From: Rotaria sp.
Lineage: Eukaryota
Length of the DNA: 64,000 bases
Reading direction: 5' to 3'
Assembly: GCA_905250055.1 (NCBI GenBank)
Contig: CAJNOF010000042.1
Location: 365,805 to 429,804, forward strand
Below the pieces are notes generated by a model, which had not been told where the DNA came from, ran no database searches, and saw nothing but the letters and a program-made list of their open reading frames with translations. Positions within the stretch are counted from its first letter, which is position 1. Every line of letters starts with the position of its first letter. Of this stretch, positions 1 through 64,000 are shown piece after piece. A program made the position numbers and the translations under genes.

Positions 1-11500: not shown

Positions 11501-14139
11501 ACAAATATTCGACCATTTGCGCTGCGGTCTCTACCAAAGATGTACATCAATATTGGTAGATTATTCACAAAAATTTTCACACAATCCGCCATAAAATGAT
11601 CTGAGATCGATAAGGCGTGTTTTATCTTTTTTATCGTCATAAATTCCTAAAGATGTGTGCTTTGTAAATTTTTACTCATCTGGCAAGTAGAAAATGCTGT
11701 TTCAATGTTGAAAGCATTGACAACAGTTAAACACTACATAGTAGACTACTCAATTGACATGTGTTCTTGCATGAGGTGTATGAATAATTTTGAGCAAAAC
11801 TGAAAAACATCATTTTCCTTGCTTCTCATTTATAAGAAACAATTTTCAACGCATTTTGCTCAACGTTTCTGTGAATAGACTAGAGATACTGATTCCGATT
11901 TTCGTAAAAATCGCGACTTAAATGATTAAATAATTGTGAAAGCAGCACAATTTTACTATTATTCTCGGGTGTATGAATAATTTTAGCATCATTGCCTATG
12001 AAATGTATAATGTAATTAAAAACTTGTCAGTGCAGTTCTTGATGAAGTTAAAATATGGAGTTCACTCTCAATCAACATGGGATTACAAAAATGAGTTAGA
12101 ATGTGCATAAAAATCTTTCGAAAAGATAGGTCGGATGTGCATGTAACATTATTAAAAAACGATATGACTTCTATTTATGATTTATGAACCTGTGTCCTTG
12201 TCCCTGTTTACACTACTGAGATCGAACCATAGATAATCTCACTTTTGCTATTTTGGAGACATTTTCTCTATGTATCGTCTCTAAGAATTAGTGTTTTTTC
12301 AAATTATTCTTTGCTGAACGCTTTACAACATCTCTACCGAATGCTTTAATAAAAAGTGTAAAACTGAAAAAACATTGATTCTCAATAATGGAAAATGAAG
12401 AGAATCACATTAAAATACAAAAAAGTGATTTTATCTGTGACTCATCCATTGAATACTGTTGGAAAAATAATACGATGTGCTAGGCAAGCTAATTCTATTT
12501 TGTAGTACACTACAGCATGTAAAACAACTTCCCTTTGGAAACTTTTATTTTTCTGCACTATGATTTGACGCTATTCGTAATATTGAACAAATGAAATAGT
12601 TACCAATAGGATAGATTAGATGCCGATGCATCTTTGCCTAGGTTGAAAAAATAAAAATTATTAAGAAAATCCGAAGCATTGCTTAGTTTGAACCGTTCAT
12701 GATCGACTATTCATGACATGGTTTGCAATAATATGTAGAGATTGGCTTAGCAAAGTTCAAAGATAACTTATTGATTCATACATACCAATTATAACAATGG
12801 TAGTTGCTAATGTCGCGAGAAGTATACTACCAAAGAGAGTACCTATCAAACAAAAGCAACAAGTTCGCGTGATTTTGAATGTCCGATGATTCCTGCAGTA
12901 TAAGCAATTTCTGATTACAGAGAATCAGATGTGGAGACAAAAAAACTTACTTTTTATGTCTGTTTGATTTTCTTTTTCTGCTTGCGAATAGAGAGTCCTA
13001 TAATCAATACAATCTCATCATGATATCATAATTTATTACGCTTACTATTTGTTCTTGTGGTTGAACTTTATTTATGTTTGTTGTCGATATTGAATAATTA
13101 TGACTTTTTATTGTCTGAGCATCAACTGGCTATAATTAGATAGGACATACTATTCATGTAAGATGTTCTACCAACTAAAGATTACATTGCATGCTTTGTG
13201 AAGCTATTGCACTGAATTTTCATTTTTATTCAAATTGAAAATCAAAAATGATCTTGGTGGATAAGCGTTGGAAGCCTAACATATCATCTGATTTAGCTCA
13301 AGTATAAATCAGAAGGAAGATCAAGTGTTTCTTGATGTTGTCAATTTTTTTTTGTCTCAATCAGCAAAAAACCTCATAGAACCACTCACGTCGATTGTTA
13401 ACACGGCTATTTTAGTTTACATCTTCGAAACGAGTGCATCAAGATCTGACCGATTCAAACAATTGTGCTGGAATATCATTTAAGTGTAGGTAAAAATAGC
13501 ACTTACAGTAGAGCTGTACTCACAATCGCACCTGTCAGAATGTGATTCATGAATTTAGTGATCAAGAGTATTATTACAGATGTGTGAAGATGGGTCAATT
13601 TTCATGACACTCATACAAACACACACGAACATCTCACTTTAGAACGATTCCTACTTTGGCAAGTGACGCTTTGAGATAGATACTCTTGTAGTTCCAGTTG
13701 AAATCTAGTTCGTATTATGACTTATCTTTGTTGATCGCCGAAATATTAGAATTTTGATTTGTTTCTTTGAAAATAACTACGGAACCTTATAAAAATATTA
13801 ATCAGTTTATGATAAATGCATTAAATAAGCATTTTTGGAGCTCTCTTTCCAGTGAAAATTTGAAGCACGAATACACAAAGCTTAGGCGATTTTACGCAAT
13901 GATGAATTTTTTAGATCTACCATACCTTTTTTGTAGTTGATGTGCTGATGTTCCAGTGATGCATGCCCGATTGAATGTAATGCTAAAACATAAGATTTTA
14001 TTTTAAGATATTTTGATATAGGTTTCGACAGCACATACGATATGTCTATGTTTTTTTACACGGACCACTTTTCGTTTACGCGATACCATCTTTGGATTAA
14101 GAGTTACCTGCTTGTTCAGCTAGATTCCTACTTTGATGT

Positions 14140-14410
14140 CGAATATAAATGCAAGTTTCAAAAGTGATTAGCAATGCTAGTAGCAGAAAAAAAAATTCAA
14201 TTATAATTTGTAATTGAGAGATGACTGTCATATGGCTACGGCAGAAAGGCAGAAAAAAAAAATTTCTATTATAATTTATAATTGGCATACGGTCGTCACG
14301 TAACTACAGTAGCAAGGAAACATAATTGATTCGAATTATACTTGACAATTAAAATATGATTATCATATAATGATGGCAGAAAGTTAGACAAAAATAATTG
14401 TTTATGATTG
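14140..14410. repeat. Degenerate tandem repeat (minisatellite) of about 65 bp units.
   Basis: gcagaaaaaaaaattcaattataatttgtaattgagagatgactgtcatatggctacg followed by ggcagaaaggcagaaaaaaaaaatttctattataatttataattggcatacgg and a third, more diverged unit. There is no spacer structure, so it is not CRISPR-like. Confidence 0.4.
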
Positions 14411-16980
14411 TCACATTCGCGTTGGTATTCAAAAAATGGTAATGCAAACGTATTAGCTTTTTCTCAATACTAATGCTAACATGACGCTGCTAGTGGTAAT
14501 TACTGTGTACAAAGAGACATGTATTAGTCACAGTTCTTCTGGATAGGGGTTAGCGCTTAACGCTGCGACGCTTATATGAAAGGTCAGTTACAGAGATGGA
14601 CAAGTCAGAGATTTTTCGATTTCAAGTTAAAGCATTTTTTGAGAGATTCAAGTCACACGTTTTCAAATCAAATTTAATCAAAACTCAATTTGAAGTTTTT
14701 TTTTTTCAAGGATTCTATTCATTATTAAAAAAACAAGTTACCGTAGCTTTTATTCTGCAACAAAGACAATTGAATTTATAACAAAATTTCACAATAACGA
14801 AAAAAAAAATAACTGAAAAAAATCTATTCATGAATATCTTGACTTACGCTTACAAGAAGCATGAAAAATAACGGAGATCATTTGTAAACGAGATGGTCAA
14901 TACAAGTTGCGCAGATTATTTACTTATGGCAAAGTCGTCGGGTCTTTTTTTCATCTTTTAGTGTGTTTATAGAAATATTTGCTAATTTTTTTGAATATTT
15001 TTCTTTGACATTTCACATAAGGCGTAAAAGACAATGTGAGTAAGCATTCTCTACATATATAATCTGTTCAAAAATATAACAACAGACAATTTTCTAACGC
15101 TTTTATTATATGAGTATTATAGTCACATGTTACATTCCTTGACTCATCGATATTTGTTTATTCAGCTCGCATTCCTTGATGCTTTATTCTCTCTTATATA
15201 ATATTCTCTCTTCTCTCGCTTGAGTCAGTGATAGTTGTTAATTCCAAATAAAATCGAACTATAAGAAAGAAGCAAGAGGGGACCTCTGATAATGAGTTTA
15301 CTTTTTATTATTCCTAACAGTTATTTCTATATACATATATGCGTTCAGTTGCGCTCTATCCGAAACTGATGTTAGATATCCACATTCCGCACGCCAGACC
15401 TGAGAAAATGCATTTTTATAAAAGCTCGTACAATTTTAGGTGTACATTAAAAGTGTCAATCAAGCTCAGATTATTGGCTATTAAAACCAAAATCTATATA
15501 GGACTGCTTTTTCTATAATCTCACACCATAAAAGAGACTTTTTGCTACAAAATGAAAAGTCATCAAAACTTGAGAATCATTGTGTTAGAAAGAATGGTGC
15601 CATTTTTCCAATTTTAAATTCTGTACATCGGCAATTATAAGCAAAATTTGATACGAAAATTCTTATTTGTTATTAAATTGACATTTTCTTTCTAACAGAA
15701 TGATTCTCGGGCATCGAAGATTTTTCATTTTGTGACAAAAAGTGTCTTGTATGGTATGAAACTACAGAAAAAGCAGTTCCATATCTATGTTGGTTTTTAT
15801 AGCCAAAAATCTGAGCTAAACTGGCATTTTTTATGTATATCCAAAATTATATGAGTTTTTATAAAAATGCGTTTCCTCAGGGCAGACATACGAAATAAGG
15901 ACATCTGACTTCAGTTTAGAATAGAGTGCAATTGAATGCTTGTACTCATATGCATAAACAATTATCAATAAGAAAAAGTAAACTCATATATAATAAAAGT
16001 GCGAAAAAAAAAATGTCTGTTCTTATATTTTTCGTCACTACTGTATGTTTTTTTACTTGACTTGTCCCGTTCTGATTAGGTATTGCAGAGAAAAGTGTTT
16101 CTCCCGAGTAAACATTCAAGATGAGAATTTTGAGTTATGGAATGAAGAAAAAGAAAATGAGATATTTTCAAAAAGATTTAATTTTTTTCTTTTTTTGGTT
16201 CTAGTTACATGATAGCTTTATTTCAATTGTAAATTATAATTTGAATGAAATTTTTTTATTTGTGCTAGAGAAGTGTCAATTTATTTTTTTTCATTGATAT
16301 TCGAATTCATCTTACGTTGTCGAAGGCTCATTTATATTCAAATTCGAATGAGGCAACTCATGGTGTGTGTCGCAGTTTTGAACATATAAGGACTGGTAAA
16401 ATAAAATATTGATCAAGGCATAATTGTTTGAGAAAAGCAAGACTGATGCGATTCTATGTTTCAAGCAAACACAAAGCCTTCTTCAAATTCAATTTTCAGC
16501 TCACTGTAAGAATAAGAGAAATTGCAAAGATAACTTACAATGTCATTGCCATTGCATATTGATCAAGTATAGCTGCAATATGAATACGCTCCGAAAAAAA
16601 TCCTCAAAAAATGCATTTTGTTTTTCTTCGTGAATGACTAGTTGGTTGTTGTTTCACTGATTAAAGCTTCCCTCCTGAAAGAAAGCCAATTTTCGTAAAA
16701 AATAATGAAAACTAAGATAAATGCATGAGAAGATAGTATAATGTCTAATATTTCAAAAATGACATGTTCTTTTTTTTGGCATCCGCTTTTTTGTCAAAAC
16801 TTTTGATAATTACTGTCGCTTTCTGCTTGAAAAATAAGCTATTTTTTGCTTTTTCTCCTTTTATATATATATTTAATCGCATAACCCAGAATTTTCTTTA
16901 GGTTCTCATTCTATATATTTCTTTTTTTTTGGTTTGACAGAGCAGGTCAAGATGCAGTGCAGTCCAGAGTCATTTTTAAG

Positions 16981-17143
16981 GGTGTTGGTGTGGGTGGGGT
17001 GTGGGTGAGTGTGGGTGAGTGTAGGGTGTAGGTGTGGGTGTGGGTGGAGTGTGGGTGTAGGTGTGTGGTGTGGGTGTGGGGTGCGGGTGTGGGTGTGGAT
17101 GTCGTTGTTCATCTGCTGTTACTTTGGACCCACACCCACATCC
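16981..17143. repeat. Interstitial degenerate telomeric-repeat tract: about 120 bp of (TGTGGG)n-like G-strand, then a short inverted C-strand block (gacccacacccacatcc at 17127-17143).
   Basis: ggtgttggtgtgggtggggtgtgggtgagtgtgggtgagtgtagggtgtaggtgtgggtgtgggtggagtgtgggtgtaggtgtgtggtgtgggtgtggggtgcgggtgtgggtgtggatg. ORF 16906-17112 (HPHP/THT-rich) is just its translation. Confidence 0.75.
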
Positions 17144-17789
17144 TAACGAGTAACAATATAGTTACCCGTTGCTGGTAGTATAACGGTAATTTCTCTCCCT
17201 ACTCAGTATTTTGCATTTTTCCTCAGGAAAACTTTATCAAATCGAAAAAATAAGAACATATTCGTGATCAGCGTCAAAAGCTGAATCTAGTGATGTAAGT
17301 TTCAACTAAAAATAAACGTGCTCAAGTGTTGCATTACTGGCATCTTATTAAGGATATAAGATCTTTAAATCCACCTGATGAAGTCACCGCAAGACAGAAA
17401 CAATCGTTTGTCGTATAATGGGCTATTTCTACTCAACCTGACCATCACTATAGTCGTAGTACTTCTTAAACATAATACTCACCCTCATCGTCACAAGTTT
17501 TTGTCGTTTCTGAAGTTATCTACAGAAGTCAGATGAACCATGAGAAATGCATGTCGTTTTTCCAAATATAAAGTATCTCATTTTACTCAGAGTTTAATGT
17601 TAAGTACGAATATGTAATTCTTTTTGAAGAACATTTAGGGTGAAAAAATGACTTGAACCCTACTGGTCCTTTTATTTTCTATTTTCTTCAATTTATTTCT
17701 TGTTGAACAAATGAAAATTCACAAAATAAAAAACAAATTTTCATGTATCAATTTAAACCAATAATCTTAATTATGGACGTGCAATTTCA

Positions 17790-18880
17790 GTGGAAATACC
17801 GAAGCACTGACTACAGTGAAACGCTAATGGCACTAGAACTTCGATTTTTATTTTCATACATACATGGTGGCCCATAAATGACTTGACGATAAAAAATTTC
17901 AATATCTTCACGAAATGTCGATCGAATCAGATGAAGCTTTTTACTGATAGAAACTACTTTAAATTTTTCTCCATCTGATAATCGTCAACAAACAGGATGT
18001 TGAGGTAGCAGAATCCACCTCAAAACCTCTTTTTACCTGTTATTCGCTGTAAATGCTACAAAATGATTCATAGGCATCGCAGAGACTCTCCTTTCTACAT
18101 GCAAAGTCAGAAGATGCAAAGTCGTACTAATGCACAAGAATTATGGCCATATTTCATCGTATAAGATAAAGATACTGCTCATGCACAGCACGATATCATT
18201 ACAGAATGTTGAAAAATGACGACTGAAGTTTCATTGTATCGTTTGTCGCACTGCAATGATATATCCACTTGGAACATAAATTCTACACGTTTGTTTTTGG
18301 TTTTTAGGGAAGTTTTAGGCCTTATATTTTGTGACTAGGAAGAGATATAAATTTGAAATTTATAGAATTAATAGAGCTTTATGAGTTCTACCTACACTAA
18401 AAATTTCAGATTTATATCTCTTCTTAATCACGAGATATAAGGTCTAAAACTCTTCTAAAAACCAAAAAAAAACGTGCAGAACTTATGTTCCAAGCGCATA
18501 GTACTGTGCATGAGGAGTATCTTTATCTTATACGATGAAATATGACCACAAGTCTTGTACATTAGTATGACTTTGCATTTTCTGACTTTGCATGTAGAAA
18601 AGAGAGTCATTGTAATGCCTATGAAGCATTTTGTAGCATTTACAGCGAATAACAGGTAAAAAAGGCTTTTGAGATGGATTCTACTACCACAACATCCTGT
18701 TTGTTGACGATTATCATACGGGAAAAAATTTTAAAGTAGTCACTATCAGTAAAAAAACTTCATCTGATTCGGTCGACATTTGGTGCAGATATTGAAATTT
18801 CTTAACATCAAGTTATTTATGGGCCACCCTGTATTTATGTAAGTAAAAATCGGAGTTTCAGTGCGATTAGTGTAGTCCTT
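17790..18880. mobile_element. Large near-perfect palindrome / foldback element (about 1.09 kb, arms about 500 bp, symmetry centre about 18385).
   Basis: Left arm ...gatgttgaggtagcagaatccacctcaaaacctctttttacctgttattcgctgtaaatgctacaaaatgattcataggcatcgcagagactctcctttctacatgcaaagtcagaagatgcaaagtcgtactaatgcac... has its reverse complement at 18480-18700 (...gtacattagtatgactttgcattttctgactttgcatgtagaaaagagagtc..gcattttgtagcatttacagcgaataacaggtaaaaa..ggattctactaccacaacatc). Outer arms are tggtggcccataaatgacttgacgat (left) and tcaagttatttatgggccaccctg (right). Confidence 0.6.
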
Positions 18881-18946
18881 TAGTTAGTGTACCGCTATCT
18901 GAAACGTTGGTGGACACTTAACTGAAACTGCGCATCTATAATTTTA

Positions 18947-19915
18947 ATTGTTATTGATTTCAAATTTAAGAATTCGACCAAAAGCAGAATCGGCAACATA
19001 AAGATTGCCTTTTTGATCAAATGCTAAACCTGTAGGTTCAGCTAATGGTTTGGATAGGTTTCCTCCACAGTTTATACCAATAACATCAGTTCCTTCTTTT
19101 TCTCCTTCAATCTAACCCATCACATGACCCCTTCCGGTTGCCACATAGATTTGACCCAACTGATCGACAACAACTCCTCGAGGATTAGGCAATCCTTTTA
19201 AACTTATTCTCATATGCTTCCCACCAGCAACAACAATTCCTTCTTTTGCATCTTTTGTCCATTTTATTACACGATGATTGCCACTATCTGATACATACAA
19301 TGAATTATCTGGATCAACGAAGATAAAAGTAGGATTATTGAGTTGATTGAGATCATTTCCATTTTCATTTCCACCCGCTACGACTGTTCCATTTTCCTCT
19401 CCTATTTTCCATCGTTTAACTTCATTCTTCTCCGTATCAGAGACATAAAGATATCCATCATTATCCATTGCTAATCCATAACAATCAATATCCGAAATAA
19501 TTATTTGTCCATTGGTATTATTTTGACGAGGCCATTGCATCACTCGCCTGTTTATTTGATCAGAAATGATAAAAGAATCATTTTGTTTATCAATAATTAC
19601 ATCTGTTGGCCAACTCAATTGATTCAATTCACTGCCTTCTTGATTTCCACCTGCAACAATTTGCCCAGTGTTTGAATTAGATTTCCATGCAACGATACGG
19701 TGATTACCACTATCAGCAATATAAATCGTTTGATCATCATCAAGACATAAGCCTAAAGGATGAGCTAGCTGATTTAGTTCATCGTCTGTATCAAGAGAAA
19801 AATTTCCTCCAGCAACAGTAATTCCATCTTTGTTCCATTTTGTATCTAAATGAAAATTAAATTGTTGAAAAGAAAAGATATTCTTCAAAATAAATTGACC
19901 ACGACGGTTAAACAA
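18947..19915 (-). CDS. NHL-repeat (six-bladed beta-propeller) protein, intronless; the ORF is interrupted by an in-frame TAG at 19112-19114 with a further NHL blade encoded downstream (18947-19111).
   Basis: ORF 19112-19915 contains repeated NHL signatures (..YIADSGNHRIVAWK.., ..YVSDTEKNEVKRWK.., ..YVSDSGNHRVIKWT.., ..IYVATGRGHVMG*). Reading on in the same frame past the TAG gives IEGEKEGTDVIGINCGGNLSKPLAEPTGLAFDQKGNLYVADSAFGRILKFEINNN*, another complete NHL blade. No GT..AG intron of plausible length removes the stop. Confidence 0.7.
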
Positions 19916-22900
19916 ACATTTTATTTTATTAAAAGAGAAAATGAATAAACATTTGAGATAAAAATTAAATTTTGAACCTTTTTTAAATATACAAAAGAAT
20001 ATTTTTTATTTCGATGTCATTTTAAAATCTAACAAATCTTTTAGAGATACTTATTTAATTATTTTCTAAAACAATTTTTATTTTCAATTAAAATATTTAA
20101 GAATAAATTATTTTATTTTTTTTAATTAAAATAGAAATAATCTTTACTTTATTTCCAAAGTTTAATCAAGCTAATAATGTCCAACATAGATCAACTTTTT
20201 ATGAGTCGACTCCAAGTGGAAAGCGTTTTTATTGATTTCACCCGATCCAAGTCAGACACTGGGATCCAATACTTATATATTCACTTTTAAACTTGAGATT
20301 TTTCAAATTTAGTTTGTTTTATCTCAATTATGGTATTAAAATATGTGAAAAATTAATCATCAATATCAAGTATTACATCTGGAGTCATTCATAAAGAGCG
20401 TACAGATATAAAAAAGCATTTTTCTGATCCCCTCCCCTCCGTCCAGGAATGTCTGTTTTTAAATTACGTTGCTGTACGTTAAAGTACTTTTGACGTCATT
20501 TTATCATACTTTGGAGTACTTAATGTCTATTGTTTTTCCTTGACTTTTATAAGTTACATAAAATTGTTTTTCTCATGTTCATGACATGCACATATATCAA
20601 GATGTGTTTATATTATAGAAATTTATTGCAGAAGAAGTTCATGTGGAGGAACAAAAAAACGTGCAACTGTATGGGATCTGCACTTTGAAAATGCTACTAG
20701 AAACCGATTTTACTTGAAATTTTCGCGAAAAATGTCTGAAAAACAGTAAAAAGTCATAGTAAGCGTCTGAATATCCAGATATGCTTGACACTTCCTCCTT
20801 CCCAGAAGTGTGCGTTTTTCACGGATCACCGATTCTTTGACTTGGCATTCTTTCTGGATAGTTTCCTATTTTTTACTTAATGGTAAAAATATGTGATAAT
20901 GAAGATAGAAATAACCAATATAATAACTGAAAAGATTTGTAAATTTTGACACATTAATTCTGAACTTGTATCTCTACCTAAGAATAAAAAAAAGTGTTTT
21001 TTTTATTCTTATAACTACATCATTATTTAGGAGAATAGTCATAAAAAATCAATCTGAGATATGAAAATATTCCGAAATTATTTTTGAATAACTTATTCAT
21101 GGTTTTCTTCCGATTATAATAAATGAAGATTTGTTATCGTTCTAAATCAAATAATATAATAGAGTACACCTCAATTGATTTTTACCTTTTTTTACTTCTT
21201 TTATTTGTTATTCCTATATTTCTTTTGATTATTAATCGGTTATGTATAGGGAAGAAACTCGAAACGCGCTGCATCTTGTAGTGTATGAGTGAATTGCAAC
21301 TATTTGGTACAATTGTGTTTTTGACGTTTTTCTGTTATAACTTCGATTCCTATCGTCCAATTAAGAATTTTTTTTTTCTTTTCTTTCTTTCTACTTGTTC
21401 AAACAATTCTGAAGTTTTCAGATCCATAGTACATAACCCTGTTGAGACATACACGTCGAAAGCTGGAAAAACTCACTTTTGTGAAACACGATTGAAAAGA
21501 AGTGTTGAAGTATAAGGATAGAAAAAGCTAACCCCCTACTCTGCCCCACTGACCGTGGCAGATACAGGATCATCAAGTACTTGTCAGTCATTATTTGTTT
21601 TTTTTTCCTATTTTCCTGTTATTTCTCTCTTCTCTTTTGATTGATCACTTTCGCGCCTTTTTTTTTGAATTTCGTTTTATAGTACGTTTCTTGAGAATTA
21701 GATATTTAATCAAAGAATTTCTGTGAAGATTCTACTTCGGTGCTTCATCATATAATGTCATTACTAACTGTACAACCTTAGATAAAGAAAGTGAGGACTC
21801 AAGCAATGTCATACATCTTTAGACACAATTTATCATGCTTGTTTATTATGATAAATCAAATCTATTGATACAGCTATTCTTCAGGTTCCATAGCTTCATC
21901 GTGTTTCACATTATTATCCTGAAGAGATTGCGCTAACAGCTCTTTTGATGAAACATCGTAATAAGAATGAGTTTCATAAAGAAGGTAAGAAATAAAAAGA
22001 AAATCTCTACAGCACTTTTTGTTCAGCATTCAATAGGCTATTTAATTCTATCATTCACTAGTGCAATTCCTTTTTTCTTCCTGATCCTTTATTATTAAAT
22101 TCCTTTTGCGTACACAGTGTAAGATGATATTGGATTGAGTGTGGAGTGCACAGGTACAGACTCTTTTAGGACACTGAATGTTCCATTAGAAACTGCACCG
22201 AATTTACTCTAAAATACATGTTCAAATCCTGTAATAATTTTCTTTAGCAGATCAAAAAAAAAATGAAAACTAAATTTATCACTGACTTTGTCGGCTGAAA
22301 TTTTCGAACCTGAGAAGCCTGTACCTCTTGAATGATTCGTCCGATTCTGATGAAACTTATATACAAGATAAACTACAAAAAGTTGCATAACTAGAAAAAA
22401 TTTCATTATTCAGCCATGCTTTGTTCTAAAAAAATTTACATTTTACGGCAAAATGTAGGGCAAGATTTGCTTTTGAAAATTTTCGGTTATTTCACGGTAA
22501 AGTTATTAGTACTATACACTGTTCTATTCACGGTAGCAAACTTAATACATTTGCATATTTCTCGACATATTATAACACTACTGACCAAAGCTGAAGTAAA
22601 GAGATTTATCTAACAACCCTTCTTTTTAGAGCCCCTTAATGACACTGTTAAGCTATTTCTTGTGCGTGACTATGCGAATGCACTGTTTGTTGCAACCATT
22701 AGAGTGAGTATGCTGTATAATATGTGAGTCTTTGTACCGATTCCAAGACCTTTTTCTTCAAACTCCTCGCGGATAAAAAAACAACCAAAATGTACACTTG
22801 AATATCTTCGCCAGTAAGCGGCTATTTATTGGGAAATTTTTACAGAATACTCAGATAATGGTGAAGAGAAAAATGCACAAATCAAATTTTCTCTAAGCCA

Positions 22901-23049
22901 ACTTTCAATTTTTTTCGTTAAATGTTCAAAAAAGTCACGATCCACTTATTTTTATGTTGAACAACAACTGTAGCTTAACCCGTTGACGGGCGATGGTACA
23001 TTTAGGTGCCACTTTTTTTCTTTTTGTTATCTCTCCTCCCTCAGCCTCA

Positions 23050-23545
23050 CCCGTCCAGAATTTGCTCGTCAAACAGTTAAAGTATAAAAAGTGCTTTAGA
23101 AAAATTAGTGACATTTTCTAATACAATAAAAGTATCTTTGGAATAATTTTTGATAAAAATAAAATCGAGATTTGCGCTTTTCACCGTTCGAAAGAAGAGA
23201 TGAATCTGCATCGAATCATATAACTCAGATTCTTCTGACAAGATTTTCCATAGTATTCAGTCAAGTGTTTTAGAAGAACGGTGCGTTAGAGAGAAGAAGT
23301 GAATTTTTGTTTAAAAAATACGAAAAAACGTCGATTTTTCTAAGAACCTTCACTGAATACTCTGAAAAAGCTTGTCAATATAAAGTAAAATGTATGATTC
23401 GATGCAGATTCATCTTTTCTTCTGAATGATGAGAATCGCAGATCTCTATTTTATTTTTATGAAAAGTTATTCGAAAAATACTTTTATTGCAGCAAAACAA
23501 AAATGTCACTATTACTTCAAACTTTAGTTGTTGTTCAACACAAAT
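23050..23545. repeat. Imperfect inverted-repeat / foldback element (arms about 200 bp).
   Basis: gatgaatctgcatcgaatcata (23200-23221) pairs with tatgattcgatgcagattcatc (23396-23417). The outer arm gtcaaacagttaaagtataaaaagtgctttagaaaaattagtgacattttc pairs with gaaaaatacttttattgcagcaaaacaaaaatgtcactattacttcaaactttag. Confidence 0.4.
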
Positions 23546-23581
23546 ATATCATAAGATGCAGCGCGTTTCTGGCTTTCTTCT

Positions 23582-23606
23582 TATATATATATATATATAT
23601 ATATAG
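23582..23606. repeat. (TA)n microsatellite
   Basis: tatatatatatatatatatatata. Confidence 0.8.
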
Positions 23607-24133
23607 CAGAATACTAAACAAACGAAATATAGTAAGAGAAAACAAATAGATGAAAAGCAATCGAGGTGTAATGTATAAGAATATTTACCGTTTGATGAAA
23701 ATCGATAAAATATCCAACTATCGTTTGTACCTTTTATTTTATATAATAATATTGTTTACTTGTTTCTAAAATATAACTTGCTTTTTCTTTCGTTAACACA
23801 TGGTAAATCTACCTTTATTTTTCTTCTCTTCTGTATTTTTCTTTTCATGGACACAAAAATATAAAAAATAAAACATTCAAGGTGAGGAATATATATATAT
23901 GTATATATGTATAATACGTAATTGCAGCATCAGAGAGCGAAAACGAATCGAACCGCAGCGATATATAAAAAGCAAAGATGAACTGCAGACAAGCCCCACA
24001 TAAAAAATAATTGATTGAATTATAAGCGAATTTGAAAAAAGTGTGACGTAGTCGGTAAAGATGATATATGACACGGTTAGTCTCTGTTGAACTCATTTAA
24101 AAGACCTACACCCATCATCAGTAATCTAATTTA

Positions 24134-24367
24134 ATGCTAACATGGGAATGGGGTACGGATATTATACTCATCCGTCACCCTCATTCTCAAACAATACCAC
24201 ATCCACCATTTTCACCATATCTTTCACCATGTGACTTTTGGTTAAATGATTACATCAAGAACAATTTGACTGATCAAGCAAACGAAAAATCGCTAGTTCA
24301 GGCGATTACCAAGATAGTGAAGAATATTCCAGAAGAAGAATTTAAAAAGCTTTCGACAAATTGTTAG
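24134..24367 (+). pseudogene. Mariner/Tc1-like transposase C-terminal fragment (relic).
   Basis: The ORF translates ..HPHSQTIPHPPFSPYLSPCDFWLNDYIKNNL.., matching the conserved mariner/Tc1 C-terminal block HPPYSPDLAP(S/C)D(Y/F)xLF. No intact upstream DDE region or TIRs were found. Confidence 0.45.
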
Positions 24368-24510
24368 CCAGGATGGAACTGTGTATAAATAATAATGGTG
24401 ACTATTTTGAGCATTTGATAAAATAAAACTAAAAATATCTCTTGCTTTTTATATTTTTATTTGATCTTATCAGAACTTTTTGTCAGCCCTATAAGCATCA
24501 TCTTCAAGGA

Positions 24511-24533
24511 ATAAATAAATAAATAAATAAATT
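24511..24533. repeat. (AAAT)n microsatellite
   Basis: ataaataaataaataaataaatt. Confidence 0.8.
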
Positions 24534-25160
24534 TTCCTTTGAATGAGAAAATGAATAAAATATACTATTAATTTCTAATTGTAAATTTTGTTGAGCAAAT
24601 ATATTTAATATTTGACGAACAGAAGTTAACATTTGACAAAGATCATTTTGATTTCCACTATATAAAATATGAACAAATGGATTCGATCTTATTTCATTAT
24701 TATAATCAAGATTTGCTATTAGAGAAATAATATTATTCATATCTACTATAACATGACAAATTTCATTCAGTTGTACAATCAAAGGAGGGGGTCGTTTTCT
24801 GGGCAAATCGGCCCTCTAATCGAAGGGCTTTTTTCTCATTTAAAACGGTCACTTTTAACATCCTGAACTCAGGATCTTGAGGGTGTGTGGTCATTCAATT
24901 TACTAACACACCAAGATGAAGGAGAACCTCTTATAGTGTATTATTGGAAGTTACTCTTAACTTTTCGGTAATAGTATAGTATGATTATTATTAGCTTGGA
25001 AATTTTTCTCGAAAAACGTTCAACTAAAGTAATTCATAGTAGAAGAGTTATTATTAACATCCTTTAATCATAAGCAATTGATAAGTGATTACTTTAGCAG
25101 TAATCGAAACGCCTCTTGCTAGCTTTTGATTTGATTGAGTAATCATTCAATTTACTAATA

Positions 25161-25180
25161 CACCCACATCCACACCCTAC
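25161..25180. repeat. Short telomere-like C-strand fragment (cacccacatccacaccctac), about 1 kb from the 3' end of the S9 peptidase gene.
   Basis: Seen in sequence. Next to a duplicated 22-nt motif tcattcaatttactaa(c/t)acacc (24893 and 25141). Confidence 0.4.
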
Positions 25181-26185
25181 ATGATCAATGAGTTAACTTA
25201 TCTATTGAATGTGCTGATACATTATACTGTTATTCATATACACTATAATAGACTATAATAAAGCTGATATAGATGTATGAATATTTTATGCTGATGTTTT
25301 TTTCGTCTGATGATGGTATCTGAGAAATAGATACCGAAATAACACGTTTATGATTTATGTCAAAAAATTTTAGCTGTTTTTAATTTTTATATTGTGTTTC
25401 ATCTTACATAATTGTCCCATATTTCACTTTTAATACACACATTTACTTGAAGATCTTGTTTGTATCAAACTCCTCATTCAAGAGCATTCTCTGATTGGCT
25501 ATTTTGATGTGCAATCAATTTGTGTAGTTAAACAGTTGAAAGTCCATGAGATGAAAATAGCTTCGAATTCTCACTTTACTCTTATACTTCATGGAATACG
25601 AGAACATCTCGTTTTCTTGTTGACGTTTCGGCTTCCATCAGGTTTTTCTACGACCAAACTCGTACATAAACATCAAAACAGTTATTAATCTTATATTATC
25701 TATTTCAGGAATGTAATTCATATTAATCGGCTTGTTCTGTTGAAATCTGTACATACTAACAACGACAATTAAATGCTGGTAGTATTATTGATTTCATTTT
25801 ATCCAAATCCCTACCAAAAAATTAATTTTATTATTAAATGCAACAAAATATTAAATATTTCGCTGGAATAATTGAAAGTTTTTATTATATCTCTACTTAG
25901 AGAATGATCTGAATGGAGTTCATTTGCCAGCAGAGAATAACTGAGATTTTCTTTTTCTCTCTGATCAAAATACTGTCGCTAAATTGTCATCAAACTTCAA
26001 CGTAATAAGCACTGCTCTCGCAGTTTTTTTCACTTACATTTGATTACTAGCATGTGCCATGTCAAACGTTCCTTTTTACCATCTATTATTATTTTTTTTA
26101 TATCAAATCAACTATTTGAAACGTCATTTTATTAGTGCTTCTTATTCTAGAAAAAGCGTATCCCATTTCAATGCACTTTTCAAAT

Positions 26186-28297
26186 CTAATTGTCATTTAC
26201 CATACAACTTTTATGACCATATTTTTGTAACCATTTAAGTTCTTCTCGAACTTTGATTTTTCCATGCCATGGATTGTTTCGTAATGAATGTCCTTCATTC
26301 GGAAAAACTAATAATTGAACAGGTACACCAAGATAATGTAATCCACGTTCCAATATAAAACTTTGAATAGCAGGAACTCGAATGTCACCTGCTCCAGTAA
26401 CAATGTGCGTCGGCGTACACACTTTATCCAGTTGATTAATAAGAGATTCCCTTTCAAAAGTGTCCGATGCATTCCATGGAAATCCACCAAACAAATAATC
26501 TATAAGCACAGGAAAATCCATAATACCCCAAGTAGAAACATATTCAACTGGTCCAGCACCTGAGAGAGCAGCATTGAAACTTGTCGTTTGTGTTATCAAC
26601 CAGTTGGTTAGAAAACCACCGTAGCTGTAACCACCTACAGCTAAACGATTTCGATCAACAATACCATCTTGAATCAAACGATGGACACCAGAAAGAATAT
26701 CTCTTCCTGGTCGAGTTAAAGGTTGATAACGAATTTCATTAAGAAACTGATCACCATATCCTGTTGATCCTCGGTAGTTTGGTTCCAATACTAACCAACC
26801 TTGCGTAGCTGCCAATGGTGCCCACAAACCTGCACTGGCATGTAATTGATTGATATTTGCTGAATATGGACCACCATGAATAAGTACGAGAAGAGGCAAA
26901 TTTGTTGATTCGAACTTTTCAGGTGGATAATGTAGAAGTCCTTCGATTGTACGATCATCTTCATCGCTTGTCCATTGATAAGTTTTTACTTTAGGTAAAT
27001 TTCGTTCAGTAAATAATTTATTTTCGTTTGTTATTAATTTAGCAGATGTAAGTCGGTTTATGTTGTCAATAACATAAACTTCTTTGGGTTGCCCATAAGA
27101 TGAATAAACAAAAGCAATCGCACTCTTCCCGTGAGAGGATATTGATGATGACGAAATCGATTCATATGTTCCATTCCATCCGCGATGCAAAACTGTATAT
27201 TTTTTCGAAGATTGCTGTGTGTAGATTTGAACATTAGTTCCTAACTGTCCAAGTATATAAACTCCACCATCAGGTCGTATAACGTATTCCATAATGCGAC
27301 CATCAAAGTCTTTTGCTAGACGTTGAGTTTGTCCACTTGTTAGATCCAGCGAATATAATCTTTCTTGAGTAATGATATTTGCACTATTGGTCGATTCTGG
27401 ACCCGACGTACGAAATAGAACATGTTTACCATCATTGGACAATTTTAAATTTGTTTCGAACACTTCATTCGTTGTTAATCTTGATAGTGATGATGTATTG
27501 CAAAGATCGATTGAATATATTTCAAAATCATTCCTCTTTTCAAAGATTCCTTTGACTGATGTAAAAATAAGTTTCTGTTCACATGATGAAAATACGAGTT
27601 CACCAATTTGAAAAGGAACATTTTGGACAATATTTAGATTTGTAGATGTTTGTCGATTTTTTCGATTAATACTCACATGATAGATCGTACTTTCATCAGT
27701 TGCTTTTCGTTTTCGATATTGAATGACATCTTTCCATTCCATATCATCTATATAATCATTTTCTTTTGTTAAATTTGATCGACTTGTAGCAAAATAAAGA
27801 GATGAATCATTGTTGGCCCATGTTATAACAGATGGTACTTTTGATCCGATTGGAATTGGTATCAATCGTTCTGATACGGTACAATATAGATACATGTACT
27901 GTTCTGTTTGAGAGTGACTGTTGGATGAATGACTTAAGTCTGTAGTTTTATTCATGGTATTTGTATTTGTTTTCTCGTTCAATAACAATACAACCCAATT
28001 TCCACTTGGTGACCATTTTGGTTTGAAATTTTCTGATAATTTTTTGGTGATCAATTTTTTTTTATGTCTTGGTGTTTCATAAAGCCAAAGATTGTTTTCA
28101 TATGAGTTCAAATTCCATAATGGTCGCATCGTATGAACTAGTAAATGTCGACCATTTGGAGAAATACTGACCGATGGAAAATGAACGTAATTGAAAAATT
28201 CATCGAATGTAAGGGTTGGTTTCATTGGTATTGATGCAGACAAAACAAATGGGAAAAACAATAGCAATGGTGATATCATTTTGATTCTTCCTGACAA
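26186..28297 (-). CDS. Secreted S9-family serine peptidase (prolyl oligopeptidase / dipeptidyl-peptidase / acylaminoacyl-peptidase type): N-terminal beta-propeller plus C-terminal alpha/beta-hydrolase. 703 aa, intronless.
   Basis: Single uninterrupted ORF. N-terminus MSGRIKMISPLLLFFPFVLSASIP is signal-peptide-like. The C-terminal domain carries the nucleophile elbow GGYSYGG within ..LAVGGYSYGGFLTNWL.., then ..GAGDIRVP.. (Asp) and ..NEGHSL.. (His), the S9 triad order Ser-Asp-His. The block ..LIHGGPYSA.. and the 400-aa propeller-like N-terminal half fit this family. Confidence 0.9.
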   Translation of the reverse strand: MSGRIKMISPLLLFFPFVLSASIPMKPTLTFDEFFNYVHFPSVSISPNGRHLLVHTMRPLWNLNSYENNLWLYETPRHKKKLITKKLSENFKPKWSPSGNWVVLLLNEKTNTNTMNKTTDLSHSSNSHSQTEQYMYLYCTVSERLIPIPIGSKVPSVITWANNDSSLYFATSRSNLTKENDYIDDMEWKDVIQYRKRKATDESTIYHVSINRKNRQTSTNLNIVQNVPFQIGELVFSSCEQKLIFTSVKGIFEKRNDFEIYSIDLCNTSSLSRLTTNEVFETNLKLSNDGKHVLFRTSGPESTNSANIITQERLYSLDLTSGQTQRLAKDFDGRIMEYVIRPDGGVYILGQLGTNVQIYTQQSSKKYTVLHRGWNGTYESISSSSISSHGKSAIAFVYSSYGQPKEVYVIDNINRLTSAKLITNENKLFTERNLPKVKTYQWTSDEDDRTIEGLLHYPPEKFESTNLPLLVLIHGGPYSANINQLHASAGLWAPLAATQGWLVLEPNYRGSTGYGDQFLNEIRYQPLTRPGRDILSGVHRLIQDGIVDRNRLAVGGYSYGGFLTNWLITQTTSFNAALSGAGPVEYVSTWGIMDFPVLIDYLFGGFPWNASDTFERESLINQLDKVCTPTHIVTGAGDIRVPAIQSFILERGLHYLGVPVQLLVFPNEGHSLRNNPWHGKIKVREELKWLQKYGHKSCMVNDN

Positions 28298-29457
28298 CCT
28301 AAAGTAATAAGAAGATATGTACCGTTTTGGATGAATTTTTATGGGTTGTATCAGATAAAGGTTTCATGCGAACTGAAGAATCATACGAGACGATTTAGAA
28401 CGAACTTTTTATATCTATAACATAGAAAAAACAAGGAATGAAAAAAGAATTTTACTCAGCTTAAGTAGTGTTTGCCTTCTTAGGACACTCCATCTTGATT
28501 GTTTATTGAAAATTAAACTTATGTGTTATTGAGATAGCAAAATGAGTTATAATTTTACTTGTTGAACAAAAGAGTTCAAAAATGAATACATTCAAACAAC
28601 AAGGAAAACTAACTTCTGTCTCACATCAAATGCTTTCATTCAAGGGACTAACTTCATAATATTCATGCGTTATCTATTCCGGCTCAGTCCTTTTGATCCA
28701 TTCTGTTGTTCCCAAATTGAATACAACAAACGATAACTTAATGATGCCTTAAACTGACGTTTATTGTCAAGCAAGGTGTGTCATGAAATGTTGTTTTTAA
28801 AAGGTTTTTCTCAACAATTCACGGTACAAGAGACGAGGTACTCTGCCAATAGCTCAAGTGTTCATATTGAAAAATAAGGAAATATTGAGAACAAAATAAA
28901 GCCTACACATACCCTTATTCTGCAAGATATTAGTATGTCTTAGTTTTGTGAACTGCAGATATTTATGTCCATGAAGTTTTATAATCCTACCCTTGAAACA
29001 TGGCGAACACACCTGTACGTATATGTGACACCTTTCGAATAGATTAAAGATAAAAGTATATACATTCGTTGCTGCAGTGAACTTTTTCTTACTTTTTGAT
29101 TTTATATGTTGTCCTGTTATTGTGTTCTCTCGACAAAAAGACATGACATTTTTTTTGTGATCAAGTAAACGAGAGACCAAAATGGTGATTATATCAACAG
29201 CTTTTATTGAATGTGCTAGTCTCACATTGGTATGATACTTGAATACATAGCCTTTTAAATATAATTGCTTTTCAAACGACAATTTAACATCAAGACTATA
29301 ATCTTATATATGATTATATCATAAAAAAGCCTTTTATGTCTGCACAAGATTAGCTCAGAAAGACTTATTGATTTGAAACTTTTCGTCATGCTACTAATCA
29401 ATGCAAGAAAATTTTGACAATCTGGACCTAAAATTTGGATATGCGTGCAGAGAAAAC

Positions 29458-29475
29458 CCACACTCACACCCACCA
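29458..29475. repeat. Short telomere-like C-strand fragment (cccacactcacacccacc) about 1.2 kb from the 5' end of the S9 peptidase gene.
   Basis: Seen in sequence. Confidence 0.35.
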
Positions 29476-29705
29476 TTCAAGGCGCCCTATCAATAGATTA
29501 GGTAACTATACGAGAAAAAAAAAGAAAAGATTGATAGTAGTTTGAAATTGATATATACCATTATTCTTTTCACTATTACCCTCTCATTGTCTTGTAAGCT
29601 GCGGATATTCGTATCCAAGACATTTTATAATCCTTTGATATATATATATATGACAAATGCACCTGCATGTATATAAGACAACTCTTGAATGGATTGAGGA
29701 ATAGT

Positions 29706-30294
29706 AACTATTGTCGAATTTTTAAAAAAAAAGCCAGCCACCATTTTTTGAATAACTCTTCACCATTGATAGCTATCGTGTTCAGGTTTTAACCATTTGA
29801 TAGAGCGGCGCGGGGGGGGGGGGGCGGGGGGATGCTTTTTTTTTTAAACAAATTGTTTAAGGAACATATTTAATTGCTAAGAGTTTTCGTTACCAATTTC
29901 ATTAGTTTTCATAGAGACCTAGGCTTGAATTACACCAAAATGTAGCTCGGAGGGTACTGTATCTGTGATAAACTTTTCAGCTCTTTCTGTCATTGTCTCG
30001 AATACGATAGTTCGTTAAAATTCTGAGAATTTAATCCAAATTCCGGACTCTCCAAGCTAAATTTTAGTGTAATTTAAGCCTAAGTCTCAACGAAAACTAA
30101 TGAAATTGATAACGAAAACTCTTAGCAATTAAATATGTACTATAAAAAACTTCTTTGGTCCTAGTGAGTCTCATATAGATAGACGCCCCTCGTGCCGCTC
30201 TATCGAATGGCTAAAACCTGAACTCGATAGCTATCAATGGTAAAGAGTTATTCAAAAAATGATGGCTGGCATTTAAAAAAAAATTCCACAATAG
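29706..30294. mobile_element. Foldback / MITE-like element, copy B of the family at 7814-8399 (roughly 90% similar over the terminal arms by eye); contains a G15CG6 homopolymer tract at 29803-29830.
   Basis: The termini ctattgtcgaatttttaaaaaaaaagccagccaccattttttgaataactcttcaccattgatagctatcg ... cgatagctatcaatggtaaagagttattcaaaaaatgatggctggcatttaaaaaaaaattccacaatag match copy A, and the interior is likewise palindromic. Confidence 0.65.
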
Positions 30295-33200
30295 TTTCTG
30301 TCTATTTGAAGGATTTTCAATATATAATCGGAGCTTGTCGAATTCTTCTCGTCTATCAGTGATAACAATTGGTTTTGAAAATTATTCGAACATCAATCTG
30401 TTTTTCTTTCTCTCGATCATATTCGACAAGAAATTTCTTTGAAGGTCTTTCTTACAAACATTCCTAGAAACATCATTTAAAAAATCGAAATTGATACAGT
30501 TCAATGTTTGTTGAAAACTATTAAAGAAAATCAAATTTTGGAACGTGAAAAAAAAGAGTAGAGTTTGATTAATATTCATGTAAAAATTATTTTTTACGAA
30601 AATTGTTGATCATCACTGATTGTTTTCGTTCAAGAGTTTTTGAGCAAAACTTCACGATCGTAATAATTTCACTGATTCGTTCGGTAAGAATAACAAAAGT
30701 ATATCAGTAAAGCCAATCAATATCTTTTGATATATTCCTGTTTAATCTTATGACTATCTTGCTTAAATCGATCAATACTAAACTCAATGGTTGTCATTGG
30801 GGGTCAAGCGAAATCCAAGGTTCGACCACCTCAGTCCATAAAAATAATTGAATGACTGTTGCATGTTGTTCAACGATTAATCATTGTTTCATATCGCCTA
30901 TTGTTAGCAGCAATCAATAAAGAAAAGAAAAACCGGAAAGTTGGAAATTTGCGCGAGTTGAGCATTATGTCAGAAAAATGGATTAGCTGTGAAAAAGTCA
31001 ACATTTTGTGTTTAAAAGCCGTTCAAAACAATTTAAACACACATATTGTGAATTGCACAGAGAATCTCCTCGAGTGAATCATTTTTCGTAGTGTGTCAAG
31101 CGTTCGCGTTTGATCCTTTTATCAAATAAACATGAAAATCAGTTTCTTTCCCTTTCACATCTCGTGCCTTACTGTTCCATTTTGATATTTATAAGATCTT
31201 ATGTACTACTTCAATGTAATTTTTAGTTAGGAAAGGATTAGTTGGCGGTGCATTTATACGACTCCTCTTATAAGGAAGAAAGCTAGCTCAGTCGATTGTT
31301 CCAGATGATTGTTTGAGTTTAAGACTAATACGAGTGCTAATTTAATCATGGAAAATTTAAAAATTATCTTCGCAATACTCGTCAATACAGATTCATGTTT
31401 GCTTTTTAGCGTTCAAAGACAACCTCATGTTTGCCGAAGTGATTTGATGGGTATTGGGGTTATGCGTCCCTTGTGCAGAAAGCAAATTTTATACATCAAG
31501 TAGTGTTTTTTCAACAAGACTTATGCTTTTTATGTATATAGAAGAACTGATTGTTGTTTATAGAATGAATTGCTGATCTTGGTCAAGACTTATTTGCTTG
31601 ATTTTGACCAGACAAGATATTCTGAGAAAATCTAAGACAAAATGTAGAAACAATGTCTCGATGTTTGGACGATTGATCTTCAAGAAAACTATCTCGTACG
31701 ATACATATGAAAAGTGACAATTCTTTTATGACATTGGTCTTCATCTTAAAAATATTTCAATATCAATTGATCAATACTTTTGAGATTATCTATTGATTAG
31801 AACGAATCAAAATGTTTTCTGGATCATTTTGAAACATTGAAAACCGTTCATCGTCTGACTAAATTACATTATCCAGTAATGTCAATTCTATTCGATGAAA
31901 TTCAAAACAACTCCACATGTCGAATCGATTTCTCTGTGATTGAACAAAAACTTTCGAACACTCTTTTCATCGACGATCGATTATTTCGAGTGTGATATTC
32001 ACGTCGGTGACTGTAAGAATACGATGAGCAAAAGCATTTAGAACTACCATCATTTTCATGAAGAATTCTCGTGTTTAGATTGAATGTTATTTCCAATAGC
32101 GTGCTACTCTAGTGCCCACTTAGTAGCATGATTTATCGCTCTGTTTCCGACTGAGGAATCCATGTGCAAAGCTTTCGATGAAAATAAGATCTATTCTTTT
32201 CGATTATCAATACCACAAGAGAATATCCTAGAAATTGATGCGATTCCATTTGCTTTTGCTGTTGAATTATCCGACAAGCAACATGAGTTGAATCTACTAA
32301 GATAAATAGGATAAGAACGCTCACATAAGTCGGTAATTACTCGACGTAGAACTTATCAAAAGAGAAAACGACAATTTTAATTACATGTGTATGAGATTTT
32401 GAATCAAAACTCATTCAAAATAAATGTTGAATGTTAAAGTCAACGAAAAATTTTCAAGACGATTTTCATCTGTGAAATTGGTCCGTTCTAAAATTATCGA
32501 GAAAATTCTTGCTTCATCAAGAAAAGACTCAAAAGAAATGAATACATTCAAGAAAGTAAAAAAAACATCGCTATGAAATTGTACCCTTGTTTTCAAAGTC
32601 CAATTTAATCTCGATAACTAGTTTATTGATAATTCTTTTATTTCCTTTTGTAAGAACTCATAATTGTCTAAGCAAATCAGAATATGAGCCGATGTGAATA
32701 TGACACATCGCTTCAAACAAAAACACCTTTCTGATATTGGTCATCTCATGCTATCTGTGGCCAGTTTGTGTCGATAATACTTTCTATACTAGCATTCGTA
32801 AACCGATTACTTGATATTTTATCCTTCACAAGCAGCCATAATCTATGACTGACAACACAACTTCGTCGTCTACTCTTCAGCAGAACTGTTCATCACTTTA
32901 TACTGCTGTCTATTCATCTTCAGCTAAAGCTACTAAGATTGTAAATAAATACATTCGGGTTAGACTCGTTTGAATAGTAATATTACATATAAATTCCTCA
33001 TTAATTCTTCACGGCTAGTGCATAGACTTCTTCCACTTCAAGTTTGCATTAGCTTAGCAATCTATGTGTTTATTTATGTTTTTTTTGTTTCCATCCGTTC
33101 TCTCTGAATTTGATGCATTTGATTTGATTTATGAATTTATTTCAATTGAGAAGTGAGAACCAATTAATGGTGACAGTGCGCTTCGTGTTACTAATAGAAT

Positions 33201-34242
33201 TTCTTCACATGACCCACACCCAAAAATCATGAATGAAGCATTCTCTTTTCGCATTATTTTCAATATGTGTTGAGCCTTGAATCCTTTTTCGTTCTTTCTC
33301 CATGAAACAAGTCTTTTGACATAATTAACTCATGCAGCACTAATTTAAACATCGCAAATCTTTATTGGATGAGAGAATGATTGAAAAGCGGTCAACACAG
33401 TCTCCTATTCTTTGGTGTTGACAAAGCTTCTTTATTCATATTTTTAAACAATAAGAAATGTCTATATAAACTTTCGTCTAATAATAATGTCTCATCGAAG
33501 AGAGAATATTTCAATTTCATTGGATCTCTTTCATCATGCCAAAGCGATCTTAAACTTTAATAAATATAATATGGTTCGAATTATTCATGTTGTCCATGTT
33601 CGAAAAAGAGCTTCATTGCGGGGCAATCTAAGGTACTTATAAATTGAAATATATTATCGAAGTGTTACAGTACTCTGAAGTATTGCTTTACAAATAGCAT
33701 CGTCATTTCAATGTTACGCGTTTTATTAATGATAGTTTCAAATTGAGACGTATATTGAGCTATAATTCTTGTTTCCTTGTGTCTGCGTAGAAATTGAAAG
33801 TATGCCAATTTGAATAAAATAATTTTTATAACACGCGTAATTATTAATTGAACTTGTCAGAATAATATTGGATTACAATTAATAAACAAGCTCTGCAAAA
33901 ATCACGATTTCACTTCTAAGGAAAATTGGCAGCTAATTCAAGTCATAAGTGGTTCGAAAAGAACTACACTCTTCTTCTCTTTTTAAGGTTTTATTGAATT
34001 AATTTTTTATTCAATTTTCTACAAGGTTATATGAAACTATTTTTTTTGCAATATACCAATAGAAAAATCCGTACGATATTTTGAAAGAAATGAAAACCTT
34101 GAAAATATAGAATTATATAAGACTTCCGATTTTTGGGTAATGCGAAAAAATAGAAAGATGTCTGAACAAATTTTCGAATATATTTCTCGATCATATATAG
34201 CCTTGAAAGATATCAATTTCTCTAAAGTTAGTCGAAATCAGT

Positions 34243-35280
34243 CGATATCAGAGTTGCCAACAGGCGACTTTGTTTCAGTCTGGCCTGGCCTGCCGCCTGA
34301 TTTGATAAGCCTGCCTGCAGACCAGATCAGGCGAAACCAGGTTGACTAATGTTTCTGATTTTTTCAAATTTATTACTTTTACAATGTTGCTTCAATCTAC
34401 GATGTTAGTTTCAATTAACTATTCAATTCATTTTCATGAAAGTAATGAAATACACGTCGATAGTTCTTACAAAACTGAAACCGAGAATAAAATCGACACC
34501 GACTTTTCAAAAATATTTGAAACTGAAAAGTGATTTGAACTGTGCAGAAACACTGCAGCCTTTAACCTGTCAAGTAGATATTGAAATCCTAAAATTTATC
34601 TTTAGACATCGTTCATTATTGCTTTTGTTCTTTGAATCAGAGTATTGGTATATATGCAAAGTGTTGTTTTTCATGAGTGTTGAGTTCTATGACGCCTTCA
34701 ATCCCAAATATTTGATACTGACAATTTCTCGAAATATATCTAAAAGTTTATATTTGTCTTATGTCTCACAATGGTTGCTGTTATACGTAACGCTGTGGGA
34801 CACGAACTGCAACGACCTTTTCCTCATTTTCATTCAGCAAAATAGGAAATATTATTCTCATTTAGAGGACTTCTTGGAGCCAAGGAACTCTGTAATTAAG
34901 AAACAAACTCTTCCAGAAAGGTTAATTAAAACAATGAAGAGTATTGTAAATATTTTTGGCAGAATCAGATTGTAAACGAATGGCAGCTACTAAATATCGA
35001 AAGTAAAAGTTTTGAACAGGAAAACAAACGAGACCTGACCTCAAAAGAGTAAGAGATAAAAATAAAAAGGATGAAAAAGAAAAGTTATCGAATGCATAAA
35101 AACGTTGATTTGTGAAAATACTGAAGAGCAAATGCCGAAAGTCAACATTCTTGAACTGCGATGTCAATTTATGTTTAAAGTTGACTACTGAAAAATTGAG
35201 TATTACATCACACCCAGGCCAAAATTTCAAAATTCAGCCTGGCCTGCGGCCTGGCAGGCTAGCAACTCTGGTCGATATTG
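34243..35280. mobile_element. Candidate non-autonomous DNA-transposon relic (about 1.04 kb) bounded by imperfect terminal inverted repeats; no recognisable transposase inside.
   Basis: Left cgatatcAGAGTTGCcaaCAGGCgactttgtttcagtctggcctggcctgccgcctg pairs with the right reverse complement caatatcgaccAGAGTTGCtagCctGCcaggccgcaggccaggctg (35236-35280). Internal ORFs (34436-34975 and others) have no recognisable domains. Confidence 0.45.
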
Positions 35281-38200
35281 TCTTATTTCTTTTTTTCTAC
35301 TGCAATAAGCCAATAAAGTCAAGATTCGAAGTTTCTCTCAGCAATCATCCATCATTCATTCTCTTGAAAGCATAAAAGCAATGCGCTTTAAAGAGTATTT
35401 GTTCAATGATTTATATATACCTCTTTGAATGCCGCCCAATGAGATAGATTTCCCAAAATCAGCATTACATGATTTCTTTTGCCACATCATTCGATAAAGA
35501 ACATTTAATTATAGCCGAAAGATGAAGCACATCGCTGCTATTAAATAGTAAATTAATAGTTTCTATATCATAAATACTAACAAAATTGAAGAAAAAATTA
35601 TGAGAAACTAAATGCAATATTATAATATTTTCTTGTCGAGGATCTCGAGGAAAACATTCAGTTCAAAACTATGAAAACTGATGCAGATATCGAGAAAATG
35701 TTGAGACCACCTTTTGTTCATCTATTAGACTGATATCAGATGATTTGAATTATGTTCTGTGATTGTAAAGCTTGTCCAATACATTGAATATAGTCAATTT
35801 TTGATATTCTAGACCTAGTTACTCTACTAATATGTCTCCATAAAAGAAATCAAATAATGCTGGGCTTGGTAAGTATGGAGCCCATGAGATTGCAACGACA
35901 GCACTATAGCAACTTCAATGCTGGCTCGGGTATAGACTCAAATGTCGGAAATCGATTTTGTAGCCTGACTGTCAGAGATGGATGTGTGTGCAAGTGGATC
36001 TTGATCAGTGGATGGATGTGGATGGAGAGAATACCACAGCTACACTCTCTAAATATGGTCACTGCATGCTTTTCTCGTTTGTTACTACCTTTCATAACAC
36101 GTGGTTTATAGTATTATAAAAAGGTATACGTTGAATCTGAGTTATCAGTTCATAAAAACGTGATTAACAAAATGGTCGAAATTGTACAACGATAACAGCT
36201 GAACGTTGCACTTGAACAGCTTCACTTCTGTGTTATTCTCGTAACAAGTGTCTGCATACGACACTTCATAGAACAGGTCTGTGCAATGTGAGCTCAGATC
36301 GATCCCTTCGTCTATGTGATCAAGGCGAAAGTTCAAAAACTTTGAGGACTCCCCATTGATCAACTGACTGAAACACCTCGAGCTCAACTGGAGCTATGAA
36401 AAGCTGATATGTGTGCATCGACTAGTCGACAACGATATCTACTTTTCTAAAAGGCAAGTGATAGTCATTCTAGTTATGAAGAATAAAGATAGGTTTGTTG
36501 ATCACATTAAGCAACAGATGACAATGATTTTGAAGATTCAAGATGTTAAATAATTGGTGTTAAGATGGTGATGCGATTTTCAAACAAGTCCAGCTTGTTA
36601 GAAATTAGTTAACAAAAGTCTGGTATGGTTTCAAGCGAATTTCATCTGTGTTGATGCTAGAATGTTTAAAAAAGGACTCTTAACAATGTCATTTAACTTG
36701 AGTAAGCCACCATCAAAACAGGTTCAACTCAATGTACAGCAACCGTCCGTTACAATTGAAATTTTCTTATATTTTCTGGCTTCTGAACGTCATTATTTTT
36801 CGTGTTAAGGCGATATGCGCCGAAAACAAACGAAACCGCATCGATTTCATTCCTGGAATTTGAAGCCTCGACTACAAGTGTAACGACTTTCAAACCTAAA
36901 ATGATCGGGACATGATTATTTTCGGCACTGATCGCTCAAACATTGCAGTTTGGCAATGTAAAAATTGGAAGTTCTGGTTTTTTATTTGGGCTAAAAACAA
37001 AACAATCACCTTTGAATATGAATAATATTTTAAAGAAACATTCAAGCGCTGATGATTACTTACAATTCACTGAAGAAAACAGTCTTGTCATATTAAGATT
37101 TAAAAAAAAAGCTTTTTCTTTGTATATCATTGGAGTTAGTGGTCTTTCTTTTGTTATAGATGTAGTATTTAGCTGGGATTAGTAATACAGTTCCCATAGC
37201 CATTTTAAAATACGCCATAGAAATAAAATGTGCCTTATTCTATTTCGCTAGCAATTTTTCTTTTGTTCGAACTTTCTTCTTAAAAATAATCGCCTTGCAA
37301 AACTAAGCAAGACACTATATATATATCGATGCCAAATCTGTTAGAGATTTTTCGATCGAATCAATAAAGCTACACTCTCTGGTTTAAAAGATGCACCAAC
37401 TCTGATATAAATTGACCCATTTGAGTCATCAATTGCTTGTCATCACGTACTAAAATAAGTGGTCACTCTATGACATTGAACTTTTCTCAACTAATGCTTC
37501 AAAGCAAATAAATACTGGTTCTCTGGTAATGATTCATCACCGACTATAATAGTTTGCTTCTCAAGATCCAGGTAAATTAATATGTAATGCAGCAATATTA
37601 TCAATTAAAGACTTACAACTACATAGTGGCTAATCAATCGATGAGCTTTATAGATACCAAAAATCAATTTAAATGTACAGACTGCCAAGTCTTTCAAATA
37701 TTAGAGTATGAAAAAAAATTGTACACGAGGGAGTCGAGTAATAGTGAATGCATGAAACATGTTTTCCTAGTATCATGTCTAAACAAGCTAGCTGCGTCGA
37801 ACAACGAACTAAAAATAGTATCCGTTACACAGTTTCATCCTTTTCGCAAGAAGCGTCGTTTGGATCATGATAAAAAGTCAAAAATCACCAAATTATTGGT
37901 CATTCGAATCAGTTTCGGCATCAAATAATGTATTTTTTGTTACAATTCCACGAAAAGAATTTTTAGACTTCTTCAATTCGAGAAATTTTCTTGAAAAATA
38001 AAAAGTTGAAGTTTTAATTAACTAAGTATATCATTCTGTGTAATTCAGCAAGAGCAAATTATAAACTCACAATAAAATAGATTATACTGCCACTCATTAA
38101 GGTTGATAAATTCATAATATTTTCATGCGAAAAGCAATTTTAATCAGTACGAGTTAGCTAGTAGCAAATCATGAAAACTTTCTTTTCTAACCATCAAAGT

Positions 38201-38345
38201 ACAACTGCTTCAAGACTCATTTTCCAGAGTCGTTCGACCGATGTTTGATCAGTTGCCAATGGCGATGGCTGTGCAATAGCACAATTTCTAAAAAAAAATA
38301 TACACACACATATAATCTATTTTTTTCTGTTTCCAGACATGCGAC

Positions 38346-41277
38346 TTACTGAAAATATAAACCATTTGATTTTTCCAGTGTCGGTTCAACAGCACAATAA
38401 ACAACTGTATGTGCACCGATTTCAGTCGTTTTAGCAAATACGAATTTCAAATAACGCACGAATGGATAAGACAGATTGAATGCTAACCAACTAATGACGT
38501 GTGCTGATGATCTACTGTGTGAAGTTGATAACCAGCCGGGAGTCAACGCAAAGACATCGATATGTTCCGCTTAAATGAAAATACCTTCGAAACAAATGAT
38601 AATTATCCCATTGACATAATACCGAATAAATCCTGTTTCAGTTTGACTGTCGATAGAATTTGGAATAGCTTCGATGATGGATAAGCACCATGCCAATGAG
38701 GATTTCGAAACTGAGTAAAAATATCTGACCAATTAATTGATTCTATACCTAATTTTAATTTCAAAAAAGAAAGATCTCGTATTTCTTATTCATCAGTTTA
38801 TTACTGTCATGCAGTTCAGATGATACATTGATTATACGACTTGGTCGACATTTTTTCAATTTATCTAATAGAAGGTTTGTAAGAAGAAAATGGCCAAGAT
38901 AATTGGCTTGAATCACTGCATTGAAACCATCTTTAGTCATAATAGGCGATGACCAACTAAGACGAGCATTACAAATCAAGATATCCAATCTTTCTTCCTC
39001 TTCATTGTATAGTTTGGCAAAAGTTCGAACCGATTCCAATGAACAAAGATCACATTCCATCAATCGAATATTGTTTGTATTAGCACTGGTTTCCACGAGA
39101 AGCTTCTCCATTGCTAGACGTCCTTTATGCAGATTTCGACAAGCAATAATAACTCGAGCTCCTAAATATCGATTCATTCATATTGGAAGACTATGATGTG
39201 GCTGAATTGTGGGAGTGTGAATTTAAGTTAGTGTTCTATTTAATTTACGAGCAAATTATGTTAAATTAAGCTTGTTTGCACTTCATAATTTATCACATAA
39301 AAAATTAGATTAGATCATTCAATGCCTTTCTGATATTCTACGTAAGAAATATTGCTCTGAAGGCGAACAAGCACGCTCGTAAATGAGTCTACGATGATAG
39401 ACAGAGATTCTCCACGGTTTTCGTGCATGATGAGCGCATGCAAACATAGCGTCAATTAACAATTTCCGTATACGGAGACTGAAACAAAATAGGAAGTTTT
39501 GGAAAAGTATTCCTTGATTCTCCATTTATGAAGTTAAACGCCTATGGTATACGATCGTCCTATATTTGTAATATCGGATGGTATTTTTAACTATACATAT
39601 TAATTCAACAATTTTTTACAATAATATAAGCATTCTAAAACTATAATTATACAGTTTTTGATCGAAAAATCGCTTTCAAAAATTATTCCTAGGGTCATTG
39701 AACTAGAGAATATTATAACGAAAAAAGAAGCATTCTAAAGGTACGAAAGAATTATAGGTCGAAGGTATAACTATAGTACACAGAACAAATCCATAAAACT
39801 GTTTAATGCAAAGATCTTTCCACTTGCGTCCTTCATTGATATCGGTTAAATGATACACGAGGAAGCAAGAGAAAGAGGAAAGAAAAAAACATCTTTACAT
39901 GGGCCTGGCTAACCATATAGTACCCCGCTTTGCTTTATTTTCTATTATCATGTAAAAAGTCCAATCATATTCAGGTCAAATTATCACCGTCATCGCTTAT
40001 CTACTAAATTTAAAATATTAACTACGGATGACTGTCTGATATGAAATTATTTAGCCCCTTAACGAACGATAGAACACGATTTTTAGGACTCAATAATTGC
40101 ATACAAGACAGCCATCAGCAGCTAATGTTTTAAATGTAGTAGTTTAGCGATAGAGATGATAATTTGGCCGGAATATGGCTAGACTTTTTAAATTTTAATA
40201 GAAAGAAAGCGAAACGAAATATCTTATGGTTGACCACGCCTTAAATACTCTGTACTTTCTTTAGTAAGTTTATTTTATTAATTTTTCCTCTTCTTATAAT
40301 GAAAAGAGATACTATTCTACTGTGTGACTCAAAAGTAGCCTGATAGAGACTTCTTTTCGACTTTCTTTTCTGTATAGATCTATAGGTCAATTTGATATTT
40401 GGACCACATATACTAGATGACAATAAAGAGAGAAAGAACCTATTATCAGATTTCAATTGCAAGAATTCGTTCGAAAATATCCGAATATCTTTCGTATACT
40501 CTTATATGACTGTCACATAAATTCGATAGTGTCTAATCGAAGTAAATGTCTTTTTTCATTATATCTTGTTTTTGAAGAGTTTTCTATGTCACGAGTCTGA
40601 AACAACATAAAGATCAATAGAATTCAAACAGACCAAAAGATAGAAGCACAACTCTACTAGAAAACTAGAAACTTATGTGATAATCATATAAGAATGTACG
40701 GAAGATAGTTGGATATTTTCTGACAAATTCTTATAATCAAGCGCTGAGAATAGGTTCTTTTTCTGATTATTCTCATCTAGTATCTATGATTCAAATATGA
40801 GATCAAACTATAGATCTATAAAGAAAAAAAAGCCGACAAGAACTCTATGTTAGGTTATTTTTTTGGCTACCTTGTATGTTTAAATTTGAATTTATTTTAC
40901 ATTAATAGGAAAATGACACTACCGCTGAATCGAACCTCGTTGAAGCAGATCTTTTACTGTGTCATAGCCAACACCAGTATTTCCTCCTGTGATTAGTACA
41001 GTTTTGCCTTGTATAGATTGTTGACTCGGATAAGATCGACGACTGATCCATAGTTTATTAAACAGCCATGTTGCCGTCACTACGTACAAAAACAGAACGA
41101 TGAAAATAATTGAAGAATGTTGGTGTGTAGTAGAATACCAGTACTACTAGCGATGAGAATAGTCGTACGATATTGATCGAGAAATCGTTGAATGATAAAA
41201 GATGATTCATGAATGATTGTGGCAGACATTTTTCTTGCGCCGTTGACTTTTGTATGACGTTGACAACTGATTGCCAT
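38346..41277 (-). CDS. Retinol-dehydrogenase-like short-chain dehydrogenase/reductase (RDH11/12-type, membrane-anchored). 5-exon model: 41139-41277; 40936-41079; 38805-39161; 38623-38724; 38346-38569. Introns are 59, 1774, 80, 53 nt.
   Basis: Spliced by hand, all GT..AG and in phase: M..SATIIHESSFIIQRFLDQYRTTILIASST|VTATWLFNKLWISRRSYPSQQSIQGKTVLITGGNTGVGYDTVKDLLQR|GARVIIACRNLHKG..RIINVSSELHD|NIFTQFRNPHWHGAYPSSKLFQILSTVKLKQDLF|AEHIDVFALTPGWLSTSHS...FAKTTEIGAHTVVYCAVEPTLEKSNGLYFQ*. This has the Rossmann TGxxxGxG motif, the NVSS block, the active-site YxxxK (Y-P-S-S-K), and HPG to TPG plus the C-terminal EGAQT-like motif typical of RDH11/12/14. Start codon (41277 or 41229) is uncertain. Confidence 0.7.
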
Positions 41278-42131
41278 ACGGGGTCAGACTGTGATTCAGT
41301 ATTTATTTACCGACGTACAAGACAAGATCTATAGATGTCATGTATAATCGTAAAATTTATATAAATTTGTTGAAAACGAGCGACATCAAGGTTGGCAGTT
41401 CTTTATCGCATATGGCATTGTTAGAAGCGAACTTTCGTCCGATTCTTAATGGCAATATAAGTTGATGCAATCAAGTAGCCCTCGTCAAATTCAAATTACA
41501 CAATTCTTCGTACAATCGAATCGAAACGTTTCTTATACTTTCTTATGAGGAGCTAAAAAAGCTATCATTCATCTTTCTCAAAACCAATTTATATGTCATT
41601 ATTTTTAATGATGACTAATTGTGAAAGATAATTAAATTATTCGATTGTAGACTCGTTCATAAAAAAGAGTGGCGATATGTCTGAAAAAGAGTATTTTTGA
41701 AGTTACGTGTCTTAAAGAAAGAAATCAATAAATAATTCATGTACTGCTATATGGTTCAGCATGATGATTCATCTGACAACCACGGTCAATCACTGCGAAT
41801 GATATGTGATGAAATAACCTCCCGTTCGAATTCTTACAATACAAAACGCCTATAGTCGATCCTGAATGCATTTCTGCATGATATCATTGATTGATTTAGA
41901 ATTTGGGTGGCATTGAATCTTATTTTTCACTTACTATCGTAGTAAATATTCAAAGGTATGTCAATTATTTAATCCGAGATACGTGCATACAATACAATAG
42001 AAAAATTGAAATCAACACATGTCAAGGTAAAATATTGTTACACAAATAAGTCAGTGTGAGACGAGTGCATTGGTGATGCTTTTACTGGTTGAGACAATCT
42101 GCCATTGCCAAACTTATTAATAAATATGGGT

Positions 42132-42452
42132 TTAGAATTCCATGACGTATTTAAGTTGCTCATTTTCGGCACACATTTCACGAAACTTTTTTTCAGATAT
42201 TTTTTCTTTACCAGCAAATGACTTGTTGATACTGCTGTTGAGTGCAACTATGAAGTTTTTCATTTTCTCGTCTTCACTTTTGTAATTATCAGCACATAGT
42301 AACAAGACGAATTCTACAACATTGACGACTTCAGTTTGGCTAGGAAGACCATCACGATTAGCATCGCACAGCTTGAAGAATACTGTCATTTGTATGAGTG
42401 ATCTCTTCGTATCGAATGCTGCTCTCCACATCAAAAGTTTCGTATAGATCAA
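42132..42452 (-). CDS. Possible exon encoding an EF-hand calcium-binding loop (..FKLCDANRDGLPSQTEVVNVVEF..); gene context unresolved.
   Basis: A single EF-hand-like DxNxDG..xxE loop in a 106-aa ORF, with no further support. Confidence 0.25.
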   Translation of the reverse strand: MIYTKLLMWRAAFDTKRSLIQMTVFFKLCDANRDGLPSQTEVVNVVEFVLLLCADNYKSEDEKMKNFIVALNSSINKSFAGKEKISEKKFREMCAENEQLKYVMEF

Positions 42453-42477
42453 TCATGCGTACAAATTATACAGTAGT

Positions 42478-42902
42478 GTTAAACTTGAAAGTTGAACTCA
42501 AGTATTCAATTTTTCAATTAGTCAACGCCTGCAATATCACCAGAATCACCTAACATCGACAGGTACTGTCTGGAATGCTACTAGCATCACCTGGCGCGCA
42601 CGCCACAGGGTTCTCTAAAATGCTGTCAGTGTGACGTAGGATGTTGCAAGCATCACCTAGGATGCTTCATACATTATTCGAGATGCTGCAAGAAGTATGT
42701 GAGAATCTTAAGCTACAGTACAGCAGTGAGTAGGAATAATGGTGCACACAGAGATGTGCATGGGTCGTGGCTCTTTGGGAAGCGCGAAGCGCCCCTACGC
42801 TGCGACGCTGAATCAAAAGATTTCCCCATTGAATATCCGCAGAACACTTGAGAAGTTAAAATATGAATAGTTGAATACTTGAATTCAAGTTTCAAGTTTG
42901 AC
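42478..42902. mobile_element. MITE-like element (about 425 bp) with about 30-bp TIRs and an unusually GC-rich interior carrying repeated gcatcacct(a/g)g motifs.
   Basis: The TIR gttaaacttgaaagttgaactcaagtattcaa (42478-42510) pairs with ttgaatacttgaattcaagtttcaagtttgac (42871-42902). Interior: ..agcatcacctggcgcgcacgccacagg..gcaagcatcacctaggatgc..gcgcccctacgctgcgacgctgaat... The core acgctgcgacgct also occurs at 14556-14575. Confidence 0.45.
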
Positions 42903-44674
42903 ATATATGATAAAGTAAAGCCTTTCCGTATCCTATACTCTATGGTGAAGAATATTTCTAGTCTTATCCTATCCTACCATGCGATTTTTTGATTTCGCTA
43001 CATCTCTTTTAATAAACATTGAACTATTTGAAATAATTTTAAAGGCATATTCGTCTCAACATCATGATGTAAAAATGCTAATGTTCGTCATGTTAATTAT
43101 TGATTATATTCATCAAATCTTAAAAAAAATAAATATTATTCTCTGAACTAAGTACATCATTGTAAATAACATCTAGTTTGAACTATTACAAGAAAGGAAT
43201 TTTTCTCTGTTGATATGGTCTACAATTTTCGGAATTTTCTGCATTCGACACTGAAACGTTGCCATAACCATTGTCATTTAGTATCGATCAATCTCATTTT
43301 CAACGTGGTTATATTTCGTGTAAAATTTGATGTTGATTTTATTTGAAATCACAGCATTACCTTCCAGAAAAAAAACATTTTTTCTACATTTTCATTTTAT
43401 TTTAAGGAATTTCCTTTGGAAATATTCATCTTCATGTGGAGTTACAGTAAAATATTTCAATTATTAAACATTCTTAAAATGATTAACTAATGCAGGTCAT
43501 TCTTTCAGAATTTTTCAAGTTTTACAAATACTTCACAATTGTTTGGTAACACTTTTGAATGTACATAAGGTTCTATTGAATATGCTTCAAAAGTAAAATA
43601 ATCAACAATTGTTGATTGTATTTGCTTATTGGAAAAACGATGTTGAACTTTGTTTCATTGATATATTTAATGATTCAATACCATTTTGAACTGTCCCAAT
43701 AGAATCATACTATTTTTATCTTCGATATTAGAGCCAGTTCAAATATTTATATTGCACAGGTATTGTTTGATGAAGGGATTTTTCTATTAAAATCAATTTT
43801 CTTTTGTTATGATGTGGGATTAACGACACAGCCAATAAGCATAAGCTTTTTGTTTAAAACTACTTATCAATTATTAAAGTTTGTCGAAAAGAATGTGCAT
43901 CATTCTATTGAAGAATTGGTAATATTCGATATGGATCGGATACCATCTGATTAATTTTGTGCTGTGACTTGTATTCATCATTATGTCAACAAGTTCTAAA
44001 TCTTATTTATAATCAATATTTTTATATTTATATGAAATATCTTCAGGTATATAACAAAAATATTTGCAGTTGTTGTTGTACACATGGTTTAAGTTAAAAT
44101 CAAAAAGATGTTTATATATGTACACATTGCTTGACGAAGGAAACGACGTGTAACAAAACATTTTTTTTGCTTCCCTATACATAAACTAGTGAATTATTTC
44201 TATATTCATGAGTAAAGATGTAGAAGGATCACAAGAAAGAAAATTTAATGAGACCGAGATCAAAAAAACTTGGTCCCACAATCTCTCTATTCGCGAATCA
44301 TGACTAATTTTAAATACCTAATCGTATAAATTTTGAGTTAAAATCAATCTGAAGAATCCATTGATATTATTGTATTTCTATTTGGTTTCACATGCAATAA
44401 TAAATACATAACCAAATTCAAGATGCCATCAATGTATACTTTTCTTTCTTTTTATTTTTGCTGTCGGTTTAACAAAAAAAAACCATGAAATGATTTCTAT
44501 AAGTTGAAGGAAGGATTAAGACGATATATCGCAATAATTCGATTACAATTTTTCTTAATTATAACTCTAGTAAGATTATGTATGATTTATTTAATTTAAG
44601 TAAATGAAATTCTAGCTATTTCATTATGAATATTAATCTATTTTTAAAAAGGTTCGAAAAACCAAAGAATAAAG

Positions 44675-45504
44675 TTATTTTTTTGTTTCAGCAAGTGTTG
44701 CCATATATTCGCTTTCTTTTGATGATCCAGTAATACGTTTAAATAATAAACCTTTACTAAAATAATTAGCTAACGCTGGTCGTTCTTTCATGATTTGTTC
44801 GTGTTTTATTAATGCTTGACGATCTTCTTCATTTGGCAATACAATTTCATGATAATCACGAGCTAATGTAAATGCTTCAAAAACAAAATAATCAGCAATT
44901 GTTGGTTCTTGTTGATCATAATAAAGTGATGTTGAACTTTTTTTAAGTAAATTATTTAAGGCTTTTAAATTGTTTGAAATCATTCTCAATAAACGATACG
45001 ATGGATTATTTTTATCAGTAAAATTCAAATTGCTGAATATACAAGTTATAACATTCGATATAATATCAGTATATGCACATGAAACAACACCATCAATATA
45101 GCCATGTAAAAAGTCTTCATTATCAATGGATGGTGTTAATTTACCATATAAATCAAATTTTCGTGCTAATAGTTGTCCTATGAAAATAAAAAATTAATGA
45201 AGTTTAGTTTTTATTAATTGAACAAACCTAATGTTAAAGTTTGACCAAAAGTATGTGTATCATTCCAATGAAGTACAGGTAAATTATGGAATGGTCCGGA
45301 TATTGTTTCATCAGCCTTGTGTGTAGGCCATAATTCAGCACTTGTCGCAAGTAATTCAAAATCTTCTTTGTAATCAATATTTTTATGTGCATATGCTATA
45401 TCTTCAAGCATATAACGAACACTTTGAATACGACCACGACAATTCCAGTAATAAAGTCGAAGTTTAATATCACCTGATGTTTTTGTTGACATGATGCGAT
45501 TCAC
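44675..45504 (-). CDS. Glutathione S-transferase (sigma / prostaglandin-D-synthase-like class). Two exons, 45228-45504 and 44675-45177, with a 50-nt intron.
   Basis: Exon 1 ..IKLRLYYWNCRGRIQSVRYMLEDIAYAHKNIDYKEDFELL...PVLHWNDTHTFGQTLTL is the GST N-terminal thioredoxin-like fold with the sigma-class Y-F/W-N-x-R-G-R motif. Intron gtttgttc...ttttcatag. Exon 2 begins |GQLLARKFDLYGK.. (compare sigma-GST AIxRYLARKxGL) and continues through a GST_C-like helical domain to ..ERPALANYFSKG..*. Confidence 0.7.
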
Positions 45505-47387
45505 AGCAAGAAGATACTGAATACAAATAAGAAATTAAAGAAAAACTTCAGTCCTTATATACACAGCATGCGACTATAGACAGAGAACGGAACGTATAAG
45601 AATAAATTGAAATATAATCAAAACAACAAAAAAAAAGAGGAAATATGATCCAATGAAAGATAGTAAAATGATATTTCAGTGGAATATTCATTTTTTTTCT
45701 TTCGATACGGATCCATCCATAGAAAATGTCTAGACAATTACTATGAATATATTCTTTTTCTCTTACACAACATTCAGCTAAATTTTCAAAGTTAGTTTGT
45801 TTTACAGTTCATATTTAAATAGGAAATCAACTAAATAAATCAACTGAATATGAATTCGATATTGGAATATTTTCAAGATAAGTTTTATTTGTTGTTTATG
45901 ACATGTGTTTTTTCAGTTCTATCTTTGATTCACTTATTGAATGAACTAAAGTTTAATTTAAAAAAAATAAGCAATATAGCTGAGCAAGCAGACTTTTTCT
46001 CAAACTTTTTTTTTTATACCTAGCATCCCGGAGGAAGGGAAGGGGGTCGAATATTGCCATTTGTACCTGAAGGTCATTTATAGATAATCGTTAACACATT
46101 CATATAAATAGATATGACGAAAATTAAAGGATTTTTAATGTTGAAACCTTGAATTTGTTTTTCTTCGCAATTGAAATATCATCTTTCCGATGAATATATA
46201 TGAAAACTAAGCAATCCAATTTCATTTATATAGAATTCAACAAAAGTAAGTTCGTTTGTAATTTAAAATACCTCTAGGCATTGATGAAGCTATAGTATAC
46301 ATCAATGATCAATCCATTCTGATGTGAATCTTTTAATAGATAATATTTATAATAAAATCATGCTATCAATTTATCCCCATTTATTTTTTCATAAATTTAA
46401 ACAGAATCAATGTTTATTCTTTATTTGTAAAATCTAATTCGATAAAAGAAAAAAGTTCACTAGTTCATTGTTAATATATTATGTGAGTATATTTTTTGTC
46501 TAATCAAAAGTCACTCAAATATTTCAATGATATGTTGTAAAAAAATGAAATATAAGACAATCGACATTATCCTTCAAGAATGATCTTAAACGAATGAAAT
46601 TCGATATTGACAAGTAAATAAACAAAAATAATAAAATATTAATCAATATGATGCTAGACAGCTTGTCTAAACAATACCAAATGAGTAACATATTTATTTT
46701 CGACTTACTTTTCTGAGACTCGAAAGAAAAAGAAATTCTAAAATCGATTAGACTCATATTTAATCATCTTAGATCTGATGTATTTAGTCTTCCAATGATC
46801 AAAGGAAGAAGTATATTGATTAGTTAATATAGGTATATGTTTATGCCAAAATTTGAATAAGAAAGATCTCAAAAAATACAAAGTTAATGTCTTCATTACA
46901 TCGTTGTTCGTTCCATCTACGGAACAATCTATGCTCAGAAATTTTTTTTGAAACACTCATGGTTTTGTTTTTATAACCCTTACTTAAGGATACCATTGTG
47001 AAATAACAGAAAAGATGTTTTACGCTGCTTTCTTGTTTTTTTTTGTACATGAAGAAACTTTTGTCCATCTTGTTTTATATGAAAGAAAAAGAAGCTAAAC
47101 AAAAAGTAATCAATTTTGATATTCATCAAGAATAATTCCTTTTGTTGATGAAGTGTCAGTAACATCTTATTCTGACTCGTCAATTGTTGTTTAAAACAAC
47201 AAGTGAAACTCGATGGAAAGATATGTCAGTACTTTTTTTTAGGTGAAAAAATGATAAGGATCTTATGTAATGGACGTGGATTGTTGACTTTGACATGAGT
47301 GTGCAACAACTTTTTGTTATAGTTTTTTTGTGTCACATGATCAAGTTAGAAAGGTAAAAAGTGCTGAATAATTTGATTAAATAAATA

Positions 47388-49649
47388 ATGAAAAAATCAT
47401 ATTATTGTCTATGGATTTTTCTTATTACAATACAAAAATTTCTTCAATACGGTCAAACTCAATCCATCAATGATGATTCATTAGATCCATTGAGTATGGA
47501 TGAAGCTTATTTAACAATTAGCAATAAAAATTATTCAGAGTCTATTATATTTATGTATAATTTAGTCGTATGTGAAAAATGTAATTTTGAATTCTTAGGT
47601 GATGTTATTCCATATAATTCAAGTGAAACAGTTATAATTAATACAAAATATGCTCATGATTTTCAAATTTTTACTAAATCTACCAATAAAACATTACAAT
47701 GTTCAATAAAATCACATAAATTTTTCGAACATGGATCATATTTATTTGAAATTATTGAAATAGCACAAAATCAAGATATTTGTTCAATAAAACAAACAAA
47801 AGAATCAAGTTATTATTGGTTACCTATAATTATTGGAATGTCAATTCTTTTAACATTTATTTTATTGATTCAATTATGCCATCCGATATCACGTAGTCGA
47901 CTTGTTACTCGTTTTCTTCCAAATGTTATTCAACAAGGATTAATAAATAATGATTTAATTGTTTCATTACCAAATAATCCAACAACAATTACTAATGATC
48001 CTAATGATGATATTATTCGTACACTTTCAACTAGTAGTGAATTACCATTAGTTGGATCAACACGATTATCAAATAATACAATACGTATAACAAAACTTTT
48101 ACCAAAACGACTTCGTTCATTGGATACTTTTCGAGGATTTTCATTGATGGTAATGATATTTGTTAATTATGGAGGTATGATTTAAAGAATAATTTCATTT
48201 ATTAATATATTTATTACTTATTTATTAAAGGTGGTGGTTATTGGTTTTTTAAACATTCAAGTAAGTTTATTTGTTTTCAACATATGAAAGATTTCTATTG
48301 TTATATGTAGTATGGAATGGTTTAACTGTTGCTGATTTAGTTTTTCCATGGTTTACTTGGATAATGGGTGTATCAATTGTTTTTTCACATTGTTCTATGC
48401 GTGCAAAAAGTGTACGAAAAAGAATAATTTTTTTAAAAATATGTCGACGAACTCTCATACTTTTTATTTTAGGTAAGATAAGCAAAAAAAACAAAGAAAA
48501 TTTTTGTTTTTATTTCATTTTATTGTAAAATTTTAGGTTTAATATTACAAGGTGGTTATTCACGATGGGTATATATTCGAATTTTTGGTGTTCTTCAACG
48601 TTTAGCATTATGTTATTTTTTTGCTGCTATACTTGTTTTAATTTTTGATGATGCAGAAGATGAACCATATTCATCACAATGGCCAATACGTAAAAATTTA
48701 ACTTAAAAAAAAAAGAATTAAATTTAAATATTTGTTAATTAAGGTAATGATGTTCGTCAACAAGTATGCACAGAATTATCAAATACTTTCTTTCATTTTT
48801 GGCCACAATGGATTTTTATATTATTAATAACTCTTCTTTGGATATTGATTACATTTATTCCTAAATTTGAAAATTGTCCAAGAGGTTATTTAGGTCCCGG
48901 TGGAAAACATGAACATGGAAAATATCAAAATTGTACTGGAGGTTATTGAACAAAAACAAAATAATTTTATTGATTAATTAAATCATTTTATTTTTTTTAG
49001 GAGTTGCTGGATATCTTGATCGATTAATTCTTCGAAATTCTCATATGGATAATCATCCAACATGTAAAGATATTTATGATACTCAAATACCATATGATCC
49101 TGAAGGTAAGAACAAAACTAAAAGATATCAAAAATTATTATTTTTTATTTTTTATTATTAGGTCTTTTGGGTATTTTAACTGGAACTTTACTTTGTTATC
49201 TTGGTGTTCAAGCTGGTCATAGTTTTGCTCATTCAACACGTATACGTCGTGTTTGTGCACATTGGCTTATATCTGGTTTTATTTGTGGATCTATTGGTTT
49301 ATTATTATCTAAAGGTGGTTATTCAGATGGTTGGATACCAATTAATAAAAATCTTTGGTCACTTAGTTTTATACTTGTTTTAGCTGGTTTAGCTTTTATT
49401 ATTTTAACAATACTTTATTTACTTATTGATGTTTATAAATGGTTTACTGGTGAACCATTTTTATGGTTAGGTATGAATTCAATTGTTATTTATGTTGGTC
49501 ATGAAGTTTGTTCAAAAACATTTCCTATACAATTTCAAGTCGAAGAAACAACACATGCACAATTACTTGCTATGCATCTTTTTGGAGTTTTCTTTTGGAC
49601 AATCATTGCTGGTATTATGTATCGTAAAAAAATATTTATTGCGATTTAA
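47388..49649 (+). CDS. HGSNAT: Heparan-alpha-glucosaminide N-acetyltransferase (HGSNAT / TMEM76) orthologue. 7 exons: 47388-48174; 48231-48260; 48311-48472; 48537-48689; 48744-48941; 49001-49105; 49162-49649. Introns are 50-64 nt.
   Basis: Hand-spliced, all GT..AG and in phase: ..[59 protein letters not shown]..|[32 protein letters not shown]..|..[68 protein letters not shown]...VGHEVC..*. These are the hallmark HGSNAT blocks (human [69 protein letters not shown]). Signal peptide plus luminal N-domain in exon 1. Confidence 0.85.
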
Positions 49650-49878
49650 TTCTATTGTAATGAATAGCTTCTGTTTTTTTTTCTTTTTCTTTTTTTGAAA
49701 ATAGCTGAATCAATAAATTTTACAATAGTTTTCGTTTTCTTTTTTTTGCATTTTGATAGCATGCTCCCTCTGTTGAAAATTTCTATTGATGAGAACTAAA
49801 AACCTATGTGTTTTATGTAGGTGTATGTGATGAGTAAATGTTATTGTTTCAATACAATATTGAAATTACATTAATAAG

Positions 49879-51188
49879 ATGAGTTATAACGTAGAACTAA
49901 TACCAATTTCTGAAGGTAATCGTATAACAGTAAAAAAAAATGAAAAAGTTATTATTGGACGTGGATCATCATTAGGTGTATGTTACAAAAAGATAATTGA
50001 TTTTTTATTGTTTACAAATTTTTTGAATTTTTTTTTTAAATAGTGTAATGATAAAAAAATTTCTCGTCAACATGCTGAATTATTACTTAAAAATGATGAA
50101 ACACTTTGGATTAAACCAATTCATACTAATCCAGTATTTTATCGCACTTTTCATGGTAAAACAATTCATTTGACTAAAGATATTGAACAAGAATTAAAAG
50201 ATGGTGATCAAATTGGTTTATTACCAACAAGTTTTTTCTTTCGTATTAGTTTTTCTATGAATACAAATAATAATAAAGACGATTTATCTACATCATCAAA
50301 TCAACAGTCACATTATTCAGTAAATAATATTGCGTCTGATAATCTAAAATCAACTAAAATATCATCTCAAGATACTTTATCTAAAATAAAAAGTCCTGAT
50401 GTTGAACCAAAACCATACATTTCAGATATTGATGATTCTACTTCTTCTTCTATAAAAAATCAAGTATATTTTTATGATATTAATATGTTGTACTTTATGA
50501 ATGTAGTTTATAGAATGAATATGAATCAGTTGATTCAAATAATAAATCACGTATATTACCAACATGGATGATAGCATCAACAAAGACTACATCCAATTCT
50601 TCCTGTCTACATGATTCATCATCTAGTGATCGTCCTGCTGTTAAACGGCAATGTAAGTACATATTTATTATAATGAGTCTATCTCAAATAAATTCTCAAC
50701 AGTGAATTCAGAAGAAGATAACAAAAGTAATACAAATGATTTATCAAATACGTCTGGTAAATTCTATTATATCTTGTTTATCTATTTTTCCTTTTTGTTC
50801 TTTATTTGTTTTTTTAGACGCATCAGTTACAAAGTCAAGTAAATCATCCGTAATAAAAAGCTTTGATAGTGATAGTAGTGATGGATTTGATTCTGTTACT
50901 ACAAAAAAAAGTATTCATAAATATTTATTATTGATTATTGACTACAGTTTGAATTTAGTTAAATCAAATGATAAACGTCGTCCAGTTTGTTCATATGGTG
51001 CATCATGTTATCGAAAAAATCCAACGCATCGTACTGAACAATCGCATCCAGGTGATTCTGATTATGAGGATGAAAAACAAACGAATAATGATAGTAAAGA
51101 TGATAATGATATTGATAAACCGATATGTCCTTATGGTAAATCTTGTTATCGACAAAATCCTCAACATAAACGTGACTACACGCATTAA
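49879..51188 (+). CDS. APLF: APLF-like DNA-damage-response factor: N-terminal PNKP/APLF-type FHA domain, Ku-binding motif, two tandem PBZ (PAR-binding C2H2) zinc fingers. 5 exons: 49879-49977; 50044-50463; 50514-50652; 50703-50756; 50818-51188.
   Basis: FHA: MSYNVELIPISEGNRITVKKNEKVIIGRGSSLG|CNDKKISRQHAELLLKNDETLWIKPIHTNPVFY..DGDQIGLLPTSFFFRI; compare APLF ..LRIKPIHTNPCFYQ... Ku-binding motif: ..NKSRILPTWMIAS.. in exon 3; compare human APLF RKRILPTWML. PBZ1 PVCSYGASCYRKNPTHRTEQSHP and PBZ2 PICPYGKSCYRQNPQHKRDYTH follow the consensus C-x5-C-x6-H-x5-H (C-x2-G-x2-C-Y-R-x-N-P-x-H). Introns 66/50/50/61 nt, GT..AG, in phase. Confidence 0.8.
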
Positions 51189-53379
51189 GTTCGGTATTTT
51201 TTTTTACTAGTTAAATAACCGGTGATTATACATAAATGAGACATTCTGTTTTAGAAATTATTGTATTTGTATGTATATAGTCTATGTAGTAAAGGAAGAT
51301 CTCTAAGTGCAAGTCTCTATTATCCATCGGCTTTCTACCAGTTTATAGAATTCTATGAACTGATCACGATAACGTCAAGTGTATTGTTCTCCATAGACTA
51401 TCTTTAAGAAGTTAAATGGATCTCAAACTTCATCGATACATCTTAATTGACTGTATACATATACGCATAGTCAACATAAATAGAAGTCCCAATGAGTTCT
51501 GTACTTTTTAATATTATTAATACGGTGATTTTATGGAATTAAATAATTTATGTTTATGTTGATGTGGATAGATAATGAAGGGGTATTTAATGTTAATGTT
51601 TTTGATGCTGAGAACTAAACTAGCATAAGAGCTACAATTTACGAAATAATAGCTTACAGTCATTTTTCAGAAGTTGAGATCAAAGTAACTCCTCAAAAGA
51701 TATTCTATGGAGAAGAATGTACAATGTTATTGTGATTAGATCAGAGAACTCTACAAACTGGTATAAAGCCAAATGGCAACGGTGACTTACACCTATAAAC
51801 CTTCTTTCGTCAGTGTATTGTTGCTACAGGATGTTGAAAAAAAACAACAACAGTGTATTTGAGAATGAAACTTTGAAATGAATTATTTTTAAATGATTGA
51901 TTGTGATACTATTTTAGGTTATTTTGTTTGAATAATGTACTGATGCTCTAATTGAAGTTTTACTAAATAAAAATACATATAATCAAGCTTATGTTAAGCA
52001 TAAGCATTTAATGAATGTTACTATTTGATTTTTTCGATCTGACAAAAACTATTAAATATTTTGTTCAGACGATTACATTTATATTTTATTTATATAAAGT
52101 AACAAAATAATTACTTTGTATCGTGAATAGACGATTGTGTCTATCTCAGAAGAACTGTAAACAAAAGAATTCATCGAAGTATTGTTCACACTATTGTTAG
52201 ATTTTTTTAATTAAAATGCTAACCACATTTATTTTTGAATAACTTTCGATTATATACAACTATTAGAATCGAATTTTCATCACTAGATAGATCAATTTTG
52301 AGGACATCAAACTGTGTAATATTCATTAGATTCTAATATGTTCTTCATGCATATGTGTAGGTAAGAGAGTCATGTTTTCCCATAAAATTCCCAGATTTCA
52401 GAAAGCTTCCCTTAAAACATCAATCCAGAATAAGGATAAAAAAATCGAACAATTGTATATAAGTAATAGAACACTCTTCGTGCTATATTTTGGCTTGATT
52501 TGAGCCTAAATTTTCTACGAAAACTTGTATAAATCGGCAACGAAAAACATATCCATTTTGAAAATATTTATGAAGAATTTCTTTGAAATAGATGAATGTT
52601 AGACAAATAGGCATCTCTAAAATTGCTTCATTTAATGACGAATACTCAACCTAAATAGCTATGAACGATCGAAAACTATTCAAAAAATGGTGATTGATAT
52701 TTTAATAAAAATTTGACAATAGAGTTATACTACGATTAATAATTTTCAAATAGCAAAACAATCAATGTAGATGAAAAAATTTCTTGTATTAAAAACAAAC
52801 TATTTAACATCTACAAAAACAAATGCACAGATGTTTTGTGCCGGTGTACTTCTATAGTGACTTATTTTCATTATTTTTATGTATTTTTGTTGATATTTTA
52901 CGTACGTTTTTTCATCTTCTATATACAGAAGATACATAAATATAAGAGATATATCTCTATATGTCATATATTTGAATTGGAATAAGTTTCCAGAAAATCT
53001 ATAAAAGTCTAAAAAGACAGATAATGAGTTTTGTTATACTAATCATTCATTATCGCATGTATTAATTTGATCATCGTATTAGAGGCTGAAGCGAATAAAA
53101 AAATCTCCATTCGAGTTTGATTCGATTCTGTTCAGGCGATTACTGTCCGAATGGAAAGTAGTCGAAAAAATATGATTAAAAGCTGATTTACAACAAAAAA
53201 TAGATAGATGTCATTTGACACTCGGTATTTTATTAAAAGCAACGCATGTTGCTTTAATATACGCATATGATTACTGAATATTAAAAGATTCACTCAAGTA
53301 AACGGTGTTTAAATTGAATTATACATCTGTGATATACTATTAACTTTCCGCATCTAAAATTGCCTATTGTATATAAACT

Positions 53380-53838
53380 GCTATTGGGTATGGCCAGCTA
53401 ACTCTGCTACCGGAGTGAAATTCCGTAACGTTTTTCGCTTATTTTGTTTTCTCGATAAATATCAGGCAGTAGCACATGAAGAGTTGCGAGACGTCTTAAA
53501 TTAAAGAGACAAGTCTTGTACATATTTTAAGATATTTTTCGCTTTTGGAACATTTGTCGTTTCCAAGATATAACAAAAGAATTGAACACCACTTTTGAAA
53601 AAGTAATAATTTTCAGAATTGAAAAGTAGTTATCAGTTTTTTAATTATATTTTGGAAACGACAAACGTTCCAAAAGCGAAAAATATCTTAGAATATGTAC
53701 AAGACTTTTCTCTTTAATTTAAGACGTCTCGCAACTCTTTACGTGCTACTGCCTGATATTTATTGAGGAAACAAAATAAGCGAAAAACGTTACGGAATTT
53801 CACTCCGGTAGCAGAGTTAGCTGGCCATACCCTATTGT
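53380..53838. mobile_element. Foldback / palindromic MITE-like element (about 460 bp, arms about 200 bp).
   Basis: The left arm ctattgggtatggccagctaactctgctaccggagtgaaattccgtaacgtttttcgcttattttgtt..cagtagcacatgaagagttgcgagacgtcttaaattaaagagacaagtcttgtacatattttaagatatttttcgcttttggaac is reverse-complemented at 53640-53838 (..gttccaaaagcgaaaaatatcttagaatatgtacaagacttttctctttaatttaagacgtctcgcaactctttacgtgctactg..ggtagcagagttagctggccataccctattg). Confidence 0.55.
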
Positions 53839-55959
53839 TTTCTTTTGCATATATGCCATGAAATATTAATGTATTAATTTAATCAGTGCCGATTTCATCA
53901 CGAAACATAAGAATTCAAACTTGTTTAAGAAAACCTTTTATGCCTTGTTATGAAAGTTTTCAGTGGTTTTTGTCATGAATATTTCATAAGGACCAACTTT
54001 TATATCCATGTTTCTCGTTTTATCGTGCTTAATTGTTACTGAAGTGCTCCTTCAATACTGCGAGTTGCAGATGATTATTAAAAAAATACTTAAAAAAATT
54101 GATGATTATGCTACTTTTTTTTTCTACTGAATGATAGATGATCCACATATTTTTGTTCTTCATCAAGCTGTAATGAAATATTTTTCAACTTCGTTCTTTT
54201 CTACCGTTCCTATGATTTTTCTTGCGGATCGATTATGTGCTTTAGAGAATGAAGCGGATATAGACATCTTCATTTGATTTGATTCGATTTTGGTCTTTGC
54301 ATTATAGTGACTCATCATCTATTTTATTGAGTGTCATATATGTAAATTGTGTATTGTATGGACTTTTTTTAACGATGTTGTTCTCTCCTTCTTTCATATA
54401 GCTTTGATAGCAACTTCGATTAAATTAAATAAAAATGATAAAACAAGTGATGTACTTGAAGTTGATCTTGGCGAAAATAATGATTTTTGTATTTCGATAG
54501 TCAATCGAATATTTTCGAGAACAATTCGACTCAAGTGAATGAATGCAACATCGAGTCCGATTAGATCTGATCATATCTGAATAGTCGACAAAATTCGATG
54601 AGAATTCAGACGGCTAAATCACTAATGAATTCGATGGCCGGGTTAGGATCGCATTCCTATAGAATCATACCAATCATTTTCAATTTTCGACCAGTCTTGT
54701 TTGTTCTGATTAGGGGTGTGCCATTAGAACTCTACAAGAATACATTCAATCAGACGCTATTTAACAGGACAGCGTTTTTTGTTTTATCCTGTCGTACGCT
54801 CATGGAAGATTTTATAAATTGTGTTTGTTTATGAACAAGATTATTAGTTGAATAAAATGAAAAGATCTTTTTCAAATTTAATATTTGTAAGCAAGTCATA
54901 TCATTTCTAAATACTGATACTATTCAACTAGACACATCTGAAAAACCCTCCGTTTCAGAAATTTTTACCAAATAGTTCTTTTTCCTACTGAGCAAGTAGA
55001 GCTTGCTTAAAAAAATCTTCACTCTCTTATAATCGTATCGATAGAACATCGGCACCATCACCCTGGATGTATTGAAGAGAAGACCTACACTCACTTACTG
55101 TCTCAACGATTGTCATACTGTAAAATACTTTTAGACAGTTTTAGGTATCGACATGAATAAACATATCCTATTAGAGTTTCAAAATTTTCCACTACTTTCT
55201 TAAAAATAATTCCGTTCTCAAGACATTAAGTCGCATTAAAGAAAATAGTTGACCCCTAGTTGTGACAGTACGGCATCGAAACGTCAAAACATTAGCTCAT
55301 ATTTTTCATTGATATATTACTGATGGTTTATCATAGGTGAAGAATCTGAACACGACGTCAGATTTTTGATTTTTTTGAATATTTTCTTTATGAATCGTTG
55401 ATTAATTTAGGTATCTTTCATAGCACTTGACGTCGTATACATTCAAAATTGTAGAACTCGAAGATTTAGTTCGAATGAAAAACTAACTTTTTCAATAGCT
55501 ATATTTACTTCCAATATTGTACTGTTCAACTGTTGGATATAATAGTTGCAATCGTTCCTCATATTTTCTATAGAAATTGACCAGAGAACTATCATAGACG
55601 AATAATCTGAAGTCTATATCAGGTTTCAATTTTTTTAAATATTTCATAATATGAATTACCAAACAGTTTTTTTTATGATATTCAGATAAAAAGATTACTA
55701 TACGATGTATTCTCATTTACATGTAACAAGATGCCTAATGCATCGACTAGAGTCGAGCTGATCATGATTATCGATTAGTTCTTAAATTCTGAACACATTG
55801 TTATATGATCTAAAGAGTTAAGCAAATTATGCTGGTCTTTTTTTCTAGCATGTTTTATTTCGAATCTATTTGTTTGATTCTAGATTTTTTGTCTAAGTTT
55901 CACAGACATATCATCTGTTTCTATTTCTCCAGAAGACTGTTTAATATCTGTGATCAATT

Positions 55960-58901
55960 ATGACTACATTACCATCTGCTGCGTCAACCGATTCGACTTT
56001 GCCCATCGATGACAATAGTGAATTGGGTGATTTTCATACTGTAATGAAAGAAAATCCGTCGACTAATATTAATCAATACAATCGAGAACCAACTTCTTGC
56101 TCACTTGAACATGATCTACATCGATTAGACTTAAGCGATAGTCCAAAAGTAGTAGAAAATATAAAAGTGAAACGATCGAATTCTTTACCGACGATTTTGT
56201 TTGATCCGATCGATAGATCTTTATCGCCATTCAACCATCAGAGATTACCTGTAAACTATATAAATGATGATCATGGTGTAAAATTTTATTTGTTTCCATC
56301 ATCGACCCATAATGTGGTAGCTGGTCAACCATCACCTCTTTGTGATCAATGCTTGCCGAGAGAAGATAAGCAACCAATCGAATCTCAGTCACTCATCGTC
56401 TTGAATCAGATAAAGTATTTACGGAGCGCCTTATGAGAAAAGAACAACAGGTTGCTTGTTTTTTGTTTTTCAGAGTTTCCCAACCACTTCTGACTACTAA
56501 ATCAGTGGGAACGTTCTCTGGATCCTGTAGCAAAGCTTCCATCTCATATGGAGTCGATTGGAGCGAACGTGCTCATCCCACATCTCACTGTTGGTTTCCC
56601 TTCATATGCAAGGATCCATCGACGGATCAATTATGTGCCCACGTATCTTGTATAGGTGTAAAACCAAGCTATCAATCTGAATTTGTACAATGTGGATCAT
56701 GTGATTTGGTTGCACATTCGTATCACTTGAAAGATTCACGGGTAATCGAAGCCAATTTTCTTCCACCCTGTCGTCCGTCCTTTGTCGACAACACAACACT
56801 TGGAAATTCACTTCCCGAGAGCGAAAATAATCCATCGAAATACGATGAACATTTTTGGTCTCATGTGAGCGTACTTCCGAAACCGTGCATGTACTGCCAA
56901 CAGATATCAACGACAAAAACCCTATTCAAAAGTAGAAGTGGTCGATTATTGGGAGCGTCTGCTTTAGATATCATCGGTCAGGCCACGTCGGCTATGAATT
57001 CTATATCGAGCAATTGCAGTTTAAATGTATCTGGATCTTCTGAAGGCCTCGCTTGTTTATGGTGTTTACGAAGCTATCATCGGCCGTGTTGGAAAAGTCT
57101 TGCTGATGAAGATAAAAATACTCAATGTGACTATGGAATATTTCGGTAAGTTTTTAATGATGATTATGCAGGTCAAATAAAAAGAAACCTTGCATGTTTG
57201 TAATGCCTACGAGAATGCTCGGTCATACTTCTTGTTAGATTTATCATTATCTTGACACTTTTCTACTACTGTTCATTAATGATTATTACTTAAGTTTGAT
57301 TTGATCGTAGAATCAATGGATATTGAAGCATGCTTACAAATATGCAGAGTTCGAGATATATTCAAAAGAAAATCCTTTCCGTTTTTTGAGTTCATCGAGA
57401 AATTGTTTAGAATGCTTTGATCGTTGTCTTCCTTCAACTCTAATCACTCGTTGAGATCAATATGTTGATTTTCTTCGATAGAAATATTATTGTTCGACCG
57501 CAGTGGCTCAGTCGTTCCAGCGAATCTTCAACTGATTTCAAAGCTCGTTTGTCTTTGCATGCGACTAATAGCAACTTTGAATCAAACTCTTTTCCGTATA
57601 CACCCGTTATTGTATTCATAAATAAACGTTCTGGTGGCCAACAAGGAGAAAAAATTTATCGGAAACTATTACGAAAACTCAATCCACGTCAAGTATTTCT
57701 TCTAGAAGACAATGCTACAATCACACATGCTCTTAACATCTACTCGTCGCTACCTAATATCCGTTTTTGCGTATGTGGAGGTGATGGAACCGTGGGTTGG
57801 ATTCTTGGCCGTCTAGCTGAGGCTTATCCATCGAAAAATAATCCACCAGTAAGCATTTGTCCTTTAGGAACGGGTAATGATCTTTCACGCGTATTAGCTT
57901 GGGGCGAACAATACGATTCAAAACGTCTTTTTGATATGCTCGTACAAATTCCACAAGCTAAAGTAGTTGCACTCGACCGTTGGGAAGTTCAGCTTGAACA
58001 ACTCGACGTAACAACATTGTCTTCACAGACACAAGCAAAGCAAAAGAAAGGATTTCAAATCGGTCATCCATTTCAAGTGCTAGTCAAGCATCCGAAATTT
58101 GTTCGCGAAAAAAAGCAAGTCTCCTATGAACATCATCAGAAGTTACCAAATACACACTTTATCAATTACATGAGTTTCGGTTTAGACGCAGCCATTACAC
58201 TAGATTTTCATGATAAACGCACACGTGATCCATCGAAATTTTCGTCACCATGGAAGAATAAGCTCATGTATGTAAATAGAAGTTGCAAATATTTCAGTGA
58301 TTTTGCTCAAGCAAATATGTGGAATCTTGGCTCTTATATTCGTTTGATATGCGATGGTCGTGATCTAACTAATGCTATAGGTGATTGCCATACATTAGTC
58401 GTACTTAACATTCCAGGTTATGCAGCCGGTACGAATCCGTGGGGAAAATCTTCATCGACAAACTCAGTTTTCTTCTATGGTGATCAATCGTCGATCTTTC
58501 AAAGAGATAATGATTCTGCCGATGCCAAGGTAATAAGTGCAGTTAATGTATTCGGTTCATTAGCTGCTACACGCGAAGCTATTAAATCTGTTACTTTGAA
58601 TGAAGATGATATGCATCAAATGGCTAGCTCATCGACAACAGCAATCTCAACTGTTTGTGTCGAACAACAAGATTTTGGCGATCAAAAACTCGAAATTGTT
58701 GGCTTGAATACTACACATATGGCTACAATTCATATGGGTTTTACTGGCAATCGGATCACTCAATGTAATCAATTGCGAATAGAACTGCGCAGTCCAATGA
58801 CGGCACAAATGGATGGTGAACCATTCTATCTTCCTGCTTCAGTAGCTGTCAACATTAATCATTCTGGCCAAGTACTTGTGTTAAAAAATCAGAACGAATA
58901 G
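55960..58901 (+). CDS. Diacylglycerol kinase. Exon 1 55960-56414 (low-complexity N-terminus); exon 2 56474-57145 (two C1/phorbol-ester-type zinc fingers, the second with a long insertion); exon 3 57481-58901 (DAGK catalytic plus accessory domains). Introns 59 and 335 nt.
   Basis: Catalytic signature ..TPVIVFINKRSGGQQG...FCVCGGDGTVGWILG...ICPLGTGNDLSRVLAWG.. is the DAGKc P-loop-like GGDGT motif, with accessory-domain blocks (..NYMSFGLDAAITLDFH..REAI..MDGEPFYLP..). The C1 domains are H-x12-C-x2-C...C-x2-C-x4-H-x2-C-x7-C, for example HCWFPFICKDPSTDQLCAHVSCIGVKPSYQSEFVQCGSCDLVAHSYHLKD. Splice junctions ..LNQIK|VSQPLL.. (donor aa|gtattt, acceptor ttttcag) and ..YGIFR|NIIVRPQW.. (donor cg|gtaagt, acceptor cgatag). 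Confidence 0.8.
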
Positions 58902-59974
58902 ATAAAAATATTAACTTTTGTGCGTGGTTGCAGTGCATACACTAAATCTAGCACTATTTTCGATTGATAAAATAAAAACATGTTGAACTTTGAATGAAGT
59001 TCATCGCTGAGTATCAACGATGTCGATTGTTACTTTTTTCTCCAGAAGATTTTTTAACAATGGTCTCAACACCCTGACTGAGAAGAAAATCGGCTTGAAT
59101 AAGTCATCGCCTTTAAGGTCTTATTTCTGCTCAACATGAAGGACTTTGAGAGTAAAATACCTGTGCAATATTTCAGGCTCATAGTACAGTTTTCTTGAGC
59201 TATAGTCATTTTTGATGAACCTTTTAGTTGTAGCGAGCTATTTTGTTTCCAAGTTTTAGCAACAATAGATCTGTCTTTTGCAACTTATTAGATTTATCAA
59301 AGAAAGCAATAAATCCTTCTCTTAGCATAGACACAAGAATGAAGTCGTTTCATGAACCTAATATCTTGAGGAAGTATTTTATGGTTAATTTGATAGAAGT
59401 CGTGTCGAAAATATTGAAAATCTTTATTATATGATGATTTTTGGAATACCCTGTATTGTCAATATTTTCTTTGATCACAGTTGAACACAACAAGTCTACT
59501 TCAGTATAAATCCTATAGGAAAGAGGACAATGGGTTCTATTTTATATACAACAAACGGAAGACAGGAAACGACGTAAACCATCACAATTATTGTTGATAA
59601 TCATATCGATAGTTTCAACATTTTCGATCACAATCAAGACTAACTTCTCTGGATAATTTTTACACGCTAATGTCAAAGTTTAGCCTTCTATCGAATACAG
59701 CCATCGTTGAATTATATGAGCATATTAAATTTAAGAATAAATAAACTTTGAAAAATGTCTCGATTTTTCGATCCTCTCTCACATATTCTATTAAATGCCT
59801 AACAGATCTAAATACTGTTATTTGTACACGTTGTAGATATATGATTATACTAATAGTGAAAATGTAAAACTGTGCTAGTAATCAAACAATGAGAATGAGA
59901 TTACCAGTTACATCTATCTATGTATTCAATAGAATATTAGTTGAAACTGACAAGCACGACAAGAGTCAATAATG

Positions 59975-64000: not shown

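What the first reader, a model, noticed from the sequence alone, without database searches (positions are those of the whole stretch)
16981..17143. Interstitial telomeric-repeat tract with inverted C-strand cap, plus a palindromic mini-tract at 5123-5221
About 120 bp of degenerate TGTGGG-type repeats sit internally, followed 25 bp later by an inverted cccacacccacatcc block. At 5123-5221 a smaller G-strand/C-strand pair forms a perfect hairpin with flanking arms. Internal telomeric repeats are signatures of ancient chromosome healing, telomeric retroelement (Athena-like) insertion, or fold-back breakage/fusion. The degeneracy (GTGAGT, GTAGGG variants) argues for age. They lie next to the foreign-looking genes and the 1.09-kb palindrome.
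Basis: partly seen in the sequence, partly recalled or inferred. Interest (0 to 1): 0.55.

Follow-up and report, generated by a model that had tools for sequence, protein, structure and literature searches.

The report
Fossil telomere junction in a rotifer
A 123-bp run of the bdelloid rotifer's own telomere repeat lies inside a chromosome, facing a short inverted telomere block; it most likely marks where a DNA end broken at the centre of a palindromic mobile element was capped by telomerase and later joined to another capped end.

Summary
The window comes from the bdelloid rotifer Rotaria sp. Silwood1, whose telomere repeat is (TGTGGG)n. The tract at 16980-17102 has about 20 units. It is followed by a 25-nt non-telomeric spacer and an inverted 16-nt block at 17128-17143. 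The structure is present in both haplotypes and in 8 of 9 assembled copies (two length alleles, about 122 and 68 bp), so it is not an artefact.

No Athena/Penelope reverse transcriptase or hammerhead ribozyme lies nearby. The left flank (16679-16979) is one arm of a fold-back (palindromic) element, cut at the base of its loop. The telomere repeats start exactly there.

Conserved gene order with Rotaria sp. Silwood2 and R. sordida covers only about 5367-16660, the block between the two telomeric loci in the finding.

Across 145 kb of Rotaria sequence I found 9 "G-tract, spacer, C-block" pairs (0.01 expected). All 9 are head-to-head and none is tail-to-tail. That is the geometry expected when two telomerase-extended 3' ends are joined.

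Best reading: a break, telomerase healing, then end joining. This is a known kind of feature (an interstitial telomeric sequence). The recurrent head-to-head pattern may not have been described before. The "perfect hairpin" at 5123-5221 is imperfect.

The parts
16679..16979 (+). Truncated single arm of a fold-back (palindromic) element. It ends at ...GAGTCATTTTTAA, at the inner end of the arm (base of the loop). The loop and second arm are missing.
   Evidence: It aligns with a Silwood1 paralogue (L015 19848-20125, 64%) and with both arms of a palindrome in Silwood2 (L013 arms 19555-19661 / 19778-19884, 107 nt, 84% complementary, 116-nt loop). Both of those copies continue past the point where the window copy stops. 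Conserved order with Silwood2 and R. sordida ends at about 16630-16660, just before this arm starts.
16980..17102 (+). G-strand telomeric tract, about 20 irregular TGTGGG units, with its 3' end pointing right.
   Evidence: Two length alleles in the population, identical borders.
17103..17127 (.). Non-telomeric spacer (filler) between the two opposed telomeric arms: TCGTTGTTCATCTGCTGTTACTTTGG.
   Evidence: Identical in all alleles. The spacers of the other head-to-head pairs share no sequence with it.
17128..17143 (-). Short telomeric block with its G strand on the minus strand (GGATGTGGGTGTGGGT). It abuts the unique right flank at 17144 and beyond.
5132..5161 (+). Degenerate G-strand arm of the first mini junction.
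   Evidence: The allele reads GGATGTGGGTGTGGA.
5182..5203 (-). Telomeric block with its G strand on the minus strand (GGATGTGGGTGTGGGTGT). It is the partner of 5132-5161. The same 16-mer occurs at 17128-17143.
5331..5343 (+). Weak G-strand arm of a second mini junction.
   Evidence: The allele reads TGGGTTTGGGTGT.
5357..5377 (-). Degenerate telomeric block with its G strand on the minus strand. It sits exactly where homology with R. sordida begins and is also present there (L021 11270-11282).
25160..25177 (-). Solitary short telomeric block (GGGTGTGGATGTGGGTGT on the minus strand), 0.65 kb beyond the end of the conserved block that holds the S9 peptidase gene.
29456..29473 (-). Solitary short telomeric block. 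Degenerate copies lie at the orthologous position in R. sordida and Silwood2, so it is old.

Best explanation
The tract is a fossil neotelomere inside a head-to-head junction, the scar of a break, healing and joining sequence.

Proposed steps:
1. A fold-back (palindromic) transposable element had inserted at about 16660-16680 in the Silwood1 lineage.
2. It broke at its centre. Palindromes extrude hairpins that are cut at the loop (inferred).
3. Telomerase extended the exposed 3' end of the plus strand with irregular TGTGGG repeats. This is the tract that starts directly after ...CATTTTTAA.
4. A second DNA end, the sequence now at 17144 and beyond, had received a short seed of about 3 repeats on the 3' end of its minus strand.
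5. The two capped ends were ligated by end joining, with a 25-nt filler between them.

The mini-tracts at 5132-5203 and 5331-5377 are smaller junctions of the same kind at the other end of the same roughly 11.6-kb block. That block therefore looks like a fragment with outward-facing telomere caps at both ends that was stitched to new neighbours.

Shown: the identity of the repeat, the truncation of the palindrome arm at the tract, the head-to-head geometry and its 9:0 bias, the coincidence with breaks in conserved gene order, and presence in both haplotypes.

Inferred: hairpin cleavage, telomerase as the enzyme that added the repeats, end joining, and the order of events.
For: 1. The repeat is the host telomere repeat. 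The organism was identified by an exact protein match, and (TGTGGG)n is reported as the bdelloid telomere repeat.

2. The left flank, 16679-16979, is one arm of a fold-back element family. Other copies continue into a loop and a second arm. The window copy stops within a few bp of the arm's inner end, and the repeats begin there.

3. Polarity is as predicted. The G strand is on the plus strand next to the left fragment and on the minus strand next to the right fragment.

4. In 145 kb of non-allelic Rotaria sequence there are 9 pairs of opposed telomeric blocks within 80 nt, against 0.01 expected. All 9 are head-to-head and none is tail-to-tail. Joining two ends that were extended at their 3' termini can only give head-to-head pairs.

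5. Conserved order with Silwood2 and R. sordida spans only about 5367/5564 to about 16630-16660, between the two telomeric loci. The left limit is exactly the block at 5357-5377. A head-to-head pair in R. sordida (L022 12415-12478) sits exactly at a sordida-specific break in conserved order.

6. Spacers differ between pairs and share no motif, as expected for filler DNA.

7. Neotelomere addition at break points, leaving scars, has been proposed for Adineta vaga (PMC13564844). Short telomeric stretches are reported as typical of bdelloid subtelomeric clones (PMC2861651).
Against: - No orthologous "empty" or unbroken site could be aligned for the main tract. The three species all differ beyond about 16660, so the state before the break is not observed.
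- The right flank (17144-17795) has no relative in the data held, so its origin as a separate end is inferred only.
- The block at 5357-5377 is shared with R. sordida. At least that junction therefore predates the Silwood1-specific rearrangement, and the left side needs more than one event.
- The mini-tract also has 8-bp non-telomeric inverted arms (ATTTCGAG / CTCGAAAT) that the model does not explain.
- Some of the 9 pairs rest on 12-mers with 2 mismatches. One of them, 36013-36045, is probably coding sequence.
- The sample is small and was chosen around this locus.
Confidence: 0.6

Rival explanations
1. Athena/Terminon-type terminal retrotransposition. The short (ACACCC)n blocks would be 3' ends of endonuclease-deficient Penelope-like elements that annealed to a G-overhang. 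The long tract would be the telomere they attached to.
For: The organism group and repeat are the same. Athena 3' ends carry short reverse-complement telomeric stretches next to hammerhead ribozymes (PMC8557442). All six short strict blocks in the window have the same orientation. The region is rich in transposable elements.
Against: No Pfam domain at E <= 1 in six frames of 15301-18900. No RT-like ORF in 8.4-26.2 kb. No hammerhead at Rfam gathering thresholds over 64 kb, or at E <= 10 around either locus. Attachment by annealing gives repeats in one orientation, not an inverted block behind a 25-nt spacer. Only ordinary genes (NHL, S9 peptidase) were identified in the segments between blocks, and no retroelement domain.
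Confidence: 0.08
2. In-place scar of a single two-ended break. Both ends of one break received telomeric seeds and were re-joined to each other, so no rearrangement took place.
For: This also predicts head-to-head geometry with filler. It resembles the insertion of short interstitial telomeric sequences at breaks in vertebrates (PMC7215372, PMC8537989).
Against: The loop and second arm of the fold-back element are missing, and the right flank is unrelated to that family. Conserved order with two sister species stops on the left of the junction and does not resume on the right within the 16630-25787 tested.
Confidence: 0.12
3. Relic of an ancient end-to-end fusion of two whole chromosomes, like human 2q13.
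For: Head-to-head arrays flanked on both sides by sequence rich in transposable elements and foreign-looking genes. A hotspot of horizontally transferred genes with interstitial telomeric repeats in A. vaga was read this way (PMC8494291).
Against: At least three such junctions lie within 12 kb, and more lie in neighbouring loci of sister species. One arm is only 16 nt. The left side is a cut transposable element, not a subtelomere. The event is specific to the Silwood1 lineage.
Confidence: 0.07
4. Not telomere-derived: a GT-rich microsatellite or satellite, or an assembly artefact.
For: The tract is irregular (75% matches).
Against: The unit equals the host telomere repeat. The opposed perfect 13-mer and the six-fold excess of telomere-like blocks are far beyond chance. 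The tract is present in 8 assemblies and 2 haplotypes. No other copy of the flanks carries it.
Confidence: 0.03

Closest known systems
Short interstitial telomeric sequences inserted during double-strand-break repair (vertebrates; PMC7215372, PMC8537989)
   Same: Telomerase-type repeats at an internal unique site. Length is polymorphic. They are associated with a break. They have no coding function.
   Different: Here there are two opposed arms with a filler, not a one-orientation insert. No empty orthologous site could be shown. No flanking piece of telomerase RNA is evident, because the spacers share no sequence.
Fusion-type head-to-head interstitial telomeric sequence (human 2q13)
   Same: G-strand arrays whose 3' ends face each other. 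The repeats are degenerate.
   Different: Scale and number: arms of 12-123 nt, several junctions within 12 kb, and a cut transposable element on one side. These are local rearrangement joints, not a change of karyotype.
Telomeric repeats associated with Athena/Terminon retroelements in bdelloid subtelomeres (Gladyshev & Arkhipova 2007; Arkhipova et al. 2017, as cited in PMC8557442 and PMC5537684)
   Same: Same clade and same repeat. Short (ACACCC)n stretches are scattered among transposable elements and foreign-looking genes.
   Different: No reverse transcriptase and no hammerhead ribozyme were found. The orientation is inverted rather than uniform.
Neotelomere formation at break points in Adineta vaga (PMC13564844) and chromosome healing in ciliates and nematodes
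   Same: Telomere repeats are added directly to a non-telomeric broken end. That paper proposes that transient caps are later removed or joined, leaving scars.
   Different: That work observed the repeats in clipped reads of laboratory lines. Here the event is fixed, shared by both haplotypes, and seen in a wild-derived genome at the centre of a palindromic element.

Membership tests
Interstitial telomeric sequence (ITS) | The repeat unit is that of the host's telomere | tested here: met
   The host is Rotaria sp. Silwood1. The bdelloid telomere repeat is (TGTGGG)n. The tract consensus is GGGTGT x20.
Interstitial telomeric sequence (ITS) | Internal, non-terminal position with unique flanks | tested here: met
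   At least 319 kb from either end of a 1.54-Mb contig. The flanks are the same in 8 assembled copies.
Fusion-type (head-to-head) ITS | Two arrays in opposite orientation with the G-strand 3' ends facing each other | tested here: met
   The G tract is on the plus strand at 16980-17102. The G block is on the minus strand at 17128-17143.
Fusion-type (head-to-head) ITS | The two flanks derive from two different former DNA ends | tested here: inconclusive
   The left flank is a cut fold-back arm. Conserved order does not resume on the right. The origin of the right flank could not be traced.
Short ITS inserted at a repaired break | An orthologous or allelic empty site in which the two flanks are adjacent | tested here: not met
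   Both haplotypes carry the tract. Silwood2 and R. sordida are not alignable beyond about 16660.
Athena/Terminon (endonuclease-deficient Penelope-like element) | A Penelope-like reverse transcriptase ORF adjoining the repeats | tested here: not met
   No Pfam hit at E <= 1 in six frames of 15301-18900. None was seen among ORFs of at least 50 aa in 8.4-26.2 kb or among the tested long ORFs. No Athena protein was available for a direct tblastn.
Athena/Terminon (endonuclease-deficient Penelope-like element) | A hammerhead ribozyme motif next to a short (ACACCC)n at the 3' end | tested here: not met
   No Rfam hit at gathering thresholds over the whole window. No hammerhead at E <= 10 in 16300-18000 or 4300-6000.
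Chromosome healing / neotelomere | Telomere repeats begin directly at the truncation point of a sequence that continues in other copies | tested here: met
   The fold-back arm is cut at 16979. Paralogues L015 and L013 continue beyond that point.
Chromosome healing / neotelomere | The repeats were added by telomerase | not testable with these tools
   Inferred from the polarity of the repeats and their identity with the host telomere repeat.

The most novel reading that the evidence does not exclude
Head-to-head pairs of short telomeric seeds, separated by 9-72 nt of filler, may be the general footprint of a "break, telomerase cap, end-join" pathway. That pathway would reshuffle, and perhaps assemble, the regions of bdelloid genomes that are rich in transposable elements and foreign genes. 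Fold-back (palindromic) elements would act as the fragile sites where breaks start. If so, every such pair is a datable record of a past double-strand break. The blocks between pairs, here an 11.6-kb LamG block with outward-facing caps, would be former free linear fragments.
Probability: 0.35. Interest if true: 0.75.

Novelty: new variant of a known kind. Interest (0 to 1): 0.5.

Why it matters
Bdelloid rotifers survive massive chromosome breakage and carry unusually many foreign genes. How broken ends are handled, and how new DNA becomes joined to chromosomes, remain open questions.

This locus gives a base-pair-level example from a natural genome of three things:
- a break at the centre of a palindromic element;
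- telomere repeats added directly to that break;
- the capped end later joined head-to-head to another capped end.

Junctions of the same kind recur at breaks in conserved gene order in three species. If that holds genome-wide, these junctions would be a simple sequence signature for mapping past breaks and mis-joins. They would also allow a test of whether foreign genes enter through capped fragments. The tract itself, as an interstitial telomeric repeat in a bdelloid, is an expected kind of feature.

Tried and rejected
1. Yeast TG1-3 / Rap1-site reading. This was my first impression from the sequence. I rejected it once an exact protein match placed the window in Rotaria sp. Silwood1 and few long ORFs were found.

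2. Structural heterozygosity, or a 13.2-kb insertion at 4450-17609 that is absent from L001. I rejected this. The L001 junction is a single N. Other odd joins in L001, L005, L007 and L009 coincide with N runs. The same assembly holds the segment on another scaffold (L018). All N-free contigs (L011, L016, L017, L019, L020) are collinear with the window.

3. Homology between the two telomeric loci. There is none beyond the shared 16-mer ACCCACACCCACATCC.

4. A common spacer derived from telomerase RNA read-through. The spacers of seven pairs share no motif.

5. A templated origin of the main spacer. The only lead is a 13-nt match to 7419-7431 on the minus strand, which is marginal.

6. Hairpin function of the main tract. 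Its fold is no better than shuffles (z = -1.0). The Rfam microRNA-like hits are far below threshold.

7. The two key papers (Gladyshev & Arkhipova 2007, PMC1890498; Arkhipova et al. 2017, PMC5850863) are not held in the library. I therefore could not check whether inverted telomeric pairs were already described there.

8. A Pfam scan of the mariner-like ORF at 24125-24364 gave no hit.

Full report
**What is there**

The plus strand at 16980-17102 carries about 20 irregular units of GGGTGT/TGTGGG. Tandem Repeats Finder reports period 6, 75% matches and 11% indels. After 25 nt of unrelated sequence comes ACCCACACCCACATCC (17128-17143), a perfect reverse complement of tract units. TGTGGGTGTGGG with at most one mismatch occurs 13 times in the window, against 0.02 expected.

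A scan in all six phases finds the long G tract on the plus strand. It also finds six short blocks, all with the G strand on the minus strand: 5183-5201, 5358-5369, 17127-17143, 25160-25177, 29456-29473 and 33211-33224. Only 0.23 blocks are expected by chance.

The mini-tract named in the finding is a real pair of opposed arms, 5132-5161 and 5182-5203. It folds as an imperfect hairpin, not a perfect one: arms 74-93% complementary, -21 kcal/mol, z = -4.0. A weaker third pair lies at 5331-5343 / 5357-5377.

**Whose DNA it is**

A 479-aa ORF of the window is identical to proteins of Rotaria sp. Silwood1, a bdelloid rotifer. Published work gives (TGTGGG)n as the bdelloid telomere repeat. It is found at the ends of all Adineta vaga chromosome scaffolds and is used as the telomeric hexamer across Rotaria (PMC8494291, PMC7943196). 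These are true interstitial telomeric repeats.

**Not an artefact, and not heterozygous in presence**

Using the neighbouring NHL-repeat and LamG proteins I fetched 20 Silwood1 loci from eight assemblies.

- The tract, spacer and C-block occur with identical borders in 8 of 9 loci that cover the site, including both haplotype contigs of the 10x assembly. Those haplotypes are about 97.4% identical.
- There are two length alleles, about 122 and about 68 bp.
- The one locus without the tract (L001) joins window 4449 to 17610 across a single N. Other odd joins also coincide with N runs. The same assembly carries the "missing" 13 kb on another scaffold. All N-free contigs are collinear with the window. 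I therefore reject structural heterozygosity.

**No retroelement**

- The 12 kb to the left and the 2 kb to the right of the tract have no ORF with a recognisable domain.
- A six-frame Pfam scan of 15301-18900 gives nothing at E <= 1.
- The tested long ORFs in 1-35 kb of the window that have a Pfam match are ART, LamG, NHL and S9 peptidase; five others gave no hit.
- Rfam finds no hammerhead ribozyme, either at gathering thresholds over 64 kb or at E <= 10 around both loci.
- Athena elements are described as carrying short (ACACCC)n next to a hammerhead at their 3' end and attaching to G-overhangs (PMC8557442). That mechanism yields repeats in one orientation, not an inverted block behind a spacer.

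**What the left flank is**

Window 16679-16979 has diverged relatives. One is a Silwood1 paralogue (L015 19848-20125). The others are both arms of a palindrome in Silwood2 (L013 arms 19555-19661 and 19778-19884, 107 nt, 84% complementary, 116-nt loop). In those copies the sequence continues into a loop and a second arm. In the window it stops at ...GAGTCATTTTTAA, within a few bases of the inner end of the arm, and the telomere repeats begin there.

This is the classical signature of healing: a sequence cut short and capped directly by telomere repeats. The cut lies at the centre of a fold-back element, where hairpin or cruciform cleavage would be expected. That last step is inference.

**Comparison with sister species**

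- The orthologous LamG locus of Silwood2 (L012, L014) and R. sordida (L021) is collinear with the window only from 5564 (Silwood2) or 5367 (R. sordida) to about 16630-16660.
- On the right, homology ends just where the fold-back arm begins. Beyond that point all three species differ.
- On the left, homology with R. sordida begins exactly at the block 5357-5377, which R. sordida also carries (L021 11270-11282). R. sordida and Silwood2 share the flank beyond it, while Silwood1 does not.
- The block between the two telomeric loci of the finding is therefore a unit. Its neighbours were exchanged in the Silwood1 lineage. It has a C-strand block at its left end and a G-strand tract at its right end, which are outward-facing caps.
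- Around the S9 peptidase gene, conserved order again ends near telomeric blocks. A head-to-head pair in R. sordida (L022 12415-12478) sits exactly at a sordida-specific break point.
- The block at 29456-29473 is conserved in degenerate form in both sister species and so is old. The block at 33211-33224 is not conserved and may be chance.

**A recurrent geometry**

I scanned 145 kb of non-allelic sequence (the window, L012, L021, L022 and L024) with a looser criterion.

| Feature | Observed | Expected from shuffles |
|---|---|---|
| Telomere-like blocks | 48 | 7.3 |
| Head-to-head pairs of opposed blocks within 80 nt | 9 | 0.01 |
| Tail-to-tail pairs within 80 nt | 0 | 0.02 |

Clear examples besides the window are:
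- R. sordida L022 13455-13536 (G arm 44 nt, spacer 16 nt, C arm 19 nt);
- Silwood2 L012 20681-20743;
- Silwood2 L012 4182-4221.

The spacers share no sequence. Because telomerase extends only 3' ends, joining two extended ends must give head-to-head pairs and can never give tail-to-tail pairs. This explains the 9:0 bias without further assumptions.

**Most likely history (confidence about 0.6)**

1. A fold-back element inserted at about 16660-16680 in the Silwood1 lineage.
2. It broke at its centre.
3. Telomerase capped the left end with the tract.
4. Another end, 17144 and beyond, had received a seed of about three repeats.
5. End joining sealed the two caps with a 25-nt filler.
6. Slippage later produced the two length alleles.

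The event post-dates the split from Silwood2 and R. sordida. It pre-dates the divergence of the two haplotypes, which share most variant units.

The variant TGTGGA recurs in independent blocks of three species. The irregularity is therefore probably in large part how the repeats were made, not only decay. "Degenerate, therefore ancient" is thus only partly right.

The model agrees with the proposal that A. vaga forms transient neotelomeres at breaks that leave scars (PMC13564844). It also agrees with the report that short telomeric stretches are typical of bdelloid subtelomeric clones (PMC2861651).

**Weak points**

- The state before the break is not observed.
- The origin of the right flank is unknown.
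- The left side needs at least two events, because one block is shared with R. sordida.
- The 8-bp non-telomeric inverted arms of the mini-tract are unexplained.
- Some of the nine pairs are weak matches.
- The loci were chosen around this window.
- I could not read the two primary Athena/Terminon papers. I therefore cannot say whether inverted pairs have already been described.

**Verdict**

This is a genuine interstitial telomeric sequence, which is a known kind of feature and expected in a bdelloid. Its informative anatomy is a healed break at the centre of a palindromic element, joined head-to-head to a second capped end. It is one of several such joints at break points in conserved order. 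Athena involvement is not supported. Interest is moderate (0.5). It would be higher if the head-to-head signature proves general.

Noticed in passing
window 7811-8389, 15329-15951, 17796-18898, 23124-23489, 29729-30297, 40331-40862, 53383-53835: Seven fold-back (palindromic) elements lie in 64 kb, with arms of 127-400 nt that are 78-92% complementary. The elements at 7811-8389 and 29729-30297 are two copies of one family, with a partial third copy at 52531-52714. Such a high density of potential hairpin-forming sites is relevant to the breakage model.
   Followed up: partly
L001 17132 and 4210-4309; L005 2911 and 4086-4153; L007 4632-4731; L009 (five single Ns): Several public Silwood1 scaffolds join contigs across single Ns or runs of about 70-100 Ns. 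These joins create false deletions or misplacements, for example the loss of window 4450-17609 and a 1.17-kb contig equal to window 4397-5571 placed next to 30580. In L009, 221-bp duplicated overlaps flank at least three of the five single-N joins.
   Followed up: yes
L022 13455-13536 and 12415-12478 (R. sordida); L012 20681-20743 and 4182-4221 (Rotaria sp. Silwood2): Further head-to-head telomeric pairs with 10-33 nt spacers occur in sister species. One of them lies exactly at a lineage-specific break point in conserved order.
   Followed up: partly
window 14118-16375: A 2.26-kb stretch, including the palindrome 15329-15951, is absent from R. sordida, where L021 2173 and 2167 are adjacent. 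It is probably a Silwood1-lineage transposable-element insertion inside the conserved block.
   Followed up: no
window 5127-5137 and 5211-5221: Non-telomeric inverted arms (ATTTCGAG... / ...CTCGAAAT) flank the mini head-to-head pair. The simple end-joining model does not explain them. They may point to a fold-back intermediate or a small palindromic target.
   Followed up: no
window 17112-17124 and 7419-7431 (minus strand): A 13-nt exact match (TGCTGTTACTTTG) links the filler of the main junction to a site 10 kb away. It is marginally unexpected (about 0.04 expected) and could be a templated insertion.
   Followed up: no
window 50044-51185 (+): Adjacent ORFs encode an FHA domain (E = 3e-5) and two PBZ zinc fingers (E = 2e-23). 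This is the architecture of the end-joining accessory factor APLF. A DNA-repair gene lies 33 kb from the junction, probably by coincidence.
   Followed up: partly
window 10784-10802 (+): A solitary short G-strand block is also present in the other haplotype (TGTGGATGTGGGTGTG) and at the corresponding position in Silwood2 (L012 7196-7214). It is an older internal telomeric relic inside the conserved block.
   Followed up: partly
window 24125-24364 (+): An 80-aa ORF resembles the C-terminal part of a mariner/Tc1 transposase by eye (...PYLSPCDFWL...). There was no Pfam hit at E <= 0.01, so this is unconfirmed.
   Followed up: partly
L017 18363-20726 and L018 17526-20726: To the left of window position 1, beyond a run of about 100 Ns in each locus (L017 17654-17753, L018 15129-15221), a scaffold of the other haplotype and a scaffold of another assembly show a DUF4371 / zf-C17orf113 (transposase-like) gene. 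Other copies (L010, L019) show a TylF-like methyltransferase there. This is either a haplotype-specific insertion of a transposable element or a scaffolding artefact.
   Followed up: no

What the first reader, a model, noticed from the sequence alone, without database searches (positions are those of the whole stretch)
25161..29475. Intronless, signal-peptide-bearing S9 serine peptidase bracketed by telomeric-repeat fragments: candidate horizontally acquired secreted protease
The gene is a 2.1-kb single exon encoding a complete S9 enzyme with a cleavable-looking signal peptide and the triad Ser (GGYSYGG), Asp (GAGDIRVP), His (NEGHSL). Every demonstrably native gene in this window is split by 50-60-nt introns. 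Short C-strand telomeric fragments lie 1.0 kb downstream (25161-25180) and 1.2 kb upstream (29458-29475), and a MITE copy lies at 29706. Gene content and context both fit a foreign gene captured in a subtelomere. A secreted prolyl-oligopeptidase-type enzyme could serve extracellular digestion or defence.
Basis: partly seen in the sequence, partly recalled or inferred. Interest (0 to 1): 0.65.

Follow-up and report, generated by a model that had tools for sequence, protein, structure and literature searches.

The report
Bacteria-derived secreted peptidase gene in rotifer
This is an intact, intron-free gene for a secreted serine peptidase in a bdelloid rotifer (Rotaria) genome; it descends from an old transfer from soil Acidobacteria and has since multiplied in all bdelloids, a good example of an already well-known phenomenon rather than a fresh capture at a chromosome end.

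Summary
A single 2,094-nt ORF (minus strand, 28279..26186, 697 aa rather than 703) encodes a complete S9 peptidase. It has an N-terminal signal-like segment, a seven-bladed propeller, an alpha/beta-hydrolase domain and the triad Ser552/Asp632/His664. Degenerate bdelloid telomeric fragments lie on both sides, and a 597-bp foldback element lies upstream. Neighbouring genes are split by introns of about 56 nt.

The window is Rotaria DNA, about 98% identical to Rotaria sp. Silwood1. Outside bdelloids, the closest relatives are all bacterial. The 80 best of at least 594 bacterial loci are Acidobacteriota (Terriglobia), at 39-44% identity over the full length. In a neighbour-joining tree the bdelloid proteins are monophyletic (200/200 bootstraps) and group with Terriglobia (199/200). 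Mammalian APEH and DPP4 match the catalytic domain only (56-68 bits against 471).

The transfer is old:
- Codon usage is host-like (GC3 0.21).
- Orthologues and paralogues in Rotaria, Adineta and Didymodactylos are also intronless and carry signal peptides.
- dN/dS is about 0.25.

The locus lies at least 231 kb from a contig end. A. vaga paralogues lie 3-6 Mb from chromosome ends. The horizontal origin is therefore supported; capture in a subtelomere is not shown. This is a new member of a known kind, of modest interest.

The parts
26186..28279 (-). Complete single-exon CDS of the S9 peptidase (697 aa plus stop at 26188-26186)
   Evidence: ORF list. ATG at 28279-28277, with an in-frame stop upstream. 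Pfam PF00326 E=6e-38. 98% identical to the Rotaria sp. Silwood1 protein P0001. AlphaFold2 model has mean pLDDT 91.5.
28232..28279 (-). Codons 1-16, predicted ER signal peptide MISPLLLFFPFVLSAS (predicted cleavage after Ser16)
   Evidence: Maximum 9-residue Kyte-Doolittle hydropathy is 2.9. The same segment is encoded upstream of the annotated start in Silwood1, with 2 synonymous changes, and in R. sordida. 23 of 27 bdelloid paralogues, and the bacterial sister proteins, have an equivalent segment just before the conserved KPKLTLDEFFN motif.
27005..28222 (-). N-terminal beta-propeller domain (residues ~20-425, about seven four-stranded blades). A disordered Asn/Thr/Ser-rich insert lies at residues 104-120.
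   Evidence: Secondary structure and pLDDT of the model. Full-length structural matches to S9C-type peptidases with TM 0.74-0.85.
26210..27004 (-). C-terminal alpha/beta-hydrolase catalytic domain (residues ~426-690). It carries HGGP468-471, Ser552 (26626-26624), Asp632 (26386-26384) and His664 (26290-26288).
   Evidence: Pfam match covers residues 495-693. H468, G469, G550, S552 and G554 are invariant in 114 aligned sequences, and D632 and H664 are conserved in at least 90%. Codons checked.
26128..26133 (-). AATAAA candidate polyadenylation signal, 53 nt after the stop codon
   Evidence: The motif and the surrounding 3' region are conserved in the R. sordida orthologue.
25161..25180 (+). Degenerate C-strand telomeric fragment (ACACCC ACATCC ACACCC), 1.0 kb 3' of the gene
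   Evidence: Present in the Silwood1 contig. It lies beyond the point (~25809) where synteny with R. sordida ends.
29457..29475 (+). Degenerate C-strand telomeric fragment (CCCACA CTCACA CCCACC), 1.2 kb 5' of the gene
   Evidence: Conserved in more degenerate form at the orthologous R. sordida position, so it predates that species split.
29703..30299 (.). 597-bp foldback (MITE-like) element. It is not part of the gene and was inserted later.
   Evidence: Inverted arms 83-91% complementary. Copies at 7811-8399 and 52473-52722. Precisely absent from the R. sordida orthologous locus.

Best explanation
The window comes from a bdelloid rotifer of the genus Rotaria. The gene is one paralogue of a bdelloid-wide family of S9 (S9C-like, acylaminoacyl-peptidase/carboxypeptidase/DPP5-type) serine peptidases. 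The family descends from a single, ancient horizontal transfer from a bacterium related to Terriglobia (Acidobacteriota). The transfer predates the split of Adineta, Rotaria and Didymodactylos. After it, the gene took on host codon usage and a eukaryotic poly(A) signal, remained intronless, and kept an N-terminal secretion signal at the same place as the donor's Sec signal. It then duplicated many times.

Proposed mechanism, inferred from family membership and the model:
- The signal peptide directs the protein into the ER and it is secreted, most plausibly into the gut lumen or another extracellular or lysosomal compartment.
- The seven-bladed propeller caps the active site, so that only short peptides reach the Ser552-Asp632-His664 triad.
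- The HGGP loop and the residue following the nucleophile provide the oxyanion hole.
- The enzyme trims oligopeptides as an exo- or oligopeptidase.

The flanking telomeric fragments and the foldback element reflect a TE-rich, rearrangement-prone neighbourhood. They do not record how or when the gene entered the genome.

Shown here: gene integrity, family, bacterial affinity, age, purifying selection and conservation of the signal segment. Inferred: secretion, substrate class and physiological role.
For: **Organism.** The locus is 97-98.5% identical in DNA to the Rotaria sp. Silwood1 contig CAJNZC010000031.1. All 120 best protein hits that carry a source name are bdelloid; unnamed ones are metagenome or raw-read assemblies.

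**Bacterial affinity.**
- The best non-bdelloid representative is P0127, from Candidatus Acidiferrales: 40% identity over residues 16-689, 471 bits.
- Its relative P0128 sits on a 66%-GC contig beside TonB-type OMP and EgtB/EgtD-like genes.
- A GTDB scan found at least 594 bacterial loci. The best 80 are all Acidobacteriota/Terriglobia at 39-44% identity over residues ~1-688, some on complete chromosomes.
- NJ bootstrap out of 200: bdelloid monophyly 200, bdelloid + Terriglobia + P0133 199, Terriglobia 196.
- The window protein is on average 43% identical to Terriglobia and 25% to other bacterial S9 proteins.
- Metazoan comparators: porcine APEH 67.7 bits and human DPP4 55.7 bits, catalytic domain only. 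The HGT-index analogue is therefore about 400, against a threshold of 30 (definition in PMC3499245).

**Age.**
- GC3 is 0.21 and RSCU correlates at r=0.90 with neighbouring genes. The bacterial sister gene has GC3 0.84 and r=-0.64.
- The R. sordida orthologue is syntenic on the 5' side over 7.5 kb.
- Paralogues occur in three bdelloid genera.

**Intronless in every copy checked.** Gene length equals 3 x (aa+1) in Silwood1, R. sordida, R. socialis and four A. vaga genes.

**Function retained.** dN/dS is 0.24-0.33. The triad and HGGP are conserved. The model is confident, and its best structural matches are bacterial S9 carboxypeptidases and archaeal AAP.

**Signal segment.** It is conserved and sits immediately before KPKLTLDEFFNYV in both bdelloids and Terriglobia.
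Against: - No broad metazoan protein set could be searched directly. The metazoan comparison rests on PDB entries and on the 30 representatives sent for name look-up among the top 150; about a dozen returned an organism or function name, none of them non-bdelloid metazoan. A closer homologue in monogononts, seisonids or acanthocephalans would move the transfer earlier.
- The tree is neighbour-joining with a simple distance correction, not maximum likelihood.
- Secretion is inferred from sequence only. The n-region has no basic residue, and public annotations of the three closest orthologues start at an internal Met, without the signal.
- No expression data were available.
- Substrate specificity is undetermined. 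The best NCBIfam model (Dpp5) scores 148 bits against a cut-off of 900.
Confidence: 0.85

Rival explanations
1. One reading: a recently acquired foreign gene captured at a chromosome end. On this view the telomeric fragments on both sides are footprints of that capture.
For: - Telomeric fragments do flank the gene, and they are far commoner in the window than chance allows.
- The region holds repeated elements and a structural variant with a telomeric repeat at its junction.
- Synteny with R. sordida ends 380 bp 3' of the stop, at a telomere-like motif in R. sordida.
- Bdelloid telomeric regions are known to combine TEs, foreign ORFs and short telomeric stretches (PMC2861651).
Against: - Only 39-44% identity to the nearest bacteria.
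- Fully host-like codon usage.
- Orthologues in other Rotaria species and paralogues in Adineta and Didymodactylos.
- The upstream fragment is shared with R. sordida, so it is older than that species split and says nothing about when this copy arose.
- The locus is at least 231 kb from a contig end.
- A. vaga paralogues lie 3.35-5.9 Mb from chromosome ends.
Confidence: 0.04
2. Vertical inheritance: an ancient animal or eukaryotic S9 gene, or an intronless retrocopy of the host's own APEH/DPP gene, retained only in bdelloids.
For: - S9 peptidases are universal.
- Mammalian APEH is a significant structural match (TM ~0.7).
- Intronless genes can arise by retroposition.
Against: - APEH and DPP4 match the catalytic domain only, at 56-68 bits, whereas Acidobacteriota give 471 bits over the full length.
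- The bdelloid clade groups with Terriglobia within bacterial diversity.
- The mature N-terminus KPKLTLDEFFNYV is shared with Terriglobia.
- None of the top-150 representatives whose look-up returned a name is a non-bdelloid eukaryote.
Confidence: 0.05
3. Artefact: bacterial contamination or a mis-assembly joining bacterial DNA to rotifer DNA.
For: The nearest non-rotifer homologues are bacterial, and the gene lacks introns.
Against: - GC is 35% and GC3 0.21, like the flanking intron-bearing animal genes; the bacterial sister gene has GC 67%.
- The same gene, with the same flanks, is present in independent assemblies of Silwood1 and of R. sordida (two assemblies).
- A conserved AATAAA follows the stop.
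- Sigma-70-like sites are not enriched.
Confidence: 0.01
4. A decaying or non-enzymatic copy: a pseudogene, or a pseudo-peptidase that has lost catalysis.
For: - The family is large, so individual copies may be redundant.
- This lineage has a disordered low-complexity insert at residues 104-120.
- dN/dS of 0.24-0.33 is only moderately low.
Against: - The 697-codon ORF is uninterrupted and conserved in three species.
- All catalytic and oxyanion motifs are intact.
- Of the 27 differences from the Silwood1 allele, 14.5 are synonymous (dN/dS 0.24).
- The 3' signal is conserved.
Confidence: 0.05

Closest known systems
Horizontally acquired genes of bdelloid rotifers (Gladyshev, Meselson & Arkhipova 2008; Boschetti et al. 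2012, PMC3499245; Nowell et al. 2024, PMC11258130)
   Same: - A non-metazoan-type enzyme gene in a bdelloid genome, with an HGT-index analogue far above 30.
- Expressed-gene features: host codon usage and a poly(A) signal.
- It sits among TEs and short telomeric repeats, as described for bdelloid foreign genes (PMC2861651).
- It was inherited from a common bdelloid ancestor. PMC11258130 reports the same for most pathogen-induced HGT candidates.
   Different: - No paper in the searchable library mentions this S9 family in bdelloids.
- The locus is not demonstrably subtelomeric.
- The probable donor group (Terriglobia) and the in-place retention of the secretion signal are specific to this case.
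Terriglobia (Acidobacteriota) secreted S9 family peptidases (e.g. MGC1105854.1 / P0127; loci L010-L089)
   Same: - Same length and two-domain architecture.
- 39-44% identity end to end.
- The same mature N-terminal motif KPKLTLDEFFNYV directly after a signal peptide.
- The same HGGP / GxSxGG / D / H motifs.
   Different: - The bacterial genes have 54-67% GC, with bacterial-type signals (basic n-region, A-x-A) and bacterial gene neighbourhoods.
- The rotifer gene is AT-rich, has a eukaryotic-type signal and poly(A) signal, and carries a lineage-specific disordered insert.
MEROPS S9C-type enzymes with solved structures: Geobacillus stearothermophilus S9 carboxypeptidase (8WT1), Fusobacterium nucleatum carboxypeptidase (7EP9), Pyrococcus horikoshii acylaminoacyl peptidase (4HXE), Deinococcus radiodurans S9 peptidase (5YZM), mammalian AAP/APEH (7PX8)
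   Same: The same fold over the whole length (Foldseek E down to 3e-43, TM 0.74-0.85), with the same catalytic-triad order and propeller-gated active site.
   Different: - Only 15-20% sequence identity.
- To my knowledge these enzymes are cytosolic and oligomeric; this was not checked here. The rotifer protein carries a secretion signal.
- Which specificity it has (carboxypeptidase, acyl-aminoacyl or dipeptidyl) cannot be read from the sequence.
Dipeptidyl-peptidase 5 (Porphyromonas Dpp5, NCBIfam NF053518)
   Same: The best-scoring curated bacterial family model. It aligns over nearly the whole protein (residues 23-687 to profile positions 3-653 of 655). From my own knowledge, not checked here, Dpp5 enzymes are exported.
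   Different: The score of 148 bits is far below the equivalog cut-off of 900, so the protein is not a Dpp5 orthologue.

Membership tests
Peptidase family S9 (prolyl oligopeptidase family, clan SC) | Significant match to the S9 catalytic-domain profile (Pfam PF00326) above its gathering threshold | tested here: met
   130.9 bits against a cut-off of 22.6, E=6e-38, residues 495-693.
Peptidase family S9 (prolyl oligopeptidase family, clan SC) | Catalytic triad in the order Ser-Asp-His, with the nucleophile in a GxSxGG elbow, plus the HGGP oxyanion loop | tested here: met
   GGYS552YGG, D632, H664 and HGGP468-471 are present. In 114 homologues S552, H468 and G469 are invariant, and D632 and H664 are conserved in at least 90%.
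Peptidase family S9 (prolyl oligopeptidase family, clan SC) | N-terminal beta-propeller domain covering the active site of a C-terminal alpha/beta hydrolase | tested here: met
   The AlphaFold2 model (pLDDT 91.5) shows about seven four-stranded blades, then an alpha/beta domain. Full-length matches to solved S9 structures.
Peptidase family S9 (prolyl oligopeptidase family, clan SC) | Serine-dependent peptidase activity restricted to oligopeptides | not testable with these tools
   Needs recombinant enzyme, a substrate panel and an S552A control.
Subfamily S9C (acylaminoacyl-peptidase type) | Closer in sequence and structure to AAP-type enzymes than to POP (S9A), DPP4 (S9B) or glutamyl endopeptidase (S9D) | tested here: inconclusive
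   The top sequence and structure matches are S9C-type carboxypeptidases and AAPs, ahead of DPP4 and POP. Identity is only 15-20%. S9D structures were not compared explicitly, and no MEROPS classification was run.
Dipeptidyl-peptidase 5 (NCBIfam NF053518 equivalog) | Score at or above the curated equivalog cut-off | tested here: not met
   148.4 bits against a cut-off of 900.
Bdelloid horizontally acquired gene (HGT candidate in the sense of Boschetti 2012 / Gladyshev 2008) | Best non-metazoan match exceeds best metazoan match by at least 30 bits (hU >= 30), excluding the recipient clade | tested here: met
   471 bits to an Acidobacteriota protein against 67.7 bits to mammalian APEH. Caveat: the metazoan side was sampled only through the PDB and through the representatives whose name look-up returned a name.
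Bdelloid horizontally acquired gene (HGT candidate in the sense of Boschetti 2012 / Gladyshev 2008) | Phylogenetic placement of the animal sequences within or beside a non-metazoan clade | tested here: met
   NJ bootstrap out of 200: bdelloid clade 200, bdelloid + Terriglobia + P0133 199, nested among other bacterial S9 sequences. Maximum likelihood was not run.
Bdelloid horizontally acquired gene (HGT candidate in the sense of Boschetti 2012 / Gladyshev 2008) | Physical linkage to bona fide animal genes (not contamination) | tested here: met
   On the same contiguous sequence as intron-bearing SDR, HGSNAT-like, DGK and NHL genes. The same linkage appears in independent assemblies.
Bdelloid horizontally acquired gene (HGT candidate in the sense of Boschetti 2012 / Gladyshev 2008) | Transcription in the animal | not testable with these tools
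   No transcriptome data were accessible. There is indirect support only: dN/dS of 0.25 and a conserved AATAAA.
Subtelomeric foreign-gene region (Gladyshev et al. 2008 type) | Location within about 100 kb of a chromosome end (criterion recalled from memory of Gladyshev et al. 2008, not checked here) | tested here: not met
   The orthologous Silwood1 locus is 231-253 kb from the nearer end of a 972-kb contig. A. vaga paralogues lie 3.35-5.9 Mb inside chromosomes of 16.9 and 20.4 Mb. The position of this exact locus on a complete Rotaria chromosome is unknown.
Subtelomeric foreign-gene region (Gladyshev et al. 2008 type) | Mixture of TEs, short telomeric-repeat stretches and foreign ORFs | tested here: met
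   13 telomeric 12-mers in 64 kb, including a ~130-bp array at 16978-17107. Also a foldback element and other repeats, the S9 gene itself, and a TrkH-type gene.

The most novel reading that the evidence does not exclude
One transfer of a secreted S9 peptidase from a Terriglobia-like soil bacterium into the bdelloid ancestor seeded a large radiation of intronless, secreted paralogues. There are at least 6 distinct genes in A. vaga and at least 15 protein clusters in Rotaria sp. Silwood1. The bacterial Sec signal was converted in place into an ER signal, because the cleavage junction before KPKLTLDEFFNYV is retained. The radiation would then be an adaptive extracellular peptide-degrading toolkit (gut digestion of microbial prey, or defence), with copies relocated repeatedly through rearrangement-prone, telomere-repeat-marked regions.
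Probability: 0.4. Interest if true: 0.45.

Novelty: new member of a known kind. Interest (0 to 1): 0.3.

Why it matters
Bdelloid rotifers are the textbook case of large-scale gene acquisition by an animal, so one more foreign enzyme gene is expected rather than surprising. This case is nevertheless unusually clean and could serve as a worked example.
- The probable donor group can be named: Terriglobia, soil and peat Acidobacteria that share the rotifers' habitat.
- The transfer can be dated as older than the bdelloid radiation.
- The family shows how a bacterial exported enzyme becomes a eukaryotic secreted one: the signal-peptide position is kept, codon usage is fully ameliorated, a poly(A) signal is gained and no introns are gained.

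It also gives two cautions. Local telomeric-repeat fragments and absence of introns do not show recency or a subtelomeric position. And public annotations of the closest orthologues cut off the signal peptide, which would hide the secreted nature of the family in automated surveys.

Tried and rejected
A 7-sequence alignment worked.
2. The first bootstrap with Biopython's NJ timed out. I replaced it with a numpy NJ.
3. Literature searches for this S9 family in bdelloids found nothing. The held supplements of PMC11258130 also gave nothing (the first 200 of 206 files). A search for the PDB codes 7EP9 and 8WT1, and one for S9 carboxypeptidase specificity determinants, gave nothing usable. Specificity is therefore left open.
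4. The PDB sequence search alone did not separate bacterial from metazoan affinity convincingly, because most hits cover only the catalytic domain. The representative search and the GTDB scan were needed.
5. My generic GT..AG intron finder was noisy and gave spurious 'introns' inside the S9 ORF. Only the two introns confirmed by restored motifs are relied on.
6. The sigma-70 promoter and terminator scan showed no enrichment, so there is no sign of retained bacterial signals.
7. tblastn found no second S9 copy or fragment in the window, so this is not a local tandem family.
8. I considered and rejected contamination, a retrocopy of host APEH/DPP, and a pseudogene (see the rival explanations).

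Full report
**1. What is in the sequence**

The region holds one long ORF on the minus strand, open from 28297 to 26186. The first ATG is at 28279-28277, with in-frame stops further upstream, so the coding sequence is 28279..26186, or 697 aa.

Pfam places residues 495-693 in Peptidase_S9 (130.9 bits, cut-off 22.6).
- GGYS552YGG, with the Ser codon at 26626-26624;
- GAGD632IRVP, with the Asp codon at 26386-26384;
- NEGH664SL, with the His codon at 26290-26288;
- HGGP at residues 468-471.

An AlphaFold2 model built on 114 homologues is confident (mean pLDDT 91.5, pTM 0.92). It shows about seven four-stranded propeller blades followed by an alpha/beta-hydrolase domain. One disordered Asn/Thr/Ser-rich insert lies at residues 104-120. 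Its best structural matches cover the full length:
- bacterial S9 carboxypeptidases (Geobacillus 8WT1, Fusobacterium 7EP9);
- Pyrococcus acylaminoacyl peptidase;
- the Deinococcus S9 peptidase;
- mammalian AAP, with lower scores.

The best curated bacterial family model is Dpp5, but at 148 bits against a cut-off of 900. The protein is therefore S9C-like and not an orthologue of any characterised enzyme.

**2. The flanking features**

The telomeric fragments are real. The sequence at 25161-25180 is ACACCCACATCCACACCCTA, and at 29457-29474 it is CCCACACTCACACCCACC. TGTGGG is the bdelloid telomeric unit (PMC7943196). The window has 13 matches to (CCCACA)2 at up to 1 mismatch against 0.02 expected. 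It has 12 matches to (CCCACA)3 at up to 3 mismatches against none expected. These include a ~130-bp G-strand array at 16978-17107.

The 'MITE' is a 597-bp foldback element at 29703-30299. Another copy lies at 7811-8399 and a fragment at 52473-52722.

The neighbours are an SDR/RDH-type gene, an HGSNAT-like gene, a diacylglycerol kinase, an NHL-repeat gene, a Laminin_G_3 gene, a TrkH-type transporter gene and an ART-like ORF. Two short introns were verified by restored motifs:
- 38804..38749 (56 nt) restores NVSS...YPSSK in the SDR gene;
- 49106..49161 (56 nt) restores PYDPEG|LLG in the HGSNAT-like gene.

The DGK gene, however, has an uninterrupted 1.44-kb exon, so 'every native gene is finely split' is a little too strong.

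**3. Whose genome it is**

The protein is 98% identical to an unnamed protein of Rotaria sp. Silwood1. The DNA is 97-98.5% identical to contig CAJNZC010000031.1 over the shared parts. The window is therefore a second haplotype, another isolate or a very close relative of that species.

The two sequences differ structurally. Window 30581-52091, which holds the SDR and HGSNAT-like genes, is missing from the GenBank contig. There it is replaced by about 1.3 kb, which includes a copy of an element that is 100% identical to window 4397-5568 and carries a telomeric repeat. R. sordida shares the window's arrangement at least as far as 35.8 kb.

**4. Origin of the gene**

All of the 120 best hits that carry a source name are from Rotaria, Adineta or Didymodactylos, at 50-98% identity. 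This is a large bdelloid family. At least 15 clusters at 90% identity are named from Silwood1 alone, and six distinct genes come from the A. vaga chromosome-level assembly.

In an exhaustive search of 1.84 billion cluster representatives, the score drops from the bdelloid family to P0127, at 40% identity over residues 16-689 and 471 bits. P0127 belongs to Candidatus Acidiferrales MAGs. Other named near hits are Saccharimonadales, Acidobacteriota, Terriglobales and Calditrichota. P0128 lies on a 66%-GC contig beside a TonB-type outer-membrane protein gene and EgtB/EgtD-like genes.

A scan of one genome per GTDB species found at least 594 bacterial loci. The best 80 are all Acidobacteriota, mostly labelled Terriglobia, Terriglobales or Acidobacteriaceae. 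They show 39-44% identity over residues ~1-688, and some lie on complete chromosomes.

I built a neighbour-joining tree of 27 bdelloid, 18 Terriglobia-type and 85 other sequences over 641 columns. Bootstrap support out of 200 was:
- bdelloid monophyly, 200;
- bdelloid + Terriglobia + P0133, 199;
- Terriglobia monophyly, 196.

That group is nested among other bacterial S9 proteins.

The best metazoan proteins I could score are porcine APEH (67.7 bits) and human DPP4 (55.7 bits), and both match the catalytic domain only. In terms of the HGT index of Boschetti et al. (PMC3499245), the value is about 400 against a threshold of 30. None of the representatives whose name look-up returned a name is a non-bdelloid animal. 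Two limits apply: no comprehensive metazoan database could be queried, and the tree is distance-based.

**5. Age and fate after transfer**

The gene is thoroughly domesticated.
- GC3 is 0.21 and RSCU correlates at r=0.90 with the pooled neighbouring exons. The bacterial sister gene has GC3 0.84 and r=-0.64.
- An AATAAA lies 53 nt after the stop and is conserved in R. sordida.
- Sigma-70-like sites are not enriched.
- dN/dS is 0.24 (Silwood1), 0.26 (R. sordida), 0.29 (R. socialis) and 0.33 (an A. vaga paralogue).

Every copy I looked up is intronless, because gene length equals the coding length. This holds for Silwood1, R. sordida, R. socialis and four A. vaga genes. Intron absence is thus a stable family trait kept since before the bdelloid genera diverged. 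It is not a mark of recent arrival.

**6. Secretion signal**

The N-terminus MISPLLLFFPFVLSAS|IPMKPTL has a hydrophobic core and small residues at -3 and -1. Of 27 bdelloid family members, 23 have an equivalent segment. The four exceptions are annotations that start at an internal Met. In Silwood1 the upstream ATG and signal codons are present with two synonymous differences. R. sordida also has an in-frame upstream signal.

The Terriglobia proteins carry typical bacterial signals ending just before the same mature sequence...A-x-A|(D)KPKLTLDEFFNYV in bacteria...|(T)KPKLTLDEFFNY in bdelloids. The export signal has therefore been kept, or remodelled, in place. The protein has six N-x-S/T sequons. 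Secretion itself remains an inference.

**7. The telomere and subtelomere argument**

The Silwood1 orthologue lies 231-253 kb from the nearer end of a 972-kb contig. The A. vaga paralogues lie at 3.35, 3.95 and 5.9 Mb on a 16.9-Mb chromosome and at 4.9 Mb on a 20.4-Mb chromosome.

The local history is as follows:
- The foldback element is precisely absent from the R. sordida orthologous locus, so it inserted later.
- The upstream telomeric fragment is present but more degenerate in R. sordida, so it is an old relic that predates that species split.
- On the 3' side, synteny with R. sordida ends about 380 bp after the stop (window ~25809). At that point R. sordida carries head-to-head telomere-like motifs.
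- The window's own fragment at 25161 lies in the non-syntenic part.

The telomeric fragments therefore look like scars of local rearrangement or TE activity. That fits what is described for bdelloid TE-rich regions (PMC2861651; PMC7943196). They carry no information about the original entry of the gene, which happened long before. Whether this paralogue was moved here through a chromosome-end event cannot be decided.

**8. Mechanism**

Most likely this is a secreted S9C-like serine exo- or oligopeptidase. After signal cleavage, the propeller restricts access to short peptides. Ser552, Asp632 and His664 hydrolyse them, with the HGGP loop contributing to the oxyanion hole. The established properties of family S9 support this, and the model is compatible with it. 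The exact specificity (C-terminal, acyl-amino-terminal or dipeptidyl) and the physiological role (gut digestion of microbial prey is the simplest guess; defence is possible) are not determined.

**9. Verdict**

The phenomenon is well known in bdelloids. I found no paper describing this S9 family or its Terriglobia affinity, so I class it as a new member of a known kind, with modest interest (0.3).

Noticed in passing
window 59975-63049 (-); L090:5454-8148: A TrkH-type cation transporter gene (Pfam PF02386, E=1e-13) is split into several ORFs by candidate short introns. To my knowledge, animals otherwise lack Trk/HKT transporters, so this may be a second foreign gene, one that has gained introns. 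In A. vaga a 773-aa TrkH gene lies about 300 bp from the S9 paralogue P0104. The S9-TrkH linkage may therefore be old, or both may simply sit in HGT-rich regions.
   Followed up: partly
window 30581-52091 vs L001:6297-7637: A 21.5-kb segment carrying the SDR and HGSNAT-like genes is absent from the GenBank Silwood1 contig. There it is replaced by about 1.3 kb, which contains a copy 100% identical to window 4397-5568 and a telomeric repeat (L001:6766). R. sordida shares the window's arrangement as far as 35.8 kb. This is a large haplotype or isolate deletion with a TE/telomere-repeat junction.
   Followed up: partly
window 16978-17146: A ~130-bp degenerate G-strand telomeric array (TGTGGG)n is followed after about 20 nt by a short C-strand fragment, i.e. 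head-to-head. It is also present in the Silwood1 contig. It may be an internal relic of a former chromosome end or of a telomere-associated retroelement junction.
   Followed up: no
L006:12418-12478 (R. sordida), corresponding to window ~25809: Synteny between the window and R. sordida ends 380 bp 3' of the S9 stop codon. In R. sordida the break coincides with GGGTGTGG...GTGTGGGC followed by CCCATACCCGCA, which are head-to-head telomere-like motifs.
   Followed up: partly
window 28874-29174, partly repeated at 29487-29695: A ~300-bp segment 0.6-0.9 kb upstream of the ATG is conserved at 70-77% in R. sordida and upstream of the R. socialis gene. It is partly duplicated in tandem, and the telomeric fragment sits between the copies. 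It could be a regulatory region, a UTR or an old repeat. The 142-aa ORF there (28854-29282) starts with TTG and looks non-coding.
   Followed up: no
P0001, P0002, P0003, P0009 (public annotations); L001:9947-10000, L006:9959-10000: Public gene models of the closest orthologues start at an internal Met and omit the signal peptide. The signal is nevertheless encoded in frame just upstream. Automated surveys would miss that these proteins are secreted.
   Followed up: yes
window 6009-6863 (-); L092:6067-8022: A Laminin_G_3 (concanavalin-like) gene lies in the window. Another lies next to the A. vaga S9 paralogue P0102. This may be coincidence, or it may reflect co-location of expanded or foreign gene families.
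   Followed up: no
window 29810-29832: A G-rich tract (GGCGCGGGGGGGGGGGGGCGGGGGG) lies inside one arm of the foldback element, in a genome that is otherwise about 31% GC.
   Followed up: no
window 2911-3510 (-): A 199-aa ORF gives a weak match to NAD:arginine ADP-ribosyltransferase (PF01129, E=3e-6).
   Followed up: no
L002:8494-9747: In A. vaga the S9 paralogue P0082 sits 250 bp from a Beta-lactamase-family gene (PF00144), and a Macro-PARP gene lies on its other side. This may be another cluster of non-metazoan-type genes.
   Followed up: no
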